Below, one piece after another: positions 1 through 64,000 of a stretch of DNA of 64,000 bases. The stretch is from the NCBI GenBank assembly GCA_040389445.1, contig JAZJZX010000003.1, positions 5,298-69,297 on the forward strand. Reading direction: 5' to 3'. The position numbers and the translations under genes are program-made. Under the pieces are notes generated by a model. It did no database searches and was not told the DNA's origin. It saw nothing but the letters and a program-made list of their open reading frames with translations. Source of the DNA: Chloroflexota bacterium (lineage in GTDB: Bacteria; Chloroflexota; Limnocylindria; Limnocylindrales; CSP1-4). Numbering within the stretch: the first letter of the stretch is position 1; every line of letters starts with the position of its first letter.

Positions 1-1
1 C

Positions 2-361
2 GGCGCGGTCGGCGACCTCATCGGCTTCCTCTGGATCGACGATCTCCGGGTCGACGCGGCCACGATCGTGCCGAAGCGCTGGGACGCGGTGACCACGCTG
101 GACGCGTTGACCGCCGCCCGCTCGGCCATCGCCGACACGGGTGCCGTCTCGTTCGAGGCGGATGAACTCGAGCCGCCGCTGCGCTCGCTCGCCGAGGCCC
201 GCGGCTGGAAGGCGGGCGACCTGTTCATGGCGATTCGCGTGGCCGTGACCGGCCGGACCGCCACGCCGCCGCTGTTCGACACGCTCGTTGCCCTTGGCCG
301 GGACCGTGTGCTGGAGCGCCTCGAAGGCGCCATCGAAGGGCTGGCAGCGGGCATCGCCTGA
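2..361 (+). CDS. gltX: Glutamate--tRNA ligase, C-terminal anticodon-binding domain (5'-truncated by window)
   Basis: Open frame from base 2; LFMAIRVAVTGRTATPPLFDTLVALGRDRVLERL is the typical GluRS C-terminus. Confidence 0.9.
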   Translation, partial: GAVGDLIGFLWIDDLRVDAATIVPKRWDAVTTLDALTAARSAIADTGAVSFEADELEPPLRSLAEARGWKAGDLFMAIRVAVTGRTATPPLFDTLVALGRDRVLERLEGAIEGLAAGIA

Positions 362-399
362 GGGCTGCAATGAGCCGTTAACACGAGCCGGTATCCTCG

Positions 400-1095
400 A
401 TGGTGATGGCCCGCACGATCCTCGTCGTCGAAGACGAGCCGACTCTCCGCGAGACGCTCGCAGAGGCGCTCGAAGCGGATGGATTCCGGGTCACCGTGGC
501 GGGCGACGGAAGAGGAGCGCTGGAGCGATTCCGCACCGACCACCCCGATCTCGTCCTGCTGGACCTGATGCTCCCGGAGATCTCCGGGATCGACGTCTGC
601 CGGCTGATCCGGGCCGAGTCGTCGGTCCCGATCATCATGCTGACCGCCCGCGGATCCGAGGTGGACAAGGTGGTCGGCCTCGAGCTCGGCGCCGACGACT
701 ACGTGACCAAGCCGTTCTCGCTCCGGGAGTTGTCCGCCCGAATTCGGGCGATCTTCCGGCGAGGTGAGCAGGCCTCGGCTTCGCGAGCCCCCGCCTTCAT
801 CGACCTCGGGACGGTGCGAATCGACCTGGCGGGTCATCGCATCCTGCGCGACGGCGTGGAAATCGCGATCAAGCCCAAGGTGTTCGAGCTGCTGGCGTTT
901 CTCCTTCGCCACCCGGGCCAGGTCGTCTCTCGCGACCAGTTGCTGGAGCAGGTCTGGGGGTACGACTACGCGGGCGAAACGCGCACCGTCGACGTCCACG
1001 TTCACTGGCTTCGAGCCGCGATCGAGGTTGAGCCGGCGAGGCCGGTGCTGGTCCAGACCATCCGCGGCGTGGGGTACGTGCTCCGGAATGCCTGA
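400..1095 (+). CDS. OmpR/PhoB-family response regulator (RegX3/PhoB-like); true start may be 403 or 406
   Basis: Receiver motifs VVEDE, LLDLMLP, MLTA, ADDYVTKPF; winged-helix end TRTVDVHVHWLR...TIRGVGY; phosphate-regulon neighbourhood. Confidence 0.92.
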   Translation: MVMARTILVVEDEPTLRETLAEALEADGFRVTVAGDGRGALERFRTDHPDLVLLDLMLPEISGIDVCRLIRAESSVPIIMLTARGSEVDKVVGLELGADDYVTKPFSLRELSARIRAIFRRGEQASASRAPAFIDLGTVRIDLAGHRILRDGVEIAIKPKVFELLAFLLRHPGQVVSRDQLLEQVWGYDYAGETRTVDVHVHWLRAAIEVEPARPVLVQTIRGVGYVLRNA

Positions 1096-1118
1096 ACGGA
1101 ATCCCGGGCCTGGCCCGA

Positions 1119-2126
1119 TCAGAGGACCCGGCTGAGCAACTCCCAGGCCAGCCAGGCGACCGCCCCCGAGGCGGGGAGGGTCAGGACCCACGCCACGAGG
1201 ATGTTGCCGGCGACGCCCCATCGGACGGCCGACAGTCGGTCGCTCGACCCGACGCCGATGATGGCCGACGAGATGACGTGGGTCGTCGAGACCGGCATGC
1301 CGAAGTGGGACGCGGTCAGGATGATCGTTGCGGCCGTGGTCTCGGCCGCAAAGCCATGGACGGGATCGAGCTTCACGACCCGCTGTCCCATCGTCCTGAT
1401 GATCCGCCAGCCGCCGGCCGCGGTTCCCAACGAGATCGCCGAGGCCGCCAGCAGGATCACCCAGAGCGGGATGGGCGACTCCTTTGGCAGGATCCCGGCG
1501 CCGATCAGGGCGAGCGTGATGATCCCCATCGTCTTCTGGGCGTCGTTCGACCCGTGGCTGAAGGCCATGAATGCGGCCGATACCACCTGGAGCTTCCGGA
1601 ATCGATCGTTCAGTCGCCTTGGATGGGCGCGCTGGAAGACATTCAGCAGGAGGACCATCAAACCGAAACCGACCAGGACCCCGAACAGCGGTGAGGTGAC
1701 CAGCGGAATCACGACCTTGCCGACGATGCCGTCCATCTTGAGCGCGCCGGTGCCACTCGCGGCGATGACCGCCCCGATGAGTCCGCCGATGAGGGCGTGA
1801 CTGGATGACGACGGGATGCCGAGGCGCCAGGTGATCAGGTTCCAGACGATGGCGCCGACCAGTGCCGCCGCGACGACGATCTGCCCGGCGCTGCCATCGG
1901 GGGTCACGGCGATCCCGGACGCGATCGTCTTGGCGACCGCGGTGCCGGTGAGCGCGCCCAGGAAGTTCGCGCTTGCCGACATCAGGATGGCGTGTTCCGG
2001 CCGGAGGGCTCGCGTCGAGACCGAGGTCGCGATGGCGTTTGCGGTGTCGTGGAAGCCGTTGATGTAGTCGAAGGCGACCGCAAGCACGATGACGGTGATC
2101 AGGAGGAGGGAAAAGCCTTCGGGCAC
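1119..2126 (-). CDS. Inorganic phosphate transporter, PiT family
   Basis: PiT signatures GFHDTANAIAT and HGSNDAQKTMG; PVSTTHVISSAIIG. Confidence 0.95.
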   Translation of the reverse strand: MPEGFSLLLITVIVLAVAFDYINGFHDTANAIATSVSTRALRPEHAILMSASANFLGALTGTAVAKTIASGIAVTPDGSAGQIVVAAALVGAIVWNLITWRLGIPSSSSHALIGGLIGAVIAASGTGALKMDGIVGKVVIPLVTSPLFGVLVGFGLMVLLLNVFQRAHPRRLNDRFRKLQVVSAAFMAFSHGSNDAQKTMGIITLALIGAGILPKESPIPLWVILLAASAISLGTAAGGWRIIRTMGQRVVKLDPVHGFAAETTAATIILTASHFGMPVSTTHVISSAIIGVGSSDRLSAVRWGVAGNILVAWVLTLPASGAVAWLAWELLSRVL

Positions 2127-2259
2127 GAGGGAAGGCTAGCAGGTCCGCCGATCCTCTCGCCGGTCTCCGCAAGTGCCTGGAGCCGCCGGGAGCGCCAGTG
2201 CGCCGGTCCTCCACCGGCGGTCGGACGCGTTGGCGGGTCGCGCCGCTATCCTTCCTGCC

Positions 2260-3993
2260 ATGCGCCTGAGCCAGCTCTTCTTCACCAGCCTCCGCGACGA
2301 TCCGGCCGATGTCGACATGCCGTCCCACCGACTCCTGCTTCGAGCCGGCTACATCCGGCAGCTGGGCTCCGGGATCTACTCGCTCCTGCCCCTCGGTTTC
2401 CGCGTCAACAAGCGGGTTGAGCAGGTCGTTCGCGAGGAGATGAACCGGATCGGCAGCCAGGAGATGGAGATGCCGGTGGTGCACCCGGCAGACCTGTGGC
2501 GCGAAACCGGCCGGTACGACGAGATCGGGCCGGAGATGGTCCGGTTCAAGGACCGGGCCGGTCGGGACATGGTCCTGGCAATGACCCACGAGGAGGTGGT
2601 CGCGGATCTCCTCCGTGACATCGTCCGCAGCTATCGCCAGCTGCCGATGATGGTCTATCACTTCCAGACCAAGTTCCGCGACGAGCCGCGCGCCCGCGGC
2701 GGCCTCATCCGCGTCCGCGAATTCGTGATGAAGGACGCGTACAGCATCGACCGCGACGATGCGGGGCTGGATGCGAGCTACTGGGCGCAGTACGGCGCCT
2801 ATGTCCGAATCTTCGAGCGCCTCGGACTCAAGGCGGTCGCCGTTGCGAGTGACGTCGGGATGATGGGCGGCAGCCTGGCCCACGAATTCATGGTCATCAA
2901 TCCGGCCGGCGAGGACGTGCTCGTCCTGTGCGAGGCCTGCGGCTATGCCTCGAACCGACAGGTCGCGGTCGTGCCGAAGGCCTCACCCGCGGGAGAGGAG
3001 CTGCTGCCCACGGAACCCGTCGAAACCCCCGGCACGGCCACGATCGCCGATCTCGCCGCCTTTCTCGACATCCCGATCGAGAAGACCGCCAAGGCGGCAT
3101 TCTTCACCGCCGGTGACGGCCGGCTCATCACGGCCATCGTCCGCGGGGACCACGAGGTCAACGAGACGAAGCTGGTCAACGCAGTCAAGGTGAACGGCGG
3201 CATCCGACCCGCAACCATCGACGAGATCAAGGCGGCCGGCATGGAGGCGGGCTACGGCTCGCCGATCGGGGCCCACGACACGACCGTCGTGGTGGACGAT
3301 CTGGTGGCTCGCTCACCCAACCTGGTCGCGGGGGCCAACCGGGTCGGCTACCACCTCCGGAACGTGAATGTCCCGCGCGATTACACGCCGGATGTGATCA
3401 CCGATATCACGAACGCGCGCGAGGGCGACGCCTGTCCCGACTGCGGCGGCTCGGTGATCCTGCGCAACGGGATCGAGGTCGGGAACATCTTCAAGCTCGG
3501 GACGAAGTACACGACGGCGCTCGGCGCCACGTACCTTGGCGAGGACGGCCAGGCCCACCCGATCGTCATGGGTTCCTACGGCATCGGGCTCGGGCGCAAC
3601 GTGGCCTGCATCGTCGAGGCCCACCACGACGAGAAGGGCATCGCCTGGCCCGACGAGGTTGCGCCCTATGCCGCCCACCTCGTCACGATCGGTGCCGCGC
3701 GCGACCCGAAGGTCGCGGAGATCGCGGATCGCCTTCACGACCTCGCGGCGACGGCCGGCCGCGACATCCTGTACGACGACCGCGATGAATCGCCCGGGGT
3801 GAAGTTCACCGACGCCGAACTGCTCGGCATGCCGTGGATCCTGACGGTGAGCCCGCGCTCGATCGCGGCAGGTGGGGCCGAGGTCACGCGTCGGGCGACG
3901 GGCGAGCGGCAGACGGTCTCCATCGACACGCTCGAGTCCTGGCTGCGCGACGGTTTCGCGATCCCGGACGCGCCTTCGTCCGCTCCAGTCTGA
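2260..3993 (+). CDS. proS: Proline--tRNA ligase (bacterial type with editing insertion)
   Basis: MRLSQLFFTSLRDDP start, FRDEPRARGGLIRVREF, GIEVGNIFKLGTKY, MGSYGIG; ATG at 2260 lies 7 nt after TATCCT. Confidence 0.97.
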   Translation: MRLSQLFFTSLRDDPADVDMPSHRLLLRAGYIRQLGSGIYSLLPLGFRVNKRVEQVVREEMNRIGSQEMEMPVVHPADLWRETGRYDEIGPEMVRFKDRAGRDMVLAMTHEEVVADLLRDIVRSYRQLPMMVYHFQTKFRDEPRARGGLIRVREFVMKDAYSIDRDDAGLDASYWAQYGAYVRIFERLGLKAVAVASDVGMMGGSLAHEFMVINPAGEDVLVLCEACGYASNRQVAVVPKASPAGEELLPTEPVETPGTATIADLAAFLDIPIEKTAKAAFFTAGDGRLITAIVRGDHEVNETKLVNAVKVNGGIRPATIDEIKAAGMEAGYGSPIGAHDTTVVVDDLVARSPNLVAGANRVGYHLRNVNVPRDYTPDVITDITNAREGDACPDCGGSVILRNGIEVGNIFKLGTKYTTALGATYLGEDGQAHPIVMGSYGIGLGRNVACIVEAHHDEKGIAWPDEVAPYAAHLVTIGAARDPKVAEIADRLHDLAATAGRDILYDDRDESPGVKFTDAELLGMPWILTVSPRSIAAGGAEVTRRATGERQTVSIDTLESWLRDGFAIPDAPSSAPV

Positions 3994-4042
3994 CACCCGC
4001 TCCGGCCTGACATCGACCGGCATCCGCTCGGCGCCGCGCCCG

Positions 4043-4126
4043 CCGAGCCACGCCAGGCCCACCGAGCCACGCCGGGCCGACCAGGCTCGATCGCCGACCA
4101 GGCTCGATCGCCGATCAGGCTCGATC
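4043..4126. repeat. Two abutting short tandem arrays (2x19 bp; 3x17 bp GCCGAYCAGGCTCGATC) between convergent genes
   Basis: 17-mers at 4076, 4093, 4110; 19-mers CCGAGCCACGCCRGGCCSA at 4043, 4062. Confidence 0.85.
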
Positions 4127-4675
4127 GCTTACCAGGGTTGCCTCGTCCAGGGTCGATCCATCCAGCGTCAGCACGGTGCCGTCATCCGTGGTCGCGACGG
4201 CTGCAACGAGCTCCGTGCTGGAGACGGATCCCGGCGGGGCAAGGTCAGCCCCGGGATCATCTGTTCGGGCGATGGCGAAGGTGATGCTCGGCGGGATCGC
4301 CGCGCCGATGGACACCTCGCTGATCCGGTAGGGAGATCCCTTGGCCTTCAGGGCGCCGTTGGCCCGCTCCTGGAGAGCGGTCGCCTTGATGATGACGTCG
4401 GCCAGGACCGCCGGATCGATCCGATCGATCGCCGTGCTGACGCCCCGTTTGGCACGGGACATCGCCTGTCGGGCCTTCTCCGCGGTAGCCGGATCGTGGA
4501 GCAAGGCCTGGGCCTTGTCGGTGCTTTCGGCGGCTGCATGGCGGGCCGATTCCGCGGCCTGCTTCGCCTGTTCGGCCGCCTGGCCCGCGGCCTGCCTGGC
4601 TCGGTCGAGAACGCTCATTCGACCCTCGATTCGATCGGGCGGCAAATCCTCCACGTCCAGACCGGACGGTTCCAT
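4115..4675 (-). CDS. Hypothetical protein (Ala/Gln-rich helical N-half; alternative start 4618)
   Basis: GC-typical codon use; TAGGGT 6 nt before ATG 4675; no family recognised. Confidence 0.7.
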   Translation of the reverse strand: MEPSGLDVEDLPPDRIEGRMSVLDRARQAAGQAAEQAKQAAESARHAAAESTDKAQALLHDPATAEKARQAMSRAKRGVSTAIDRIDPAVLADVIIKATALQERANGALKAKGSPYRISEVSIGAAIPPSITFAIARTDDPGADLAPPGSVSSTELVAAVATTDDGTVLTLDGSTLDEATLVSDRA

Positions 4676-4790
4676 GACCCGACCCTACCACCAAACGAGG
4701 CAGGAAAGGGAGGCCGTTTCTCAAGGCCGGGCAGCCTCGCTGTTGCGGCGCCGGGTCAGTCTTCCTTCGTTGACCGCGTGGGGCCGGGGT

Positions 4791-5603
4791 TCATGGTCGG
4801 ATACTGCGGCGTGGCCGACCACCGGGCTTCCACCCAGTGATCCCGGCGTTCACCGTCCCGAATGCCTCCGCATTTGAGTGCTGCGGGGCTCCTGCGAAGA
4901 CGTCGACGCCGCGGATGATCGCGACGTCGCGGAAACCGGCCGCCTCGACAAGCTCGCGTAGCTGGTCCTCGAGGAGGCCGCCGGCGATGCATCCGGTCCA
5001 CAGGCTCACGTCCTGCTTCGATGTTCCTTCGACAGGACGCGACAGGACGATGTCGACGAGCTGCAACCGACCGCCGGGTCGTAGCACACGGTGCATCTCG
5101 GCGAGCGCAGCCGCCTTGTCGGGCACGAGGTTCAGGACGCCGTTCGAGATGATGACGTCCGCCCAGCCCGTGGGTACGGGCATGGCCTCGAGCACGCCCT
5201 CGCGGAACTCGACGTTCGCGAGCGCGGCCAGCTCGGCCGAGCGCCGTGCCTTGGCGAGCATCTCGGGGGTCAGGTCGACCCCGATCACGAACCCATCTTT
5301 TCCCACCAGGCGCGCCGCGATGAGCGAGTCCGTGCCCGCCCCCGAGCCGCAGTCGACGACGTGTTCGCCGGGCCGGATCTCGCCGAGGGCGAATGGATTG
5401 CCCGTCCCCGCCATTGACTCGACGGTCGACGGCGGGAGCGCCGCGATCCAGTCTTCCGGATAGCCGAGGATCGCGGCCAGCCGGTACCCGGTATGGAAGT
5501 GAAACCCCCGCGCCGGATCGCTGGCAACTGCGGCGTACTCCTCGCGGATCGCGGTGCGCAGGGTGTCGAGGTCAACGAGCGGTTGCGGGGGTGCCTGGGT
5601 CAT
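4791..5603 (-). CDS. SAM-dependent methyltransferase, ArsM/AS3MT-like (only the last conserved Cys retained)
   Basis: VVDCGSGAGTD motif I, GVDLTPEML, IISNGVLNL, WTGCIAGG; SD-like GGAGG before ATG 5603; the track ORF 4791..6536 is an over-extension. Confidence 0.88.
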   Translation of the reverse strand: MTQAPPQPLVDLDTLRTAIREEYAAVASDPARGFHFHTGYRLAAILGYPEDWIAALPPSTVESMAGTGNPFALGEIRPGEHVVDCGSGAGTDSLIAARLVGKDGFVIGVDLTPEMLAKARRSAELAALANVEFREGVLEAMPVPTGWADVIISNGVLNLVPDKAAALAEMHRVLRPGGRLQLVDIVLSRPVEGTSKQDVSLWTGCIAGGLLEDQLRELVEAAGFRDVAIIRGVDVFAGAPQHSNAEAFGTVNAGITGWKPGGRPRRSIRP

Positions 5604-5656
5604 TGGTCTGCCTCCAGAAGAACCGGTGCCGTTCGGGTCCGCCGGGCTGGCGAGCC

Positions 5657-6220
5657 TCAGTCGAGGACGACGAGGTCCGTGTCCACCGGGACCGGGTTCG
5701 CCAGGCAGTCGCGAACCGGCGAGGTGTCCTGGACGTACTGGCAGAGCTCCTCTAGCTGTGCCGCGGTCGCGTTCGGCGAGCGCACCCAGCCCTTCGCCCG
5801 GATCGCGGTGAAGCCGGCCCGCGGTCCGTTCAGCCCGACGAACGTCCGAAGGTCCACGTCGCCCTCGACCTCGTAGCGCAGTTCGCTGATCTCGATCCCG
5901 CGAGCTGCGGCGTTGTAGGCGTAGCCCACGCCGTAGCAGAACGCGAGCGCCTGGAGGAGGAGCTCCACGGCGTTCGGCCCGGCGTTTCCGCCGAGGAGAA
6001 CCGGCGGCTCGTCGCCGACGAGCTGGAAGGTTGCTCCCCGGTCCGAGGTCGCGCCCGCATGGACGAAGTTCCCGATCGTGCCACGGCTCCGCCCGCCGGT
6101 CTCCCAGGTGCTGGCGGCCTTGAACGTGAAGGAGCCAATCTTCGGGTCGGAGCTGATCGCGCCGATCGTGGCGACAAGCTGGTCGACGTTGACGCCGTTG
6201 CGCGCAGTGATCGTGGCCAT
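5657..6220 (-). CDS. OsmC-like family protein
   Basis: DEPPVLLG...GPNAVELLLQALAFC; EVEGDVDLRTFVG; TSPVRD; SD GGAGG. Confidence 0.85.
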   Translation of the reverse strand: MATITARNGVNVDQLVATIGAISSDPKIGSFTFKAASTWETGGRSRGTIGNFVHAGATSDRGATFQLVGDEPPVLLGGNAGPNAVELLLQALAFCYGVGYAYNAAARGIEISELRYEVEGDVDLRTFVGLNGPRAGFTAIRAKGWVRSPNATAAQLEELCQYVQDTSPVRDCLANPVPVDTDLVVLD

Positions 6221-6276
6221 GGTTGAACACCTCCAGGGACGCGGAAGCCACGCCGTGTGGCCTCATCGGGGGAAGG

Positions 6277-6342
6277 GACGCTGGCGGCAGATTGGATATT
6301 CCCATCAGCATTTGGGAATATCCGGGCCTCGCGCGTCGTCTA
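6277..6342. promoter_or_regulatory. Back-to-back divergent ECF (SigR/SigH-like) promoters, GGAAT-N18-GTC on each strand
   Basis: Plus strand: GGAAT 6315-6319, GTCTA 6338-6342. Minus strand: GGAAT 6302-6298, GTC 6279-6277. The -35 boxes sit in a perfect 11-bp inverted repeat 6294-6323. Confidence 0.72.
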
Positions 6343-6387
6343 CCCTTGGATGACACGCTGTGCGGCCCGTTCGACAGGATCGAGGAC

Positions 6388-7032
6388 ATGGCCACGGTGA
6401 TGATCGACGCGGCGGAAGGCACGGCCGAAACCACGGGCCCCACGGCCGCCGCCGCCCGCCGGCCGTTCGCCGAGATCGCCCGCGAGAACCTCGATCGACT
6501 GTACGGGTACTGCGTCCACCTGTCCGGTGATCGCATGGACGCGGAAGACCTGCTCCAGGATGTGCTGATCCGGGCAATGCGCGCGTACGACGGGCTGCGT
6601 GATCAGGCGGCAGTCAAGACATGGCTGTTCACGGTCGCGACGAACTGCGCGCGCGACCGATGGCGGGCCCGCGGTCGACGGCTCGGTACCGTATCACTCG
6701 ACGCGGGCGACCCGGACGACGAGTTCTCACTCTTCGCGACGATCGCGATCGAGGATCCATTTCCATACTCGGACGCCCTTCATCTCGACTTCCTCCGACT
6801 GTTCGAGGATGAGGACATCCAGGCTGTGTTCACCACGATGACGCCAGGCTTCCGGGCGCCGATCCTGCTGACGACCATCCACGGATTCAGCTGCAAGGAG
6901 GCGGCGGCGATTCTCGGGATTCCACTCGGCACGCTCCTGTCGCGACTCCATCGCGGCCGGAAGCAACTGGAGCGTGGGCTCTGGGAGTACGCGGTTGGCC
7001 GCCGCCTTGTGACTGTGAGCGAGGAACCATGA
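6388..7032 (+). CDS. ECF RNA polymerase sigma factor (SigR/SigH-like)
   Basis: LYGYCVHLSGDRMDAEDLLQDVLIRA, TWLFTVATN (region 2); GFSCKEAAAILGIPLGTLLSRLHRGR (region 4). Confidence 0.92.
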   Translation: MATVMIDAAEGTAETTGPTAAAARRPFAEIARENLDRLYGYCVHLSGDRMDAEDLLQDVLIRAMRAYDGLRDQAAVKTWLFTVATNCARDRWRARGRRLGTVSLDAGDPDDEFSLFATIAIEDPFPYSDALHLDFLRLFEDEDIQAVFTTMTPGFRAPILLTTIHGFSCKEAAAILGIPLGTLLSRLHRGRKQLERGLWEYAVGRRLVTVSEEP

Positions 7033-7274
7033 TCGATTGTCCTGAAGCCGTCCGGCGGATGTGGGCCTACCTGGGAGCCGCCCTCGAGCCCGGCCCAACC
7101 GCCGAGCTCGAGGTGCACCTGGGGGCGTGCAAGCGCTGTTGCGGTGAGCTCGAGTTTTCACGCGAGCTACGGTCGCTCGTTTCCGCAACGAACGCTCCGG
7201 CCATGCCCGACGAACTGCGCAGCCGCGTCGAGCATCTCCTCGGAGCTGGGCCTGCGGGGGAGACCGAGCGATGA
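7029..7274 (+). CDS. ZAS-family (zf-HC2) anti-sigma factor
   Basis: N-terminal Cys plus HLGACKRCC (HxxxCxxC); ATGA overlap with the sigma gene. Confidence 0.9.
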   Translation: MIDCPEAVRRMWAYLGAALEPGPTAELEVHLGACKRCCGELEFSRELRSLVSATNAPAMPDELRSRVEHLLGAGPAGETER

Positions 7275-8125
7275 CGGACGTCCTCGTCGGGCACGTGGAC
7301 GGATCCGACCTCCTCCAGCAGGACGCGATCCGGGCGGCTGTGCGCGAGACGTACAGGGCTGTCCGGCCGACCGATCGCCGGGTCGCCGAACGGTTCTACG
7401 ACCCGGCCGACCTCGCCGGGCTGCCCGAGGAGACGGTCCGGATCGCCCTCGGCGTCGGCGATCCGATCCGGTACGCGGACCTGCAGCCGGGCGAGCGCGT
7501 CCTCGACCTCGGCTCAGGCGGCGGGATCGACTGCCTGCTTGCGGCCCGTCACGTCGGCCCGACGGGCGAGGTCATCGGGATCGACTTCCTCCCGGAGATG
7601 ATCGACCGGGCAATCGAAGCGGCCATCGCCGTCGGGGCCGCCAATGTCCGGTTCCTGCAGGCCGAGATCGAGGCACTCCCGCTCCCGGACGGGTCGGTCG
7701 ACGTCGTCGTCAGCAATGGCGTGCCGAACCTGTCGCCGCGCAAGGTCCGGGTGTTTGCCGAGGCCTTCCGGGTCCTTCGGCCGGGCGGACGCCTCGCGAT
7801 CGTCGATCTCGTCCTCGAACACGACCTGCCGCCGGAGATCGTCACGCATCCGGCAGCCTGGGCGGGCTGCCTCTCCGGTGCCCTCTCGGAGGTCGCCCTG
7901 TACAAGGGTCTGCGTCGGGCGGGTTTCCGCGACGTGGCGATCGAGCCGCTGGGCAACTTCGGGATCGAGGAGTGCGCGCTCTACCCGCTGTTCAGCGACG
8001 AGATCCTCGACCTCCTCCGCGCGCTGGTCCCCCCGGAGCGTCACGGCCGGATCGCGAAGAGTGTCCTGGTGCGGGCTCGCAAGGAGGCAGCCGGCGAGTC
8101 CCTGCCTGGACGGCTCCGCGACTGA
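7271..8125 (+). CDS. SAM-dependent methyltransferase, ArsM/AS3MT-like (only the last conserved Cys retained)
   Basis: [36 protein letters not shown]; ATGA overlap with anti-sigma. Confidence 0.88.
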   Translation: MTDVLVGHVDGSDLLQQDAIRAAVRETYRAVRPTDRRVAERFYDPADLAGLPEETVRIALGVGDPIRYADLQPGERVLDLGSGGGIDCLLAARHVGPTGEVIGIDFLPEMIDRAIEAAIAVGAANVRFLQAEIEALPLPDGSVDVVVSNGVPNLSPRKVRVFAEAFRVLRPGGRLAIVDLVLEHDLPPEIVTHPAAWAGCLSGALSEVALYKGLRRAGFRDVAIEPLGNFGIEECALYPLFSDEILDLLRALVPPERHGRIAKSVLVRARKEAAGESLPGRLRD

Positions 8126-8198
8126 GCCTGCGTCGAGCCCACCGGCCGTGGCGGCCGAAAATGATCGGGATCGATCCCGAACAGGATCGCCCCGGCGA

Positions 8199-8816
8199 TC
8201 AGGCGTGCTTGATCGTGATCCGCTCGATGATGTTCGCCACGTCCTCGCACTTGTCGATGGTGGCCTCGAGGAGCGCGTAGACCTCTTTCCACTTGATCAC
8301 TTCGAGGGGATCCCCGCCGCCCGAGAAGAGGTCCGCGATGGCCTGGCGGGCAAGCTGGTCACCCTCGTTCTCGAGGCGATGGACCTCGATCCAGTACTTC
8401 TCGAGACCACGGAAGCCACGCAGGTGGGTGAGCGCCTCGTGAAGCTGCTCACACTGGCGGACGATGATCGACGCCTGCTGGATGGCAACCGCAGTCGGCG
8501 CATCGATCCGGTAGAGCACGAAGGTGTCGGCCACCTCCTCGACGAAATCGAGGACGTCGTCGAGTCCGCTGATCAGGGCGTGGATCTCCTCGCGGTCGAA
8601 CGGCGTCACGAACGTCGCCTCGAGCCGATGCCCGATCTCGTGACTGAGCTCGTCGCCCCGGTGTTCGGCATCGCGAATCTCGCCGGCCCGCCGTTCGAGG
8701 ACGTCATACGAACGGAGCATCGCCTCGAGCAGGCGCGCGGCTCCCAGGACGTTCGCGGCATCCTCGGCGAACAGGTCGAAGAAGCGTTCCTCGCGGGGGA
8801 TCAGGCGCAGTCGCAA
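8199..8816 (-). CDS. DUF47 family phosphate-transport regulator (PhoU-like, PiT accessory)
   Basis: TTG start after GAGGAG; EHRGDELSHEI, TFVTPFDREEI, RLENEGD, LEATIDKCEDVANIIERI. Confidence 0.9.
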   Translation of the reverse strand: MRLRLIPREERFFDLFAEDAANVLGAARLLEAMLRSYDVLERRAGEIRDAEHRGDELSHEIGHRLEATFVTPFDREEIHALISGLDDVLDFVEEVADTFVLYRIDAPTAVAIQQASIIVRQCEQLHEALTHLRGFRGLEKYWIEVHRLENEGDQLARQAIADLFSGGGDPLEVIKWKEVYALLEATIDKCEDVANIIERITIKHA

Positions 8817-8913
8817 AGCGGGTCTCCTCGGCCGGCTGAGCGCGGGTGATGGCGTGGACCGGCACTGTCCACGGCACGTCGCAAGAGTACCGCGCGATCG
8901 CTCGGCGCGACGG

Positions 8914-8988
8914 ACGCGGCAGTACGCGGCGGGACGGACACGGCGGGACGGCGCGGGACCGACGCGGCGTGACGCGGCGCCACGGCGC
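8914..8988. repeat. Degenerate ACGCGGC heptamer array (10-bp/24-bp periodicity) in a divergent promoter region
   Basis: Copies at 8914, 8924, 8938, 8948, 8962, 8972, 8982. Confidence 0.65.
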
Positions 8989-9045
8989 ACACCCGCCACG
9001 CACCGCGCCCCTGGCGGCAGGACGCGATCGCCGGCCCCGTATGCG

Positions 9046-10335
9046 ATGCTCCCGCCCGTGGATTGGTTCGTGCTCTCGTTCGTCGCCCTGGAAGCCATCC
9101 TGATCGCCGTTGCCGTCGGGGTGGCCCTGGCCCGCGGGCGGACCCTCGACGCGATCGCCGAGCGCCTCGTGGATACAGGGGCCGGATCCTCCGTCGGCGC
9201 TCCGCCTCCGGACGACCTGATCGACGCCGTGGCGCGGCTTCGACGACGAGCGGACGCGGCTGAATTCGCGCTCGACCAGCGTCTCCGGGACCTCGCCTAC
9301 CTGGCGGACCTCATCGGGGTGGGCATCGTGCGTCTCAGCGACGACCTCCGGATCGAGGTTGCGAACACTGCGGCGCACGTCTTCCTCCATCGCGGGCCGG
9401 GAACCATGCTGGGTCGGACGGCGATGGAGGCGTTCGGCGACCACCGGATCGAGGGTCTCGCCCAGGAGGCGGCGGACCGTGGCGCGGCGGCCGGAGAGGT
9501 CAGCCTGCGAGACCCCGACGGGCCAACGCTCCTCATCCGCGCCCGCCGCTCGCCGATCCTGGGGATCTGGCTGGTCCTCGAGGACGTCGCCGAGCTCCGA
9601 CGACTACAGCGCATTCGGGCCGAGTTCATCGACAACCTGTCCCACGAGCTGCGCACGCCGATCACGACCATCGGCCTGCTCGCCGAGACCCTGGCCCGGG
9701 ACGCCGATGCGGCAGGGGAGGGGATTCCGACCCGCATGCGCGAACGAATCGGCAAGCTCGAGGTGGAATCGGGCACGGTGGCCCAGATGATCACCGAGCT
9801 CCTGGACCTCGCCCGGATCGAGAGCGGTGGCCGCCAGTTGCACCTGGACGACGTCGACCTCGGACGCCTCGCCGAGGAGACCGTGGAGCGACTCCGGCCC
9901 TTCGCCGACCGACTGCACGTCCGGCTGACGACGGAGGTTGCGCCCGGGCTGCCGTTCGTCGCCGGCGAGGCCGCCCAGCTCGGTCAGGTCTTCGCCAACC
10001 TCATCCACAACGCCGTGAAGTTCAGCCCGCCGGAATCGACCGTCACGGTCACGGTCCGGGTGGCCGGCGACCAGGTCGAGGCAGCCGTCGTCGACGAGGG
10101 GATCGGGATCGCGGCCACTGACCTGCCGCGGATCTTCGAGCGCTTCTACAAGGCAGATCGGTCGCGAACGGCGGGTGGCGGCACGGGCCTCGGTCTGGCC
10201 ATTGCCCGACACATCGTGGAGGGCCATGGCGGCCACCTGACGGCGCGTTCCGAGGAGGGCGCCGGTGCGACGTTCATCATGACGCTGCCGATGGCCGCCA
10301 CCGCCCGGCAACCAGCACTGATCCGAGGAGACTGA
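9046..10335 (+). CDS. Sensor histidine kinase (SenX3/PhoR-like, PAS-HisKA-HATPase)
   Basis: NLSHELRTPI H-box; NLIHNAVKFS; DEGIGI; FERFYKAD; GGTGLGLAI. Confidence 0.93.
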   Translation: MLPPVDWFVLSFVALEAILIAVAVGVALARGRTLDAIAERLVDTGAGSSVGAPPPDDLIDAVARLRRRADAAEFALDQRLRDLAYLADLIGVGIVRLSDDLRIEVANTAAHVFLHRGPGTMLGRTAMEAFGDHRIEGLAQEAADRGAAAGEVSLRDPDGPTLLIRARRSPILGIWLVLEDVAELRRLQRIRAEFIDNLSHELRTPITTIGLLAETLARDADAAGEGIPTRMRERIGKLEVESGTVAQMITELLDLARIESGGRQLHLDDVDLGRLAEETVERLRPFADRLHVRLTTEVAPGLPFVAGEAAQLGQVFANLIHNAVKFSPPESTVTVTVRVAGDQVEAAVVDEGIGIAATDLPRIFERFYKADRSRTAGGGTGLGLAIARHIVEGHGGHLTARSEEGAGATFIMTLPMAATARQPALIRGD

Positions 10336-11084
10336 TGCAGCACCTGGATGTCGCGACCCTCAACCTCCGGAACATCGCGGACCGCTGGCCTGAGCGGCTC
10401 CCGCTCCTGCTCTCCGACATGGCGGCCATCCAGCCGGACCTGCTGGGTCTGCAGGAATGCGTCTTCGCGATCGGGCAGGACCGGCTGCTGGGAGCCGCCG
10501 GCGACGCCCGCTACACGATCCACCGGGGTTGGGCGGGACGTCCCGAGTACGGCAACAGCGTGCTCGTCCGGGAGACGCTGACGGCCGGAGATGCCGAGCG
10601 CCTGGACCTCGGTCGACACCGTTCGGCGCTCCGGGTTCCGGTGAAGGTCGCGGACGGGCCCGCGATCGCGATGGTCGTCACGCACCTGCATCACGTTCCC
10701 GCCGATGAAGGCGAGCGCGAGGACCAGGCCCGGGCGCTCGTCTCGTGGCTGGCCGAGCGACCCGCCGCCGGCGGCATGATCGTCGTCGGCGATTTCAACG
10801 CCGAGCCGGTCGAGGCGACCTACCGGATCATGGTCGAGGCAGGCTTCCGGTCCGCCCACGCCGAGGCCAACGGGGCGGAACCCCCGGTCACCTGGCCCTC
10901 GGGGATCCAGGCCCCGGGCATGGATACGGACGGGGACCCCGGCTGCCTCGACTACATCTGGCTGCACGGACCACTTCGGGCTGCCGCGTGCCGGCTCGCG
11001 TGGGACCGACCCGCCGTCGACGATCCGACGCTGTACCCCTCGGATCACCTGGGACTGGTGGCGCGTCTCGCGCTCGGCTCATGA
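10335..11084 (+). CDS. Endonuclease/exonuclease/phosphatase (EEP) family protein
   Basis: LNLRN, GLQE, THL, GDFN, LDYI, PSDH motifs. Confidence 0.88.
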   Translation: MQHLDVATLNLRNIADRWPERLPLLLSDMAAIQPDLLGLQECVFAIGQDRLLGAAGDARYTIHRGWAGRPEYGNSVLVRETLTAGDAERLDLGRHRSALRVPVKVADGPAIAMVVTHLHHVPADEGEREDQARALVSWLAERPAAGGMIVVGDFNAEPVEATYRIMVEAGFRSAHAEANGAEPPVTWPSGIQAPGMDTDGDPGCLDYIWLHGPLRAAACRLAWDRPAVDDPTLYPSDHLGLVARLALGS

Positions 11085-11749
11085 GCGTGGCCCGCGCACT
11101 GCGCCTCGCCCACCGGGGTGACTGGCGGGTTGGGCCCGAGAATTCCCTCGCGGCCATGCGAGCGGCCCTCGCCAACCCGGCATGTGACGGCCTCGAGTTC
11201 GACGTCCGCGGCTCCCGCGAGGGGATCCCGATCCTCCTCCACGACGAGACGCTGGCCCGCGTCCAGGGCCGGCCGGAGCGACCCGGGCACCTGTCCGTCG
11301 CCGAGCTCGCCGCGGCCGGGATTCCGACGCTCGCCGAGGTGCTCGGCCTGGCCGGGCCGGGCCCGTTCCTCGACGTCGAACTGAAGGGCGAGCCGGTGCC
11401 CGACGTGGTGCCGGTGCTCGAGGCGGCCCGCGGGCCGGTGCTCGCGCGAACCGTTGTCTCGTCGTTCGAGCCCGAGACGCTGGGATGGCTGGGCCTTCTC
11501 CGGCCGCGCTGGCCTCGCTGGCTGAACGCGGAGGATCTGACCCCGCACACCATCGGGCTGGCGCACGACCTCGGATGTCGGGGCCTGTCCGTGGACTGGC
11601 GTGCCATCACCGCCGGCGGCATGTCGAGAGCGACTGCCTCCGGCCTCGAGGTCGCCGCCTGGACGGTGCGTCGTCGCTCGACCGCCGCTCGGCTCGAGCG
11701 CCTCGGCGTGATCGGGATCTGTGTCGAGGCCGCCGCGCTCGACGGCTGA
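11081..11749 (+). CDS. Glycerophosphodiester phosphodiesterase (GDPD family)
   Basis: AHRG...PENSLAA, LEFDV, LLHD, DVELK, AAWTV; ATGA overlap at 11081. Confidence 0.9.
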   Translation: MSVARALRLAHRGDWRVGPENSLAAMRAALANPACDGLEFDVRGSREGIPILLHDETLARVQGRPERPGHLSVAELAAAGIPTLAEVLGLAGPGPFLDVELKGEPVPDVVPVLEAARGPVLARTVVSSFEPETLGWLGLLRPRWPRWLNAEDLTPHTIGLAHDLGCRGLSVDWRAITAGGMSRATASGLEVAAWTVRRRSTAARLERLGVIGICVEAAALDG

Positions 11750-11816
11750 TCGAGAGCGGACCCGGGAACGGCTTCGGGTGATGTGCTCCCTCGCATCGCT
11801 CGCGACGAGCCTGGCG

Positions 11817-12722
11817 TCAGCAGCACGCCCCGCTGCCGCAGCCGCAGGCATCGCTCTCGACGACGGCCAACGCCCGCGTGGTGGTCGCCGACGGCAGTAC
11901 CTGGGCAAGGCGATCAAGGTCGATGCCCGTCCAGGCGGCGGGCTTCCGGGCCCGGATGATGGCCGAGTGGAGCCCGTCGGCAACGCTGTGCGTGGGCTGG
12001 ATGTCGATGTCGGTCAGCCCCACCGCCTGCAGGCCGTCGCGGAACTCGGTCATCGAGAGGGCCCCGGCGATGCAACCGACGAAACTGCCGCGCTCGGCGC
12101 GGTCCGAGGGCGAGAGGGAGTCCTCGGCCACGACGTCGCTGACCCCCATGCGACCGCCCGGCCGCAGCACGCGCGCAATCTCGGCGAAGACGGCGCCCTT
12201 GTCGGCGGCCAGGTTGATGACGCAGTTGCTGATCACGACATCGACCGAGGCGTCGTCGAGCGGTAGGGTCTCGATGGTGCCCTTGCGGAATTCGACGTTC
12301 TCGATCTTCGCCTCGACGGCATTGCGCCGTGCGAGGTCGAGCATCTCGTCGGTCATGTCCACGCCGATCGCGCGGCCGGTCGGGCCCACGCGCCGTGCGG
12401 AAAGCAGGACATCGATGCCGCCGCCCGACCCGAGGTCCAGGACGGTCTCCCCGGGCTGGAGTTCCGCCACCGCCGTGGGATTGCCGCACCCGAGCGAGGC
12501 GAGGACCGCTGCATCGGGCAGCTCGGCGCGGTCGTCCGGTGTGTAGAGGAGGGAGCCGAACACCACGCGGCCATCGTCCGTACAGCAGGAGTCAAGGGCT
12601 TCGGAGCGTTCGCCGTCGGGGCCGGAGCCGGCCACCCGGGCGGCCTCGGCATACCGTGCCTTGACCGCCCCATGGATGTCGTCAATCGGTGTGGACGCGG
12701 TCAATTCGGTCACGGGGATCAT
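11817..12722 (-). CDS. arsM: Arsenite methyltransferase
   Basis: [35 protein letters not shown]: all canonical Cys present; divergent from arsR; SD GAGGAGG. Confidence 0.92.
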
Positions 12723-12780
12723 CGGGCCTCCTCGGGTGTTCACACGGGCATCAACGCAATCGCGATCATCGTGCCCTGGT

Positions 12781-12840
12781 ATCGATGGCTATCAATATGA
12801 GGGCACATATAGACCCTTGTCAATATCGAAAGCTGTCGAA
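12781..12840. promoter_or_regulatory. Two ArsR/SmtB-type operator palindromes
   Basis: ATCGA-N6-TCAAT at 12781-12796 and ATCGA-N6-TCGAA at 12825-12840, in an AT-rich gap between divergent arsM and arsR; TAGACT -10 at 12841. Confidence 0.65.
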
Positions 12841-12852
12841 TAGACTTCGGGC

Positions 12853-13218
12853 ATGAAGCGCTCCCTCGACCCCGACGTCCAGCTGCTCGCAGCGCTCGCG
12901 GATCCGGTTCGGCTGACCATCGTCCGCCAGTTGGCCGACTGCGACGGGATCTGCGCCTGCGACTTCACCGACGCCTGCCGCGTCTCCCAGCCGACGGTGT
13001 CTCATCACCTGCGGGTCCTGCGCGAAGCGGGCGTCGTGACCTCCGAACGGCGCGGTTCCCAGATCTACTACCGCCTGGCCGCGACGGCCATCGGGCGGCT
13101 CGGTGCCATGGCACGCGAACTGGTCCCCGGCGATTTCGTGCCGGCCGGTGATCTTGTTCGGCGCAGCCGCACCACGGTGCCCCTGCTCAGCCCCGAGGGC
13201 CGTCCAGCTCCGCAGTGA
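12853..13218 (+). CDS. arsR: ArsR/SmtB-family metalloregulator
   Basis: ALADPVRL, ICACDF (alpha3 Cys), SQPTVSHHLRVL, RRGSQIYYRL. Confidence 0.9.
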   Translation: MKRSLDPDVQLLAALADPVRLTIVRQLADCDGICACDFTDACRVSQPTVSHHLRVLREAGVVTSERRGSQIYYRLAATAIGRLGAMARELVPGDFVPAGDLVRRSRTTVPLLSPEGRPAPQ

Positions 13219-13636
13219 CGAACCCCTCGGCCCACGCCTCGATCTCGTCGCGGATGCGGCGGAACGCGAACAGCCGATCTGCCTCGGTTCCAACGGCGGC
13301 AGCGGGATCCTCGAAGCCGGCGTGGACCCGGCGTCCACCGCCGGGAAAGACCGGACACGCCTCCGCAGCGTCATCGCAGACCGTGATGACGACGTCGAAG
13401 GGCCGATCGAGGAACTCGGTCATGGACCGGGACTTCGCGGCCGACCAGTCGATTCCGCGCTCGGCGAGGACCTGGATCGTCATCGGATGGACCGTCGACG
13501 GGTGCGTGCCGGCCGAGGCCACCGCCACCCTCGGCCCGCCGGCCCGGGCGAGGAACGCCTCGGCCATCTGGCTCCGGCAGCTGTTGCCGGTGCACAGGAC
13601 AAGCATGCGAACCGGGCCGCCTGTTTGACTGTTCAT
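13187..13636 (-). CDS. arsC: Arsenate reductase, LMW-PTP fold (thioredoxin-coupled type)
   Basis: CTGNSCRSQMAE P-loop; TVCDDAAEACP; FEDP; FRRIRDEI. Confidence 0.9.
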   Translation of the reverse strand: MNSQTGGPVRMLVLCTGNSCRSQMAEAFLARAGGPRVAVASAGTHPSTVHPMTIQVLAERGIDWSAAKSRSMTEFLDRPFDVVITVCDDAAEACPVFPGGGRRVHAGFEDPAAAVGTEADRLFAFRRIRDEIEAWAEGFVTAELDGPRG

Positions 13637-13646
13637 GACCCACATC

Positions 13647-14366
13647 CTACGGGTTGAGGTCCTCGACGCGCCCGGTCGCCAGATGAACGACATCCTCGGC
13701 GATGTTCGTGACCCGATCGCCGATCCGCTCGAGCCAGTGGGCCACGAGAATCGTTCGCGTGCCGCGCTCGACGGCGTCGGGGTCCGCCTGCATCTCCGCA
13801 ACCGCGGTCGTGAACACGCGGCTGTACCCATGATCGATCTCGTCATCCCCGGCGGCCACGGTACGGGCCGCCTCGCTGTCCGCGTCCACCAGCGCGCGCA
13901 GGATCCCGCCGACGAGCGAAGCCGCCAGGTCACCCATTCTGGCGAGCTCGGTTGCCGCCGGGACCGGCGCCCCGTCGGGCATCCGCCGGACCTGCTTCGC
14001 CACTCCGACCGCGTGGTCACCGATCCGCTCCAGTTCGGAGGCCACGTGGTTCAGGGCCAGGAGGAACCGCAGGTCCCGGGCCACCGGCGACTGCGTCGCG
14101 ATCGTGATGGCGATGAGGTCCGTGACCTGGCGCTGCATCCCGTTGATCTCGGCGTCGCCGGCGATGACGGACTCCGCCAGCACGCCGTCCCGCGCGACAA
14201 ATGCGCGGATCGCGCTGGCGATCTGGCGCTCGACCCTCGACCCCATGCGCAGCACCGCATCCTTGATCTGGCGCTCCTCGCGGTCGAGGGTGCCGCGGGA
14301 CGGGAGGCCCGGCACGCCACCGACCGCGCCCTCGCGCACGGGATCGCTCGTCGGTCGATCCATCAC
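13647..14366 (-). CDS. phoU: Phosphate signalling protein PhoU
   Basis: [32 protein letters not shown]. Confidence 0.95.
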
Positions 14367-15322
14367 CCGAACCGCCCGGATACGTAGTCCTCAGTCAAAC
14401 GCTGCTCGGGGTTGGTGAACATCTGGAGCGTGGGGCCGCGCTCCACGACATACCCGGAACGATCGTCGGCCATCGTCATGAAGATGGTCGTGCTCGAGGC
14501 GCGCGCCGCCTGCTGCATGTTGTGGGTCACGATGACGATCGTGAACTCCCGCGACAGCTCGGCCATCAGCTCCTCGATCTGGAGCGTCGCCCGAGGGTCG
14601 AGCGCGGAGCACGGCTCGTCCATGAGGATGACCTCCGGATCCGTCGCGATCGTCCGGGCGATGCACAGGCGCTGCTGCTGCCCGCCCGATAGCGACAGCC
14701 CGGACTGGCGGAGCTTGTCCTTGACCTCGTCCCACAGGGCCGCCCTCCGGAGGCTCCGTTCGACGAGCTCGTCGAGGTTGCCCTTGAAGCCGTTGACCCG
14801 CGGCCCGAAGGCGACGTTGTCGTAGATGGACTTCGGGAACGGATTCGGCTTCTGGAAGACCATCCCCACCCGGCGGCGCACGACCACCGGGTCCACGCCG
14901 CGTCCATAGACGTCCGTGCCGTCGAGCGCCACACGACCCTCGAGGCGGAAGGTCGGCACGAGGTCGTTCATCCGGTTCATCGTCCGGAGGAGGGTGGACT
15001 TTCCGCAGCCCGACGGGCCGATGAGCGCGGTGACCTGGCGCCGCTCGATCTCCAGCGATACGTCCCGGATGGCGCGGAAGTCGCCATACCAGCACGAGAC
15101 GCCGTCCAGTCGAAGCGCGGGTGCGGGCGCCAGCCCGGGCGCCGGCCCGGACGCCGGTCCGGTCGGCCCGGATCCGGTCGCCGGTCCGGTCGGCCCGGAC
15201 GCACCTGGATCCGTGGCACGCTGCGTCGGGAGCGCGGCGATTCGGATGGGCACGCCCGGTCGGGGCACGCCGGTCGGGGCAGGAGGTGGGGCGGCGACCG
15301 TCACGGGGATCTCCTTCTCCAT
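14363..15322 (-). CDS. pstB: Phosphate ABC transporter ATPase with low-complexity N-terminal extension
   Basis: [48 protein letters not shown]. Confidence 0.96.
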
Positions 15323-15327
15323 CACGA

Positions 15328-16290
15328 CTACCAGGTGAGGTGCCGCGACAGGCGGGCACGGATGACGATGGCGGCGGCATTGAGGACCAGCATCAGGGTC
15401 ATCAGAACGGTGATCGCCGCCGCCGCGAGGGACTGGAAGTCCTCGCGCGGGTCGCCGGCCCACTGGAAGATCTGGATCGGGAGCACGGTGTAGCCGGATG
15501 CGATCGGGTTGGGCAGGAACGTCACGAAGGTCACAGCGCCGACGAGGATGAGCGGCGCGGTCTCGCCGATGGCGCGGGCCATCGCGAGGATGATCCCGGT
15601 GAGGATTCCCGGACCGGCGGCCGGCAGCACGGACCCGCGGACCACCTGCCAGCGGCTGCCGCCGAGCGCAAAGGCCGCCTCCCGCTGGGCCCGGGGCACG
15701 GCCCGCAGCGCCTCCATCGAGGCAATGATCACGACCGGCAGGATCAGCAGCGACAGGGTCAGCGCCCCGGCGAGGAGCGTGAACCCGAGCCCGAGCCCGC
15801 GCACGAACAGGGCCAGGCCGAAGATCCCGTACACGATCGAGGGCACCCCGGCGAGGTTGGCGATGTTCGTCCGGAGCAGCCGGTTGAACCGACTGTCCGT
15901 TGCGTACTCCTCCAGGTGGATGGCCGCGGCCACGCCGACCGGGAAGGTGATGAGTCCCACGAGCAGGGCGATCTCGATGGAGCCGACGAGGGCCGGGAGG
16001 ACGCCGGCGCGTTCCGCCCGGCGCGACGGCGTGCCGGTCAGGAACTGCGTGTCCAGCCAAGGCAGCCCGCGCGACAGGATGTCCCACAGGAGGACGACCA
16101 GGGTCAGGAGCAGCACGCCCACCGCGAGCAGGGACAGGCCCAGGAAGACGGTGCCCTTGAGCTTGCGGCGCATGAGGTTGGGTTCGAACCGGGCGGGCGC
16201 GGAGCCGGACGCGGCGGCCCGCGCGGATCCCGACGCAGATCCCGACGCGGACCCCGACGCAAAGCCGGGCGCGGAGCCGGGCGCGGCCAT
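15328..16290 (-). CDS. pstA: Phosphate ABC transporter permease
   Basis: [27 protein letters not shown]. Confidence 0.95.
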
Positions 16291-17201
16291 CAGTAGTGGT
16301 TCCGGAAGCGGGCGACCACGCGGTCGCTCAGGAGGTTGAGCGCGAGCGTGATCAGGAACAGCGTCGCCCCGACAGCGAAGAGTGCCTTGAACTGGAGCGA
16401 TCCGGCAGGCGTGTCCCCGAGGCTGATCTGGACGATGAAGGCGGTCATCGTCTGGACGCTCTCGCGGACGTCGAAGGTGAGCTGCGGGTTCGCGCCGACG
16501 GCGAGGACCACGGCCATCGTCTCGCCGACCGCCCGGCTCATCGCCAGGATGATCGAGGCCATGATGCCGGACAGCGCAGCCGGGACCACCACGCGCCGGA
16601 CGGTTTCGAACCGGGTCGCGCCCATGGCGACGGCTCCCTCGCGCAGGGCGCCCGGGACCGCCCGCATGGCGTCCTCGGAGAGCGTGGCGATCAACGGCGT
16701 CACCAGGATCCCCACCACGATCCCGCCCGCGAGCACGGAGAAGCCCCCGATCCCCGGAACGAGCGCCTTCAGGAGGACCGGGGAGATGAAGTTGATCGCG
16801 AAGTAGCCGAGCACGACGGTGGGAATTCCCGCGATCAGCTCGAGGATGGGCTTGAGGGTCGTCCGGACCCGCGGGGAGGCGTACTCGGCCAGGTAGACGC
16901 CCGACAGCAGCCCGAGCGGGATTGCGATGACAAGGGCGAGCCCGGCAACGAGCAGCGTCCCGGTGACGAGGGGCAGGACGCCGAAGCGGAAGGGCTTGAT
17001 GGATGCCGACCAGACGGTACCGGTGAGGTAGTCGAGCGCCGGGATCGCACGGAAGAACTCGACGGCCTCGAAGGCGAGAACCGCGACGATCCCGACGGTC
17101 GTCAGGATGCCCACCGCCGCAGACAGGAACAGGAACGCCTCGACGAGGCGCTCGTGGATCGGCGTCTGACGAACGAAGGATGCTGGAGCGGCGGCGGTCA
17201 T
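16290..17201 (-). CDS. pstC: Phosphate ABC transporter permease
   Basis: [32 protein letters not shown]. Confidence 0.95.
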
Positions 17202-17255
17202 GGGCTCCTCACGTTCACGGGCGGTGCCGGGATGGCCGCCCTCGGAAGGGAGTGA

Positions 17256-17288
17256 CGCCCCGCCCGACTCCGCGTTCGGGTCGGGGCG
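17256..17288. terminator. GC-rich intercistronic stem-loop between pstS and pstC (stabiliser or attenuator)
   Basis: CGCCCCG-CCCGA ... TCGGG-TCGGGGCG complementary arms; no U tract. Confidence 0.5.
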
Positions 17289-17307
17289 CCGGAGGAGAAG
17301 GGATGGG

Positions 17308-18369
17308 CTACTTCAGGGCGGCCGCCAGGGCGGCCTTCGCGGCGGTCAGCTCATCGGCCGGGAGCGGCACGTAGCCGACCTCGACGACGAACGCGTTCAC
17401 GTTGGCGAGGTAATAGGTGAAGTAGGCGGCGACCTCGGGTCGGGCGAGGGCCTGCGCGGACGGGTAGACGAAGAGCGGTCGCGAGAGCGGCGCGTAGGTG
17501 CCGTCCTTGATCGTCTCGATGGACGGGCTGACGCAGCCGCCGCCGCTGTCGATCGGGACGAGCTTGAGCTTGTCCGCGTTCTCCTCGAAGTAGGCGAACC
17601 CGAAGTAGCCCAGTCCGTTGTCATCGTTGGCGACGCCCTGGACGAGGGCGTTGTCGTCCTCGCTGGGCGTGTAGTCGGAGCGGCTCCGCTTGGCTTCGCC
17701 GTTGACGACCTCGGTGAAGTAGTCGAACGTGCCCGAGTCGGCACCCGGGCCGAAGAGTTCGATCTTCCTGGCCGGCCAGCCCGCGCGAACGTCCGCCCAG
17801 GTGTTCACCGTGCTGCCCTGGTCCCAGATCGCCTTGAGCTCAGCCGTGGTCAGGCAGTCGACGAAGTCGTTGGCGGGATTGACGACGACGGACAAGCCGT
17901 CGTAGGCGACCTTCAGTTCCACCGGCTCGATGCCGGCGTTCGCGCACAGCGTCGCCTCGGACAGCTCGTCGTCGGCGGTGCCGAGCTGGCCGTCCGCGCC
18001 CGGCTTGTCCGTGGCCTTGATCGGGCGGGAGGCGTCGTTGGCGTCGGTGGCGTCGGCCCCTTTCGAGCAGAACTTCTTGAATCCCCCTCCGGTCCCGGAA
18101 AACGCCACGGTGACCTTGACATCCGGGTTCTCGATCTGGAACTCCTCGGCGACGGCCGCCGTGATCGGGTAGACGGTCGAGGAACCGTCGATGGCGATCT
18201 CGCCGCTGAGCGGCTCGGGCTGGGAGCCGGTGGAGCCGGGAGCGGTGCTGGCTCCGGGGCTGTCGCCGGTGCCGCTGCTGCTGGCGCCGGTGCCGCCGCC
18301 ACAGGCGGCGAGCGCGACGACGGCTCCGAGCAGGATGGCGATTCGACGTCCGGTCTGACGGTGGGTCAC
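17308..18369 (-). CDS. pstS: Phosphate-binding lipoprotein
   Basis: GTG start after GGAGG; lipobox LAAC; [35 protein letters not shown]-like YAPLSRPLF. Confidence 0.95.
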
Positions 18370-18463
18370 GCGGTGGATCCTCCTGATGGCCCGGGACCTG
18401 CCCGGCGGCCGCGCGGCGCGGCGCGACACGATCTGCTGATCTCGACACCAGGAGACTCGACCC

Positions 18464-18507
18464 GTGGGATCAACCCGCCATCGGCGGTGCGTTAACGCTC
18501 CGTGAAC
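18464..18507 (-). promoter_or_regulatory. Candidate actinobacterial-type PHO box (11-nt direct-repeat units) upstream of pstS
   Basis: Minus strand GTTCACGGAGC GTTAACGCACC GCCGATGGCGG GTTGATCCCAC, exact 11-nt register. Confidence 0.65.
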
Positions 18508-19214
18508 GAGGCCGAAGCCACGATGAGCGCACGCTCGAGTTTGGAGCTCGTGGCCGGCGCCAGATCCGGCCGGCGGGAGAGCAGGACCCCGAGCGCGGCG
18601 AGATCCGCCTCGGTACCGGATCGAAGCTCGCACTCGAGCTCCACCCAGCGCTCCGGTCTGCCGCCCGGCCGCGCGACCTCGACCTCGTCCAGGCTCAGCT
18701 CGACCACGCTCGCCCCGACGGCGACGTCTCGTTGCAGGCGTCGTTGCCGCAGCGTCGCGAGGGTCACGAGCGGGTCCGTGCCGATGGCGTCGAGGAGTCG
18801 ATCGCGCGCCGGGCTGGGAGGCCACCCGCGCGGGTCGCCGACCTCACCCGTATCAACGTGACCGGTCCCATCCTCCGGCTCCTCGGCGTCCTCCGCGCGC
18901 GCGGCATCGCCCTCGAGCTCGAGGCGACGGTGGACGGCGCCCACACCGCGGCGCGCAAGCGACTTGATCGTGAGACGGTGCCCACCGTCCCCGGTCCGAA
19001 TCCGGGCCACGAGGCCGGCAGTGCCGAGCGCCCGCCCGGCCGTGTCGAGGTACTGATCCCGAGCGTCCACGCTCCGGGCCGGACCGAGGGGCACGACGCC
19101 GGGCAAGACGGCCGCAGGATCCATGATCAGCGTCCGGATCGCCGCTGCGTCGAGGACGACCAGCTTGAGCTCGATCTCCTCGGGGGATGACCGGCCCGGA
19201 TCAGCGCTCGGCAA
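18492..19214 (-). CDS. CYTH-domain protein (inorganic triphosphatase/YgiF-like); start uncertain (19214 or 19277)
   Basis: EIELK (ExExK), DQYLDT, VARIR, LTIK, ELSLD, ELECEL, SKLER. Confidence 0.85.
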   Translation of the reverse strand: MPSADPGRSSPEEIELKLVVLDAAAIRTLIMDPAAVLPGVVPLGPARSVDARDQYLDTAGRALGTAGLVARIRTGDGGHRLTIKSLARRGVGAVHRRLELEGDAARAEDAEEPEDGTGHVDTGEVGDPRGWPPSPARDRLLDAIGTDPLVTLATLRQRRLQRDVAVGASVVELSLDEVEVARPGGRPERWVELECELRSGTEADLAALGVLLSRRPDLAPATSSKLERALIVASASFTER

Positions 19215-19584
19215 CGCCCGGCCGCCCCTCCACGCCCGGCCGCTCCGCGACACAGACCGAACAGGGGCAGCGATCACGCAGGAGCACGAACGGGTAGTAG
19301 CCCGTGTGATGTCCGTCGGCCCAACCGGGCGCGATGGCGTACGAGCCGATCAGGTGGACATCCGTGAGCCGGGTCTGCTCCGCGGTGAGCGTGGGCGCCG
19401 TGTCCAGCCAGCCGGGCATGCCGGCTTCGCCGCGGCAGTACGCGCAGGGGCACAGCCATCGGAGTCCGACGGCCTCGAAGACCGAGTGGTGCTCATCGGC
19501 CCAATCGATCTCGAGGGTGCCGGCTGAACGATCCGCGTGGATTCGGACGGGCAGCGCCTGGTCGCCGGAGGGGAGGGTCTTCAC
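19201..19584 (-). CDS. DUF971 / GBBH-like N-terminal domain protein
   Basis: LEIDWAD, LRWLCPCAYC, GSYAI, WADGHHTGYY; GTG start 6 nt after CACAAT. Confidence 0.85.
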   Translation of the reverse strand: MKTLPSGDQALPVRIHADRSAGTLEIDWADEHHSVFEAVGLRWLCPCAYCRGEAGMPGWLDTAPTLTAEQTRLTDVHLIGSYAIAPGWADGHHTGYYPFVLLRDRCPCSVCVAERPGVEGRPGVAER

Positions 19585-19692
19585 CCTCGGATTGTGCCTC
19601 GGCCGAGGCGAGCGCGCTGATGGGCCCATCGGCCCGCCCGTTCCCACCGAACGCCCCGTCCACGGAACGCGCCGTTGGGCGATCATCCACAG

Positions 19693-22239
19693 GTGATCGA
19701 CCCACAGGTTCTTGCCTCTGCCGCGGTGGAGGCGCACGCCCGCCCGGCGGAGGCGGTCGCCGCGACGTTCCAGGTCGACCTCAGACGTGGTCTCGGCGAT
19801 GGGGAGGCCCTGGCGCGGGCCGAGCTCGTCGGCCCCAATGCATTGGAACCAGCGCGCCGATCGTCGATTCTCGGGATGGTCTTCGAGGCCGCGACCGAAC
19901 CCTTCGTCCTGCTCCTCGCACTGTCCGGGATCGGGGCGATCCTCCTCGGTGAGGTCCGCGACGGGATCCTGATCATGATCGGGCTCCTCCCGATCGTCGG
20001 CGCGGATGTGATCACGGGGTACCGCGGCGAGCGGGCCCTCGATGCCCTGCGTGACGCTTCGGCCCCGACGGCGCGGGTGCGGCGCGACGGCACGGCGCAC
20101 GACATCCCGGCCGCGCAACTGGTGCCCGGGGACCTGGTGCTGCTCCGGGTCGGCGACATCGTGCCGGCCGACCTGCGGATCACCAGATCGGAGCGATTGC
20201 TCGTCGATCGAAGCGTGCTGACCGGCGAATCGGTTCCCGAGCCGGCGCAGTCCACGCCCGATGCGGCGGGCACGGTGCTGGCAGAGCGCCACGCGATGGC
20301 GTTTGCCGGTACGAGCGTCGTCGGCGGTCACGGCGAGGGGATCGTCGTCGCGATCGGGGCCGCCACCGAATTCGGGCGGATCGCCGGGCGCCTGACCGTC
20401 CGGACGACGCGCCGGTCACCTCTCCAGCACGAACTGGACCGGTTGGTCCGGATCATGCTGGTCGTCGCACTTGCCCTGATCGCCATCGTGACCGGCCTCG
20501 GATTCCTCCGCGGTCAGACGCTCGGCCAGAACCTGCTGGCGGGGATTTCCGCGGCCATCGCGGCGATCCCCGAGGAACCACCGGTACTCCTGGCGGTCAT
20601 CCTCGGCCTGGGGGCGTACCGGCTCCTGAAACGGGGCGTTCTCGTTCGGCGCCTGAACGCCGAGGAGGTCCTGGGCGCCATCGATCTCATCGTCACGGAC
20701 AAGACCGGCACCCTGACGCTCAATCGCCTGGACGTGGCGTCGGTTCGATCCGCGGCCGGGACGCTCACCGACCATGCAGCGAGGGTCTCCGTCCTCACCG
20801 ACGCCCTCCGGGCCGAGGCGGACGCCTGGGCCAGGGCGGATGGCATCGCACCGGGATCGTTCACCCGGGCGATCGAACGCGCCCTCGAGGGCGAGGGCGC
20901 CGACACCGCCCTGGACCCCGATGACCTGGTTTCCGCCGATCCACCCACGGGGACTCGTCCCGTGTCGATCACGGTCGCTCGGCGTGACGGCGCAACGGAG
21001 CGGCTGGCGACGGGCGCCCCGGAATCCGTGCTGGCCATGGACGGCACCTCGGATCGGGCACAACGCGCCGCCTGGGAGGCGCAGCTGGAACTTGGGACCA
21101 CGGGCGGCGAGCGTCTGATCGGAATCGCCCGCGCCCCCCTCGGTGGGCCGTGGACCATGGTCGCGCTGGTCGGGTTCGCGGACCCGATTCGTCGCGGTAT
21201 CGGCGCCGCCCTTCGCGAGGCGCAGGACGCCGGGATCCAGACCATCGTGGTGACCGGGGACCATCCGGCGACGGCGGCCGCCATTGCCCGCGCCGCCGGT
21301 CTCGGCAATGAGCGGATCGTTTCGGGTGCGGACGTTGCATCCTGGGATGACGCGCGGCTGGAGCGCGAACTGCCCTCGCTCCATATCGTGGCCCGCTCGA
21401 CGCCCGAGCAGAAGGAGCGACTGGTTCGGGTCGCCCGCGCGAATGGCCGGATCGTGGCCGTGACCGGGGACGGCGTGAACGACGCTCCGGCCCTCCACCA
21501 CGCGGACGTCGCCGTGGCCATGGGCAGCGGGACGGCCGTTGCTCGCGAAGCGGCGGATCTCGTGCTCGGAGACGACTCCTTCGTGACCCTGATGTACGGG
21601 CTGCGCGAAGGCCGTCGGCTGGTGGACAACATCCAGAAAGGCCTGGTCTTCCTCGTTTCGACGCACATCGCGTTCCTCGGGTTCGTCCTCCTCGCCACGC
21701 TTGGCGGGTACGGTCAGCCGCTGCTTCCCATCCAGATCCTCTGGATGGAGCTGTTCATCGATTCGTCGACGTCGATCGCATTCGAGCGCGAACCCGGGGA
21801 GCCGGACATCATGGGTCGCCCACCGCGCAGGACGGGCGCGCCGCTGCTGTCCGCCTCCCTGATGCTCAGGATCACGCTGGCCGGCGGGTTTTCGGCCGTC
21901 GCCGCGCTGTGGCTGATGCAGACCCATCCGGGGAGCCCGGACCACGTTCGGTGGCTGGCGTACACGGCACTCGTCTGTGGGCAGGTGGTCCGCGCCTATG
22001 CGAATCGGAGCCTGCGCATTCCGGTCCTGCGGGTTGGCTCGAACCGCGTGCTCCTCGTGGGTGCCGTGCTCGTCGTGCTCATCCAGGCCGCCATCCCGTT
22101 CGTTCCCGGCGTCAACGAGGCGTTCCGGGCAAGTAGTCTCGATCTCGAGGAGTGGCTGCTCGTGGCGATCGTGGCCCTGCTGCCCGCCGTGGTCGCCGAG
22201 TTGATCCGGGCCCGCGGGCGGACCGTCTGGGTCGCCTGA
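19693..22239 (+). CDS. Cation-transporting P-type ATPase (type II-like; ion unknown)
   Basis: TGES, DKTGTLT, TGD, GDGVNDAPAL; TM4 PEEPP. Confidence 0.92.
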   Translation: MIDPQVLASAAVEAHARPAEAVAATFQVDLRRGLGDGEALARAELVGPNALEPARRSSILGMVFEAATEPFVLLLALSGIGAILLGEVRDGILIMIGLLPIVGADVITGYRGERALDALRDASAPTARVRRDGTAHDIPAAQLVPGDLVLLRVGDIVPADLRITRSERLLVDRSVLTGESVPEPAQSTPDAAGTVLAERHAMAFAGTSVVGGHGEGIVVAIGAATEFGRIAGRLTVRTTRRSPLQHELDRLVRIMLVVALALIAIVTGLGFLRGQTLGQNLLAGISAAIAAIPEEPPVLLAVILGLGAYRLLKRGVLVRRLNAEEVLGAIDLIVTDKTGTLTLNRLDVASVRSAAGTLTDHAARVSVLTDALRAEADAWARADGIAPGSFTRAIERALEGEGADTALDPDDLVSADPPTGTRPVSITVARRDGATERLATGAPESVLAMDGTSDRAQRAAWEAQLELGTTGGERLIGIARAPLGGPWTMVALVGFADPIRRGIGAALREAQDAGIQTIVVTGDHPATAAAIARAAGLGNERIVSGADVASWDDARLERELPSLHIVARSTPEQKERLVRVARANGRIVAVTGDGVNDAPALHHADVAVAMGSGTAVAREAADLVLGDDSFVTLMYGLREGRRLVDNIQKGLVFLVSTHIAFLGFVLLATLGGYGQPLLPIQILWMELFIDSSTSIAFEREPGEPDIMGRPPRRTGAPLLSASLMLRITLAGGFSAVAALWLMQTHPGSPDHVRWLAYTALVCGQVVRAYANRSLRIPVLRVGSNRVLLVGAVLVVLIQAAIPFVPGVNEAFRASSLDLEEWLLVAIVALLPAVVAELIRARGRTVWVA

Positions 22240-22268
22240 CCGGACCGTCCCGGTCGCCTGACCGGACC
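22230..22268 (+). repeat. 17-bp direct duplication of the ATPase stop-codon region
   Basis: GGTCGCCTGACCGGACC at 22230 and 22252. Confidence 0.85.
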
Positions 22269-22314
22269 ATCGGGCCTCGGGACGGCCGACCCCGCTCGGG
22301 CTATCCTCGCCCGG

Positions 22315-23286
22315 ATGTCCCTCGTCATCGACGGTCTGCGTAAACGATTCGACCGTATCCAGGCGCTCGACGACCTGTCCCTGGAGATCCCGGCCGGCCA
22401 CGTCTACGGGTTTCTCGGCGCCAATGGTGCCGGCAAGACCACCACGATGCGGATCGCGTTGGGTGTCCTCAGGGCGGATGCCGGCACGATCAGCTGGGAC
22501 GGGACGGATCACCGACGACTCCGGCGAGCAACCTGGGGCTACCTCCCCGAGGAGCGCGGCCTCTATCCGAAAATGACCGTCCTGGATCAGCTCGTGTTCT
22601 TTGGCCGGCTGCACGGCGCTTCGGCCGATCAGGCGGCGCGTGACGCCCAGGCCTGGCTCACCCGGCTCCGCGCGCCCGATGTTGCGAATCGCCGCGCCGG
22701 CGAACTGTCCAAGGGCAACCAGCAGAAGGTCCAGTTCCTGGCCGCGGTCATCCACGACCCGGACATCCTCCTGCTGGATGAGCCGTTCACCGGGCTCGAC
22801 CCGGTGAACGTCGTCCTGATCAGACAGGCCATCCTCGAGCTCCGTGGGCGCGGCAAGACCATCGTCCTCTCGACGCACCAGATGGAGACCGTGGAGGCGA
22901 TGTGCGAGTCCATCGCCATCATCGATGCCGGACGAACCGTGATCAGCGGGACACTCCGCGACGTGAAGCGTTCCACCGGCCGGCAGAGTGTCGTCCTGGG
23001 CATCGAGGGGCAGAGTGACCTCGCCTGGGTGGACGGTATTGCCGGGGTCCGCACGCTCCGACCGGGCATCGACCGGGTGGAGCTGGACCTGGAGCCGGGC
23101 ACGGAACCGGGGTCGGTGCTCGCCGCCGCCGTGGCGCGCGGCCTCCGGGTCCGCCATTTCGAGGTCACCGATCCAACCCTGGAGCAGGTGTTCATCGAGT
23201 TGGTGGGACACCCGGCGGCCGACGACGAGACGCTGGCAGCGATGGCGCCTGCCGATACCGGCGTGGCAGCGGACCCGGCGGCATGA
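22315..23286 (+). CDS. ABC exporter ATP-binding subunit (NatA/YhaQ-like)
   Basis: GANGAGKTT, LSKGNQQK, LLDEPFTGLDP, YLPEERGLYP. Confidence 0.92.
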   Translation: MSLVIDGLRKRFDRIQALDDLSLEIPAGHVYGFLGANGAGKTTTMRIALGVLRADAGTISWDGTDHRRLRRATWGYLPEERGLYPKMTVLDQLVFFGRLHGASADQAARDAQAWLTRLRAPDVANRRAGELSKGNQQKVQFLAAVIHDPDILLLDEPFTGLDPVNVVLIRQAILELRGRGKTIVLSTHQMETVEAMCESIAIIDAGRTVISGTLRDVKRSTGRQSVVLGIEGQSDLAWVDGIAGVRTLRPGIDRVELDLEPGTEPGSVLAAAVARGLRVRHFEVTDPTLEQVFIELVGHPAADDETLAAMAPADTGVAADPAA

Positions 23287-24602
23287 CCGGCGAGCACGGC
23301 GCCCGCCACGACGCGACCTTTCCGAATACCCGGATCGTCGCCCGACGCGAATTCCTCGAACGGGTCCGGAGCCGCCCCTACGCCGCGTCGACCGTGCTCC
23401 TGGCGCTGCTCGCGGTCCTCGTGGCCTTCATGCCGATCATCGTCCGGCTCGTCGACCGGGACACCACCACCACGATCGCCATCGTCGCCGACGACGCGGC
23501 CCTGGCCGAACGCTCGTCCTCGATCATGCGCAGCGTCCTCAGCACGGCAAGCGGCGGCTCGCCCGATTCGTGGGTCTTCGAGATCGACACGGACCGCGAG
23601 GCGGTCACCGCGGCCGTCGGCGACGGCCGCGTGGACGGAGCGCTCTTCGCGACCCGCGACGCATCCGGCCGCCTGGACTTCACGTTCCTGACCGGGCAGG
23701 GCCTGGGCGCTGATCGGACCCAGTTCGTCGCCATCGGCACCTTTGCCGTCGCATTCCTGGAGTGGACCGAACTGGTCAAGCCGGCAGGCGAGGTGCCGTT
23801 CCTCGCACCGACGCTGGATATCCTCGCGGGGGCCGGCCCAAGCACGGGCGGCGTGCCGCTGGGCGCGGGCGAGATCGCCAGCCGCCAGTTGCTCGGCACC
23901 GTTCTCGTGGTCGTCCTGTTCCTGACCATGGTCATCTATGGGATGTGGGTGGCCGTGGGAGTCGCCGTCGAGAAGGAAACGCGGGTCATGGAGCTGCTGA
24001 TCAGCGCGGCATCGCCGCGGCAGCTGGTGCTCGGCAAGGTGCTCGGCATCGGCACCGCGGGGCTCCTGCAGTACGGGACGATCCTCGTGCCTGCCCTTGT
24101 CGCGCTTGCGCTCCAGCGACCCATCGGCGAGGCGCTCGGCCTCGGATCGGGCATCACGCCGCCGCTGGCCGGCATCACGCCCGAACTGCTGCTCTCCTAC
24201 GGGCTCTTCTTCGTCCTCGGGTTCACCCTGTACGCCCTGATCTACGCTGCCGCAGGTTCTCTCGTCAGCCGGGTGGAGGACCTCCAGGTCATCGCCCTGC
24301 CCATGAGCCTGCTCGGGATCGCCGGTTACCTCCAGGCCGTGCTCGCTCTCTCGGGCGGACTGTCCACGTTCGTCCGCGTCGCGTCGTTCGTGCCGTTCTG
24401 GAGTCCCTTCGTGATGTTCGCCCGGCTCACCGTCGGTCGGGTGGAGCCGTGGGAACTCGCCATCGCGTTCGGGCTCCTGATCCTCGCCATCGCCCTCGTC
24501 GCCGCTCTCGCCATCCGGGTCTACTCGGCTGGCGTGCTCCTCTATGGGCAGCGACCCGGCGCGCGGCGCATCCTCCGCGCAGTCATCAGCCCGGACGCCT
24601 GA
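23283..24602 (+). CDS. ABC-2 type exporter permease (NatB/YhaP-like)
   Basis: EKETRVMELLIS, GKVLG, FVPFWSPFVM; ATGA overlap with the ATPase. Confidence 0.88.
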   Translation: MTGEHGARHDATFPNTRIVARREFLERVRSRPYAASTVLLALLAVLVAFMPIIVRLVDRDTTTTIAIVADDAALAERSSSIMRSVLSTASGGSPDSWVFEIDTDREAVTAAVGDGRVDGALFATRDASGRLDFTFLTGQGLGADRTQFVAIGTFAVAFLEWTELVKPAGEVPFLAPTLDILAGAGPSTGGVPLGAGEIASRQLLGTVLVVVLFLTMVIYGMWVAVGVAVEKETRVMELLISAASPRQLVLGKVLGIGTAGLLQYGTILVPALVALALQRPIGEALGLGSGITPPLAGITPELLLSYGLFFVLGFTLYALIYAAAGSLVSRVEDLQVIALPMSLLGIAGYLQAVLALSGGLSTFVRVASFVPFWSPFVMFARLTVGRVEPWELAIAFGLLILAIALVAALAIRVYSAGVLLYGQRPGARRILRAVISPDA

Positions 24603-24614
24603 CGCTCCCTCTCA

Positions 24615-24630
24615 GTCCGATTCGTCGGAC
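24615..24630. terminator. UUCG tetraloop hairpin between convergent genes
   Basis: GTCCGA-TTCG-TCGGAC perfect 6-bp stem. Confidence 0.45.
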
Positions 24631-24664
24631 GGGCGGATCGCATGAAGGACGCTCGGCAGGCGCC

Positions 24665-25450
24665 TCAGGCCGGCTCGTCGGGGGTCGCCGGGTCGGCAAG
24701 GGTGGCGTCGAGATCCTCGAGCCCGAGTGGAAGGCGCCGGATCAGGGCCAGCACGGGGGCATCGCCCGTGACCGCATCGACGGTCATTGACGGCGACCGC
24801 TCGACATCCAATCCGGTCTGGCCGGTCGGCGTGAACCGCCACAGCCGGCTCCGGACCCCGCAGAGGTACGGGCTCGATCGATGCCTCGCCAGAACGCCGG
24901 CCAGGCCCTGGGCTGCCACCGCCTGGAACAGCGCCCGGCCCTCGGCGGGGATGGCCGGAACCGTCAGCACCTCGTCCCCGGGTCGGAGCGTCCGGCGAAG
25001 CTGCTCGCGCCGGCGTTCGAGCGGCTGATTCAGGAGCGATCGACCGTCGAGGTGCAACAGGTCGAAAACGAGGAACGCCACGGGCCGCCCGGGCTCACCG
25101 GATCGTCGCCGGGCGAGTTCGCCGGGGTCGGCGCGCCCTGCGGCGTCGACGACGACGAGCTCACCATCGAGTACCGCCGACCGCGCCGCCACACGCACCC
25201 CGAGCCCGGCCAGTTCCGGCGGCATGATCGGCAGGGGAACCCCGTCGGCACCGAGAAACACGACGCTGCCTCCACCCGCCGTCGCCGCGGGTCCGACCAC
25301 GGCGAGGACGCGCAACCCGCCCCAGGATGGCTCGAACAGATGGTCCGCCGAATCGAAGGGCTCGGAGAGCGTTCTGGCGAGCATCGGGCGCAGCGTGACC
25401 GGCGGGTTCGGCAGCGCCGGCTCGAGGCGAAGCGAAAGCTGGTCGGACAT
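24665..25450 (-). CDS. ATP-dependent DNA ligase adenylation-domain homologue (LigC/LigD-like) with degenerate active site
   Basis: PMLAR, FEPSWGGLR (KxDG absent), VLDGELV, FLVFDLL, LERRREQL, SPY..G.RS..W. Confidence 0.8.
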   Translation of the reverse strand: MSDQLSLRLEPALPNPPVTLRPMLARTLSEPFDSADHLFEPSWGGLRVLAVVGPAATAGGGSVVFLGADGVPLPIMPPELAGLGVRVAARSAVLDGELVVVDAAGRADPGELARRRSGEPGRPVAFLVFDLLHLDGRSLLNQPLERRREQLRRTLRPGDEVLTVPAIPAEGRALFQAVAAQGLAGVLARHRSSPYLCGVRSRLWRFTPTGQTGLDVERSPSMTVDAVTGDAPVLALIRRLPLGLEDLDATLADPATPDEPA

Positions 25451-25517
25451 CGCCGGCCGATGGTAGTCGGTAGACTCTGCGGGGAGCGTCAGTCGTCGTT
25501 CGTACGGGAGCAAGCGT

Positions 25518-27686
25518 TTGACATCGAACTCAAAACGAGGCTCGCGTCCCGACGATCTGTACCGGCTCCGCATCCCCACCGACCCCCGGCTGGCGCCCGA
25601 CGGCCGTGCGATCGTCTGTGTCCTGCGGGAGTCTGCACCGGCTCACGATGGCTATCGCTCCGCCATCTGGCGGGTGGCGCTGGATCCCGAAGGATCGGCA
25701 GCCGGGGAGCCCGAGCGACTGACACTCGGCGTTCGCCAGGACACACACCCTCGCTATGCGCCCGACGGCGCGACGCTGGCCTTTCTGAGCGATCGCCGCA
25801 AGGTGGTGGAGGAGGAGCTCGGCACCACGCCGGACCGCGAGGACGCCGTTCAGGTCCATCTCCTCCCGCTGGATCGCCCGGGCGAGGCACGTCGGCTGAC
25901 AGATCTGCCGCGCGGCGTCGACGACTTCGCGTGGTCCCCCGACGGCACCCGCCTCGCCGTGATCTCGGCGTCCCGGGCCGCCGACCGTGCCGGCGACGAC
26001 CGTGCCCGACGACGACTCCGGGACCCTGGGCCGAACCAGCCGCCGATCAGCGACTACTGGTATTTCGATCGTCTCAACTACCAGTTCAATGGAGCCGGCG
26101 TCGTAGCCGGCCGGACCCTGCACCTGTGGATCGTGGACGTGACCTCCGGTGAGGCGCGTCGGCTGACGAACCTGCCGGCCGGGGTCGGGGGCCCCGCGTG
26201 GTCGCCCGACGGGCGACGGATCGCGATCACGACCGGCCGGCGCCGTGACCACGACCTGGCGTCGTTCGCCCGGGTGGTGGTCGTGGACGTCGAGACCGGG
26301 CGGCCGACGACCGTCGCGGAGCATCGAGACGGCTTCTTTCACAGCCCGGTCTGGCTGGGTCGGGGCGACGAGATCGCCGTGGTCGGCGGCGATCTGCCCC
26401 ATGGCTTGTACCGGTCCGACATCTGGGTGTTTGCCGCGGACGGCTCCGAGCCCGAGCGCGGCCGTAACCGTTCAGCCGGGCACGACCTCATGCCTCGCTC
26501 GGCGATGACGAGTGATACGAGTGTCGATGAGGACGACCGCCTGATCGCGTCGAGCGACGGCCGATCCGTGATCTTCACGGCACCGGTGCTGGGCGCCTAC
26601 GAGGCGTGGCGGATCGATATCGGGGATGGGCACCTCGTCCGGTTGACCGAGGATCGGCACTACCTGTCCGCCATCGACGTCGTGGATCTGGGTCCGGGCG
26701 GCCTGATCATCGGGTCGATACGATCGACGCCGACGCTCCTTCCGGAGCTGTCGGTCGGCTTCGCGCCCGCCGCCTGGCGCACCGATGCCCGACCCGCCGG
26801 CGCCCCCGCCCCGGTGGTGCTGCGAACGGTCTCCTCGTTCAACGGCGCGGTCCAGGACGAGGTGTACCTGCGTCCGGCCGTCGAACGATCGTCGAAGGTC
26901 GATGGGCGGGAGATCCAGGGGTGGCTGATCGCGGCCGGGGACGGAATGCAGCCGACGGTCGTCCAGATCCACGGCGGCCCACACAGCCTCTATGGTTGGG
27001 CCCCGTTGCTCGAATTCCAGATCCTCGCTGCGTCGGGGATGTCCGTCTTCTACTGCAATCCGCGCGGCTCCGAAGGCTATGGTCGTGACTTCAACGAGGC
27101 GAATCTCGCGGACTGGGGCGACGGCCCCATGCGTGACGTCATCGCGGGCGTGGATGCGCTGGTCGCCGACGGGCTCGCCGATCCGGATCGGCTCGGGGTC
27201 ACCGGGGGTTCGTACGGCGGGTACCTGACGACCTGGATCGTCGCGCATGACCACCGGTTCCGCGCGGCGATGACCTGCCGCTCCGTGGCCGATCTTTCGA
27301 TGCTCATGCTTACCGGCGATCTCGGCGGCACGGACTGGGCGAAGATGGAGTTGGGCGCCTACCCCTGGGAAGACCCGGACCTGTATCGCGACCTTTCCCC
27401 ATTGACCCACGCGCCGAACATCCGTACGCCGCTGCTGATTCAGCATGCCGAACAGGACCTCCGGACCACGATCGGGCAGGCCGAGGCGCTGTTCTCGGTC
27501 CTGCGAAAACATCGCCGACCAGTCCGGATGATGCGGGTCCCAGGCGAGTCCCACGAGCTCACAAGATCGGGAACCCCGTTTCGTCGTGCGGAAAACCTCA
27601 TCCAGGTCCGCGACTGGTTCGCGCATTTCCTCGTCCAGGGTCGGAGAACGCTCCCGAGGGCGCCTCGGTCGCGCCACGGGCAGTAG
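25518..27686 (+). CDS. S9 family peptidase (acylaminoacyl/prolyl oligopeptidase-like) with PD40 propeller
   Basis: IHGGP, NPRGSEGYG, GGSYGG, QDLRT, ESHEL; repeated WSPDG. Confidence 0.93.
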   Translation: MTSNSKRGSRPDDLYRLRIPTDPRLAPDGRAIVCVLRESAPAHDGYRSAIWRVALDPEGSAAGEPERLTLGVRQDTHPRYAPDGATLAFLSDRRKVVEEELGTTPDREDAVQVHLLPLDRPGEARRLTDLPRGVDDFAWSPDGTRLAVISASRAADRAGDDRARRRLRDPGPNQPPISDYWYFDRLNYQFNGAGVVAGRTLHLWIVDVTSGEARRLTNLPAGVGGPAWSPDGRRIAITTGRRRDHDLASFARVVVVDVETGRPTTVAEHRDGFFHSPVWLGRGDEIAVVGGDLPHGLYRSDIWVFAADGSEPERGRNRSAGHDLMPRSAMTSDTSVDEDDRLIASSDGRSVIFTAPVLGAYEAWRIDIGDGHLVRLTEDRHYLSAIDVVDLGPGGLIIGSIRSTPTLLPELSVGFAPAAWRTDARPAGAPAPVVLRTVSSFNGAVQDEVYLRPAVERSSKVDGREIQGWLIAAGDGMQPTVVQIHGGPHSLYGWAPLLEFQILAASGMSVFYCNPRGSEGYGRDFNEANLADWGDGPMRDVIAGVDALVADGLADPDRLGVTGGSYGGYLTTWIVAHDHRFRAAMTCRSVADLSMLMLTGDLGGTDWAKMELGAYPWEDPDLYRDLSPLTHAPNIRTPLLIQHAEQDLRTTIGQAEALFSVLRKHRRPVRMMRVPGESHELTRSGTPFRRAENLIQVRDWFAHFLVQGRRTLPRAPRSRHGQ

Positions 27687-27723
27687 GTCGCCGCTTCGGG
27701 ATCGGCGGTATCCTCACCGTCCC

Positions 27724-28707
27724 ATGACGAGCCCATCGCGAACCGACACCCTGACCCGGGAGCGAGCCAGCGAGCTCGTTCGAGCGTGGGCCGGCGGTCG
27801 GCCCGGGCCGCTGGGTTCGGTCCTCGGTCGCCTGACGGCCGTGGACCAGGTCGGCGTGGAGCTCCGCGTCGAGTCGCTCAAGAAGCGCTCGATCAAGAAG
27901 GCTTCAAAGTTGTGGGCCCTCGACCTCGCGATCCGGATGATGGATCTCACGACCCTGGAGGGAAAGGACACGCCGGGCAAGATCCGGGCGCTCTGCCAGA
28001 AGGCGATGCACCCGCAACCGGGCGACGCCTCGATCCCCTCGGTCGCGGCCATCTGCGTCTACCCGGCGCTGATCGCCGACGCGAAGGACGCGCTCCGAGG
28101 CTCCGGCGTCAAGGTCGCCAGTGTCGCGACGGCGTTTCCGTCCGGGCAGACCTTTCTCGACATCAAGCTGGCCGAGGTTCGGGCCGCCGTGGCCGCCGGC
28201 GCCGATGAGATCGACATGGTCATCGATCGCGGGGCCTTCCTGAGCGGGCAATACGGGCAGGTCTTCGATGAGATCGTCGAGGTCAAGGACGCCTGCGGCG
28301 AGGCGCATCTCAAGGTCATCCTCGAGACCGGCGAGCTCGAGACCTATGACAACGTGCGGCGCGCCTCGATCCTGGCCATGGCCGCCGGGGCCGATTTCAT
28401 CAAGACGTCGACCGGCAAGGTCACGCCGGCCGCCACCCTGCCCGTGACGCTCGTCATGTTCGAGGCGATCCGCGACTTCGAGAAGGCAACCGGCCGCGCG
28501 GTCGGCATGAAACCAGCCGGTGGCATCCGGACCGCCAAGGAGGCGGTCCAGTACCTCGTCGTCCTGTACGAGACGCTCGGGCCGCGCTGGATGACGCCGG
28601 ATCGCTTCCGGTTCGGGGCGTCGAGCCTCCTGAACGATGTCCTGATGCAGATCGAGAAGGAGCGGACGGGCCGCTACCAGGGCCCGGACCACTTCACCCT
28701 CGACTGA
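27724..28707 (+). CDS. deoC: Deoxyribose-phosphate aldolase
   Basis: MDLTTLEG, AAICVYP, VATAFPSGQ, EIDMVI, LKVILETGEL, FIKTSTGK, KPAGGIRT, FGASSLL. Confidence 0.96.
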   Translation: MTSPSRTDTLTRERASELVRAWAGGRPGPLGSVLGRLTAVDQVGVELRVESLKKRSIKKASKLWALDLAIRMMDLTTLEGKDTPGKIRALCQKAMHPQPGDASIPSVAAICVYPALIADAKDALRGSGVKVASVATAFPSGQTFLDIKLAEVRAAVAAGADEIDMVIDRGAFLSGQYGQVFDEIVEVKDACGEAHLKVILETGELETYDNVRRASILAMAAGADFIKTSTGKVTPAATLPVTLVMFEAIRDFEKATGRAVGMKPAGGIRTAKEAVQYLVVLYETLGPRWMTPDRFRFGASSLLNDVLMQIEKERTGRYQGPDHFTLD

Positions 28708-28771
28708 GGCCGCCACGAACATGTCGGCGGACCGCCCGGAACCGGAGGCGTTGTCCCGGCGTCTCCCGACC

Positions 28772-29677
28772 ATGAACCGACAGATCCTCACCATCGGCGC
28801 ACTTCTGGTCATCGTCGCCGCGGCCTGCGGTTCAGGCGGCCCGTCGCCCTCCCCGTCGCCGACCCCCGGTCCCGCCCGCTCGGTCACAGAGCTGAAGCTT
28901 GCCCTGATCTCGACCTACGGCAACCTCTGGTATTGCGATCGGGACTTCTATCCGATCCAGCGTCAGGACGAGATTCAGAGCGCGAAGGAGCGGTGGGCAG
29001 AGGTAACGGCTGATGCGGCCGCCTTCAAGGCCATCGCCGACGCCGCCTCCCTCGACCCGGCCGGGCCGTTCACGGACGACCAGCGCCTGACCCTCTATCG
29101 ATCCTGGAAGGTCGTGCAGGCCATCGCCCTCGACCCGATCGGCAATGACACCTACCGCTTCGACTATCTGGCCCAGCCAAAGCCCGGCGGGGTCGACGGA
29201 ACGCGAACCGCCGGCACCATCAGGACCGACGGGTCGATCGCGGTCGAGCAGCAGGCAGCCGCCACGGAACCCATCTGTCCGATCTGCCTCGCCCGGGGGA
29301 CGCTGATCGAGACGCCGAACGGTGGCGTCGCGGTCGAGGATCTCCGGATCGGGGACCCGATCTGGACGCTTGGCGCGTCGGGTCACCGAATCGAGGGGAC
29401 GGTCATCGCCCTCGGCTCGACCGTGGCACCGGTCAATCACCGGGTCGTCCATCTCGTCCTCGCCGATGGGCGCACCGTGACGGCGTCGCCCGGCCATCCC
29501 CTTGCTGACGGGCGACGCATCGGAGACCTTCGCGTGGGCGATTCGGTCGACGGTTCGGTCGTGGCCTCTGCGGACCTGCTCGCCTATGCCGGCCGGCGGA
29601 CGTTCGATCTTGTCGTCGCCGGGCCGACCGGCACCTATCTCGTCGACGGTATCCCGCTGCGAAGCACCTTGCGCTGA
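28772..29677 (+). CDS. Lipoprotein with C-terminal Hint (Hedgehog/intein-like) domain
   Basis: Signal peptide plus lipobox AAA-C19 (Cys codon 28826); Hint block A CLARGTLIETPNGGVAVEDLRIGD from 29285, block B ASPGHP, block F TFDL, terminal IPLRST. Confidence 0.85.
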   Translation: MNRQILTIGALLVIVAAACGSGGPSPSPSPTPGPARSVTELKLALISTYGNLWYCDRDFYPIQRQDEIQSAKERWAEVTADAAAFKAIADAASLDPAGPFTDDQRLTLYRSWKVVQAIALDPIGNDTYRFDYLAQPKPGGVDGTRTAGTIRTDGSIAVEQQAAATEPICPICLARGTLIETPNGGVAVEDLRIGDPIWTLGASGHRIEGTVIALGSTVAPVNHRVVHLVLADGRTVTASPGHPLADGRRIGDLRVGDSVDGSVVASADLLAYAGRRTFDLVVAGPTGTYLVDGIPLRSTLR

Positions 29678-29742
29678 TTCCCGGCGTAATGCTTGTCGGG
29701 TATCGCCGGTGCATCGGCCAGGCCGGCCCGCGGCCCCCCGCG

Positions 29743-29768
29743 GGCTGAGTCCCCATAGGTGGTGTAAC
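29743..29768 (-). mobile_element. Probable orphan IS256-family right end (remnant)
   Basis: Minus strand TTACACCACCTATGGGGACTCAGCC resembles IS256-type termini (TACAC-N-GAC-N); no intact transposase beside it. Confidence 0.45.
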
Positions 29769-30078
29769 AGCGGACCGGTCGAGAACTCAATCGGCCACCG
29801 CGTCATCCTCGCGTCGTTGGAGTGAGTTCCCGACGCGGCCGAGCCGCCCGGACGATGCTCAGCCGGTTCCAGCGCGGCCGGTAGTGGTTCCTCCGCGGCA
29901 GCCGCCGCGGGTTGGTATACCTTCGAGACTGGATCTCCGGCATCCGCGCCCTCCTCGAAGGGCACGTTAGCCAGTCTCATCCTCACCGGGGAACTTCACG
30001 TAGCGGCGCCGAACAGACCGGGGATGTACTACTCTCGAGGCCCTCGGCGGCGGCGCTCAACGAGAGTTCGGGCCGCCG

Positions 30079-31194
30079 TTGATGCCCCGCCACTCCGCAA
30101 GGGGTGTATCGGGTCCACCGAGTAGGCTTGAGCAACAATTGGAGGCTCCATTGAGAACGTGGGCAGCCGCGTTCGCCGGCTTTCTCATTCTGCTTCTGAG
30201 CCTTTTGGCTCTCCGCGGGTTGGCAAGGAGCGATCTGGCCGGTATCAGCACGACGCCACGAGCTGTAACGACCCTATCAACGATCGGCTCCCTGATCGAC
30301 GAGATCCAGGCCATCGCCGTTCCGACGTGGAAAGCACCAGATGTCCTTGTCGCGCCCGGATGGTCCGGCCTTATCACAGCGGTTGTCGTCCAAGCTGGAG
30401 ACATAGTTCGGACGGGCCAAACGGTGCTCGTTGTTGACGGCGTCACGCGCGTCGCGGCCGCCACGCCATTTCCCTTCTGGAGGGATTTGCGCCCCGGCGA
30501 TGCCGGCCCGGACGTGAAGATGCTGCAATCGCTCATGACGGACCTCGGCTTCTACGGCGGTGCTGCCACCGGCCAGGTAGATAGAGCCACGTCCGATGCC
30601 GTCTCCAAATGGGGCAACTCACTTGGAGACACGACCGGCACCAGTCTCTTTGACCGTAGTTGGGTTATTTGGCTTCCGGTAGACGTCTTCAAGATCGAAA
30701 GGCTCGATGTTCAAACTGGAGCGTCGGCACCACCTCCCGGCGCAGCCATCGCAGTTGCTGCAGCGCAATTGCTCTCGGTGTCCCTACTTACACAGTCGGA
30801 CGAACCCGTTGGCATCACTGACCCAGCGGCATGGCAGGTACAACTCGGTTCGAGAGTCGCGGGCCTGGCGGCAAGCCAGCCAGTCCGGGTGCTCGAAGCC
30901 GATCTCCAGCGGGTGGCCGATCAGTTCGACGCGGATGCCAAGACGACCCCGGCAGTCATCACGACGAAAACACCTCGCAGTGTCGTGGTCGTGCCCGCTT
31001 CCTCGGTGGGCAGCAACGCGGACGGCGGAACGTGTGTCTGGGTCCCGGGCGATGACGGATACATGCCCGTCCCGGTGAGGGTCGCCGGCGGGTCGTTCAA
31101 CACCGCCCAGCTCGCGAGTGGGCTGCCTGCGGCGAGTACGGTTCTGGTCAATCCAGGCGAGGTTCTTGCCAATCCGACATGTCCCTCGAGCTGA
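30079..31194 (+). CDS. Peptidoglycan-binding (PG_binding_1) periplasmic-adaptor-like protein; start uncertain
   Basis: One TM; lipoyl-like SGLITAVVVQAGDIVRTGQ; PGBD RDLRPGDAGPDVKMLQSLMTDLGFY. Confidence 0.78.
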   Translation: MMPRHSARGVSGPPSRLEQQLEAPLRTWAAAFAGFLILLLSLLALRGLARSDLAGISTTPRAVTTLSTIGSLIDEIQAIAVPTWKAPDVLVAPGWSGLITAVVVQAGDIVRTGQTVLVVDGVTRVAAATPFPFWRDLRPGDAGPDVKMLQSLMTDLGFYGGAATGQVDRATSDAVSKWGNSLGDTTGTSLFDRSWVIWLPVDVFKIERLDVQTGASAPPPGAAIAVAAAQLLSVSLLTQSDEPVGITDPAAWQVQLGSRVAGLAASQPVRVLEADLQRVADQFDADAKTTPAVITTKTPRSVVVVPASSVGSNADGGTCVWVPGDDGYMPVPVRVAGGSFNTAQLASGLPAASTVLVNPGEVLANPTCPSS

Positions 31195-31829
31195 CCCGCG
31201 TCGCGCACTGGTATCGGCCGGGGCAGGAGTTGCTTCGGAACATCTCGATCGTCTTCCGCGCCGGGACCACCACCGCGATCTCAGGTCCATCAGGTTCAGG
31301 GAAAACGACCCTTCTGAGCATCGCCGGGCTCCTTCAAGTCGCGCGGGAAGGCCTCGTGAGTCTTGATGGTCAGGCGATCACGGGCCGCAGACAGGCCGAA
31401 CTCGCACGAGCGAAGATTTCGTGGATCTTCCAATCGGCAAATGTCCTGGGTCGGCGATCCGTGTTCGACAACGTCGCCTTGGGAGGCTTTGCTCGTGGGG
31501 CGGATCGACGGATGCTCCGCAACGACATTGGTGCCTCACTCGAGAGGGTCGGACTAAGTGAATTCGGGGAGCGCCGGGCGGCGACGCTTTCAGGCGGTGA
31601 GTTGCAGCGACTCTCAATAGCTCGTGCGCTCGTCGGCCGTCCGCTCGTTGTGCTTGCCGACGAACCGACAGGTCAGCTTGACCGCGCCAACACCGAGCTA
31701 GTCGCAAGCTTACTCATCGGGTCGTTCGGTAATGAGGCCGCGGTCATCGTCGCGACCCACGATGAGCGGGTGGCAGCCGCGTGCACGCATCACTTTCGGC
31801 TCATCGACGGGGCACTGCACAGCGCATGA
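31179..31829 (+). CDS. ABC transporter ATP-binding protein (LolD/MacB-like)
   Basis: GPSGSGKTT, LSGGELQR, LADEPTGQLD, VATHD. Confidence 0.92.
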   Translation: MSLELTRVAHWYRPGQELLRNISIVFRAGTTTAISGPSGSGKTTLLSIAGLLQVAREGLVSLDGQAITGRRQAELARAKISWIFQSANVLGRRSVFDNVALGGFARGADRRMLRNDIGASLERVGLSEFGERRAATLSGGELQRLSIARALVGRPLVVLADEPTGQLDRANTELVASLLIGSFGNEAAVIVATHDERVAAACTHHFRLIDGALHSA

Positions 31830-32902
31830 GCGGGGGCGAATGGCGACTCCGCGTGATTGTCAACGACGCCTCGCGAAATTTCGTGGCTCGCGGAGCAGCG
31901 TCCCTCGCGTGGTTGGTCCTGACCTCGCTCGTCCTTGGGACGATTGCCCTTGCAGAGCTTGAGGCAGTAGACCGCATACGCCGATTCGAGGCCGAGCGGG
32001 TCGCCGCGGGGGCGTACGTCTTCGTGGCTAGGAGCAACGATGGGCTCCTAGCGGGTCGCTGTGACAGTCTTCGAAGCGTGGACGCCGTTAGGGAGGCCGG
32101 GGGCATTTCTGAGGGAGCAATCGTCAACCTGCGATCAGCACCAGGGCTGTATTTTCAGTCGGGCTATGTTACTCCGGGTGCCCTGAACGTAATGTCAGGG
32201 ACTGATGTTGGCCCGCTGACTCATCGAGGTTGGGTACTCGGGGCTGCTTCCGCCATGGAGCTGCGCGCTGCTCCGGGCTGGATCATCGACGTCGGCGCCG
32301 ATCGCGAACAGGTCATACGCGTCGTCTCATTTGAGCGCCGGAATGTCGCGATCAATCGCTGGATGCTTCAGGTTGTCGGGCCAATCGGGTTGGTTGATGA
32401 ATGCTGGGCCGAATTCGACCGCGCGACCGAGGGCGTCGGGCCGCTCCTTCTCGCTGCCTGGTTCGTAGGCGAACCGGGGCTCGAGGTCAAACGGCTGGTC
32501 TCGGCCGGCACGCTCTCGCGCGACCCGCGCGAGGAGCTGCTGAACAGGCCGCAACAGCACGGTTGGATACCTGGAGGGATGGGGCTCGCATCGGTCGCCT
32601 GGTTCGTGATCTTGTCGAGACGACGCGAGACTGCACTCTATACAGCGGTCGGCCTATCACGCCCCGGACTCGTCATGCTTGTAGGAGTGGAATTCCTACT
32701 GGTGGTTGGGGTGGCTTGGGTCGCGGGAATCCTCATTGCGACCGGTGTCATGTACGCGAGCGGCGCCACATTGTCCGGAGATCAGGTCCTGATGGGCGCC
32801 GTGACGTCCGGCAGTGCGGCCCTACTGGCATCAATCTCTATTCCGATTCTCGTCGTGGTTGGGTCTGGGTCCGCGATCGCACAGGCGCTCAAGGAAACCT
32901 GA
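31826..32902 (+). CDS. ABC transporter permease (MacB/FtsX-like, 1+3 TM)
   Basis: N-terminal TM, large extracytoplasmic loop, SRRRETALYTAVG; ATGA overlap. Confidence 0.75.
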   Translation: MSGGEWRLRVIVNDASRNFVARGAASLAWLVLTSLVLGTIALAELEAVDRIRRFEAERVAAGAYVFVARSNDGLLAGRCDSLRSVDAVREAGGISEGAIVNLRSAPGLYFQSGYVTPGALNVMSGTDVGPLTHRGWVLGAASAMELRAAPGWIIDVGADREQVIRVVSFERRNVAINRWMLQVVGPIGLVDECWAEFDRATEGVGPLLLAAWFVGEPGLEVKRLVSAGTLSRDPREELLNRPQQHGWIPGGMGLASVAWFVILSRRRETALYTAVGLSRPGLVMLVGVEFLLVVGVAWVAGILIATGVMYASGATLSGDQVLMGAVTSGSAALLASISIPILVVVGSGSAIAQALKET

Positions 32903-32942
32903 TTCGTCGGCACCTTCGTCTGCTCGCAACTCGTCTGTTCCG

Positions 32943-33509
32943 TTACTGGGCGACGTCGACGCATTCTAGGTACGCGTCATGGGCAGCATCGCCGACTCCC
33001 GACAGGGCGGACAACAATTCGGCGTTGTCGGCCGGCTCCTGCGGGACGTCGTATCCCTGCTCCGCCAGACACGCTGCGACTCGGGAGAGCAGCTGCCGCT
33101 CACTATCGCCGGGGTTTAGGGCGACTCGCCACCCCTCCGCGACGTACTGGAAGTGCTCAACGTCGCACTTTGATACAACCGCGGCCGGATCCTCCGCCGC
33201 GGTGCCATCCGCGACAGACATGCCTTGGATCAGCCCGTCGTCATCGCGCTCCAGGGCCAGGATCACCACGCCCGCTGTTTCAATGCATGCCCGGTAGGCG
33301 AGAAAAGCGCGCTCGTACTCAGAGCGGTCAACGACGCCGTCTGTCAGGGCAATCCGCTGCTCCTCCGGAGCATCCGCCAGAATCGCGGGTAGCCGCTCGA
33401 CCCATGCCTCGCCATACGTGAGCGCATTGCGTTCCGATGGCGGGCTCGAACCGCATGCTCCGAGCGCGATCGCGAGTATCGCGCTAGCAACCAGACGCCA
33501 TTCACTCAC
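32943..33509 (-). CDS. Hypothetical lipoprotein with four Cys in two helical repeats
   Basis: Lipobox LGAC; DGVVDRSEYERAFLAYRAC; overlaps stop of the upstream secreted gene. Confidence 0.8.
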   Translation of the reverse strand: MSEWRLVASAILAIALGACGSSPPSERNALTYGEAWVERLPAILADAPEEQRIALTDGVVDRSEYERAFLAYRACIETAGVVILALERDDDGLIQGMSVADGTAAEDPAAVVSKCDVEHFQYVAEGWRVALNPGDSERQLLSRVAACLAEQGYDVPQEPADNAELLSALSGVGDAAHDAYLECVDVAQ

Positions 33510-33865
33510 GCCTTCGATTGACAGATCGCATTGCCGCAGGCGTACTGCCAGTAGATTGAGAGGATGTCGTAGGTCCGATTGATGTGGCTTGCGAGGTTCT
33601 GCTGCGGGCCGTAGATCGTGACCGCCCCAATGTCGGAGTCGTACCAGCGCAGGACGACCTGCACGTTGTCACAGCTGCTGAGCTCGATCGTTTCGCCTTC
33701 GGCGCTTTGATCCGAGTAGCCCGTGTGCTCCCACGACACGTCGCATGCGCCCTGAATGTTCGTGACCGTGCCCGAGTGGTAGTGGTTGATGTGGGAGGCG
33801 CCGGCCGCTGCTGGCAAAGCCAAGGCCAGGACCAGCGCACTCAGGGTGATGACGAGGCGACGCAT
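33506..33865 (-). CDS. Small secreted protein (Sec signal, about 96-aa mature part, 4 Cys)
   Basis: MRRLVITLSALVLALALPAAAGA signal; aromatic/His-rich mature region; C-terminal CGNAIC. Confidence 0.75.
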   Translation of the reverse strand: MRRLVITLSALVLALALPAAAGASHINHYHSGTVTNIQGACDVSWEHTGYSDQSAEGETIELSSCDNVQVVLRWYDSDIGAVTIYGPQQNLASHINRTYDILSIYWQYACGNAICQSKA

Positions 33866-33991
33866 CTACTTACCCCCCCCAACTGGGCCGCCGTCGGCGC
33901 CACCTGCCGAAATTGTCGCGGCTTCCGTCGTGTGGTGGCCGCGTCCAATATAGGTCCCCGGTACGCGTCAGTAAATAGGGCAAACGCCCTG

Positions 33992-35280
33992 AGTGACGTA
34001 GCGTTTCTTGTGGGCTTTCGAATCGAGGGGGCGTACAACTTCAGGTGGTTCCAACACCCCAAGGAGTACGCCCGATGCGAACTGTACCGGCCCTGACCGA
34101 GCGGACCGAGCGCGAACGGTGGCGCGAGGTCCGCGACGAGGACGACGTGTGGGGCGACCTGCGTCCCGAGCTGCTTGAGGCCGTCCGCTCGATCCTCACC
34201 ACGACGATGGAGGACGAGCTGGCAGCCGAATTGGTCGCCAGCCGCTACGAGCGGACGCCGTGGCGCCGTGACACCCGCAATGGCGCCTATCACCGGACCC
34301 TCGTGACCGAGCTCGGGGCGATCATCGACCTGCGCGTGCCCCGCCGGCGGCTCGTGCCGTACCGGCCCTCGTTCCTGGCCCGGGCGGCGCGCCGGACGCG
34401 CTGCGTCGATCGGGTCCTGCGCCAGGCCTTCCTGCGCGGGCTCTCGACCCGGGAGACGGCAGCCTTGGCCGAGACCCTCACCGGGGTGGCCCTGTCGGCG
34501 GCCGCGGTCAGCCGCCTGGCCCGCGACCTCGATGGTCAGGTCGCGGCCTTCCATCGCCGCCCAATCGCCTTTGCCGCCCGCTATCTGCTCGTGGATGGCC
34601 TGTGGGTGTCGGTCCGCGGCAGCGCCGGTCGCAGCCAGCGGCGAGTCGTCCTCGCCGCCTACGGGATCGACGAGGCGGGCCGTCGCGAACTGCTCGATTA
34701 TCGTCAGGGCGCTTCCGAATCGGCCGTCGAGTGGACTCGCTTCCTGACGTCCCTCGTGACCCGGGGCCTCGATCCCGAGGCCATCCGCCTCGTCACGGCC
34801 GACGGCGCCGGCGGGATCGCCGCCGCGGTCGCCGAGGTCTTTCCGATGGCCGACCTGCAGCGCTGCTGGACACACCGCATCCGGAACCTGCTGGGAGCGA
34901 TACCACTGGGCGAACGGCGGGCCTGTCTCGGTGGCCTGCGGGCGATCTATCGGGCCCGGACCCGGCGGGTCGCGGTGGCCGCCTACTGGCGCTGGGCGAC
35001 GACCTGGCGGACCCGTCACCCGGTTCTCGTCCGCCATCTCGAGCGCGACCTCGACGAGCTCCTCGCCGTGTTCGTCCTGCCCGAGCCGATCCGCCTCCAC
35101 CTGCGGACCACGAACCTCATCGAGCGCGCCTTTCGCGACTCCGTCGACGGATCCGGCCGATGGGTGCACTCGCCGATCGCCGCTCAGCCGACCGGATCCT
35201 CTACGGCCAGGTGCTTCGTCTCAACGAACTCCTGGTCCGCCGCCCCCTCGCGACATTCACACAAGAGACTTGACGTCACC
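33992..35280 (+). mobile_element. IS256-family insertion sequence, 1289 bp, 9-bp target-site duplication
   Basis: TSD AACGCCCTG at 33983-33991 and 35281-35289; imperfect terminal IRs AGTGACGTAGCGTTTCTTGTG and GGTGACGTCAAGTCTCTTGTG. Confidence 0.92.
34075..35273 (+). pseudogene. IS256 (Mutator-like) transposase with a 1-nt deletion frameshift near 35138
   Basis: RNGAYHR, GLSTRE, YLLVDG, LVTADG, QRCWTH, TTNLIERAF; the expected LRRRIRPMG C-terminus continues in another frame. Confidence 0.88.
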
Positions 35281-35386
35281 AACGCCCTGTGCATCCCCAC
35301 GTCCGTGCTGACGCGCCCAGCACAGCAGTGAGAGCCCACTCCATCAGGCTGGGGTTGTCAGAAGCCAGCAGTTGGAGGTGCTCGAG

Positions 35387-36145
35387 ATGACGTCGTCGCG
35401 CCCAGGGCATGGTCGCCCAGCGCGATCCGCTCGATCTTCGAACAGCCCAGTTGCGAGACTGACGGGACGATTCGGCAGGCGCCACAGCTGGCTGTCCGGC
35501 GGGGTCGATCGGCGTCGCCGCCCGGCGCGTCAGATCGGCGCTACCTGGGTTTCGGTCGACCTACCCCACGGGGATGCCATTACGTTTATTACTCCCCAGG
35601 ATGGGTGGCAGGCGGGAGGCGCGGTCGATCAAGGCCTCAACGTAACGCACGACGGAGGTAGCACGTGGACGGCCGTCCACGTCACGGTGCCGTCGGCCTA
35701 TGAGGGTCACAGAATCAGCTTTGCCAATCCGACATTCTTCGGCGATCAGGGGATGCTTCCGGTATTCTTAGCATTCCGGGCGGCGGTCATCTCGTCGTGG
35801 GCTCCTATGTCAGCAACGACTGTGGCGTGAGTTGGAAGGCTGCCTCCTTTGTGGAGGCTTCGCCCGGCGGTTCCAGGGTTCCAATCGTCATCGAGGGACC
35901 CGGAGATTGGCTCGTGATGACAAGTTCGGGTCTTGAGAGATTGACGGACGGGGCCGCTCCGGCTTCTGTTGTCGGGTCCGGACTGGATCCACGTACGGTG
36001 ACGTCGATGGTGATGAACGGGCCGGAACTGCTCGCGCTCACGGCACCAAGCTCGTGCGCGACGGGAAAGACCGACTGTCGCTTTTCGAACCAGCTGAATG
36101 CGTCGGAAGGACGGCGGCAGTACATGGACAGTCCTCTCGCCATAG
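35387..36145 (+). pseudogene. Frameshifted BNR/Asp-box beta-propeller protein; 5' end uncertain
   Basis: Asp-boxes THDGGSTW (35645), SNDCGVSW (35812) and DGGSTW (36110) alternate between two reading frames. Confidence 0.65.
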
Positions 36146-36236
36146 CCACGCGCGTTCCGTCGAACCGAAGGGGAGATCGTCCGTCGAGATTGGAGCGGGA
36201 AGAATCGCGTGGGCTTTCATTCCAATTGAGTCGTGG

Positions 36237-38051
36237 CTACGGCAACTGGACGCCCGGAACGGTCCGGGCGAGGAACTCGAGGACCACGCCCGTCTGCTTG
36301 ATTCGTTCGTCGATCTGGAAGGGGGCGTGGCCCGAGGGGAACAGGTACAGCTGGTGCGGGTGGTTGCGCGCGGCGAGGCGATCCGTGTAGGCGAGCACCT
36401 GCCCGATCGGGCAGCGACTGTCGGCCTTGCCGGCCAGGAACAGGATCGGCGCCTTGACCTCGTCCACGTACGAGATCGGCGATCGCTCGGCCATCAGCTG
36501 CGGGACCTCGGCCGGGGTTCCGCCCAGCAGGGCGCGGTCGTAGGCCTGGAGAAGCGGGGACAGGTGTTCGTAACCGAGCGCGTAATCGCCGACCGGCACC
36601 CCGGCCACGCCGGAGATGAATCGATCCGGGTGCATGCCGTGCATCAGCAGGGTCAGGTAGCCGCCCCAGGACCAGCCGGCGATCGCGAGCCGCGCCGGAT
36701 CCGCGAGTCCCTTGGCGAGCAGATCGTCCACGCCCGCGTTGATGTCCTCGAGTTCCGGCCAGCCGATATTCCCGATGAGCGTGTCACGCCATCCCGCTCC
36801 GAAGCCGATCGACCCGCGGTAGTTCACCAGCACGACCTGGAACCCGGCGTCGACGTAGGCCTGAAGATCCGGGGCCCAGCGGTCGAGATCGATCGAGGTC
36901 GGGCCGCCGTGGACATGGACGAGCGTCGGATAGGGGGCCTCGCCTTCGGGCTCGATACGCCAGCCCGTGACGGTCTGGCCGTGCGGGTTCGGGAATGACC
37001 ACGGGATGAATGCCCGGCCGGCCGGCGCCGGACCGGCGTCGAGGATCGGCTCATCTCGTCCGACCTGGAGCAGTACGCCCGGGTGCTCGCCATCCTGAAG
37101 TCGGTACCAGACCGAGCCGTCCGGCCGGACGCGGGCGCCAGAAACGGACCCCGCCCGGGTTTCGAGGTCGGTGATGGTGCCGGAAGCGAGTTCGTACCGG
37201 TGCAGCCGATGCCGCCCGTCCTTCAGCTCGACGAGCAGCAACGCGCTCGCATCGGGCCACCAGTCGGCGACTTCGGTGTGGCCGGCCCAGGGCAGGTCGA
37301 GGTCCTGGAACTCCCCGGAGCGCGGGTTCCACACGGCGGGCGCGTGCTCGCCGCGCCGCTCGTGGCCGATGGCCAGGCGGTCGTCCCCCGGGACCGGCGA
37401 CCACGCCTCGGCCGTGAGGGATCCTCCCTCGTCCCGCAGATCGGCAACGGTGGCGCCGGTTCTGGCATCGATGACCCGAAGGGCCGGATGAATAAGATCG
37501 CCGTGCTCGCCGTGTTCGATGGCGATCAGCTTCTCGTCAGCCGACAGGCCGGCCAGCTCCGTGCCGCCGCGAATGGTGGCATCAGCTCCGCCGAGGAGGA
37601 GCGATTCGGTGCTGAACGCCAGCCGTCGCGCCGAGCCCGAATCGTCGATCACATAGAGACCGAAGCCCGAATCGTTGCTGATGACCGCAACGGACCGCGC
37701 CCGCCCTGGAGCCATGCCCTCATCCCAGCCGGTCGGCAGGCCCTCCGCGAGCGGCTCGGGTTCACCGCCCATGAACGGCGCGGCCACCCATTCGCCGGCC
37801 TCGGAGCCCGTTGTATCGCGGTGCCACAGGACCCACTCGCCGTCGGCGCTGACCTGACCGGAAACCAGGCCGATGGGTTCGTGGGTGATCTGACGGCGGA
37901 CGCCGGAATCGAGGTCCCAGGAGTGGAGCTGATAGATGCCGCTCTCGGATGACACGTAGACGATCCGGTTCGGAGCATCCCGCGACCACGTGGGAGACCC
38001 GATGATCGGCGCACGAAAACGGCGCTCCCACACGGGCGTCGGTTCAGTCAT
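36237..38051 (-). CDS. S9 family peptidase
   Basis: VHGGP, NYRGSIGFG, GWSWGG, ADSRC, SGHA. Confidence 0.92.
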   Translation of the reverse strand: MTEPTPVWERRFRAPIIGSPTWSRDAPNRIVYVSSESGIYQLHSWDLDSGVRRQITHEPIGLVSGQVSADGEWVLWHRDTTGSEAGEWVAAPFMGGEPEPLAEGLPTGWDEGMAPGRARSVAVISNDSGFGLYVIDDSGSARRLAFSTESLLLGGADATIRGGTELAGLSADEKLIAIEHGEHGDLIHPALRVIDARTGATVADLRDEGGSLTAEAWSPVPGDDRLAIGHERRGEHAPAVWNPRSGEFQDLDLPWAGHTEVADWWPDASALLLVELKDGRHRLHRYELASGTITDLETRAGSVSGARVRPDGSVWYRLQDGEHPGVLLQVGRDEPILDAGPAPAGRAFIPWSFPNPHGQTVTGWRIEPEGEAPYPTLVHVHGGPTSIDLDRWAPDLQAYVDAGFQVVLVNYRGSIGFGAGWRDTLIGNIGWPELEDINAGVDDLLAKGLADPARLAIAGWSWGGYLTLLMHGMHPDRFISGVAGVPVGDYALGYEHLSPLLQAYDRALLGGTPAEVPQLMAERSPISYVDEVKAPILFLAGKADSRCPIGQVLAYTDRLAARNHPHQLYLFPSGHAPFQIDERIKQTGVVLEFLARTVPGVQLP

Positions 38052-38110
38052 GGCGATCGCACCTCTGCTGGCCCGTCATCCGGCCCGGGCACCGGTCGGG
38101 ACGCCTGTCC

Positions 38111-38770
38111 TCATGATGCCGGTTGCAGGAGGATCGCGACCGTCAACAGGATCTGACCCGCGTGGTAGGGAACCATCACGCCGAGTCGATGCCAGGCGGG
38201 CGCGGTGTCGCGCGTTTCGGGCGACGTCACGAACCGGCGCCATCCCAACCGGGCATCCGATGCGACGAACAGCCAGGCCCCCACCGCGGCCATCGGGGAT
38301 CGGCTGGCCGTCGCCGCGATCGCCATGAGCGTGATGCCAACAAGGTAGGCCCCGACGGGCCGACGCATTCCCGCCCGCGTCGCCCCAAGCAGGATCGGGC
38401 GGCCGGCCACCATCAGCGTTCCGACGCCGATTGCGGCCCCAGCGGCGGCAAGCACGGCGTCCAGGGGACCGAGCAGGAAGACGGCGAGGTAGGCGACATG
38501 GGCCACGAGGAACGCCGCAAGGCCTGCGGTGAAACGCCCGGGTGGCAGCATCAGCCAGTCGCCGGCGAGCGACGCCGCGAGCGCGGCACCCAGCAGCAGG
38601 CTGGTCGCCTTCGCGTCCGGGTCGTTGAGGAGCACTGCCGCGAGCAGCGGGGCGAGGACGGCCGCCTTCGAGACTCGTTCCAGCTGGAGGTCGCCGCGAA
38701 CGATCGCGTACCAGTTCACGGTTGCCGCAACTCCGGCGGCAGCGACCGCAACGGCGATCAGCGGGTTCAT
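38111..38770 (-). CDS. YhhN/TMEM86 family lysoplasmalogenase-like membrane protein
   Basis: Multi-TM; SLAGDWLML, GLAAFLVAHVAY, LFVASD, YHAGQ. Confidence 0.85.
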   Translation of the reverse strand: MNPLIAVAVAAAGVAATVNWYAIVRGDLQLERVSKAAVLAPLLAAVLLNDPDAKATSLLLGAALAASLAGDWLMLPPGRFTAGLAAFLVAHVAYLAVFLLGPLDAVLAAAGAAIGVGTLMVAGRPILLGATRAGMRRPVGAYLVGITLMAIAATASRSPMAAVGAWLFVASDARLGWRRFVTSPETRDTAPAWHRLGVMVPYHAGQILLTVAILLQPAS

Positions 38771-38845
38771 CGTTTGCCAGGAGCGGCGGTGTCGAGGACC
38801 TCGGGCGGGGCAGAGAGGGCAGGCATCCCGGGTATGATGCCCGAT

Positions 38846-40369
38846 GTGACGACCGACTCGACGAAGCTTCGCCCCTGGTCCGGTGACCGTGGCCCGGCCG
38901 GCTGGGGCCTCGGAGACGGTCAGGCGATCCCCTGGGAGTACGCCCCCGCCCCGGAATCGCGCGATGTCGTCAAGCTCCACGAACGCTACGGCCTGTTCAT
39001 CAACGGCCGCTTCGTCCAGGCCTCGGACGGAACCGTCTTCCCGACGCTCAACCCCGCGACGGAGGAGAAGATCGCCGATGTCGCCCGGGCGACCGCCGCC
39101 GACGTGGATCGTGCGATCAGGGCGGCCCGCCGCGCGCAGAAGCGAAGCTGGGGCACGCTCCCGGGTCGCGAGCGTGCCAAGTACCTGTTCCGGATCGCCC
39201 GGATCCTCCAGGAGCGGAGTCGCGAGTTCGCGGTCCTCGAGACGATGGACTCCGGCAAGCCGATCAAGGAGAGTCGGGACGTGGACGTCCCGCTCGCTGC
39301 GGCGCATTTCTGGTACTACGCGGGCTGGGCGGACAAGCTCGAATACGCCTTCCCGGGCCGGGTGGCGAAGCCCCTCGGCGTCGCGGCCCAGGTCATCCCG
39401 TGGAACTTCCCGCTCCTCATGCTGGCCTGGAAGATCGCGCCGGCACTCGCCGCCGGGAATACCGTCGTGCTCAAGCCCGCCTCCACGACACCCCTCAGCG
39501 CGCTGCTCTTCGCCGATGTCTGTCGCCAGGCTGATCTGCCGCCCGGCGTCGTCAACATCGTGCCCGGGCCGGCGGCGATCGGGATGCACCTGGTCTCGAG
39601 CCCCGGCGTGGACAAGGTCGCGTTCACCGGCTCGACCGGCGTCGGCAAGCTCATCCACCGCGCCGTGGCGGGCACGGACAAGGCGCTGACCCTGGAGCTC
39701 GGCGGCAAGGCCGCCAACATCGTGTTCGAGGATGCGGCCCTGGACCAGGCGGTCGAGGGCATCGTCAACGGGATCTACTTCAACCAGGGCGAGGTGTGCT
39801 GCGCCGGCTCGCGCCTGCTGGCCCAGGAATCGATCGTCGAGCCCCTGATCGAGAAGCTCAAGGACCGCCTGTCGACCATCCGGGTGGGCGATCCGATGGA
39901 CAAGAACACCGATGTCGGCGCGATCAACTCCCGCCAGCAACTGGACAAGATCACCGAGCTGGTCGCCGCCGGCGTCGCCGAGGGCGCGGAGTTGTACCAG
40001 CCGAATTGCGAGCTCCCGGACCGCGGCTACTTCTTCCGGCCCACCCTCTTCACCAACGTCGCCCAGAGCCATCGGATCGCGAAGGAGGAGATCTTCGGGC
40101 CGGTCCTGTCCGTGCTCACCTTCCGGACCCCCGAGGAGGCCGTCGAGAAGGCCAACAACACGCCCTTCGGCCTGTCGGCCGGGATCTGGACGGAGAAGGG
40201 GAGCCGGATCCTGTCCATGGTGCGGCGGATGCGCGCCGGCGTCGTCTGGGCCAATACGTTCAACCGGTTCGATCCCGCGTCGCCGTTCGGCGGCTACAAG
40301 GAGTCCGGCTTCGGGCGCGAGGGAGGGCTGCACGGGCTCCATGCCTACGTTCGCCTGGACGACCGCTGA
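38846..40369 (+). CDS. Aldehyde dehydrogenase (alternative start 38834)
   Basis: PWNFP, FTGSTGVG, LELGGK, NQGEVCCAGSR, EEIFGP, GGYKESGFGREG. Confidence 0.95.
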   Translation: MTTDSTKLRPWSGDRGPAGWGLGDGQAIPWEYAPAPESRDVVKLHERYGLFINGRFVQASDGTVFPTLNPATEEKIADVARATAADVDRAIRAARRAQKRSWGTLPGRERAKYLFRIARILQERSREFAVLETMDSGKPIKESRDVDVPLAAAHFWYYAGWADKLEYAFPGRVAKPLGVAAQVIPWNFPLLMLAWKIAPALAAGNTVVLKPASTTPLSALLFADVCRQADLPPGVVNIVPGPAAIGMHLVSSPGVDKVAFTGSTGVGKLIHRAVAGTDKALTLELGGKAANIVFEDAALDQAVEGIVNGIYFNQGEVCCAGSRLLAQESIVEPLIEKLKDRLSTIRVGDPMDKNTDVGAINSRQQLDKITELVAAGVAEGAELYQPNCELPDRGYFFRPTLFTNVAQSHRIAKEEIFGPVLSVLTFRTPEEAVEKANNTPFGLSAGIWTEKGSRILSMVRRMRAGVVWANTFNRFDPASPFGGYKESGFGREGGLHGLHAYVRLDDR

Positions 40370-41328
40370 TGGCGGCCCCTCGCCGCGCCGGCCTGCCTGC
40401 TCGCCGAAGGCCGGCTGCGGCCGCCGCCGTCGAGGCGGCTCCGTCGTCCCGGATCGAGATCCGCAAGACCTGGAAGCTGTACATCGGCGGGGCCTTTCCG
40501 CGCACGGAGAGCGGCCGCTCGTACCTCGTGAGCGCTGCCGACGGGACCCCGATCGCCAACGCCTGCCGGGCCTCCCGCAAGGACCTGCGCGATGCGGTCC
40601 GGGCCGCCCGCAAGGCATTCCCCGGCTGGGCTGATCGAGCAGCGATGAATCGCGGCCAGATCCTGTACCGGGTCGCCGAGCTCATGGAGGGCCGACGGGA
40701 CCAGTTCGTCGCCGAGGTGGCGCAGGCAGAGGGCCTTCGGCCCGATCGCGCCCGGGTCGTCGTCGATCGCGCGATCGATCGATGGGTCTGGTACGCCGGC
40801 TGGGCGGACAAGATCGCCCAGGTGCTCGGGTCGTCCAATCCCGTTGCCGGCGACTACTTCAACTTCACGATCCCCGAGCCCACGGGCGTCGTGGGGATCG
40901 TGGCACCCGAGACCTCCTCCCTGCTCGGGCTCGTGTCACGGATCGCGCCACCGCTCGTTGCCGGCAACACGATCGTCGTGGTCACGTCCGAGGGACGCCC
41001 GCTGCCGGCGATCACCCTGACCGAGGTTCTCGCCACCTCCGACGTTCCGGCCGGCGTGGTGAACGTCATCACCGGCTTCAAGAGGGAACTCGTGCCGGTC
41101 CTGGCCGCGCATGCCGACGTCGACGCCATCGACGTCTGGGGTGTCGAGGATGCCGCCCGCCGCGACGCAGAACTCGCCGCCACGGACAACGTCAAGCGGA
41201 TCATCCGGCGCCCGACCGGCACGACCGATGCCCGCTTCGATTGGCTGGACGATCGTGCCGCCGAGCGTCCCGAGTGGATCGCCGCCTACGTGGAGATGAA
41301 GACCGTCTGGCACCCCATCGGCGTGTGA
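40369..41328 (+). CDS. Truncated aldehyde-dehydrogenase-family protein (NAD-binding domain only)
   Basis: KTWKLYIGGAFPRTESGR, EPTGVVGI, KTVWHPIG; no LELGGK or catalytic Cys domain; coupled to the preceding ALDH. Confidence 0.88.
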   Translation: MAAPRRAGLPARRRPAAAAAVEAAPSSRIEIRKTWKLYIGGAFPRTESGRSYLVSAADGTPIANACRASRKDLRDAVRAARKAFPGWADRAAMNRGQILYRVAELMEGRRDQFVAEVAQAEGLRPDRARVVVDRAIDRWVWYAGWADKIAQVLGSSNPVAGDYFNFTIPEPTGVVGIVAPETSSLLGLVSRIAPPLVAGNTIVVVTSEGRPLPAITLTEVLATSDVPAGVVNVITGFKRELVPVLAAHADVDAIDVWGVEDAARRDAELAATDNVKRIIRRPTGTTDARFDWLDDRAAERPEWIAAYVEMKTVWHPIGV

Positions 41329-41350
41329 CGGGCAGGGGAGCGGGTACCGC

Positions 41351-42252
<902 letters not shown>

Positions 42253-42256
<4 letters not shown>

Positions 42257-43950
42257 CGGCGACTCTCCAGCCCACAGGATCGGGGTCTGCGCAGCCGACA
42301 CTTTCGGCCCCGTCCCTCGGAGCGCGTCTCGTCGGCCGAGGCTCGGTGTTCGGCAAGGCGTTCCGTGACAGCCTTCGTACCGGGCTGATCCTCGGCGCCG
42401 TCTTCGGACTGCTGATCGCGCTGACCGCTGCCCAGGTCGCCGCGGAATTCACGACCCAGGAATCCCGGCTCGCCTTTGCTCGTCAGCTCGCGGCGCTCCC
42501 CAAGGTGCTGCAGGGCATGCTGGGTGAACCGATCCGGATCGACACCCTGGGCGGATTCGTCTCGTGGCGCCTGTTCAACTTCTTCCCGGTCATGTTCGGC
42601 ATCTGGTCCGTGGTCGCGCTGTCGGGGACGCTCGCAGGCGAGCTCGCACGAGGCAGCCTGGACCTCGTGGCGGCCACGCCCGTCGCCCGCCGGCGCCTGG
42701 CGCTCGGCAAGATCGGTGCCTACCTGGCCGCGATCAGCGTCCCGGTCCTGATCCTGGGAATCGTGACGTATGCGAGCGTCAACGGGCTGGCCTCCCTGCC
42801 CGGCGACAGCGTTTCGCTGGAGGCCATGGCAGGTCAGTCCGTGTGGCTCTTCATCGTGCTCCTCGCGCCCGGCGCTGCTGCGTTCGCAGTCGCTCCGATC
42901 CTGGGTCGGGGCGGAGCACTCGCGGTCGGCGCAACGGCACTGTTCGCGAGCTTCCTCGTGTCTGCCTATTCGGACACCGTGCCGGCGTTCGCGTCGCTCC
43001 GGGGTCTTTCCTTCCTCGCGATCACCGCGGGACACCGGCCGCTGGCCGGCGAATGGGACTGGGCGGCGGTCGGTCTGCTGGCCATGATCACGGCCGCCCT
43101 CCTGCTCATGGGAATCCTGGCCTTCGAGCGACGCGATCTGATCGTCCCGTCGGGTAGCCGGTTCCGGGTGCCGGCCCTGCGGCTGTGGATCACTGGCCCA
43201 TTCCTGCGCGGGATCGGCGAGCGGTTGCCGGCAGCCCTGGCCTGGGGCTTCGGCCTCGGGCTGTACGGCCTGATCATCGCCACCTCCGCCGATGAGTTCG
43301 TCGCCCAGATCGGGAAGATCCCGCAGATCGCCGACATGGTGCGGCGCATCTTCCCCGATGCCGATATCTTCTCGACCGGCGGCTTCCTGCAACTCGCCTT
43401 CTTTCAGGAGGGCATCGTGATGGTCGGCCTGGCGGCCTCCGTGTTCGTCGCCGGCTGGGCGTCCGATGAGGGCGACCGGAGGCTCGAGGTCATCCTCGCC
43501 GCGCCGCTCGGGCGCATCGGGTGGGCCGTCCGCAGCGGTCTCGCCGTGTTCGGAGCCATCGGAATCACCACCGTGATCATGGCCGCCGGGGTCGCGGCCG
43601 GCGCAGCCATCCAGGGCAGCGACCCGGTCGAGCCGGCCATCGGGATCCTCGTCCTGGGCCTGTACGGCATGGCCCTGGGAGGCGTGGGCCTGGCCGTTGG
43701 GGGGCTCATCCGACCGTCGCTCGCGGCTCCCGTGACGCTCGTCCTCGGGCTTGGCTGGTACCTGCTCGACATTCTTGGGGCGATCCTCAAATTGCCGGAC
43801 TTCGTCGTCGATCTCGCCCTGAATCGGCATCTCGGGCAGCCGATCATCGGGGTCTTCGACGTCGCCGGCCTCCTTGCCTCCGCGGTGCTCGCCTTCGGCG
43901 GGCTCGCGATCGCAGCCATCGGCATCCAGCGACGCGATCTCGGCCGGTAG
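42253..43950 (+). CDS. ABC-2 exporter permease, two-repeat (polyketide/tetronasin-resistance-like)
   Basis: Duplicated permease halves each ending in RRDL; ELARGSLDL and DEGDRRLE motifs. Confidence 0.8.
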
Positions 43951-43957
43951 GCCGACC

Positions 43958-44854
43958 TTGCCACCTGTTGCCGTCGCCCTCGTTCTCGTCGCGGCCGTTC
44001 TCCACGCCGGCTGGAACGTCCTCCTCAAGACCTCCGGGGATCCGCTCCGGACCGCGGTCCGGCTCCAGGCCATCGGCACGGCGGTGCTGGTGCCGATCGG
44101 GGTCGTGGCCTGGGTCGCGCACGGGAGCCCTGCCCCCGACCCAGCCGGTGTGGGACTGGCCCTCATCTCGGGCGTGCTCGAGGCGGGCTATTTCGTGTTC
44201 CTGTCGGCGGCCTACCGACGCGGCGACCTCTCGCTCGTCTATCCACTGGCCAGGGGCAGCGCCCCCCTCCTGGCCATCGTCGTCGGCCTCGGACTGCTGG
44301 GCGAGCGGCTGTCCGGCCCGGCCCTCGTGGGCGTCGCCTGCCTGATGGTCGGGATCATGCTCGTGGCTCGCCCCTGGCGCGCGTTCCGCGCAGCCGGCCG
44401 ACACCACCGCGGCGCCATCGGGTTTGCGCTCCTGACCGGTGCCACGATCGCCGCCTACTCAACCGTGGATCGCCTGGGGGTCCGCATCCTGGAACCGTGG
44501 GTGTACGGCTCGTTGCTGGCGGTGTTTGCGACGGTGATCCTGACCACGGTCGTCGTGCTGGGCAGGCGCTCCGGGATCATCGCCACCCCACCCATCACCG
44601 ACCGCCAGACCCCCCTGTGGCGCGACGCCGCGGCAGGGGTGCTCTCCCTTACCGCGTATCTCCTGATCCTGTTTGCCTACGCACTCGCGCCCCTGGCGGC
44701 CGTGGCACCGCTCCGGGAGTCGGGCATCGTGATCGCGGCTGCCTGGGGCGCGCTCCGACTCGGTGAGGCGGTGGGACGGCGTCAGGCCGGGGCGCGGATC
44801 GCCGCGGCGGGGCTCGTGGTGGTCGGAGCGGTGCTGCTCGCGATCTCGCGCTGA
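43958..44854 (+). CDS. DMT/EamA family transporter
   Basis: LHAGWN, GDLSLVYPLARG, AYSTVD, APLRESG. Confidence 0.88.
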   Translation: MPPVAVALVLVAAVLHAGWNVLLKTSGDPLRTAVRLQAIGTAVLVPIGVVAWVAHGSPAPDPAGVGLALISGVLEAGYFVFLSAAYRRGDLSLVYPLARGSAPLLAIVVGLGLLGERLSGPALVGVACLMVGIMLVARPWRAFRAAGRHHRGAIGFALLTGATIAAYSTVDRLGVRILEPWVYGSLLAVFATVILTTVVVLGRRSGIIATPPITDRQTPLWRDAAAGVLSLTAYLLILFAYALAPLAAVAPLRESGIVIAAAWGALRLGEAVGRRQAGARIAAAGLVVVGAVLLAISR

Positions 44855-44925
44855 CGGGCCGCACGCTCGGGCACGCACGCCCGGCCACGCTCGCGTTGAG
44901 GGCACCCCGCCCGACCTCGCACACC

Positions 44926-44973
44926 TCGAGCCGGCATTCGGGCCGGTACTCGGGCCGGTACTCGGGCCGGCTG
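44926..44973. repeat. 4x12-bp tandem repeat between convergent genes
   Basis: TCGRGCCGGYNN at 44926, 44938, 44950, 44962. Confidence 0.8.
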
Positions 44974-44983
44974 CACCGCGCGG

Positions 44984-45913
44984 TCAGGCCTGGGTGGGCG
45001 GCGCCCCGCGACCGAACAGCCTGCGCTGGCCGTACCGGCTGTTGACCAGGGCGACGCCGGCGATGATCAGCGCCGTGCCGAACAGCACGCGCGCGTCGAC
45101 GGTTTCCTGGAAGACGAGGGCACCGGCGATGATCCCGACGATCGGCAGCAGGTAGGCCACGAGTGACGTGCGCGTGGCGCCGAGTCGTGCGAGCAGGCGG
45201 AAGTTCACCAGGTAGGCCAGGCCCGAGCCGAGGATGCCCAGCCAGACGACCGCGCCGACGGCCGGCGCGGTCCACTTGACCGCGAACGGAGCCTCGAACA
45301 ACAGCGCGATCGCGCTCACGATGACGAACGCGAAGGCGACCTGGAACAGCGCAGGAATCATCGGCCGCAGGCCGCGCATGGTCCGGCGAGCGTAGACGGC
45401 GCCGACGGCGTAGGACAGCGTGGACCCGAGGAGCGCCAGTTCGCCGCTGACGGTGCTGTCCGCCCCGACCAGGCCCAGGCTCCGGCTGACGAGGATGATC
45501 ACGCCGGCATACCCCACGACGAGCCCGGCCAATCGGTTCACCGTGATCGGTTCGTCGTGGAGGAAAAGCGAGGCGATCACGATCACGAACAGTGGGACTG
45601 CCCCGTTCAGGATGGCGGCGAGCGCGGAATCGACGGATCGCTCGGCCGTCGTGATCAGGTAGAACGGCAGCACGATGTTGACAACCGACATGACCACCAG
45701 ATGGCCGTAGATCCTCGGGTTGCGCGGAAGCGGTTCCCGGGCGACGAAAACCACCGTCGCGAGGATCGTCAACCCGATGCCCAGCCGGGCGGCGATCAGC
45801 GTGAACGTCGGGAGCGTTTCCACGCCGATCTTGATGAAGACGTAGCTCGTGCCCCACATGAAGCCGAGCGCCAGCAGCAGGAGCCAGTCGAGTCGGGTGG
45901 GGCGGGCGATCAT
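44984..45913 (-). CDS. DMT/EamA family transporter
   Basis: MWGTSYVFIK, SALAAILN, GATRTSLVAYLLP; 10 TM. Confidence 0.9.
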   Translation of the reverse strand: MIARPTRLDWLLLLALGFMWGTSYVFIKIGVETLPTFTLIAARLGIGLTILATVVFVAREPLPRNPRIYGHLVVMSVVNIVLPFYLITTAERSVDSALAAILNGAVPLFVIVIASLFLHDEPITVNRLAGLVVGYAGVIILVSRSLGLVGADSTVSGELALLGSTLSYAVGAVYARRTMRGLRPMIPALFQVAFAFVIVSAIALLFEAPFAVKWTAPAVGAVVWLGILGSGLAYLVNFRLLARLGATRTSLVAYLLPIVGIIAGALVFQETVDARVLFGTALIIAGVALVNSRYGQRRLFGRGAPPTQA

Positions 45914-45992
45914 CGGCGCATCATAACCGCCGTTGGCCTAGTTCGATGGGCCAACATCAGCGCTCGACGCCGCAGGCCGCTACCATCCGCGG

Positions 45993-47192
45993 GTGGTCGC
46001 CATCAGGATCCTGTTTCTGCTCGCCGGGGCCATCCTCGGGGTGTTCTACCCGTTTCTCTCGGCGATCCTCGCCGACCGCGGCTTCAGCGCCGCCGAGATC
46101 GGCCTTACCGCCGCTTTGGCGTCACTCGCGTTCATGCTGTCGGTGCCCGTCTGGGGCCACCTGGCGGATGTCGTCATCGGGCGCGTCGCCGCTCTCCGGG
46201 TCGGCATCCTCGGCTCGACCATCGCCGTCCTGGGGCTGCTCCTGAGTGTGCCGCCGCTCGTCGTCGTGGTCCTGGTCCTGGCCTACGCGGCGTTCGAGTC
46301 CTCGCTCTCACCGCTCGCCGACGCGCTGGCCGTCAATGCCCTTGGCCGATCGCCCCGCTCCTATGCCCGGGTCCGGCTCCTGACGAGCCTGGGTTTCGCC
46401 GGAACATCGATTCTCGCCGGCCGCATGTACGACGAGACCGGGTTCTGGCCGGCTCCGATCCTCTGGGCGGTCGGTGGGGCTGCGATCATCCTCGTCAGCC
46501 GATGGGTACCCGACGTCGCGCGATTTGGCGTGCATCGCGACCCGGCATCGGCCGCGGGACGGGCCGGCCGACGCGGCGGGTCGTTCATGCATGTCGTGCG
46601 CATGCAGCCGCGACTCCGCGGACTCCTCCTTGGCCTGGGCCTCGTGCACGTCGGTATCCTCGCCGGGTTCACCTTCCTCGCCCTGCGACTGCTCCAGCTC
46701 GGCGGCCAGCCGTCCGACGTGGCCTTGTCCGCCGGCGTATCGGCGCTCGCCGAGATCCCGGCGATGGCCCTGATCCCCCGGATCGTGAACCGGACCGGGG
46801 TCCGAACATTGCTGGTCGCCGGAATCCTCCTGTACGTCGCAGCGCTCGTGGCGTGGGCATTGCTTGCCGACCCGTCGTTGATCGTTGCCACCCGGATCGT
46901 GAGCGGCGTGGGGTTCTCGGCCATCACCATTGCCGCCGTCATGACGATCGCGGCACTCCTGCCCCCTGAACTGCAGGCGACCGGCCAGGGTCTCTATCAG
47001 ACGGTCGGATTCGGAGCCGCGGCCGTCGTCGCGAACCTCGTTGGCGGCTTTGCCTTCGGGCTGGGCGGCGCGATGCCGCTGTTCCTCGGTTGTGCTGTAC
47101 TTGCGCTGGTCGGCGCGATCGTGATCTGGCGGGTGGTCCCGCCCGACGCGCCCGGGGGATTCGCCGCAGCCCGCCGCTCGCCGGCCCGCTAG
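45993..47192 (+). CDS. MFS transporter (MFS_1-like/HcaT-like)
   Basis: 12 hydrophobic segments; WGHLAD, YARVRLLTSLGF, SALAEIP, ATGQGLY. Confidence 0.85.
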   Translation: MVAIRILFLLAGAILGVFYPFLSAILADRGFSAAEIGLTAALASLAFMLSVPVWGHLADVVIGRVAALRVGILGSTIAVLGLLLSVPPLVVVVLVLAYAAFESSLSPLADALAVNALGRSPRSYARVRLLTSLGFAGTSILAGRMYDETGFWPAPILWAVGGAAIILVSRWVPDVARFGVHRDPASAAGRAGRRGGSFMHVVRMQPRLRGLLLGLGLVHVGILAGFTFLALRLLQLGGQPSDVALSAGVSALAEIPAMALIPRIVNRTGVRTLLVAGILLYVAALVAWALLADPSLIVATRIVSGVGFSAITIAAVMTIAALLPPELQATGQGLYQTVGFGAAAVVANLVGGFAFGLGGAMPLFLGCAVLALVGAIVIWRVVPPDAPGGFAAARRSPAR

Positions 47193-47205
47193 CATCGAAC
47201 TCGAC

Positions 47206-48411
47206 ATGACGACGGCCCCTGCCCGACACGAACCGGAGTCGCCGGACCTCCGGTCCCGCCTGATTCGTCTTGAGCCGGCTGCCGCCGAGCGACCGGAAGC
47301 CGTTCGCGTGGTTCGGTCTCCCGCGCGGGTCAACCTCATCGGCGAGCACACGGACTACAACGACGGCCTCGTCCTGCCGGCCGCCATCAATCTCGAGATC
47401 CGGGTCGCGCTCGTTCCGACGGACGATGACCGGGTGGAGCTGACGCTTGCCGCGACCGGTGAGCGCGGGGTGCTCGATCTCCGCGATATCGGCCCGAAGC
47501 GCGGCATGTGGCTCGACTATGTCGCCGGCACGGCATGGGCGCTCCGCGAGGCCGGGGTCCCGATTCGCGGGTTCCGGGGACTCCTCGAATCGTCCATCCC
47601 CACCGGCGCCGGGTTGTCCTCATCGGCCGCTCTCGAGCTCGCAGCCGCCTGGGCGCTCGCCGGTGGCAAGGCACCCGCACTGGAGCCGATGACCCTTGCC
47701 CAGACTGCCCAGCGGGCCGAGAACGAGTACGTCGGGGTCCTGTGCGGGCTCATGGATCAATTCGCCGTGACGCTGGGCAAGGCGGGCAGCGCCCTCCTGC
47801 TGGATTGCCGGTCACTGGCCTGGCACCCGGTGCCCGTCCCGGCGGAGATCGAGATCGTCGTCTGCCATTCCGGCAGTCCCCGCCGCCTCGAAGCATCTGC
47901 CTACAACGCTCGGCGCGCCGAATGCAACCGCGCCGTGGCGGCAATCCGAACGCATGCACCGGGCGTCGTTGCCCTTCGAGACGTGGACCTCCCGATGCTG
48001 GAACGCTACCGCGCCGAGATCGACGAGATTGCCTACGCGCGCGCACTCCACGTGGTGAGCGAGAACGCCCGGGTCGTCGAAGCCGAGACGGCGCTTCGGG
48101 CGGGAGACCTCGATTCGGTTGGCTCCCTGTTCGCCGCGTCGCACGCATCGCTGCGTGACCGATTCGAGGTTTCATCCGAGGCCCTCGACGCACTGGTGGA
48201 GATCGCCGTCGGGACGCCCGGCGTGGTCGCCGCCCGGCTCACAGGGGCGGGGTTCGGAGGCTGCACGGTCAACCTCGTGGAGCGCGGTCGGGCGGATCAG
48301 CTGCGCGCAGCCGTCGAGCGCGACTACGCCGCGCGGACGGGCCTGTCCCCGCAGGTGTTCGTGGTCGAAGCCGCCGATGGCGTCGGCACCCTGACGCCGG
48401 GTGCCGTCTGA
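47206..48411 (+). CDS. galK: Galactokinase
   Basis: PARVNLIGEHTDYN, PTGAGLSSSA, CGLMDQ, RLTGAGFGG. Confidence 0.96.
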   Translation: MTTAPARHEPESPDLRSRLIRLEPAAAERPEAVRVVRSPARVNLIGEHTDYNDGLVLPAAINLEIRVALVPTDDDRVELTLAATGERGVLDLRDIGPKRGMWLDYVAGTAWALREAGVPIRGFRGLLESSIPTGAGLSSSAALELAAAWALAGGKAPALEPMTLAQTAQRAENEYVGVLCGLMDQFAVTLGKAGSALLLDCRSLAWHPVPVPAEIEIVVCHSGSPRRLEASAYNARRAECNRAVAAIRTHAPGVVALRDVDLPMLERYRAEIDEIAYARALHVVSENARVVEAETALRAGDLDSVGSLFAASHASLRDRFEVSSEALDALVEIAVGTPGVVAARLTGAGFGGCTVNLVERGRADQLRAAVERDYAARTGLSPQVFVVEAADGVGTLTPGAV

Positions 48412-48424
48412 GGGTTCTCGCGGC

Positions 48425-50688
48425 TCAGCCGGCGGTGAGCACCCAGATGTGGGCGCTGAAGTCGCCGCGCGGTGCCCGAGCCGGCGGGTCCGCCGGCTCG
48501 ATGCCCAGCCCGACGGCCATGAGGAGATCGCCGCCGCGCTGCTGACGGTCCGCTGGTGCGCCGCGATCAGCGCGGCGAGCAGCTCCGTCCTCGCGCGGCG
48601 CGCTGCCGGCACCGTCGATGGCCGGCCACGGCTCGACCTCGTAGACCAGGCCTGGATCCAGGCCGCGGAGCCGGAGCCGATCCGGGGGTGGGACCGGCCG
48701 CTCCAGGATCCGGATGTGGGCGACGATCGCCGTCCGGCGATCCGGCGCCACGACCATCCACGCGGCGTCGTCGTTGCCGAGCGGGCTGCGAAGCCTGATG
48801 AAGCGCCCGCGCTGGAAGACCTCGCGGTGCTCGATGTAGAACGCAATCTGGGCTCGGATCTCCATCCGCTCGTCGTCCGTCAGCGTGCGCGGGTCCAGCT
48901 CGTAGCCGAAGACCCCGAAGAAGGCCACGGCCGCGCGCGTTCGCAGCGGGGTGATGCGGCCGACCTGGTGGTTCGGGACCGCCGAGAGATGTGCCCCCAT
49001 CGAGCTCAGCGGGTAGACATGCGAGGCACCCCACTGGATCGCGAGCCGCTCGATGGCATCGGTGTCGTCGCTGGTCCAGGCCTGTGGCGCATAGGCGAGC
49101 ATGCCGGGGTCGAAACGACCGCCGCCGCCGGCACAGGATTCCCAGAGGATCTCCGGAAAGCGCGTCGTGAGCCGTTCCCACAGGTCGTAGGTTCCGAGCA
49201 TGTAGCGGTGGAAGAACTCGCCCTGCCGATCGGCTGGGAGCGACCCCGCGTGGGGCTCCGTGATGTTCCGATTCATGTCCCACTTGACATACCGGATCGA
49301 TGCACTCGACAGGATGGCGGCGATCGCCGCCTCCAGGTGGTCCACGACTTCCGGTCGTGAAAGATCCAGCACGAGTTGCTGCCGGCTCTCCGTGCGGGGC
49401 CGGCCGGGCAGGCCGATCACCCAGTCGGGGTGCTCCGTGAAGAGACGGCTGCGCGGGCTGACCATCTCGGGTTCGATCCACAGGCCGAAGGCCAGGCCCA
49501 TCGCCTCGACCTCGGCCGCCAGCGGACCCAGGCCGTTCGGCAACTTCCGGCGATCCACGACCCAGTCGCCGAGCGAGCTGGTGTCGCTGTCCCGCTCACC
49601 GAACCAGCCGTCGTCGAGCACGAAGAGCTCCACGCCGAGGTCTGCTGCGGCCCGGGCCATCTCGACCAGCCGAGCGTGATCGAAGTCGAAATAGACCCCC
49701 TCCCAGCTGTTCAGCAATACGGGTCGCGGGCGGTCCCGCCAGGGCCCGCGCGCCAGGCGCTCGCGATAGAGCCCGTGCAGCGCGTCGCTGAGCGCGCCGA
49801 TCCCGGCGTCTGACCAGGCAACGACGGCTTCGGGGGTCGTGAACGAGGCCCCCGGCTCCAGGGTCCAGGCGAACCCTTCCGGGTGGAGCCCGATCCGGAC
49901 GCGGGTGGAGCCGCGAGGTCCCGACTCGGCCTCGGCCAGGAAGTTGCCCGAGTAGAGCAGCGACAGGGCGAACCCCTCGCCGGCCGTCTCGTCTGCGCCG
50001 GGCCGAAGGAGGAACAGCGAGGGATCCTGCTGGTGGCCCGTCGCGCCGCGAAGGCTTCCCAGGGAGCGGCGACCGGGCAGGAGCGGGGCACGGTGCGGGT
50101 GGCGCTCGCGGGCCCAGGCTCCACTGAACCCGAGCACCTCCCAGGGACCGTCCGGGAGATCGATCGCGGCGCTCATCGCCGTCCGGACGACGAGCCGGTT
50201 GGGCCCCCCATTCATGAGACGCATGGAGCGGGCGACGACCGGTCGGTCCTCGAACAAGGTGAGGGTCAGCACGGCACGGAGGCCCGCGACCGCGTCCTCG
50301 AGATCGATCTCGACGGTCGTGGCTTCGCTCGGATCCTCCGCGTAGGTCGCCGGGAGGCCATCGAGAGGTGGCTTGCCCGGGAGCACGCGATGGCCCGCGT
50401 AGACGAGGTCGAGCACGGTCCCGCCGTCGGCGTCCTCCACGACGAGGGCCGGGATCCGGAAGTCGCCGCCCCCCGGCGTCGGCACGACGAGCGCAATCGG
50501 CTCGTCGACGCGATTTGAGAAGCCCTGGAAGTCCGTAGGGCCCAGGTGCGCATACGAGGCGGCCGAATCCAGGGGTGCGCCGACATGGAGTTGCCCCAGC
50601 CAGCCGTTCTCGAGGACACCGAGGACCAGACTCAGCTTGCCGTTGTGGAGGTGCAGCTCCCGGGTCGCGTCGCGCCAGGTGATCGGCA

Positions 50689-50689
<1 letters not shown>
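48425..50689 (-). CDS. Alpha-galactosidase, GH36
   Basis: NSWEG, LDDGW, FGLWIEPE, YVKWDMNR, CAGGGGRFD, WTSDDTD. Confidence 0.95.
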
Positions 50690-54670
<3,981 letters not shown>

Positions 54671-54674
<4 letters not shown>

Positions 54675-55669
54675 GCCGCGTCATCCTTGAGCGAGCGAGT
54701 CAGGTAGTAGATGATCGGACCCACCGAGATCACCAGCAGGACCATCGCGAGCGCAGATCCAAATCCGATGCGACTGGCCTCACCGATGATGTTGTTGGTC
54801 ACCAGCACGGACAGGATCTCAAGGCCGTTGAGGCCGCGGTTGGTGATGTAGACGAGGTCGAAGGCGCGGAGCGACTCGATCACCGTGATCACGAGCACGA
54901 CGACGTTGATCGGGCGGAGCACGGGGAAGACGACCCGGAAGAACGTCTGGCGCTCGCTCGCCCCGTCGATGGATGCGGCCTCGCGCAATCCCGGGTCCAC
55001 CGACTTCAAGCCGGCGAGGTACAGCACCATGATGTACCCGATGTGGCGCCAGCTCGCCGCCACGAGAATGGCCCACAGGTTGACATTCCGGTTGCCGAAC
55101 CAGTCGATGGCCTGTGGGGTGCCCGCCGTTCCCAGGAGGCTGTTGATGAGGCCCTGGTCCGGGGAGTAGATCAGCTGCCAGATGAAGCCGACGATGGCCA
55201 GGGACAGGACCACCGGCAGATAGATCGCGCTCTGATAGACCCGCGTGCCGCGAATCTCCTTGTCCAGCAGGACGGCCAGGAAGATCCCGATCGGCGTGGC
55301 GATGAGCAGGAACACGGCCAGCCAGATCAGGTTGTGCTGGATTGCCGGCCAGAACGGGGGATAGACCCCGCTGAAGAGGTCCGTGTAGTTCTTCAGGCCG
55401 ATGAACTTGATCCGATCCAGGCCGATGCCGTTCCACGAGGTGAAGGACAGGATGCCCGACGCGATGGTCGGGAGCCAGATGAAGAACACGTGGATGGCGG
55501 TCGGGATTCCCACCATCAGGCCGAGGACCAGCTTGTCCCGGCGGGTCAGGACGCTGAACCGGCGCCGCTTGCGGGGAGCATCGCCGGGCGCCTCCCCGAC
55601 AGGAATGCCGAGCCGGCGGCGCGTTGGCGCCGCCGGCTCGGAGAGCCCGCGATTGACGGAATCAGTCAC
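54671..55669 (-). CDS. Carbohydrate ABC transporter permease (MalF-like)
   Basis: LREAASIDGA EAA loop; IESLRAFD. Confidence 0.93.
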
Positions 55670-55692
55670 GGGTTCGTTTCGATCTCAGACGC

Positions 55693-57075
55693 TCACTGCG
55701 GGGGCAGCGAGTCGTAGAAGGATTGGATCGTCCCGAGGAACGTATCCAGGTTCTGGTTGGGATCATTCAGGAAGGTCTGAAGGAAGCCCTGCATACCGTT
55801 GCCGCCGGCGAAGTCCGGCCGGGTGTCGCGGTCCAGGAACTGGGCGATCGCACCGGACTTGCCGATGATCTCGGCCATCTTCTTCTGGAACGGCGAGTAG
55901 CTGCTGGTGTCGGCGTCCTTCGCGGCCGCGACATTGTTGGGGCTGGTCTTGAGGAACTCGAGTTGGGCCGGGCCCGTCGCGACACACGCGAGCAGGGCCT
56001 TGGCGCCCTCGGCGTTCTTGGGTGACTTGCTGAGCATCAGGCCGTCGATCGGCGCATCGATGGCGTTCTCGCTGTCCCACTGGTTCCCGAGGACCGGGAA
56101 CGGGAAGAAGTCGAGGTCGTCGTGGATGGCCGGATCGCTGGCCTGCTCGCCCGCGAAGGTCCCAAGGAAGTACATCGCGGCTTCCTTGTTGATCATCGAC
56201 TGGGCGCCTTCCTGCCAGGTCCGCCCGAGGGCGTTCGGCTGCGTGAAGGGGAGCAGTTCCTTCCAGAGGTTGAAGACATCCTTCACCCGCGTATCGGTCC
56301 ACTTCTCCTTGCCGGCCATCAGGTCGACATGGAACTTGTAGCCGTTCTGGCGCATGTTGAGGATATCGAACGTGCCCATCGCCGGCCAGCCGTCCTTGTC
56401 GGCAAAGGCAAGCGGAACGAGCCCGTCCGCCTGGATCTTGGCGGCGAGGGTCTTGAAGTCGGCCCAGGTCGTCGGGACGGCGTACCCCTTCTCGGCGAAG
56501 AGGCTCTTTCGGTAGATGATGACCCACGGGTAGTTGTACATCGGGATGAAGTACTGCTTGCCGTCGTCGCCCGTGGACGCCTGCTTGAAGGCGTCCGAGT
56601 AGTTGCTCCCGGCCGTGGCCCAGACATCGGAGATGTCGGTCGCCAGGCCCTGGGCGGCGAAGAACCGCATCCGGTAGCCGGCAAACCAGGTGAACACGTC
56701 GTCGGGTGTCCCCTGGAGGTACGAGTTGAGGCTGTCCTGGAACGCGCCGTGCTCGACCGTGTTGATCTTCGGCGTGGCCGTGGTCTGCGTGGCGCAGTAG
56801 TTGAGCATGGCCGCGAAGGCGTCCTTCGGGACCTGATCCGAGTAGTTGGACCCGATCGTGACGTCGCCGAGTGGCGCGGCGTCCGTCGGGGTGGTTGATG
56901 CCCCGGGCTGGCTGGCCGGCGGCTGCGAGGCCGGCGCCTGTGAGGCGCCTCCGCCACACGCGGTGGCCATCAGCGCCAGCGAGGCACCAAGGACAAGGAA
57001 ACGTGCCGCGGTCCGGCGCGGCCTCCGCGCGACGGCCAGCGATCCTGGCCCACGCGACGATCTGAGATCTGCCAT
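55693..57075 (-). CDS. Carbohydrate ABC transporter solute-binding lipoprotein
   Basis: Lipobox ATAC; PDDVFTWFAG; PTTWADF. Confidence 0.92.
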   Translation of the reverse strand: MADLRSSRGPGSLAVARRPRRTAARFLVLGASLALMATACGGGASQAPASQPPASQPGASTTPTDAAPLGDVTIGSNYSDQVPKDAFAAMLNYCATQTTATPKINTVEHGAFQDSLNSYLQGTPDDVFTWFAGYRMRFFAAQGLATDISDVWATAGSNYSDAFKQASTGDDGKQYFIPMYNYPWVIIYRKSLFAEKGYAVPTTWADFKTLAAKIQADGLVPLAFADKDGWPAMGTFDILNMRQNGYKFHVDLMAGKEKWTDTRVKDVFNLWKELLPFTQPNALGRTWQEGAQSMINKEAAMYFLGTFAGEQASDPAIHDDLDFFPFPVLGNQWDSENAIDAPIDGLMLSKSPKNAEGAKALLACVATGPAQLEFLKTSPNNVAAAKDADTSSYSPFQKKMAEIIGKSGAIAQFLDRDTRPDFAGGNGMQGFLQTFLNDPNQNLDTFLGTIQSFYDSLPPQ

Positions 57076-57150
57076 CGAAGCGGCTCTCCTCCAACATGTG
57101 GTCGCAACGAGTCGGCATGGACGCACACAAACCGACAGGACCGAACATCA

Positions 57151-57259
57151 GTTTCGGCGGTGGATGGGGGAGTGTCAAGCGGATTCTCGCATTTCGCCTG
57201 TGTTTTGTGGCGCCTCATAACGGAAGTGCGTTGACTTTTGGGTGAACCTGCGCGAACCT
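57151..57259. promoter_or_regulatory. Divergent sigma70-type promoters for the sugar ABC operon and deoR-galT
   Basis: Minus strand TTGACA-N17-GAAACT; plus strand TTGACT(57231)-N17-GAACCT(57254), just before ATG 57265. Confidence 0.45.
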
Positions 57260-57264
57260 TCGCA

Positions 57265-58134
57265 ATGACCAATCACCGTCGGCGCCGGAGGTCCTGTCCG
57301 CCCGTGCTCGCTCGTCAACGCCAGACCTACATCCTTGAGCGCGTTCGAGAAGACGGCGCCGTCCGCGTCGCCGAGCTGGCCCGGGACCTCAATGTCTCGG
57401 ACATGACCGTCAGGCGTGACCTGGATCTGCTCCACCAGCAGGGCCTGCTCGAGAAGGTGCATGGCGGAGCAACCCAGACGAGTGGCAGCTCGCTCTTCGA
57501 GCCTGGGTTCGTGGTGAAGTCCGAGTTGCAGCTCGCTGAAAAGGGTGAGATCGCTGCGGCCGCCGCCGAGCTCGTCACGCCGGGCATGGCGATCGCGCTC
57601 TCCGCGGGAACGACCACCTACGCCCTGGCGCGCCGACTCACCGAACTGGAGGGCCTCACCGTCGTCACGAATTCCGTGCCGGTCGCGGATGTCCTGTATC
57701 GACTGGGCCGTCCGGACCAGACGATCATCGTCACCGGCGGTGTCCGCACCCCGAGCGATGCCCTCGTCGGTCCGTTCGCCGTTGCCGCCCTGCGGACGAT
57801 CCACGTCGACCTCGTGTTCATGGGCGTCCACGGCATGGATCCCCACTCCGGATTCACGACGCCCAACCTCCTCGAAGCAGAGACAAATCGCGCCCTCGTG
57901 GAGGCGGGACGGCGGCTCGTGGTTCTCGCCGACCATACCAAGTGGGGTGTGATCGGGATCAGCTCGATCGCACGGCTCGATCAGGCCGACCTCCTGATCT
58001 CCGATGCGGGGCTGGACGCCGAGGCGCGCCTGGCCCTCGGACGGGAGGTCCGCGAACTGGTCGTCGTGGAGCAGCCCTCGGGCGTCAACGGAGCTGTCGC
58101 GGCCCAGCTCGACGCGGCCCCGTCTGGACGATGA
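57265..58134 (+). CDS. DeoR/GlpR-family transcriptional regulator (alternative start 57304)
   Basis: VSDMTVRRDLDLL, KVHGGA, SAGTTT, VLADHTKW. Confidence 0.93.
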   Translation: MTNHRRRRRSCPPVLARQRQTYILERVREDGAVRVAELARDLNVSDMTVRRDLDLLHQQGLLEKVHGGATQTSGSSLFEPGFVVKSELQLAEKGEIAAAAAELVTPGMAIALSAGTTTYALARRLTELEGLTVVTNSVPVADVLYRLGRPDQTIIVTGGVRTPSDALVGPFAVAALRTIHVDLVFMGVHGMDPHSGFTTPNLLEAETNRALVEAGRRLVVLADHTKWGVIGISSIARLDQADLLISDAGLDAEARLALGREVRELVVVEQPSGVNGAVAAQLDAAPSGR

Positions 58135-59234
58135 ATCACTCTGCTGGACGCGCGTCCGACGCGGCGTTCGACCGCATCCGGGGCGAGCCCCATCGTCGAT
58201 ACAACCCGCTCATCGACGAGTGGATCCTCGTCTCATCGGGTCGAACGAGCCGCCCCTGGCAGGGACGTCGAGAGGCTGCCGGCCAGGAGTCGGCCCCGAG
58301 GTTCGACCCGAACTGCTATCTCTGCCCCGGCAACGTTCGCGCCAACGGCGAGCGGAACCCGGCCTACGAGTCGACCTTCTCCTTCACGAACGACTTCTCG
58401 GCGCTCCGGCCGGGTACGACCACCGGGCGGGTTCAGAGCGGGCTGCTCCTTGCGGAGGGGGAGGAGGGCGCTTGTCACGTCCTCTGCTTCAGCCCTCGAC
58501 ATGACCTGACCCTTGCCCTCATGCCGGTGCCGGCCGTGCGTCAGGTCGTCGACGTCTGGGCGGCTGAGACGACCGAGCTCGGCGCGCAGTACCGCTGGGT
58601 CCAGGTATTCGAGAACCGCGGCCAGATCATGGGGGCGTCCAGCCCACATCCGCACGGCCAGGTATGGGCGGGATCGGCGCTGCCGCGCGAGGCTGCCAAG
58701 GAAGACGCCGCGCAGCGACGGCACCACGGAGCGGTCGGTCGGCCGCTCCTGCTCGACTATGCGGATCAGGAACTGGACGGGCCGCGGGTAGTGGAGGTCA
58801 ACGACGACTGGCTGGTCGTGGTCCCGTTCTGGGCCGCATGGCCGTATGAGACGCTGCTCGTGGCGCGGCAGCCGGTCGCCCGCCTGCCCGACCTGACCTC
58901 GAGCCAGCGGGACAGCCTGGCCGCGATTCTGATCCGCCTCCTGACGCGCTACGACAACCTGTTCGGGCTTTCGTTCCCATACTCCATGGGATGGCACCAG
59001 GCGCCGTTCGGCGGTACGGACACGGACCACTGGCAGCTCCATGCGCACTTCCTGCCCCCACTCCTGCGGGCCAATGTTCGAAAGTTCATGGTTGGCTACG
59101 AACTCCTCGCCGAGTCGCAACGGGACCTGACCGCGGAACAGACGGCCGGCGAACTCCGGGCGGCCTCGCCCACGCATCGGTTCGTGGTGCCGGTGGCGGA
59201 GATGGACGCGCCGATCCCGGCTCGCACGACCTGA
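58131..59234 (+). CDS. galT: Galactose-1-phosphate uridylyltransferase
   Basis: HRRYNPL, RPWQG, CYLCPGN, FENRG, HPHGQ active site. Confidence 0.96.
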   Translation: MNHSAGRASDAAFDRIRGEPHRRYNPLIDEWILVSSGRTSRPWQGRREAAGQESAPRFDPNCYLCPGNVRANGERNPAYESTFSFTNDFSALRPGTTTGRVQSGLLLAEGEEGACHVLCFSPRHDLTLALMPVPAVRQVVDVWAAETTELGAQYRWVQVFENRGQIMGASSPHPHGQVWAGSALPREAAKEDAAQRRHHGAVGRPLLLDYADQELDGPRVVEVNDDWLVVVPFWAAWPYETLLVARQPVARLPDLTSSQRDSLAAILIRLLTRYDNLFGLSFPYSMGWHQAPFGGTDTDHWQLHAHFLPPLLRANVRKFMVGYELLAESQRDLTAEQTAGELRAASPTHRFVVPVAEMDAPIPARTT

Positions 59235-59281
59235 GGGCCCGGGTCCAGGCCGCGCACGGTACGATCCGCCATGGAGGTGCC

Positions 59282-60697
59282 ATGCAGCGCTGGGGCGGTC
59301 GATTCACGGGCGACACGGATCCACGGGTCGTCGACTTCACGCGCTCGATCGAGATCGATGCCGCCCTCGCGTCCGACGATCTGCGGGGCTCCATCGCGCA
59401 CGTCCGAGGTCTCGGTCGGGCTGGAGTGCTGAGCGACACGGAGGTCGAGACGCTGGTTGCCGGCCTCGAGGCTCTCGGCGCCGAGGCCGAGGCCGGGTTG
59501 ATCGCCTGGGATCCGGCGCTGGAAGACGTCCACATGAACCTCGAGGCGATGCTGGAGGCGCGCATCGGGCCGCTGGCCAGAAAGCTGCATACCGGCCGAT
59601 CCCGGAATGACCAGGTCGCGACGGATCTGCGCCTCTGGACGCGGCGCGCGGTGGATCGCCTCGATCTCGCATTGGTGGCCATGGAGCGCGCGCTGGTCGG
59701 GCTCGCGGAGCGGGATGGTGAAGCGATCCTCCCCGGCACCACCCACATCCAGCCCGCCCAGCCGGTCCTCCTCGCCCACCACCTGCTGGCCTACGTGGAG
59801 ATGCTGGAGCGCGATCGGGGCCGGTTTGCCGATGCGCGGCGACGACTCAACGTATCGCCGCTGGGCTCGGGCGCGCTCGCCGGCGCCGGCTACCCATTGG
59901 ATCGGGAAGCAACCGCCGCGGAGCTCGGGTTCGACGGCGTTACCACCAACTCGCTCGACGCGGTCTCCGATCGGGACTTCGTCGTCGAGGTCCTGGCGGC
60001 CACAGCCCTCGCCATGGTCCACCTGTCGAGGCTCGCCGAGGAGATCACCTGGTGGTCCAACCCGAGCTTCGGTTTCGTGCGGGTCGCGGACGCCTTCTCC
60101 ACCGGCAGCTCGATGATGCCCAACAAGCGGAATCCTGATCCTGCCGAGCTCGTCCGGGGGCGTGCCGCGCGCACGATCGGGGCCCTCACGACCATGCTCG
60201 GGGTCCTCAAGGGCCTGCCGCTCGCCTACCAGCGGGACCTCCAGGAAGACAAGCCGCCGCTCTTCGACGCGGTCGCGACGCTGGAGGGCTCACTGGGCGT
60301 GATGACCGGCCTCGTTGAGACGCTCTCCGTGGACGCGCACCGCATGCGGGCGGCGGCCGATGAGGGGTTCACGACGGCGACGGCCGTCGCCGACGCGTTG
60401 GCGCGTCGCGGCATCGCCTTCCGAAGTGCCCACCACGTGGTGGGCTGGCTCGTGGCCGGCGCCGAGGCCCGCGGTGTGCGGCTGGATGCGACTACAGACG
60501 ATGCGCTCGCCGCGGCGCTCGCCGCTCTCGATGATGAGGTTGCGGCGGCGCTCGCGGCGGATCCGGGGATCGGGGCGGAGGTGCGATCCGCGGCCTCGGT
60601 GGCAGGTGCCCTCGCCGCCGCCGACGTCATCGGTGGCACGGCACCGAACAGGGTCCGCGCCGCCCTCGCCGCGGCGAGGCAACGGCTCGGCGGCTGA
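59282..60697 (+). CDS. argH: Argininosuccinate lyase
   Basis: WGGRF, HTGRSRNDQ, SPLGSGAL, GSSMMPNKRNPD, YQRDLQEDK. Confidence 0.97.
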   Translation: MQRWGGRFTGDTDPRVVDFTRSIEIDAALASDDLRGSIAHVRGLGRAGVLSDTEVETLVAGLEALGAEAEAGLIAWDPALEDVHMNLEAMLEARIGPLARKLHTGRSRNDQVATDLRLWTRRAVDRLDLALVAMERALVGLAERDGEAILPGTTHIQPAQPVLLAHHLLAYVEMLERDRGRFADARRRLNVSPLGSGALAGAGYPLDREATAAELGFDGVTTNSLDAVSDRDFVVEVLAATALAMVHLSRLAEEITWWSNPSFGFVRVADAFSTGSSMMPNKRNPDPAELVRGRAARTIGALTTMLGVLKGLPLAYQRDLQEDKPPLFDAVATLEGSLGVMTGLVETLSVDAHRMRAAADEGFTTATAVADALARRGIAFRSAHHVVGWLVAGAEARGVRLDATTDDALAAALAALDDEVAAALAADPGIGAEVRSAASVAGALAAADVIGGTAPNRVRAALAAARQRLGG

Positions 60698-60774
60698 CCC
60701 CCGATCCGGATTCAAGCACGACTCGGCCTGGAAGGGAACCGTCCGGCCGACCGGCGGTCAGCTGGAATCCTCAT

Positions 60775-60793
60775 TGACCGCCCAAACCGGTCA
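60775..60793. promoter_or_regulatory. TGACCG-N7-CGGTCA palindrome (TetR-like operator candidate) overlapping a TTGACC -35
   Basis: Perfect 6-bp arms at 60775-60780 and 60788-60793. Confidence 0.45.
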
Positions 60794-60988
60794 GTCGTAT
60801 AGGTCGCTCGTTTCCGTGTCCATCGGCAGGATGACCGATGCACCGTCCTGCCCTCCGACGAGATCCTGAAGCCCGAGTTCGGATTGTCCGAACCTCAGGG
60901 GAGATACGCGATGGCGAAGTTCATGCGCATGCACGAGCGGGCGGGAGAACCCGAACGCGGAGATCGATACCTTGGTGGTGGAGGCAGC

Positions 60989-61534
60989 ATGATCCGCATC
61001 TCACGGGCGCGATTCATCGCGTCGATCGGACTGGTGTCCGTTCTGGTCACGCTCGGCGCGGCGCTCACCTATGCCGGTGACAAGAACGACGTTCGGACGT
61101 TCGGCGACGTCCGGGCAGCCACAGCGCCGTTCCACAATCTGGATGTCGCGATAGCGGCTGGGTACGGACCGGTCAAGGGCTGCGCCCAGAACCCTGCCGT
61201 CGGCGGGATGGGCCAGCACTACGTCAAGGGTGACCTGGTCGGCGACCCGGCGCTCGACGCGCTCCGGCCCGAAGGACTCGTCTACGAGCCGCGCAGCGGG
61301 GGCGGCTATGAACTCGTGGCGATCGAATACCTCGTTCTCAAGGGTGATTGGGAGTCGGTGAACGGGGCCAACCCGCCGCGCCTCTTCGGCCAGCCGCTGA
61401 CGCTGGTTCCGGCAGGCAACGCCTACGGGTTGCCGGACTTCTACGAGCTCCACGTCTGGCTCTGGAAGAACAATCCCGCCGGACTCTTCGCCGACTGGAA
61501 CCGCCGGGTGTCCTGCCGAGGACTGCCGTTCTAG
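60989..61534 (+). CDS. Secreted hypothetical protein with GMGxHY...LHVW motifs
   Basis: SD GGAGG; signal-like N-terminus; GMGQHY, PEGLVYEP, LVAIEY, ELHVW, NPAGLF. Confidence 0.75.
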   Translation: MIRISRARFIASIGLVSVLVTLGAALTYAGDKNDVRTFGDVRAATAPFHNLDVAIAAGYGPVKGCAQNPAVGGMGQHYVKGDLVGDPALDALRPEGLVYEPRSGGGYELVAIEYLVLKGDWESVNGANPPRLFGQPLTLVPAGNAYGLPDFYELHVWLWKNNPAGLFADWNRRVSCRGLPF

Positions 61535-61550
61535 CCCCCGGGTTGTGCCG

Positions 61551-61584
61551 GATGGCGGCGGGCTCTACGAGCGTCGCCGCCATC
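61551..61584 (+). terminator. GC-rich hairpin downstream of the secreted protein gene
   Basis: GATGGCGGCG ... CGCCGCCATC 10-bp perfect stem; no U tract. Confidence 0.5.
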
Positions 61585-61704
61585 GCCTGACGCCACGCCT
61601 CCTGCGGTCAGCGATCCGCTCGAATGTCGCGACCTGCCAGCAGCCCGGCGTGACCCGCGACCGTTCCGGCGCGGTACCATCGACCCGACCAGCAGCGGAG
61701 GTCG

Positions 61705-62817
61705 ATGATGCTCACCCTCGACACGATCCAGCGTGCTCCCAAAGCCCTGCTCCACGACCATCTCGATGGCGGGCTGCGACCTTCGACGATCGTGGATCTG
61801 GCGGCCGAGTACGGGTACAAGGGCCTCCCGACCACTGACCCGGACGACCTGGCGACGTGGATTCGCCGGGGCGCCGATCGAAAGTCGCTCGAGCTGTACC
61901 TCGAGACGTTCGTCCACACCGTGGGCGTGCTTCAAGAGCGCGATGCCATCGTCCGAGTCGCAGCCGAATGTGCGGAGGATCTGGCCGCTGATGGCCTCGT
62001 GTATGCCGAGGTTCGCTACGCCCCCGAACTCTCCACCGAGCGAACGCTCACCCTCGATGAGGTGATCGAGGCCAATCTCGAAGGCTTCGGGATCGGGTCC
62101 GCCCGGGCAGCGGCCGCTGGTCATCCGATCACGATGAAGGTCCTCGTCACGGCGATGCGTCAGGCGGCGCGCTCCGTCGAGGTCGCCGAGGCGGCGATCC
62201 GGTGGCGTGACGCCGGTGTTGTCGGCTTCGACATCGCCGGCCCGGAGGCCGGCTACCGGCCGACGCGCCATCTCGAGGCATTCGATCGAATCCGGCATGA
62301 GAACTTCCACATCACGATCCATGCGGGGGAATCGTTCGGCCTGCCATCGATCTGGGAGGCGCTCCAGTTCTGCGGGGCGGAACGACTGGGCCACGGCGTG
62401 CGGATCGTCGACGACATCACCGTGGATCCCGATGGCACGGTCAGACTCGGCCGGCTCGCGGCGTTCGTTCGCGATCGGCGCGTACCCCTGGAGATGTGCC
62501 CGACCTCGAACGTCCATTCCGGGGCCGTCGCCTCGGTGGGGGACCATCCGATCGACCTGCTTCGGCGGCTTCGGTTCCGGGTCACCCTCAATACGGACAA
62601 TCGCCTCATGTCCAACGTGTCCGTCTCGTCAGAGTTCGCGGCGCTCGACGCGGCGTTCGGCATCGGCCTCGGCGAGATGGAATGGATGACGATCAACGCG
62701 ATGAAGTCTGCCTTTGCCCCGTTCGATGAGCGTCTTGCCCTCATCAACGAGATCGTCAAGCCCGGCTACGCGCGCCTCCGCGCCGAGGCCTCAAGGGTGA
62801 TCCTCGCCGGCAATTGA
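61705..62817 (+). CDS. add: Adenosine deaminase
   Basis: [41 protein letters not shown]. Confidence 0.95.
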
Positions 62818-63371
62818 GCGTCCCTCGCGCTCTTCGTATGCCCAATTTCGACGCCTCGACGACCAGGTTCCACACGGCGATGCCCTTCGTTGTAATACGA
62901 ACCGAGGTGCGCATCGAGCGGATGCCCGCCCCCGTGCCCGCCCCCGCGCCCGCCCCCGCGCCCGCCCCCGCGCCCGCCCCCGCGCCCGCCCCCGTGCCCG
63001 CCCCCGCGCCCGCCCCCGTGCCCGCCCCCCATCGATTGGCTGGCCTCGTCGGCGTCGCTGCCCCACATCTGCCCGGGTAGTCGGCGCCGCGGCGCCGCCG
63101 GTTCGTCCGGAACAGCGAAGCGCTTGTCCAGTCGGATCACGCCAACGATGAGGGCGAGTCTGTGAAATCGCATGCCCCGCAAGTCCCCGGTTTCCAATCG
63201 GGACACCGTTGACTGTGACATCCCGACTCTCCATCCGAGCTGGCGCTGCGACAGGCCGACCTGAAGTCGTCCGGTTCGAATCGCGTCACCGATGACGATC
63301 TCCCCAAGGCGTATGGCGTCATCGCGCGTCGGATCGGTGCTATCGGGACGTGGATCCCAGTTGCTCATCAT
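62766..63371 (-). CDS. XRE-family HTH protein; C-terminus runs through a (GGGR/H) repeat and its stop is doubtful
   Basis: [24 protein letters not shown] is a clear HTH_3; the reading frame overlaps the add 3' end antisense. Confidence 0.65.
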
Positions 63372-63586
63372 CCAACCATGGCGCAGGGCCCTTGGTTGCC
63401 GCTCATCACCGAATTGGCTGCCGCTCACTGACATGAATCCGACCCGCGCTCGGCCACCGGCGCCAGCGCCAAATCCGACCCCGCGCTCCGTACCGCGCCC
63501 GAACGCGCAAGGTGGTCATATATGACAACGAAGGGCATCACCGCCGAGGAGAAGGCCGGCGGCCTCGATTTTGGGCATACGAAGAG
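62830..63586. repeat. Pair of ~67-bp imperfect inverted repeats enclosing the XRE gene
   Basis: Arms 62830-62897 and 63521-63586: outer 22 nt match 20/22, inner 23 nt match 21/23, middle differs. Confidence 0.85.
62924..63031. repeat. 9x12-bp tandem repeat GCCCGCCCCCGY
   Basis: Nine consecutive units counted directly. Confidence 0.95.
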
Positions 63587-63589
63587 TGT

Positions 63590-64000
63590 TCAGTCCGCGG
63601 GGGCGCCCGAAGGATCTTCGACCGTCGTGGGAAGCTCTGCGAGCAACGGCGGCGTCCATGCCCAGGCGGCCCCGTGATGCTTGCCGACGGCCCCGTGGCG
63701 GGCGGCCTCTACCCGGAGCGGCAGTCCGAAGATCTCGATGAACCCGACCGCGGAGGCATGATCGAACGCATCGCCCTCGTCGTAGGTTGCGAGGTTCTTG
63801 TCGTACAGGGACAGCGGCGAGCGGCGTCCCGCCACGATCGCGGAGCCGTGATCGAGTCGCATCCGGACGTCGCCGGACACCACGCGCTGAGAGGATGCCA
63901 CGTAGCCGCGCAGATCCCGATGCAGGGCCGAGAACCATAGTCCGTCGTAGGTGAGCTGGGCATGCTCATCGGCCACGAGCCGGTTGAATCGAAGGGTGTC
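63590..64000 (-). CDS. argG: Argininosuccinate synthase, C-terminal part (5'-truncated by window)
   Basis: LTYDGLWFS, VSGDVRMRL, GRRSPLSLYD...ATYDEGD.FDH.SAVGFIEIFGLP. Confidence 0.93.
   Translation of the reverse strand, partial: DTLRFNRLVADEHAQLTYDGLWFSALHRDLRGYVASSQRVVSGDVRMRLDHGSAIVAGRRSPLSLYDKNLATYDEGDAFDHASAVGFIEIFGLPLRVEAARHGAVGKHHGAAWAWTPPLLAELPTTVEDPSGAPAD

Follow-up and report, generated by a model that had tools for sequence, protein, structure and literature searches.

The ECF/ZAS pairs SigH-RshA of Mycobacterium and Corynebacterium and SigR-RsrA of Streptomyces are switches operated by thiol oxidation, in which a two-domain ECF sigma factor is cotranscribed with a small soluble anti-sigma factor carrying an N-terminal cysteine and the motif HxxxCxxC. 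Redox-responsiveness is not universal among ZAS proteins. [quoted passage not shown] Other proteins useful for comparison are the ArsM/AS3MT methyltransferases, the OsmC/Ohr thiol peroxidases, and MddH, MddM1 and MddM2, cytosolic class I SAM-dependent S-methyltransferases of H2S and methanethiol that detoxify soft sulfur nucleophiles, are present in Actinomycetota and Chloroflexota and are induced by oxidative stress (PMC11445057, PMC12904073).

The window, that is the whole 64 kb stretch of DNA analysed here, contains at positions 4791-8125 five genes arranged in two divergent units. The minus strand carries MT1 (4791-5603, 270 aa) and an OsmC-like gene (5657-6220, 187 aa), and the plus strand carries an ECF sigma factor (6388-7032, 214 aa), a zf-HC2 ZAS anti-sigma factor (7029-7274, 81 aa) and MT2 (7271-8125, 284 aa). 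All of them were identified by Pfam and NCBIfam matches. In a public contig encoding MT2 at 100% protein identity, the gene order and product lengths are those of the window, and an independent gene caller placed identical boundaries there. The five genes, proposed by the sequence-only reading in the order MT1-OsmC to the left and sigma-anti-sigma-MT2 to the right, are therefore real and correctly positioned. The translational coupling suggested for the locus holds for the plus strand, where ATGA overlaps join the sigma stop to the anti-sigma start (7029-7032) and the anti-sigma stop to the MT2 start (7271-7274). On the minus strand there is no coupling by overlap: the OsmC stop (5657) and the MT1 ATG (5603) are 53 nt apart, and a ribosome-binding site, GGAGG, lies in this spacer.

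The sigma factor contains the sigma2 and sigma4 domains only (PF04542, PF08281) and exceeds the TIGR02937 cut-off (68.5 bits against 42.9). However, it scores 92 against the cut-off of 251 of the SigH equivalog (TIGR02947 SigH_actino), and among proteins of solved structure it comes closest to Mtb SigE (79.6 bits) and, about equally, to Mtb SigH (75.9 bits). The anti-sigma factor exceeds the PF13490 cut-off (26.4 bits against 22.2), and RsrA is its nearest curated family in NCBIfam, although the score (TIGR03988, 46.3 bits) stays under the equivalog cut-off of 62.5. Its ligand pattern is C4-X25-H30-X3-C34-X2-C37 followed by an extra C38 (CxxCC); the four ZAS ligands and C38 are kept in 50/50 orthologues. 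Visual inspection of its 81 residues shows no transmembrane segment, as would be expected of a small, soluble ZAS protein. The pair also differs from SigH-RshA and SigR-RsrA in the additional invariant cysteine of the anti-sigma factor and in a sigma2-sigma4 linker (EDPFPYSD..HLDFL) with invariant positions and unusually high conservation. The module would be a paralogue-like relative of both described systems.

Each unit is preceded by an ECF-type promoter, as the sequence-only reading had noticed. The putative autoregulatory promoter P_sig (6314-6342, plus strand) is composed of a -35 GGGAATA (6314-6320), 17 nt and GTC within the -10 CGTCTA (6337-6342). P_osmC (6277-6303, minus strand) has a -35 GGGAATA (6303-6297), the same spacing and GTC within the -10 CGTC (6280-6277), with a predicted leader of about 50 nt ahead of the OsmC ATG. 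Together they form the palindrome GGATATTCCCA-N8-TGGGAATATCC (6294-6323). The -35 element and spacing of P_sig equal those of the SigH consensus GGAAYR-N17-GTT (PMC4803200), whereas the -10 is GTC instead of GTT. A search of the 64 kb for GGAATA-N13-19-CGTC matched P_sig and P_osmC alone, and the longer motif of the minus-strand promoter was matched by 0/100 shuffles. By contrast with the larger SigH regulon, this stretch offers the module sigma factor just two sites, both local, which would serve OsmC and the methyltransferases; as the search spanned 64 kb of the genome, the regulon could be larger.

The promoter pair is recurrent. Of 96 distinct intergenic regions, about 90 have it: GGAAT-N17-19-GTC is directed toward OsmC in 89/96 and toward sigma in 91/96. 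One locus (L076) has further copies ahead of sigma and ahead of MT1, and the Actinomycetota loci show a co-varying motif, TGCAATA-N15-CGTC, ahead of both OsmC and sigma. The presence of promoters at both units in so many distinct loci, together with the MT1 copy of L076, argues strongly, if indirectly, that OsmC and the methyltransferases are under the control of the sigma factor, on which the promoters would depend in vivo.

The conservation of the module was analysed by a scan anchored on OsmC, from which the best 80 genome loci were considered, and by a scan anchored on sigma in metagenome loci. In the former, sigma lies beside OsmC in 51/80 loci, and 50 of these 51 also include the anti-sigma factor and MT2. 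MT1 is an accessory member, found in 29 of these 50 either after OsmC or after MT2. In the sigma-anchored loci the anti-sigma factor is present in 61/61, MT2 follows it directly in 39/39 with enough sequence, and OsmC is found in about 45 of 46. No further flanking gene is common to the 50 module loci. Two independent anchors, applied to two collections, thus agree that the genes co-occur in other genomes, and the description of the locus as a self-contained unit is borne out. The five-gene module is real and conserved across soil Chloroflexota and Actinomycetota; the cultured Haloechinothrix alba and H. aidingensis are among its carriers. The literature searched contained no description of it, in agreement with the earlier suggestion that it was undescribed.

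MT1 and MT2 are class I SAM methyltransferases of the ArsM clade, and MT1 matches Pfam Methyltransf_31 with 103 bits. Both proteins find their best match in sequence and fold in ArsM/AS3MT (NF008823; PDB 4FR0, 5EVJ), with a similar three-domain layout, and they retain the SAM-binding core, SNxVxNL and the last catalytic cysteine (CxxGAL). Nevertheless, their scores of 218.7 (MT1) and 239.1 bits (MT2) lie under the curated cut-off of 263, and three of the four ArsM cysteines are absent in both, so the label of atypical ArsM-like methyltransferases was appropriate. The N-terminal Cys or Cys pair, the GCGNP cysteine and the SNCV cysteine are replaced in MT1 by HFH, Thr (GTGNP) and Gly (SNGV). In MT2 the pair has no equivalent and the other two positions read GVGDP and SNGV, the alignment to ArsM 5evj showing the two cysteines substituted by Val and Gly, respectively. 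Across the orthologues these cysteine substitutions do not vary. The position equivalent to Cys174 of ArsM, one of the two As(III)-binding residues, is an invariant Gly in 46/46 MT2 and 19/19 MT1 orthologues. The only ArsM cysteine left in MT1 is Cys205 (WTGCIAGG), kept together with H35 in 19/19 orthologues; its counterpart in MT2, Cys200 (WAGCLSGAL), is kept in 46/46, and a family-specific Cys235 (EECALYPLF) in 43/46. This retained cysteine (CxxG) corresponds to the UxxG position that carries Sec in selenoprotein ArsM (PMC13188914).

The top NCBIfam match of MT1 is NF041537, the ArsM/AhpD selenoprotein (227.6 bits, cut-off 510), and its best curated matches join an ArsM-like domain to AhpD or to another redox domain with Sec or Cys. 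The module resembles such families (NF041537 ArsM_AhpD_UU, NF041536, NF047649 and NF041052) in combining an ArsM-like methyltransferase with a Cys/Sec redox protein of AhpD or OsmC type. It differs from the fusions in that the partners are separate genes without selenocysteine and the scores fall far under the cut-offs. MT1 and MT2 seem to descend from the ArsM clade and to have lost all but one of the four cysteines that handle As(III), and because of this loss, with CxxG kept, As(III) methylation by the canonical mechanism is probably not their function. The loss does not strictly exclude As(III), since TtArsM is an arsenite methyltransferase with one cysteine (PMC8649762).

The window also contains a canonical ArsM (11817-12743, minus strand), which passes NF008823 (290.8 against 263) and has all the cysteines, and an ArsR (12853-13218), so the arsRM set reported near the module is indeed there. 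They belong to the canonical ArsR-ArsM-ArsC set of the genome, 3.7 kb from the module, and the cluster is likewise nearby in a close relative (L007). Apart from L007 and from weak ArsM-like matches (37-48% identity) in a few further loci, no canonical ars genes were seen next to the module, and ars genes are absent from the conserved flanking genes of the loci examined. The module is accordingly separate from the ars genes, as had been proposed: MT1 and MT2, unlike ArsM, show no consistent ars linkage in other lineages, and their control would be exerted by an ECF sigma factor instead of ArsR.

The OsmC-like protein exceeds the PF02566 cut-off (65.5 bits against 27.5) and shares with the OsmC/Ohr thiol peroxidases the fold and the cysteine at the peroxidatic position, within the helix GPNAVELLLxALxxC. 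However, the canonical resolving cysteine (CPV) is replaced by Ser167 (TSPV). The nearest solved structure is the hypothetical protein 2OPL (E 5e-34), which is built alike, with the 187-aa layout, an N-terminal extension (about 60 aa in the module protein) and an equivalent of Cys95, but lacks Cys160, located two helical turns upstream of the resolving-Cys position. In the best 80 genome loci, where OsmC identity is at least 64%, C95 is kept in 80/80, C160 in 76/80 and S167 in 79/80. The best NCBIfam match is NF041052, an OsmC-related (seleno)protein (47.5, cut-off 95). Other contexts of this family were also found: in Arthrobacter rhizosphaerae the OsmC-MT1 pair adjoins an ArsR-HTH::rhodanese regulator, and on a Leptospirillum plasmid a distant OsmC homologue is accompanied by cysteine desulfurase and SAM methyltransferase genes. 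These two contexts and the (seleno)protein-model matches of MT1 and OsmC are hints to sulfur or selenium chemistry; they are circumstantial, as they come from sub-threshold matches or from distant or minority contexts.

With moderate confidence, the module is interpreted as an autoregulated, self-contained ECF sigma/ZAS stress module for the methylation of soft S, Se or Te nucleophiles, with OsmC as thiol reductase or carrier. In the resting state the anti-sigma factor would hold sigma, its fold depending on the Zn site formed by C4, H30, C34 and C37. Attack on this site by a thiol-reactive agent, be it an oxidant, an electrophile or a soft metalloid or chalcogen species, would free the sigma factor, which would then transcribe from the two back-to-back GGAATA-N17-GTC promoters. 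Expression of sigma, anti-sigma and MT2 from P_sig would provide positive feedback and then reset, and P_osmC would deliver OsmC and MT1. The output would be a two-cysteine thiol enzyme of the OsmC family, acting as reductase or carrier, and one or two SAM methyltransferases. The leading guess for their substrate is a soft nucleophile of small size, for example sulfide, methanethiol, sulfane sulfur, or selenide/telluride, and not As(III) handled in the canonical way. Related to this, MddM1 and MddM2 are apparently unrelated small methyltransferases that act on H2S and MeSH and are induced by oxidative stress (PMC12904073). The published description sets the Mdd enzymes apart from MT1 and MT2, as they have about 204-210 aa and are of UbiG/UbiE type instead of ArsM-like, with no ECF/ZAS or OsmC partner reported.

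Another explanation, rather unlikely in our opinion, is a response to organic electrophiles, peroxides or xenobiotics, in which the ZAS protein would sense a thiol-alkylating or redox-cycling compound (a quinone or an organic hydroperoxide), OsmC would reduce the peroxide, and the methyltransferases would halt redox cycling by O- or S-methylation of the compound itself, of its reduced form or of its thiol conjugate. OsmC/Ohr proteins are established organic hydroperoxide reductases and electrophiles are known to trigger RsrA-type switches. The AF2 model of MT2 (pLDDT 84) has ArsM as best match (TM 0.63-0.65), and it matches the natural-product methyltransferases RebM, AtmM, MitM and TleD nearly as well (E 1e-15 against 1e-17). 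Besides, in 14/80 of the best OsmC loci the OsmC gene occurs with a TetR regulator and a fusion protein of about 700 aa (alpha/beta-hydrolase::GT28), sometimes with MT1, and in Acidimicrobiia a PF00891 O-methyltransferase in addition, a context that points toward an organic substrate. Nevertheless, the invariant CxxG cysteine of MT1 and MT2 is unexpected for an O-methyltransferase of organic substrates, the resolving cysteine of OsmC is Ser, and the conserved surroundings of the ECF version include neither a transporter nor any other xenobiotic gene. A dedicated arsenite/antimonite response is judged improbable. The CxxCC of the anti-sigma factor would bind As(III) or Sb(III) directly, and MT1 and MT2 would methylate arsenite or methylarsenite with a reduced set of cysteines, His residues, Cys235 of MT2 or, in trans, the cysteine pair of OsmC standing in for the thiols that they lack. 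The ArsM affinity, the cluster of three invariant cysteines in the anti-sigma factor (C34, C37, C38), the nearby ars cluster in the window and in L007, and the JGI label of 'arsenite methyltransferase' on many MT2 orthologues are in its favour, and one cysteine is enough for TtArsM to methylate As(III) (PMC8649762), although it is weakly active and belongs to another lineage. Against it, both proteins fall below the ArsM cut-off that the adjacent gene passes, the Cys174 position is always Gly, the conserved flanks are free of ars genes, and the genome already has its canonical set.

The position of MT2 directly after the anti-sigma gene with a stop/start overlap in 39/39 loci could also indicate a signalling role, by which MT2 would set or reset the switch through methylation of a Zn-thiolate cysteine in the anti-sigma factor or of an OsmC cysteine. 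Zn-thiolates are good methyl acceptors (e.g. Ada). However, SAM-dependent methylation of a ZAS protein has no precedent, the ArsM-like pocket suits small substrates and effector co-expression explains the tight gene order equally well, which makes this role very improbable. Chance juxtaposition of unrelated genes around a fortuitous palindrome, which has nothing but its prior to recommend it, is ruled out by synteny from two anchors in two collections, by the conserved promoter pair and by the shuffles. The uncharacterised five-gene module would be a compact and self-regulating stress switch.

The five genes at 4791-8125 are organised in two divergent units. The reverse-strand unit consists of an OsmC-family gene (5657-6220; 187 aa) followed by MT1, which encodes a class I SAM methyltransferase (4791-5603; 270 aa), and the forward-strand unit contains the genes of an ECF sigma factor (6388-7032; 214 aa; Sigma70_r2 and r4_2 domains), a zf-HC2 anti-sigma factor (7029-7274; 81 aa) and a further class I SAM methyltransferase, MT2 (7271-8125; 284 aa). 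The sigma/anti-sigma and anti-sigma/MT2 junctions are both ATGA stop/start overlaps. This divergent layout, proposed by the sequence-only reading, is right according to the domain matches and to an independent gene caller, which placed the same boundaries on a public contig (100% protein identity for MT2; gene order and product lengths as in the window). The same reading had described OsmC and MT1, too, as translationally coupled, and a coupling by overlap does not hold for them: the two genes are co-oriented and close, with a 53-nt spacer that contains a GGAGG ribosome-binding site. The G+C content of the window is around 69%, and it is matched best by Limnocylindria/CSP1-4-type Chloroflexota.

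A phosphate-signalling neighbourhood surrounds the module: an OmpR-type response regulator (400-1095), Pit (1119-2126, reverse strand), DUF47/PhoU_div (8199 to about 8816, reverse strand), a PAS histidine kinase (8854-10335) and PhoU (13647-14366, reverse strand). DUF47 and Pit genes are usually side by side; here proS, a hypothetical gene and the five-gene module lie between them, and the same synteny is found in the two closest relatives (loci L006 and L007). Downstream of MT1 there is a hypothetical ORF of 167-186 aa (4115-4675, reverse strand) with a moderate GC3 of 0.78. It was rejected as a module member because it has no Pfam match and is conserved (76-81% identity) in the two closest relatives only. 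The phosphate-regulon genes also enclose an ars cluster (11817-13636), composed of a predicted canonical ArsM with all catalytic cysteines and a C-terminal CGCGSGACC tail (11817-12743, reverse strand), a divergent ArsR (12853-13218, forward strand) and an ArsC-like protein of the low-molecular-weight-phosphatase type (13187-13636, reverse strand; TIGR02691 116 bits, below 174); the coding regions of the last two, on opposite strands, share about 30 bp. An Rfam scan of positions 1-16000 gave no matches, and a scan of 4000-8900 for sigma-70 promoters and terminators gave nothing above chance.

The conservation of the module was analysed from two independent anchors, and the neighbourhood search that the sequence-only reading had suggested shows that the genes do co-occur. 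In the OsmC-anchored scan (one genome per GTDB species) 245 relatives were confirmed, and the best 80 loci were searched by tblastn with the five window proteins. Sigma, anti-sigma and MT2 adjoin OsmC in 50 of these best 80 loci of 245, and MT1 is also present in 29 of the module loci; at one further locus, cut by the contig end, only the sigma is seen. The sigma-anchored scan of metagenome contigs confirmed 535 relatives, and among the best 80 of them the anti-sigma is found in 61/61 loci with enough downstream sequence, MT2 in 39/39 with enough sequence and OsmC in about 45/46 whose upstream sequence extends to 800 nt or more (all but L118). In Chloroflexota the module is divergent as in the window, with MT1 after OsmC or after MT2. 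The genes are co-directional in Actinomycetota, where the position of MT1 is variable and the carriers include Acidimicrobiia, one Nitriliruptoraceae MAG and the cultured Haloechinothrix alba (DSM 45207) and H. aidingensis (YIM 98757); the co-directional layout also appears in one Acidobacteria MAG. A search around the 50 module loci for further genes conserved with the set, such as those for transporters, thioredoxin, sulfur metabolism or ars functions, found none; the most frequent group of related flanking ORFs spans 5 of these loci. From this absence of common flanking genes it follows that the module is self-contained and occurs in varied contexts. Its proposed separateness from the ars genes stands as well: canonical ars genes lie near the module again only in the closest relative, L007, and a few other loci have weak ArsM-like matches (37-48% identity). 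Copies of OsmC or of the module 75-77% identical to those of Limnocylindria occur on short contigs of MAGs labelled Planctomycetota, Zixibacteria and Verrucomicrobiia (L027, L030, L043), for which mis-binning is more probable than wide horizontal spread.

The 167-bp region between the OsmC and sigma genes contains an imperfect palindrome, GGATATTCCCA-N8-TGGGAATATCC, in which each arm supplies the -35 element of a predicted ECF-type promoter that faces outward. Toward the sigma (6314-6342, forward strand), GGGAATA (6314-6320) is separated by 17 nt from GTC (in CGTCTA, 6337-6342); toward OsmC (6303-6277, reverse strand), GGGAATA (6303-6297) and GTC (in CGTC, 6280-6277) are again 17 nt apart. The claim of a matching promoter on each strand is thus borne out by GGGAATA-N17-GTC. 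These are the only two matches of GGAATA-N13-19-CGTC in the whole 64 kb, where further promoter copies were not found, and the longer motif had 0 matches in 100 shuffles. Compared with the Mycobacterium tuberculosis SigH consensus, GGAAYR-N17-GTT (PMC4803200), the -35 hexamer and the spacing are the same, whereas the -10 trimer ends in C rather than T (GTC, not GTT).

This arrangement recurs among the relatives. GGAAT-N17-19-GTC points toward OsmC in 89/96 and toward the sigma in 91/96 distinct divergent intergenic regions, with the consensus sequences gGGAATAaCtTCg...CGTC and cGGGAATAatc...CGTC. Where OsmC is displaced (L076), there are four copies of the motif: before OsmC, divergent from OsmC, before the sigma and before MT1. 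Actinomycetota have a different, internally consistent motif, TGCAATA(A/G)C-N15-CGTC, before both OsmC and sigma, at times again as a divergent pair. A -35 element that co-varies with the sigma and marks every transcription unit of the set is the pattern expected of an autoregulated ECF regulon. The indirect evidence that the sigma would drive the module promoters is therefore strong, and the idea of a self-contained unit, together with its wiring, is upheld by the synteny from two anchors and by the conserved promoters.

Most Chloroflexota OsmC leaders (6221-6276, reverse strand, in the window; equivalents in L006-L169) carry a GC-rich hairpin immediately before the Shine-Dalgarno sequence; in these leaders about 55-62 nt separate the -10 element from the ATG. 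The stem varies by clade (GAGGCCAC/GTGGCTTC, GCGGTC/GACCGC or GCCGG/CCGGC), and a C-rich tract upstream could pair with the Shine-Dalgarno sequence. The hairpin seems conserved by eye, its MFE z-scores are weak (mean -0.58), and it is absent from some short leaders.

The sigma factor has sigma2 and sigma4 domains only (PF04542, 63.1 bits; PF08281, 35.4 bits) and passes the ECF superfamily cut-off (TIGR02937, 68.5 bits, above 42.9). Its nearest NCBIfam model is the actinobacterial SigH (TIGR02947; 92.3 bits, below 251.55) and its nearest solved structures are M. tuberculosis SigE (79.6 bits) and SigH (75.9 bits). The nearest model of the anti-sigma is RsrA (TIGR03988; 46.3 bits, below 62.5). 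Neither protein reaches the equivalog-level scores of the SigH/SigR-RshA/RsrA systems, and by these scores the sigma is a relative of SigH/SigE, not an orthologue. The linker between sigma2 and sigma4 contains an invariant motif of around 20 residues, EDPxPYSxxxHxDFLxxFxxED (residues 122-143; 6751-6816), kept across sigma orthologues of only 39-75% overall identity and better preserved than large parts of sigma2 and sigma4. In ECF sigma factors this linker usually shows little conservation.

As in the SigH/SigR systems, the anti-sigma is a cotranscribed, predicted soluble zinc-binding anti-sigma (ZAS) protein with an N-terminal cysteine and an HxxxCxxC motif, whose gene has an ATGA overlap with that of the sigma. 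The ligand pattern is C4-X25-H30-X3-C34-X2-C37, a spacing that we take to be that of the RsrA ligands C11/H37/C41/C44, and these four residues together with the adjacent C38 are kept in 50/50 anti-sigma orthologues. The ZAS motif is in fact HxxxCxxCC (C34-C38; 7128-7142), with an extra invariant cysteine beside the last zinc ligand, which to our knowledge the RsrA motif lacks. Inspection of the 81 residues by eye shows no membrane segment, and the signal would therefore be cytoplasmic. ZAS proteins of the RsrA/RshA type free their sigma upon thiol oxidation or alkylation; because certain ZAS proteins are not redox-sensitive, the trigger of the module can only be presumed.

MT1 and MT2 share 44% identity with each other and 43% and 51%, respectively, with the neighbouring ArsM. 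With the ArsM/AS3MT model NF008823 (cut-off 263 bits), MT1 scores 218.7 and MT2 239.1 bits, both below; they also match Methyltransf_31/25/11 in Pfam. The neighbouring gene product reaches 290.8 bits and has the CC pair, GCGNP, SNCVINL, GCIAGAL and the Cys-rich tail, and by its score and cysteines it is a canonical ArsM. The As(III)-handling cysteines are, in the CmArsM numbering that we assume, Cys44, Cys72, Cys174 and Cys224, the As-binding ones being presumably Cys174 and Cys224. Only the equivalent of Cys224 is kept (C205 in MT1, 19/19 orthologues; C200 in MT2, 46/46). An invariant Gly (SNGV) stands in place of Cys174, the Cys72 position is Thr in MT1 (GTGNP) and Val in MT2 (GVGDP), and the N-terminal cysteine is absent from both, MT1 having HFH there, so neither carries the minimum As-binding pair (Cys174 and Cys224). 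MT2 has in addition a family-specific C235 (43/46 orthologues). In an AF2 model of MT2 (pLDDT 84) the class I SAM-binding fold is closest to solved ArsM structures (Foldseek 5evj and 4fr0, TM 0.63-0.65, E 1e-17), followed by the natural-product methyltransferases RebM, AtmM, MitM and TleD (E 1e-15 to 1e-14). By their scores and cysteines, MT1 and MT2 are outside the definition of the family after which they are named. The position of the retained cysteine is the 'UxxG' site, occupied by selenocysteine in selenoprotein ArsMs (PMC13188914).

The OsmC-like protein matches PF02566 with 65.5 bits (above 27.5) and is at least 64% identical across phyla in the best 80 loci of 245. The peroxidatic position, C95 in the first helix, is kept in 80/80. 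The canonical resolving cysteine of OsmC/Ohr proteins is, as we understand it, that of the C-terminal 'CPV' motif; here the position is Ser167 (TSPV) in 79/80, and an alternative cysteine, C160, is present in 76/80. The sole solved relative is 2OPL, whose function is not known. The AF2 model was too poor (pLDDT 58), a likely cause being the shallow alignment of 19 sequences at least 74% identical.

This OsmC subfamily has a second context in 14 of the best 80 loci (L008, L010, L022, L027, L033, L034, L046, L047, L050, L053, L068, L069, L073 and L077; OsmC at about 6001-6560 in most), with a TetR regulator and a fusion of an alpha/beta-hydrolase to a GT28 C-terminal domain (around 700 aa, 55-65% identity across phyla). 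MT1 is present in four of the 14, and in Acidimicrobiia MT1 and a PF00891 O-methyltransferase come after the set. The two versions coexist as paralogues in several Limnocylindria genomes. In Arthrobacter rhizosphaerae (L078:5158-7364) an OsmC-MT1 pair without sigma is divergent from a 240-aa ArsR-type HTH::rhodanese protein, whose nearest curated model is 'rhodanese-related (seleno)protein' and which is predicted to provide this effector pair with another kind of sensor. In the plasmid collection the OsmC homologues were all distant (38-48% identity) and lay in unrelated contexts. One of them, on the Leptospirillum ferrooxidans plasmid p49879.2 (L087:1069-6319; 43% identity, same 188-aa architecture), precedes genes for a hydrophobic protein that has no annotation, a cysteine desulfurase, a class I SAM methyltransferase of 213 aa and a DMT transporter.

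The regulatory logic of the module is well supported. A cytoplasmic Zn-thiolate anti-sigma would hold the SigH-like sigma which, once freed, would fire two back-to-back promoters, one for its own operon including MT2 and the other for OsmC and, where present, MT1. The sequence-only reading took this to be a stress regulon that removes a thiol-reactive species by methylation; it is supported in part, for the unit and its wiring, whereas the trigger and the removal by methylation stand as proposals. Among the possible substrates, a small soft nucleophile (sulfide, methanethiol, sulfane sulfur or selenide/telluride), not canonical As(III), is ranked first, and OsmC would act as a thiol reductase or carrier. 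This reading is preferred because the As(III) triad is lost and the Sec-equivalent cysteine strictly kept, because the curated models that MT1 matches best combine an ArsM-like domain with AhpD or another Sec/Cys redox domain, and because the best curated match of OsmC is an 'OsmC-related (seleno)protein' model. ArsM/AhpD selenoprotein families are reportedly defined in the 2025 work of Haft and Tolstoy. The rhodanese regulator beside the Arthrobacter OsmC-MT1 pair points in the same direction, as do the cysteine desulfurase and methyltransferase next to the Leptospirillum homologue. Selenite and tellurite are strong thiol oxidants and for that reason would suit a ZAS sensor; two paralogous methyltransferases would also fit two methylation steps, which is a weak argument. 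There is moreover the precedent of MddM1 and MddM2, two methyltransferases that act on H2S and MeSH and whose induction by oxidative stress has been described (PMC12904073). The Mdd S-methyltransferases (MddH, MddM1 and MddM2), compared by description only, differ in being UbiG/UbiE-type proteins of 204-210 aa (PMC11445057, PMC12904073). The TPMT-type tellurite methyltransferase was considered as a relative and rejected, as it belongs to an unrelated family (PMC10128142).

A response to an organic electrophile or peroxide is ranked second; it is favoured by Foldseek matches of MT2 to small-molecule methyltransferases nearly equal to those to ArsM, by the TetR and hydrolase::GT28 context in 14/80 of the best loci, four of them with MT1, and by the O-methyltransferase added in Acidimicrobiia. 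The third place corresponds to a genuine reduced-cysteine arsenite/antimonite system: TtArsM can methylate As(III), weakly, with one cysteine (PMC8649762), the anti-sigma has a CxxCC cluster and ars genes are close by, but the As-binding position is an invariant Gly and the ars linkage is not consistent beyond this lineage. That MT2 is part of the switch itself is ranked fourth. Returning to soft substrates, it is rather unlikely that OsmC, MT1 and MT2 work together as a split methylation machine, based on a cysteine relay, whose substrate is a soft chalcogen (sulfane sulfur/sulfide, selenide or telluride) or metalloid (As/Sb), with the anti-sigma sensing the same species. In such a relay the two-cysteine OsmC-like protein would capture and reduce the species as a thiol adduct and pass it to the two single-cysteine ArsM-derived methyltransferases, whose two methyl groups would give a volatile product, and the CxxCC zinc site would sense the species directly.

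The full-text literature searched (ECF/anti-sigma with OsmC, methyltransferase or arsenite methyltransferase; SigH regulon members) contains no description of the module. The ECF re-classification of Casas-Pastor 2021 may include the group of this sigma, since it catalogues 157 groups with their genomic contexts; OsmC and methyltransferases are not named in its main text. The switch belongs to a well-known type of ECF/ZAS device, its dedicated output is uncharacterised, and the module would bring a new principle only if the cysteine-relay idea proves true. The result is a compact regulon of two promoters and five genes whose proposed wiring is fully local and predictable, and it is directly testable because it is present in two cultured species of Haloechinothrix.

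The module is solid, widespread and of real consequence for annotation. The public names of its methyltransferases are 'arsenite methyltransferase', 'SAM-dependent methyltransferase' and 'methyltransferase domain-containing protein', and the MT2 family comprises thousands of metagenomic proteins, many labelled with the first of these names, without the arsenic-binding cysteines. Homology-based arsM counts may consequently overstate the arsenic-methylation potential of Chloroflexota-rich and Actinomycetota-rich soils. The recurrent pairing of an ArsM-like methyltransferase with an AhpD- or OsmC-type thiol/selenol protein hints at a general, uncharacterised two-component chemistry. Should sulfide, methanethiol, selenide or telluride prove to be the substrate, the module would contribute volatile methylated chalcogenides from a source not recognised so far; the cysteine relay, if true, would represent a new and widespread route by which soil Chloroflexota and Actinomycetota form volatile methylated compounds, now masked by 'arsenite methyltransferase' annotations.

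Follow-up and report, generated by a model that had tools for sequence, protein, structure and literature searches.

We propose that the window (the whole stretch of DNA analysed, 64,000 nucleotides) encodes on its minus strand, at 24665–25450, a pseudo-ligase: a LigD-type nucleotidyltransferase (NTase) domain protein from which the residues for phosphoryl transfer are gone, and in which an apparent adenosine pocket and two putative docking peptides have been kept for a very long time. That it is a pseudo-enzyme kept by selection we consider highly probable. The coding sequence, its NTase core and what is left of the active-site motifs are located as follows.

24665..25450, minus strand: complete CDS, stop codon included, for the 261-amino acid, lysine-free LigD-type NTase-domain protein (pseudo-ligase)
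24824..25390, minus strand: NTase (adenylation) domain core, residues 21-209; AF2 pLDDT >95; superposes on the Mtb LigD ligase domain
25310..25336, minus strand: motif I remnant F39-E-P-S-W-G-G-L-R47; Lys nucleophile replaced by Ser and Asp by Gly, E40 and R47 kept
25157..25171, minus strand: motif III, L-D-G-E-L, residues 94-98, kept
25058..25072, minus strand: motif IIIa, L-V-F-D-L, residues 127-131, kept
24884..24904, minus strand: motif IV remnant L-A-G-V-L-A-R, residues 183-189; Glu replaced by Ala, Lys by Arg
24827..24844, minus strand: motif V remnant L-W-R-F-T-P, residues 203-208; neither lysine remains

The open reading frame is intact, with 261 codons and an ATG start at 25450. A longer, GTG-initiated ORF extending up to 25579 finds no support, since nearly every homologue opens with M-x-D-Q-L-S-L, in line with this ATG. 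The lysine count of the predicted protein is zero. Pfam analysis revealed PF01068 (DNA_ligase_A_M; E-value 7e-14) at profile positions 71–200 only, that is, the second half of the profile, and no match to the PF04679 OB domain; about 55 residues remain after motif V, and the AF2 model shows these as a disordered linker and one short helix alone. The absence of an OB domain, already claimed in the initial annotation, is thereby upheld. The best NCBIfam models are those of LigD/NHEJ ligases, all scoring far under their family cut-offs (TIGR02779, 90.6 bits against 227.75; NF007210, 99.1 bits against 989), and the best sequence match in the PDB is the Mtb LigD ligase domain (1vs0/6nhx; E-value 6e-16). 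No PADLOC defence model matched the gene, and the PHROGs match was to a generic ATP-dependent ligase family alone.

The structure was predicted with AF2 from a 92-sequence alignment to which the active sister clade described below had been added; 36 close homologues alone gave a pLDDT of 55. The 92-sequence model has a pLDDT of 87.8 and a pTM of 0.84, with the core above 95. It superposes on 6nhx, 6nhz and 1vs0 with an rmsd of 2.3–2.8 Å at 29–30% identity, and its Foldseek probability is 1.00 against LigD, Lig1 and archaeal ligases, as is expected of a homologous NTase fold.

The active site was accounted for residue by residue through alignment to Mtb LigD, with residue roles taken from a structural review of that enzyme (PMC8656161). 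Motif I reads FEPSWGGLR against FEGKWDGYR in Mtb LigD, with the Ser codon (TCC) at 25327–25325, motif IV reads AGVLAR against EGVIAK, and motif V reads WRFTP against WLKDK. The LigD counterpart of R205 is L634, so that neither lysine of motif V (K635 and K637) survives, their places being taken by F206 and P208, respectively. Motifs III (LDGE) and IIIa (FDLL) are retained relative to Mtb LigD, as is the SxYxxGxRSxxW stretch. The initial annotation had read EPSWGGLR (Ser codon at 25325–25327), AGVLAR and WRFTP in motifs I, IV and V, and had taken motifs III and IIIa and the reading frame to be preserved; all of this is borne out by the alignment and the intact ORF.

Seven of the eight residues that handle the ATP phosphates or metal in Mtb LigD are lost, namely H465 (T27 in the pseudo-ligase), K481 (S42), D483 (G44), R501 (A68), E613 (A184), K635 (F206) and K637 (P208), the single one retained being R629 (R200). 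Among the adenosine contacts, E479 (E40), R486 (R47), E530 (E97) and the motif IIIa Phe (F129) are kept, and K618 has become R189. Apart from the homologous NTase fold, none of the features by which an ATP-dependent DNA ligase is recognised, that is, KxDGxR in motif I, EGxxxK in motif IV, xxKxK in motif V and an OB domain with motif VI, was found. With its phosphate and metal residues lost, the protein, as judged from its sequence, cannot be a canonical ligase. A pocket that is retained with its chemistry removed is not the pattern of random decay; the retained pocket residues could be there for the stability of the fold alone.

The first homology search yielded 120 proteins of 245–298 amino acids, 63–78% identical with the exception of P0102 (49%), and the named members among them come nearly all from Chloroflexota/Limnocylindrales MAGs. 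Fifty-five of these 120 closest homologues are entirely free of lysine, and in the alignment Lys is not conserved at any column. Scanning GTDB, with one genome per species, returned 368 matching stretches; the relatives thus reside in 368 species genomes, almost all of Limnocylindrales, at one locus per listed assembly. To judge from metagenome matches, Limnocylindrales are widespread in soil, groundwater and freshwater samples. A profile search over 1.8 billion representatives added further, more distant lysine-less members, with lysine-containing ligases appearing from E ~1e-40 onward only.

The motif I Lys is present in none of the 245 family members compared. Its position is occupied by Ser (105), Ala (49), Trp (41), Thr (19), Val (12), Asn (6), Arg (5), Phe (2), His (2), Ile, Cys or Glu, and the flanks on either side (F-E-P, W-G-G and R) are invariant. 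Since the nucleophile position varies and is never Lys, the conserved feature is the loss of Lys and not Ser itself; of the K-to-S change singled out in the initial annotation, the universal part is therefore the loss (0/245 with Lys), and Ser is variable (105 of 245). With no motif I Lys in any member and no Lys anywhere in the window protein, the canonical lysyl-AMP intermediate is impossible.

Selection on the gene was investigated with 79 distinct orthologous coding sequences, in all of which the frame is intact (79/79); the family alignment contains dozens of invariant residues. By the Nei-Gojobori method, the closest pairs gave a dN/dS of 0.07–0.16, and the median over pairs with dS <1 was 0.31; strong GC3 bias affects these dS estimates, and the omega of distant pairs is rough. 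By region, omega was 0.23 in the NTase core, 0.17 in the C-terminal motif and 0.38 in the N-terminal peptide, and reached 0.82 in the linker and 0.75 in the tail. Across genomes the pseudo-ligase is 59–76% identical, compared to 49–72% for the S9 peptidase and 43–85% for the ABC-2 permease of the same genomes, so that it has evolved no faster than these neighbouring peptidase and ABC transporter genes. The three properties of a pseudoenzyme, namely homology to an enzyme, missing catalytic residues and purifying selection, are all observed. The initial annotation had argued for a selected pseudo-enzyme, with dN/dS below 1, and against a decaying gene, and it is sustained by the universal absence of the motif I Lys, by the low ratios of the closest pairs and by the contrast of core and linker. 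Rather than close homologues that retain KxDG beside one neutrally decaying copy, we found loss of the motif I Lys throughout the family and purifying selection.

The family alignment revealed an architecture of N-terminal peptide, NTase core, variable linker, C-terminal peptide and variable acidic tail. The parts outside the core that deserve attention are these.

25421..25444, minus strand: N-terminal peptide D3-Q-L-S-L-R-L-E10, a QLxLxL-type candidate beta-clamp-binding motif; pLDDT 61, predicted flexible
24758..24823, minus strand: low-complexity linker of variable length, residues 210-231, which replaces the OB domain; omega 0.82, pLDDT ~53
24722..24757, minus strand: C-terminal peptide P232-V-L-A-L-I-R-R-L-P-L-G243, invariant; predicted short helix at 232-239, omega 0.17
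N-terminal peptide carrying Q4, L5, L7 and L9: MSDQLSLRLEPA
C-terminal peptide segment: PVLALIRRLPLGLE

The family consensus of the N-terminal peptide is [TAS]-D-Q-L-S-L-R-L-[ED]-[PA], with Q as residue 4, and that of the C-terminal peptide is P-V-L-A-L-I-R-R-L-P-L-[GDEL]. The N-terminal motif occurs in 240 of the 245 members (Q and L invariant), the C-terminal motif in 239, and both together in 234. QLSLRL, at residues 4–9, is a QLxLxL hexapeptide within a conserved terminus that is predicted to be flexible, which is the sequence signature of a clamp client. QLxLxL is the hexameric beta-clamp-binding motif (PMC4564189), of which QLSLPL represents a strong, strengthened version (PMC3664792). 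From the local amino-acid composition, the chance of finding QLx[LFIM]x[LF] in the first 10 residues is ~7e-4, and 37 other window proteins have no match. A place at the extreme terminus, flexibility (as predicted) and strict conservation are as expected of a docking peptide; a six-residue pattern match, taken alone, is weak evidence for clamp binding. Whether the C-terminal peptide might be another clamp-binding motif was also considered, and this did not stand as a firm claim, RLPL[GDE] having neither the Gln nor the hydrophobic residue at position 2 and being often acidic at position 6.

The closest active relatives found to share both terminal peptides are ligases of Candidatus Dormibacterota (P0183, P0402 and P0424), which are 35–39% identical to the window protein. 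Members of this sister clade are 343 amino acids in length, possess all catalytic motifs and the OB domain and lack a POL domain, and their genes lie directly downstream of Ku. They keep KWDG, EGVVAK, WLKVK, PF04679 and the Ku-ligase operon, none of which is found with the pseudo-ligase. Their termini are invariant, D-Q-L-Q-I-[ED]-L-E at the N-terminus and A-Y-D-L-T-R-F-P-F at the extreme C-terminus; thus DQLQI[ED]LE compares with DQLSLRLE of the pseudo-ligase, and L-T-R-F-P-F with L-I-R-R-L-P-L. Since the peptides are common to this active, Ku-linked clade, both would predate the loss of activity and go back to a lineage of Ku-linked end-joining ligases. The dead protein is probably the descendant of an end-joining ligase whose docking signals it has retained, because the active sister ligase beside Ku bears the same two peptides.

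Both terminal peptides are also retained in the distant lysine-less relatives. P0147 and P0250 are lysine-less and still have the OB domain together with the terminal peptides, and P0200 begins MPQLSLF, its QLSLF being the clamp-binding motif in the canonical, pentameric form. Several independent lysine-less LigD relatives were encountered. Metagenome contigs were searched for the gene context of P0147, and the relatives located there were only 27–48% identical and mostly ordinary LigD.

The gene neighbourhood of the pseudo-ligase is fixed in 83 of 84 loci, even for members only 48% identical. On one flank lies a divergent S9 peptidase gene or, where the peptidase is missing, a DeoC-family (aldolase-family) gene, and on the other a convergent ABC-2 permease/ATPase pair; the pseudo-ligase gene itself is monocistronic. 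No DNA replication or repair gene was found near it in any locus examined, and the gene context therefore lends no functional support. A tblastn search of the 64-kb window, and of ~20 kb surrounding the gene in each of the 84 loci, detected no Ku. With neither Ku nor a LigD partner encoded nearby, the link to NHEJ is an evolutionary one, and for this organism itself a putative one. The rest of the window contains ordinary chromosomal genes, among them those for prolyl-tRNA synthetase, a histidine kinase, a P-type ATPase, aldehyde dehydrogenase, beta-galactosidase and argininosuccinate lyase. The idea that the ABC transporter next to the gene was left over from an ABC-ABC2-Ku-ligase arrangement like that of Dormibacterota was rejected, as the adjacent ATPase is only 29% identical; an orthologue of the Dormibacterota ABC ATPase (51% identity) lies at 41351–42256 of the window, ~16 kb from the pseudo-ligase gene.

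Two promoter-like elements were located between the pseudo-ligase gene and the divergent peptidase gene.

25460..25465, minus strand: TACCAT, candidate -10 of the TANNNT type, separated from the ATG by 9 nt that contain no Shine-Dalgarno sequence
25471..25476, plus strand: TAGACT, candidate -10 of the divergent S9 peptidase gene (start 25518), back to back with TACCAT

TACCAT, which the initial annotation had put forward as a preserved -10, lies within -20 to -5 in 77 of 80 distinct orthologous upstream sequences; its conservation is thus established, and its promoter status is not seconded by a sigma-70 consensus scan, which called no promoter, TACCAT included. TAGACT (AGTCTA on the pseudo-ligase strand, five bases upstream of TACCAT) is present in 59 of the 80 sequences and is less well kept in loci that have no peptidase gene. 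This layout suggests a pair of TANNNT promoters placed back to back, and an mRNA that is leaderless or nearly so. The single terminator-like match returned by the scan falls inside the CDS and was treated as chance, and no Rfam family was found in 23000–27000. Among sequencing runs, no RNA-seq run containing the pseudo-ligase sequence was found; the runs that do contain it are DNA metagenomes from watershed, groundwater, aquatic and wastewater sources.

How might such a protein act? We envisage a dead, OB-less LigD-type NTase domain that retains its fold, the residues cradling adenosine and two terminal peptides. The N-terminal DQLSLRLE would tether it to the sliding clamp on DNA, and the C-terminal helix would dock to the same or to a second partner. 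Once on DNA, the dead domain could bind a nick, a DNA end or an adenylate-type ligand without joining, which would give it the role of an adaptor, sensor or blocker. For the pseudo-ligase as a partner-tethered, non-catalytic adaptor, we would put the likelihood slightly short of even; the beta clamp is our preferred partner, and is offered tentatively. The most specific version, in which a class-wide pseudo-ligase rides the beta clamp via QLSLRL and, at repair sites or in the wake of the replisome, reads nicks, ends or adenylated DNA, with its PVLALIRRLPL helix recruiting or blocking other factors, is possible and at this stage doubtful. The guesses made in the initial annotation, of a nucleotide or DNA-end sensor, an NHEJ modulator or a decoy, are sharpened by the retained adenosine-pocket residues and the terminal peptides shared with the active Ku-linked sister ligase.

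Ku has to be taken seriously as the other candidate to bind one or both peptides, since the active sister ligase is Ku-linked, lacks a POL domain and has the same N-terminal peptide. The pseudo-ligase would then be an accessory of Ku-dependent end joining. Its terminal peptides would be Ku-docking signals inherited from the active ligase, and its dead domain would sit on Ku-bound ends as a scaffold, protector or decoy, modulating end joining by another ligase. Such a role accords with the position of the active sister genes immediately downstream of Ku and with the review literature, which ascribes the recruitment of LigD to Ku contacts. We regard it as unlikely. The tblastn searches of the window and of the 84 loci uncovered no Ku, and the genes constantly found beside it encode a peptidase, an aldolase-family protein and transporters. 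In addition, the N-terminal peptide fits the clamp motif exactly, and the literature search returned no bacterial Ku-binding peptide of such form.

A function away from DNA is also conceivable, in which the adenosine pocket senses a free nucleotide or nucleoside (ATP, AMP, NAD-derived or similar ligands) and the peptides signal to a DNA-unrelated partner. Retention of the adenosine contacts with loss of the phosphate and metal ligands is what this would predict, and the lack of DNA-repair neighbours agrees with it. With almost all phosphate ligands missing, however, the affinity for nucleotides may be poor; moreover, the terminal peptides are common to a bona fide DNA ligase, and the N-terminal one matches a docking motif of the DNA clamp. 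Altogether we find a nucleotide sensor decidedly improbable.

Even less can be said for an enzyme that is still active, in nucleotidyl transfer or some other reaction, by means of a non-canonical nucleophile or of a partner in trans. In its favour, H37 is nearly invariant and R47, E40 and E97 are invariant around the pocket. Against this, there is no conserved lysine, the nucleophile position is free (S/A/W/T/V/N/R), and the metal ligands D483 and E613 are lost along with both motif V lysines, when either E613A or K637A by itself is enough to stop Mtb LigD from sealing nicks (PMC8656161); the OB domain with motif VI, required for step 1, is missing as well. Residual catalysis is in our view very improbable. 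Finally, a functionless, decaying relic, as the lost catalytic residues and OB domain might by themselves suggest, is refuted by the 79/79 intact frames, the omega of 0.07–0.16, the dozens of invariant residues, the 368 species genomes that carry the gene and the conserved promoter-like element.

The clamp-tethered adaptor may be compared with several known systems. The ligase domain of Mtb LigD (Rv0938; 1VS0, 6NHX, 6NHZ) is the best match of the pseudo-ligase in both sequence and structure. Unlike Mtb LigD, the pseudo-ligase is without the nucleophilic Lys, the Asp of motif I, the Arg of motif Ia, the Glu of motif IV and the two Lys of motif V, lacks the OB, POL and PE domains and a Ku neighbour, and carries extra conserved N- and C-terminal peptides. 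Hda has the clamp-binding motif QLSLPL at its N-terminus, and the pseudo-ligase has a hexapeptide of the same pattern (QLSLRL) at its own extreme N-terminus; beyond this peptide there is no homology, Hda being an AAA+ protein which regulates DnaA. ImuB of the mycobacterial mutasome is a catalytically inactive Y-family polymerase that serves as a clamp-bound adaptor (PMC11791113, PMC10421592). The likeness lies in an enzyme fold without catalytic residues that would act as an adaptor docking on the beta clamp by a short peptide; the folds are unrelated, and clamp binding is experimentally supported for ImuB, whereas for the pseudo-ligase it is inferred from the motif. Precedents for ligases recruited by a sliding clamp are T4 ligase with its clamp and LigA with the beta clamp (PMC6212786, PMC4976356). 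Another is provided by the eukaryotic and archaeal Lig1-PCNA complexes (PDB 7qnz and 7rpo, among the structure matches), where ligase-family proteins are likewise recruited by the sliding clamp. Clamp-tethered Lig1, T4 ligase and LigA are active enzymes, in contrast to the pseudo-ligase, which is unable to form lysyl-AMP.

A literature search covering inactive or lysine-less bacterial ligases, clamp-binding ligases, Ku-LigD contacts and repair in Limnocylindria did not find the family or its motif pair described. Going by the literature found, the fold and the LigD ancestry are known, and what is new is the combination, class-wide, of a dismantled active site, the loss of the OB domain and two retained peptides. 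Public records name members of the family 'ATP-dependent DNA ligase' or 'bifunctional NHEJ protein LigD'. As far as function can be read from the residues, these labels are wrong, and metabolic or repair reconstructions of Limnocylindrales would falsely credit these organisms with an end-joining ligase.

The family is a clean natural experiment. It also offers a path, open to testing, by which an active, Ku-linked ligase could have become a dead one. The several lysine-less LigD relatives suggest that pseudo-ligases have arisen more than once and form a theme that has been overlooked. Should the clamp be bound by the N-terminal peptide, a non-catalytic adaptor of ligase fold joins the clamp toolbelt. 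Should the clamp-riding reading be true, the pseudo-ligase of the Limnocylindrales would represent a clamp client of a new kind and, by our literature search, the first non-catalytic member of the DNA ligase family to be described in bacteria.

Between the ligase-like gene and the divergent S9 peptidase gene lies a pair of hexamers of the form TANNNT. These and the other features of the window considered here are as follows.

Window 25460-25476: TACCAT and TAGACT, back to back with 5 bp spacing
Window 25518-27686 (+): S9-family peptidase adjoining the ligase-like gene, with Tricorn_N/PD40 beta-propeller repeats
Window 34045-35331 (+): Mutator-family transposase (PF00872, E 2e-73)
Window 36237-38051 (-): S9-family peptidase
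Window 41351-43950 (+): ABC ATPase and 565-aa permease

We assigned TACCAT to the ligase-like gene and TAGACT to the S9 peptidase gene. Across the Limnocylindrales loci compared, the two hexamers jointly make up a conserved element of approximately 20 nt, gAGTCTAgcggCTACCATCg, at the centre of which is the 9-bp palindrome TAGCGGCTA; given its symmetry, this may be the site of a regulator. The two S9-family peptidases differ from each other, both lying within 12 kb, and the genes surrounding that of the transposase are otherwise housekeeping genes. The ABC ATPase shows 51% identity to the one encoded directly upstream of the Dormibacterota Ku-ligase operon (L087/L088) but, unlike at those loci, no Ku gene was found after the ATPase/permease pair.

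Lysine accounts for 0.5-2% and arginine for 7-11% of the residues in five proteins neighbouring the ligase-like gene. Since these neighbours are so poor in lysine, at 69% G+C, the absence of lysine from a 261-residue protein is mildly unusual in composition and no more; what carries the pseudo-ligase argument is the loss of the motif positions rather than the lysine count. One member of the pseudo-ligase family, P0102, possesses an internal tandem duplication of approximately 55 residues spanning motif III (alignment columns 107-161).

A second lysine-less LigD derivative, a fusion of a phosphoesterase (PE) domain with an NTase domain, was located at three loci.

L096: 650-2374
L097: 6870-8573
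L102: 3137-4582

The NTase domain of these proteins reads FEVAWPGAR, with LLDAVIV or LLDGVIV as motif III, and they apparently have no OB domain; this looks like a separate, independent loss of ligase chemistry. A further LigD-like group of 320-355 aa (P0192, P0193, P0215, P0216, P0230, P0249 and P0263) retains an OB domain together with the Lys of motif IV, lacks that of motif I (e.g., YELDWGGVR, FEVLWGGVR and YEVIWAGVR) and is without the QL peptide, the N-terminal DQLSLRLE of the pseudo-ligase family. Lysine-less relatives of the ligases seem to have originated several times.

Follow-up and report, generated by a model that had tools for sequence, protein, structure and literature searches.

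The window analysed here is a stretch of 64,000 nucleotides from a Chloroflexota bacterium (GenBank assembly GCA_040389445.1, contig JAZJZX010000003.1), and its forward strand carries at 28772-29677, stop codon included, an open reading frame (ORF) for a protein of 301 amino acids. From the N- to the C-terminus the protein consists of a lipoprotein signal peptide, a Pro/Ser linker, an N-domain of 133 residues and a Hint domain of 127 residues. The ORF had been singled out in an earlier reading of the sequence (the original prediction) and it is real, given that at least 1240 homologues (E ≤ 1e-3) have this architecture in common, far beyond chance. The homologues are almost all from Chloroflexota/Limnocylindria and are named 'Hint domain-containing protein' by NCBI, and a protein identical to the 301-residue product is present in the database (P0001). 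Within the window, no further copies of the lipoprotein-Hint gene were found. Conservation was read from 120 close homologues, 49 diverse homologues (33-55% identity) and 173 full-length family members.

A second in-frame ATG lies upstream, at 28721. Two observations favour the start at 28772: a conserved promoter-like motif ends 8 nt before it, and at related loci the frame upstream contains stops. The longer ORF from 28721, with a possible twin-arginine 'SRRLPT', was not accepted as the start in general: in three related loci (L005, L010 and L011) stops interrupt this upstream frame, the upstream conservation is that of a DNA motif and not of a peptide, and distant homologues have ordinary Sec-type lipoprotein signals. 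The motif itself, GGAAC-N17-CGTC (28738-28763, forward strand), is presumably a promoter of the ECF sigma type, a class that we assign by consensus alone, from the AAC / CGT signature of ECF promoters; given that the ATG follows after 8 nt, the transcript would have almost no leader or none at all. Immediately ahead of the orthologous gene, GGAAC-N15-19-CGTC occurs at 59 of 73 related loci (exactly N17 in 57 of the 59), where a background of 0.077 per kb per strand leads to approximately 1.8 loci expected by chance. When only N17 spacers are counted, all related loci together (~0.94 Mb, both strands) contain 65 occurrences, of which 56 sit at the lipoprotein-Hint gene. Scans around the gene for sigma-70-like promoters, terminators, Rfam families and tRNAs were all empty. 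An ECF sigma/anti-sigma pair that adjoins the gene in five related loci was considered as the regulator and set aside, as its own upstream motif (GATCTGTCACAGTCG) differs from GGAAC-N17-CGTC.

The gene order ABC-ABC2-ligase-(S9)-DeoC-Hint-S9 is found only among relatives that are mostly at least 55% identical (a few down to ~51%), and DeoC in these order-keeping relatives is 79-97% identical; we therefore regard the order as passive synteny. Distant members (L054-L066, L077 and L079) have unrelated neighbours. The search of the neighbourhood for a functional partner thus returned passive synteny of housekeeping genes and no conserved neighbour beyond it across the related loci, which suggests that the lipoprotein-Hint protein is self-sufficient.

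Export signal and N-domain

The signal peptide, MNRQILTIGALLVIVAAA, is followed by Cys19 (TGC, 28826-28828) and together they occupy 28772-28828. With MNR as n-region and ILTIGALLVIVAAA as h-region, reading of the sequence gives the charged n-region, hydrophobic h-region and lipobox of a bacterial lipoprotein (MNRQ-ILTIGALLVIV-AAA-C19), and the lipobox pattern predicts lipidation at Cys19. This Cys is present in 116 of the 120 close homologues and invariant in alignment A1. A lipobox-like motif is found in 143 of the 173 full-length members, and the remainder have a signal peptide or a transmembrane (TM) anchor. Two of the 49 diverse members carry PG_binding_1 fusions in a Pfam scan which, together with the lipobox, signal peptide or TM anchor, points to an extracytoplasmic location. 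The Pro/Ser linker (GSGGPSPSPSPTPGP), proposed together with the lipobox Cys19 in the original prediction, is likewise present: residues 20-35 (28829-28876) form a Pro/Ser/Gly-rich flexible tether, GSGGPSPSPSPTPGPA, with a pLDDT of 54-60 in the full-length AF2 model, and its length and sequence vary among homologues.

The N-domain (residues 36-168, 28877-29275) had been described as an unknown domain of about 140 residues. It measures 133 residues and folds with high confidence in AF2 (pLDDT 95.3, pTM 0.88) into helices followed by a four-strand antiparallel sheet. No family was found for it in Pfam or NCBIfam, and Foldseek searches of PDB and BFVD returned no significant relative (best E 0.065 and 0.04, respectively, TM ≤0.33). 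Among the 49 diverse members, Cys55 (28934-28936), Asp56, Pro61 and Lys113 (29108-29110) are invariant and Y109 and D58 nearly so, although mean column identity in the rest of the domain has dropped to ~30%. No credible case of the N-domain without the Hint was found among 300 cluster representatives; 30 candidates with 'other tails' were frameshifted, Arg/Pro-rich read-throughs and 43 were cut at contig ends. The pairing of N-domain and Hint is obligate. Some members have tandem N-domains, and here the Hint-distal copy retains Cys55 and gains a compensating Cys in the beta2-beta3 loop in four of six cases; the CDPD motif is preserved best in the copy next to the Hint. Judged by this comparison, Cys55 appears to behave as a disulfide partner.

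Hint domain and C-terminal end

The Hint domain spans residues 172-298 (29285-29665) and is of the Hint_2 type by Pfam. The full-length AF2 model has a pLDDT of 85, with the Hint part at 82-97 except for one block at 76, and a pTM of 0.60, which leaves the inter-domain geometry uncertain. A Foldseek search of PDB with the model gave 47 Hint structures at E ≤ 1e-3, the highest TMt being 0.78 (6riy, E 6e-8; 2lwy, TMt 0.78; 1at0, TMt 0.71), and matches at TM 0.71-0.78 include inteins, a bacterial intein-like (BIL) domain and Hedgehog HhC. The window protein reaches 33.1 bits with Pfam Hint_2 (PF13403), above the gathering threshold of 28.4, and the same profile matches all 49 diverse members (best E 4.9e-10); Hint (PF01079) matches three of these and Vint seven. 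The predicted Hint fold is thus genuine, and since the Hint_2 alignment to the window protein covers only profile positions 1-35, we consider it a divergent Hint_2 member.

Residue 1 of the Hint is Cys172 (TGC, 29285-29287), block B is Ser239-Pro-Gly-His242 (SPGH, 29486-29497) and the block F Asp is Asp279 (29606-29608). HMM alignments place C172 on block A Cys1, S239/H242 on T69/H72 of Ssp DnaE and D279 on the intein block F Asp. The original prediction had staked the assignment on conservation of Cys1, His and Asp, and C172, H242 and D279, as well as S239, are invariant in the 49 diverse homologues. The protein accordingly has the hallmarks of the Hint superfamily: an all-beta horseshoe-like fold with block A Cys1, block B (T/S)-x-x-H and block F Asp.

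The C-terminal end is different from that of a splicing intein. The block G strand runs Y289-LVDGIPLR-S298 and the protein ends ...GIPLRSTLR before the stop codon (29675-29677), with Thr299-Leu300-Arg301 and TGA (29666-29677) as the tail. Arg297-Ser298|Thr299 take the positions of the intein His-Asn|Cys and the block F His is absent (GPTGTY). Counted from the block G Gly and aligned to CatC 6dsl_B, Thr299 would be equivalent to the '+1' position of a canonical intein; it is invariant in the close set and at least 90% conserved in the distant set, and S298 is at least 90% conserved. Members of the family terminate 1-10 residues past S-T-(L/I). Splicing is excluded given that only three residues follow the Hint, as the original prediction had it when it pointed to the missing terminal (His)-Asn and C-extein. 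Splicing with TLR as a mini C-extein was also considered and rejected, in the absence of a terminal Asn, a penultimate His and the block F His, and the features of a canonical class 1 intein (terminal His-Asn plus extein residue, insertion in a religated host) are lacking. The end does have the Hint_2-type C-terminal motif without His-Asn: by eye and against two reference proteins only (DGIPLRSTL versus EGVPSESFY and DGMLTESYL), Ser298 lines up with the Ser that is conserved in this motif (GVPSESF in Phaeobacter, GMLTESY in Neokomagataea). With these residues, a thioester followed by N-terminal cleavage would be the natural expectation.

Pfam Hint_2 is a family that we take to be equivalent to the B-type BIL domains, reportedly described by Amitai et al. 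in 2003 and Dassa et al. in 2004. Self-cleavage has been demonstrated for bacterial BIL/Hint_2 domains. Common to both sides are an N-terminal Cys-(L/F)-x-x-G-T, a block B (S/T)-x-x-H, the block F Asp and a C-terminal G-x-x-x-x-Ser without His-Asn, and Hint_2 is the sole Pfam family found consistently (49 of 49). However, two Hint_2 proteins used for comparison (Phaeobacter WP_024099119 and Neokomagataea WP_170211108) have Ile|Cys-Phe or Ala|Cys-Phe at -1/+1 with no Cys at -3, and end ...SES(F/Y) followed by 45-200 further residues, whereas the lipoprotein-Hint family has an invariant CPIC and a terminal x-S-T-L with 1-10 residues after it, a dedicated N-domain and a lipoprotein anchor, and is found in Chloroflexota rather than Alphaproteobacteria. 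Reviews report intein-like N-terminal self-cleavage for BIL domains, whose host proteins are secreted and non-conserved (PMC7765530), and autocatalytic N-terminal plus atypical C-terminal cleavage is stated for BIL-type domains (PMC7765530, PMC5874633).

In 2008 Burglin noted bacterial proteins that are secreted and have a Hint-like domain at the C-terminus, including Myxococcus MXAN_6253, Stigmatella STIAU_1829 and Photorhabdus plu1731 (PMC2362128). These share a signal peptide, two conserved upstream Cys and the position of the Hint-like domain, in a purely bioinformatic description (PMC2362128), but their junctions are NSC|MAAGT or YGC|IAEGT, they come from Proteobacteria and Myxococcota and have other endings. 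The lipoprotein-Hint N-domain has no detectable similarity to them, and by sequence they are a different family. The claim of the original prediction that the architecture is not characterised holds to the extent that no paper combining a Hint domain, a lipoprotein and autoprocessing was found; it was overstated in that the Hint is, by its sequence, of the ordinary Pfam Hint_2 type, an NCBI name exists and similar secreted proteins are precedents.

Cysteines at the N-domain-Hint junction

Cys169-Pro170-Ile171-Cys172 (29276-29287) joins the two domains. CPICL is invariant in the 120 close and 49 distant homologues and present in 59 of 59 full-length representatives. The family profile aligns tCPICLargT column for column with fCPGCLSFGT, the sequence in the trapped precursors 4gig and 3nzm of the DnaE redox-trap intein; the register is the same, Cys(-3)-Pro(-2)-x(-1)-Cys(1), and the lipoprotein-Hint family thus has the spacing of a redox-trap Hint. 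These structures are said to be of a CPGC Ssp DnaE intein engineered by Callahan et al. in 2011. The motif described here differs in being natural, invariant throughout the family and located outside the cytoplasm, and in the presence of a third invariant Cys, Cys55, that may be the real partner of Cys169. In the redox trap, a Cys(-3)-Cys1 disulfide holds back N-cleavage until reduced, and the Pab MoaA intein is a native case (PMC3922620).

In most of the 173 members examined, C55, C169 and C172 are the only Cys of the mature protein, and the Hint has no other Cys in 170 of the 173. The DSSP string of the full-length model has isolated beta-bridges at residues 52/54 and 168. We infer disulfide pairing from the Cys counts, these bridges and the tandem-copy comparison, the last of which hints that Cys55 may pair with Cys169, in place of Cys169 with Cys172. 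The invariance of Cys172 could in part reflect a structural disulfide role. The original prediction mentioned neither the ECF-type promoter nor the invariance of Cys55 and of the Cys(-3)-Pro-Ile-Cys1 junction.

Proposed autoprocessing and alternative readings

On balance we consider it probable that the protein is an exported, lipid-anchored precursor with expression of the ECF type, in which the Hint forms a thioester and cuts itself off at Ile171|Cys172, cleaving on its N-terminal side only and in a redox-sensitive manner. The Hint_2-type C-terminal domain would act once, on itself: Cys172 would attack the Ile171 carbonyl (N-S acyl shift), helped by Ser239/His242 of block B and Asp279 of block F. 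Resolution of the thioester without splicing, with water as the default nucleophile, would free a Hint of ~14 kDa that starts with CLARGTLIETPNGG..., and leave the ~16-kDa N-domain on the membrane with the new C-terminus ...Glu-Pro-Ile-Cys-Pro-Ile. The Ile at -1 speaks against this, as it is beta-branched and generally slows thioester chemistry. A redox gate is probable, in which two of Cys55, Cys169 and Cys172, the only three cysteines of the mature protein and all placed around the scissile bond, would form a disulfide outside the cell; Cys55-Cys169 would pin the junction and a pair with Cys172 would lock the nucleophile, as cleavage would need a free Cys172. Expression would apparently be driven by an ECF-type sigma factor.

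To our knowledge, useful chemistry of non-splicing Hint domains is known only from Hedgehog, in which cholesterol is attached. The lipoprotein-Hint family offers a clean and compact test case: it has ~280 mature residues, is abundant and conserved in a phylum that has received little study, lies outside the cell, ends with the Hint and has, besides a naturally invariant CPxC, an N-domain that occurs only together with the Hint. If cleavage is redox-gated or the thioester is transferred to an envelope component, the family would reveal the purpose of extracytoplasmic bacterial Hint domains, and it could also yield a natural self-cleaving tag under redox control. Mere hydrolysis would make it one more self-removing pro-domain.

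A more far-reaching proposal, which we hold only tentatively and think rather unlikely, is that the Hint is a built-in, single-use ligase that would pass the thioester to a nucleophile selected by the N-domain (an envelope amine or hydroxyl, or a side chain of the N-domain), with the three Cys serving as redox switch and expression controlled by an ECF sigma factor of the envelope-stress type. The lipoprotein would then be covalently stapled to the cell wall, in a Chloroflexota envelope of monoderm-like build, or end in a thiolactone or isopeptide, and it would be the first bacterial counterpart of the protein-to-non-protein ligation of the Hedgehog type.

The external version of such a transfer, put forward in the original prediction, is unlikely in our view. 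Here the Ile171 thioester would be attacked by a lipid head group, a glycan hydroxyl or a peptidoglycan or lipid II amine, and the N-domain would end up tethered at its C-terminus too, in the manner of Braun lipoprotein or of a self-contained sortase. The chemistry and domain order are those of Hedgehog: a secreted N-terminal domain and a terminal Hint with no C-extein, no splicing, a Cys1 thioester (presumed from sequence), a final N-domain lipidated at its N-terminus and a fold match to HhC/Hog (1at0 and 6tyy, TMt 0.71-0.72). A Hint-coupled N-domain with C55, D56, K113, Y109 and D58 could bind or activate a nucleophile, and the peptidoglycan-binding domain of two members and the ECF (envelope-type) class of promoter would fit as well. 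Of this reading, the Hint fold and the residues for an N-S acyl shift stand, but transfer to an external nucleophile is not borne out: only three residues follow the Hint and no sterol/adduct-recognition region or equivalent extension is found, the related loci hold no conserved partner or substrate-supplying gene, and the N-domain is without similarity to known ligand-binding folds in PDB and BFVD. In comparison with Hedgehog, the junction is Ile|Cys-Leu and not Gly|Cys-Phe, the N-terminal lipid would come from the bacterial lipoprotein pathway instead of an acyltransferase, and the sequence is nearer to Hint_2 than to Hog. Also against transfer, the default fate of intein/BIL N-terminal thioesters is hydrolysis (PMC7765530).

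Capture of the thioester within the molecule is quite improbable. It would be passed to Cys55 or Cys169 (C-terminal thiolactone) or to Lys113 (side-chain-to-tail isopeptide), giving a cyclised, stabilised or reactive N-domain, with the thiolactone as a stored reactive thioester. The bridges at 52/54 and 168 fit a Cys55 loop lying against the Cys169-bearing tail, C55, C169 and K113 are invariant despite the divergence of the N-domain, and CDPD is best kept next to the Hint. However, the proposal is purely inferential, strain would be expected in a thiolactone ring of only three residues (Cys169-Ile171), literature searches returned no description of such a Hint-driven reaction, and Cys55 is retained in Hint-distal copies with a different Cys partner, which argues for an ordinary disulfide role.

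Equally hard to credit is a Hint that has lost autoprocessing and serves as a structural or binding module with its Cys as disulfides or metal ligands: only the first 35 Hint_2 positions align by sequence, CPxC and the third Cys could form a metal site and the junction has a weak phmmer match to the DnaJ zinc-finger CxxCxGxG (E 0.09), but other Cys are kept out of the Hint in nearly all members, and a Cys1, block B His and block F Asp that stay invariant at 33-55% identity are hard to explain without catalysis.

Gene layout and the Hint domain

The ORF at 28772-29677 (+) encodes a 301-residue protein, and both the ORF list and the sequence agree with the original prediction of a lipoprotein carrying a Hint domain, down to its coordinates. 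A Sec-type lipoprotein signal with lipobox (MNRQILTIGALLVIVAAA-C19, Cys19 at 28826) is followed by the tether GSGGPSPSPSPTPGP, a 133-residue N-domain (residues 36-168), the junction tetrapeptide C169-P-I-C172, with Hint Cys1 at 29285, and a Hint domain of ~127 residues. Within it, block B (SPGH) spans 29486-29497 and the Asp of block F lies at 29606; the C-terminus reads Y289-LVDGIPLR-S298-T299-LR before the stop at 29675. The G+C content of the window is 68.7%, and Chloroflexota MAGs are the source of one identical protein and of others at 85-91% identity.

The Hint assignment holds at the level of both profile and fold, two of the checks named with the original prediction. Pfam Hint_2 (PF13403) scores 33.1 bits against a cut-off of 28.4, with the alignment limited to the first 35 positions of the profile, and it matches 49/49 diverse family members tested, a few of which additionally match Vint, Hint or PT-HINT. 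The AlphaFold2 model, for which 64 homologues were used, averages pLDDT 85 (82-97 in the Hint half except for one block at 76), and its C-terminal half matches 47 solved Hint structures in Foldseek at E<=1e-3, including the MchDnaB-1 intein (6riy, E 6e-8), a Clostridium bacterial intein-like (BIL) domain (2lwy, TMt 0.78), the Hedgehog HhC (1at0, TMt 0.71) and the redox-trapped DnaE intein 3nzm. By every membership test that could be run, the protein belongs to the Hint superfamily and to Pfam Hint_2, which we take to be the B-type BIL.

Searching the family profile against PDB sequences equates C172 with Cys1, S239/H242 with block B Thr69/His72 of Ssp DnaE, D279 (within T-(Y/F)-D279-L) with the block F Asp, and Y-W-A-N-G-I-L with the beginning of block G. 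Counted five residues past the block G glycine, Arg297-Ser298|Thr299 occupy the canonical His-Asn|Cys positions, as foreseen for a Hint lacking the splicing (His)-Asn, and no block F histidine is found in the domain (GPTGTY). With Cys1, block B and the block F Asp in place, the machinery for the N-S acyl shift is complete; with Arg297-Ser298 at the splicing positions and no block F histidine, that for Asn cyclisation and splicing is absent. Two ordinary Hint_2 proteins translated from alphaproteobacterial plasmids end in EGVPSESF and DGMLTESY, so Ser298 matches the Ser that Hint_2 domains conserve in their C-terminal motif and is not a degenerate Asn. Lacking the terminal Asn/His, the domain is not an intein. 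Nor is it a Hog domain, because the sterol-recognition region and GCF junction of Hog are both missing. Domain order and the expected first step resemble those of Hedgehog.

An obligate pair of N-domain and Hint

A word-indexed search returned at least 1240 homologues at E<=1e-3, and homologues already carry the NCBI label 'Hint domain-containing protein'; the best 120 are 262-359 aa long (99/120 at 300-319 aa), with identical architecture and the common ending ...GIPLGSTLRP. The N-domain by itself, searched exhaustively with HMMER against 1.84 billion cluster representatives (E<=1e-3), matched 300. Among the best 150 of these, every complete protein consists of the N-domain, x-CPICL (59/59) and a ~130-residue Hint ending in (A/G/R)-S-T-(L/I) plus 1-10 residues. 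No Hint could be recognised in 73, of which 43 are cut off at contig ends and 30 run through a frameshift into tails rich in Arg and Pro. N-domain and Hint thus form an obligate pair. Variants include two tandem N-domains ahead of the Hint (the related proteins P0152, P0168, P0198, P0228, P0241 and P0245), an extra N-terminal peptidoglycan-binding domain (2/49 members) and a plain signal peptide or TM anchor replacing the lipobox. GTDB, at one genome per species, yielded 74 loci. Almost all of them bear the label Chloroflexota, Candidatus Limnocylindria or Limnocylindrales, and the few bins with odd labels may reflect binning noise.

Across 49 members with only 33-55% identity to the query, the invariant residues are C55, D56, P61, K113 and G148 in the N-domain, C169, P170, I171, C172 and L173 at the junction, and G184, G194, D232, G233, S239, H242, D279 and Y289 in the Hint, with S298, T299 and L300 conserved at >=90%. 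The Cys1/His/Asp set on which the original prediction depended (C172, H242, D279) is thus conserved throughout. Modelled alone, the N-domain (pLDDT 95.3, pTM 0.88) forms helices followed by a four-stranded antiparallel sheet, and conservation within it is highest in the loop (W/F)-(Y/F)-C55-D-P-D-(F/Y)-Y-P and at Y109 and K113 of the long helix. No significant structural relatives were found in the PDB (best E 0.065, TM <=0.25) or BFVD, and no family in Pfam or NCBIfam.

The literature searched contains no papers on this family or on a lipoprotein-Hint architecture. Bacterial proteins that are secreted, end in a Hint-like domain and conserve cysteines upstream of it have been described (Burglin 2008, PMC2362128), but they form a different family, never characterised, with junctions unlike those seen here. 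Judged from sequence, what is new is the tightly conserved architecture around a putative autoprocessing domain of Hint_2 type: the N-domain has a new fold, the CPxC junction is natural and the promoter is of ECF type. The protein is a compact and tractable system in which the role of extracytoplasmic bacterial Hint domains can be studied.

Junction cysteines and predicted processing

The usual mature protein has exactly three cysteines, C55, C169 and C172 (173 full-length members), and 170/173 have no Hint cysteine besides Cys1. The family profile aligns CPIC directly in register with the engineered CPGC redox trap of the DnaE intein, and the junction is like those of the DnaE and MoaA redox-trap inteins. 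A Cys(-3)-Cys1 disulfide stops N-terminal cleavage until reduced in the CPGC DnaE intein and, natively, in the Pab MoaA intein (PMC3922620). In the tandem proteins, the Hint-distal N-domain copy is without CPIC and mostly without the DPD motif; the Cys55 equivalent is kept in 5/6 and a new Cys appears in the beta2-beta3 loop in 4/6, while a fifth case has lost Cys55 and carries two Cys in that loop. Compensating loop cysteines are expected if Cys55 is a disulfide cysteine, and this natural pattern suggests that it is bonded. In the Hint-proximal copy the partner would be Cys169, since the beta-meander topology places it in the tail emerging beside the beta2-beta3 loop; isolated beta-bridges at residues 52/54 and 168 in the DSSP string of the model are compatible with the Cys55 loop lying against this tail. 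We favour a disulfide within the C55/C169/C172 cluster, either a Cys55-Cys169 junction clamp with Cys172 free or a lock on Cys172 itself, and under either arrangement the reaction at the scissile bond should, outside the cytoplasm, depend on redox state.

In the best-supported account, the protein would be exported by Sec and lipidated on Cys19, fold oxidatively outside the membrane and undergo a Hint-driven N-S acyl shift at Ile171|Cys172. The thioester would then be resolved without splicing and the Hint would depart, leaving a lipid-anchored N-domain with the new C-terminus ...CPI. Architecture, fold, conservation pattern, missing splicing residues and obligate domain pairing are observed directly; self-cleavage we consider probable, and its redox control and nucleophile we infer. 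By analogy, water would resolve the thioester, as it is the default nucleophile in intein and BIL N-cleavage (PMC7765530). This default speaks against other acceptors, but the obligate pairing of the N-domain with the Hint and its invariant Cys, Asp and Lys keep two in play: a Hedgehog-like external acceptor, which we regard as unlikely, and an intramolecular one giving a thiolactone or isopeptide, which is less likely still. The original interpretation, which included transfer to an external nucleophile, stands in part, namely for a genuine Hint with complete acyl-shift residues and absent splicing residues. A non-cleaving, purely structural Hint is improbable: of the readings considered, it agrees least well with invariant Cys1, His and Asp.

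Putative promoter and genomic neighbourhood

A promoter-like motif, GGAACC-N17-CGTC, lies at 28738-28763 (+), 8 nt ahead of the ATG, and is conserved in related loci. GGAAC-N15-19-CGTC precedes the orthologue in 59/73 loci (L001-L075), with ~1.8 expected by chance (background 0.077 per kb per strand), the spacer being exactly N17 in 57/59 and the motif usually 7-10 nt ahead of the start codon. Over all related loci (~0.94 Mb, both strands), 56/65 occurrences of the N17-fixed motif are at the Hint gene. GGAAC-N17-CGTC fits the AAC/CGT signature by which promoters of ECF sigma factors are recognised; its position would then imply a leaderless or near-leaderless mRNA, and its sequence membership of an ECF regulon. 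Around the gene, scans for Rfam elements, tRNAs, terminators and promoters of sigma-70 type were all empty.

The ORF list extends the protein to 318 aa from an ATG at 28721 (MSADRPEPEALSRRLPT..., 28721-28771, +), with GAGG 11 nt before it and an encoded SRR that looks Tat-like. This start is rejected: the motif fixes 28772 instead, and in three related loci (L005, L010, L011) stops interrupt the upstream frame. What related loci conserve there is the DNA motif, so the extra stretch is most likely promoter DNA and not coding.

Five related loci (L037, L043, L046, L067 and L072) carry genes for an ECF sigma (~174 aa) and a zinc-finger anti-sigma (~283 aa) at about +2.7 to +4.3 kb, two genes downstream from the Hint gene. 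A different conserved motif, GATCTGTCACAGTCG, precedes the pair in at least L043, L046 and L072, so a role for it as regulator of the Hint gene is doubtful.

Only closer relatives, most of them at >=55% identity and a few at ~51%, share the order ABC ATPase, ABC-2 permease, ATP-dependent ligase domain, sometimes S9 peptidase, DeoC, Hint gene, convergent S9 peptidase. Their DeoC is 79-97% identical, so the order is inherited synteny. Distant members have unrelated neighbours (RbfA/IF-2 in L077; Crp/SprT-like/FTR1 in L079). No conserved partner enzyme was found among neighbours of the related loci, and the Hint protein must therefore be self-sufficient.

Upstream in the window, 24665-25579 (-) encodes a short protein (304 aa) that comprises just the adenylation domain of an ATP-dependent DNA ligase, and 25518-27686 (+) a PD40/S9 prolyl-oligopeptidase-family protein. 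In many Limnocylindria genomes the ligase gene keeps its synteny with DeoC and the ABC-2 transporter pair. The 400 nt after the Hint gene (29678-30078) hold no convincing listed ORF, and Rfam, tRNA and terminator scans of them were empty; a G+C-rich inverted repeat without a T-run, GCCCGCGG-CCCC-CCGCGGGC, lies at ~29726-29747. Most related loci continue with the convergent S9 peptidase, a YhhN protein and aldehyde dehydrogenases, whereas synteny is broken in the window (30079-35331): here a protein with weak PG_binding_1/HlyD likeness (30079-31194), an ABC ATPase (31179-31829) and an FtsX-type permease (31781-32902; marginal FtsX match, 24.3 bits against a cut-off of 25.5) take their place, followed by a Mutator-family transposase (34045-35331).
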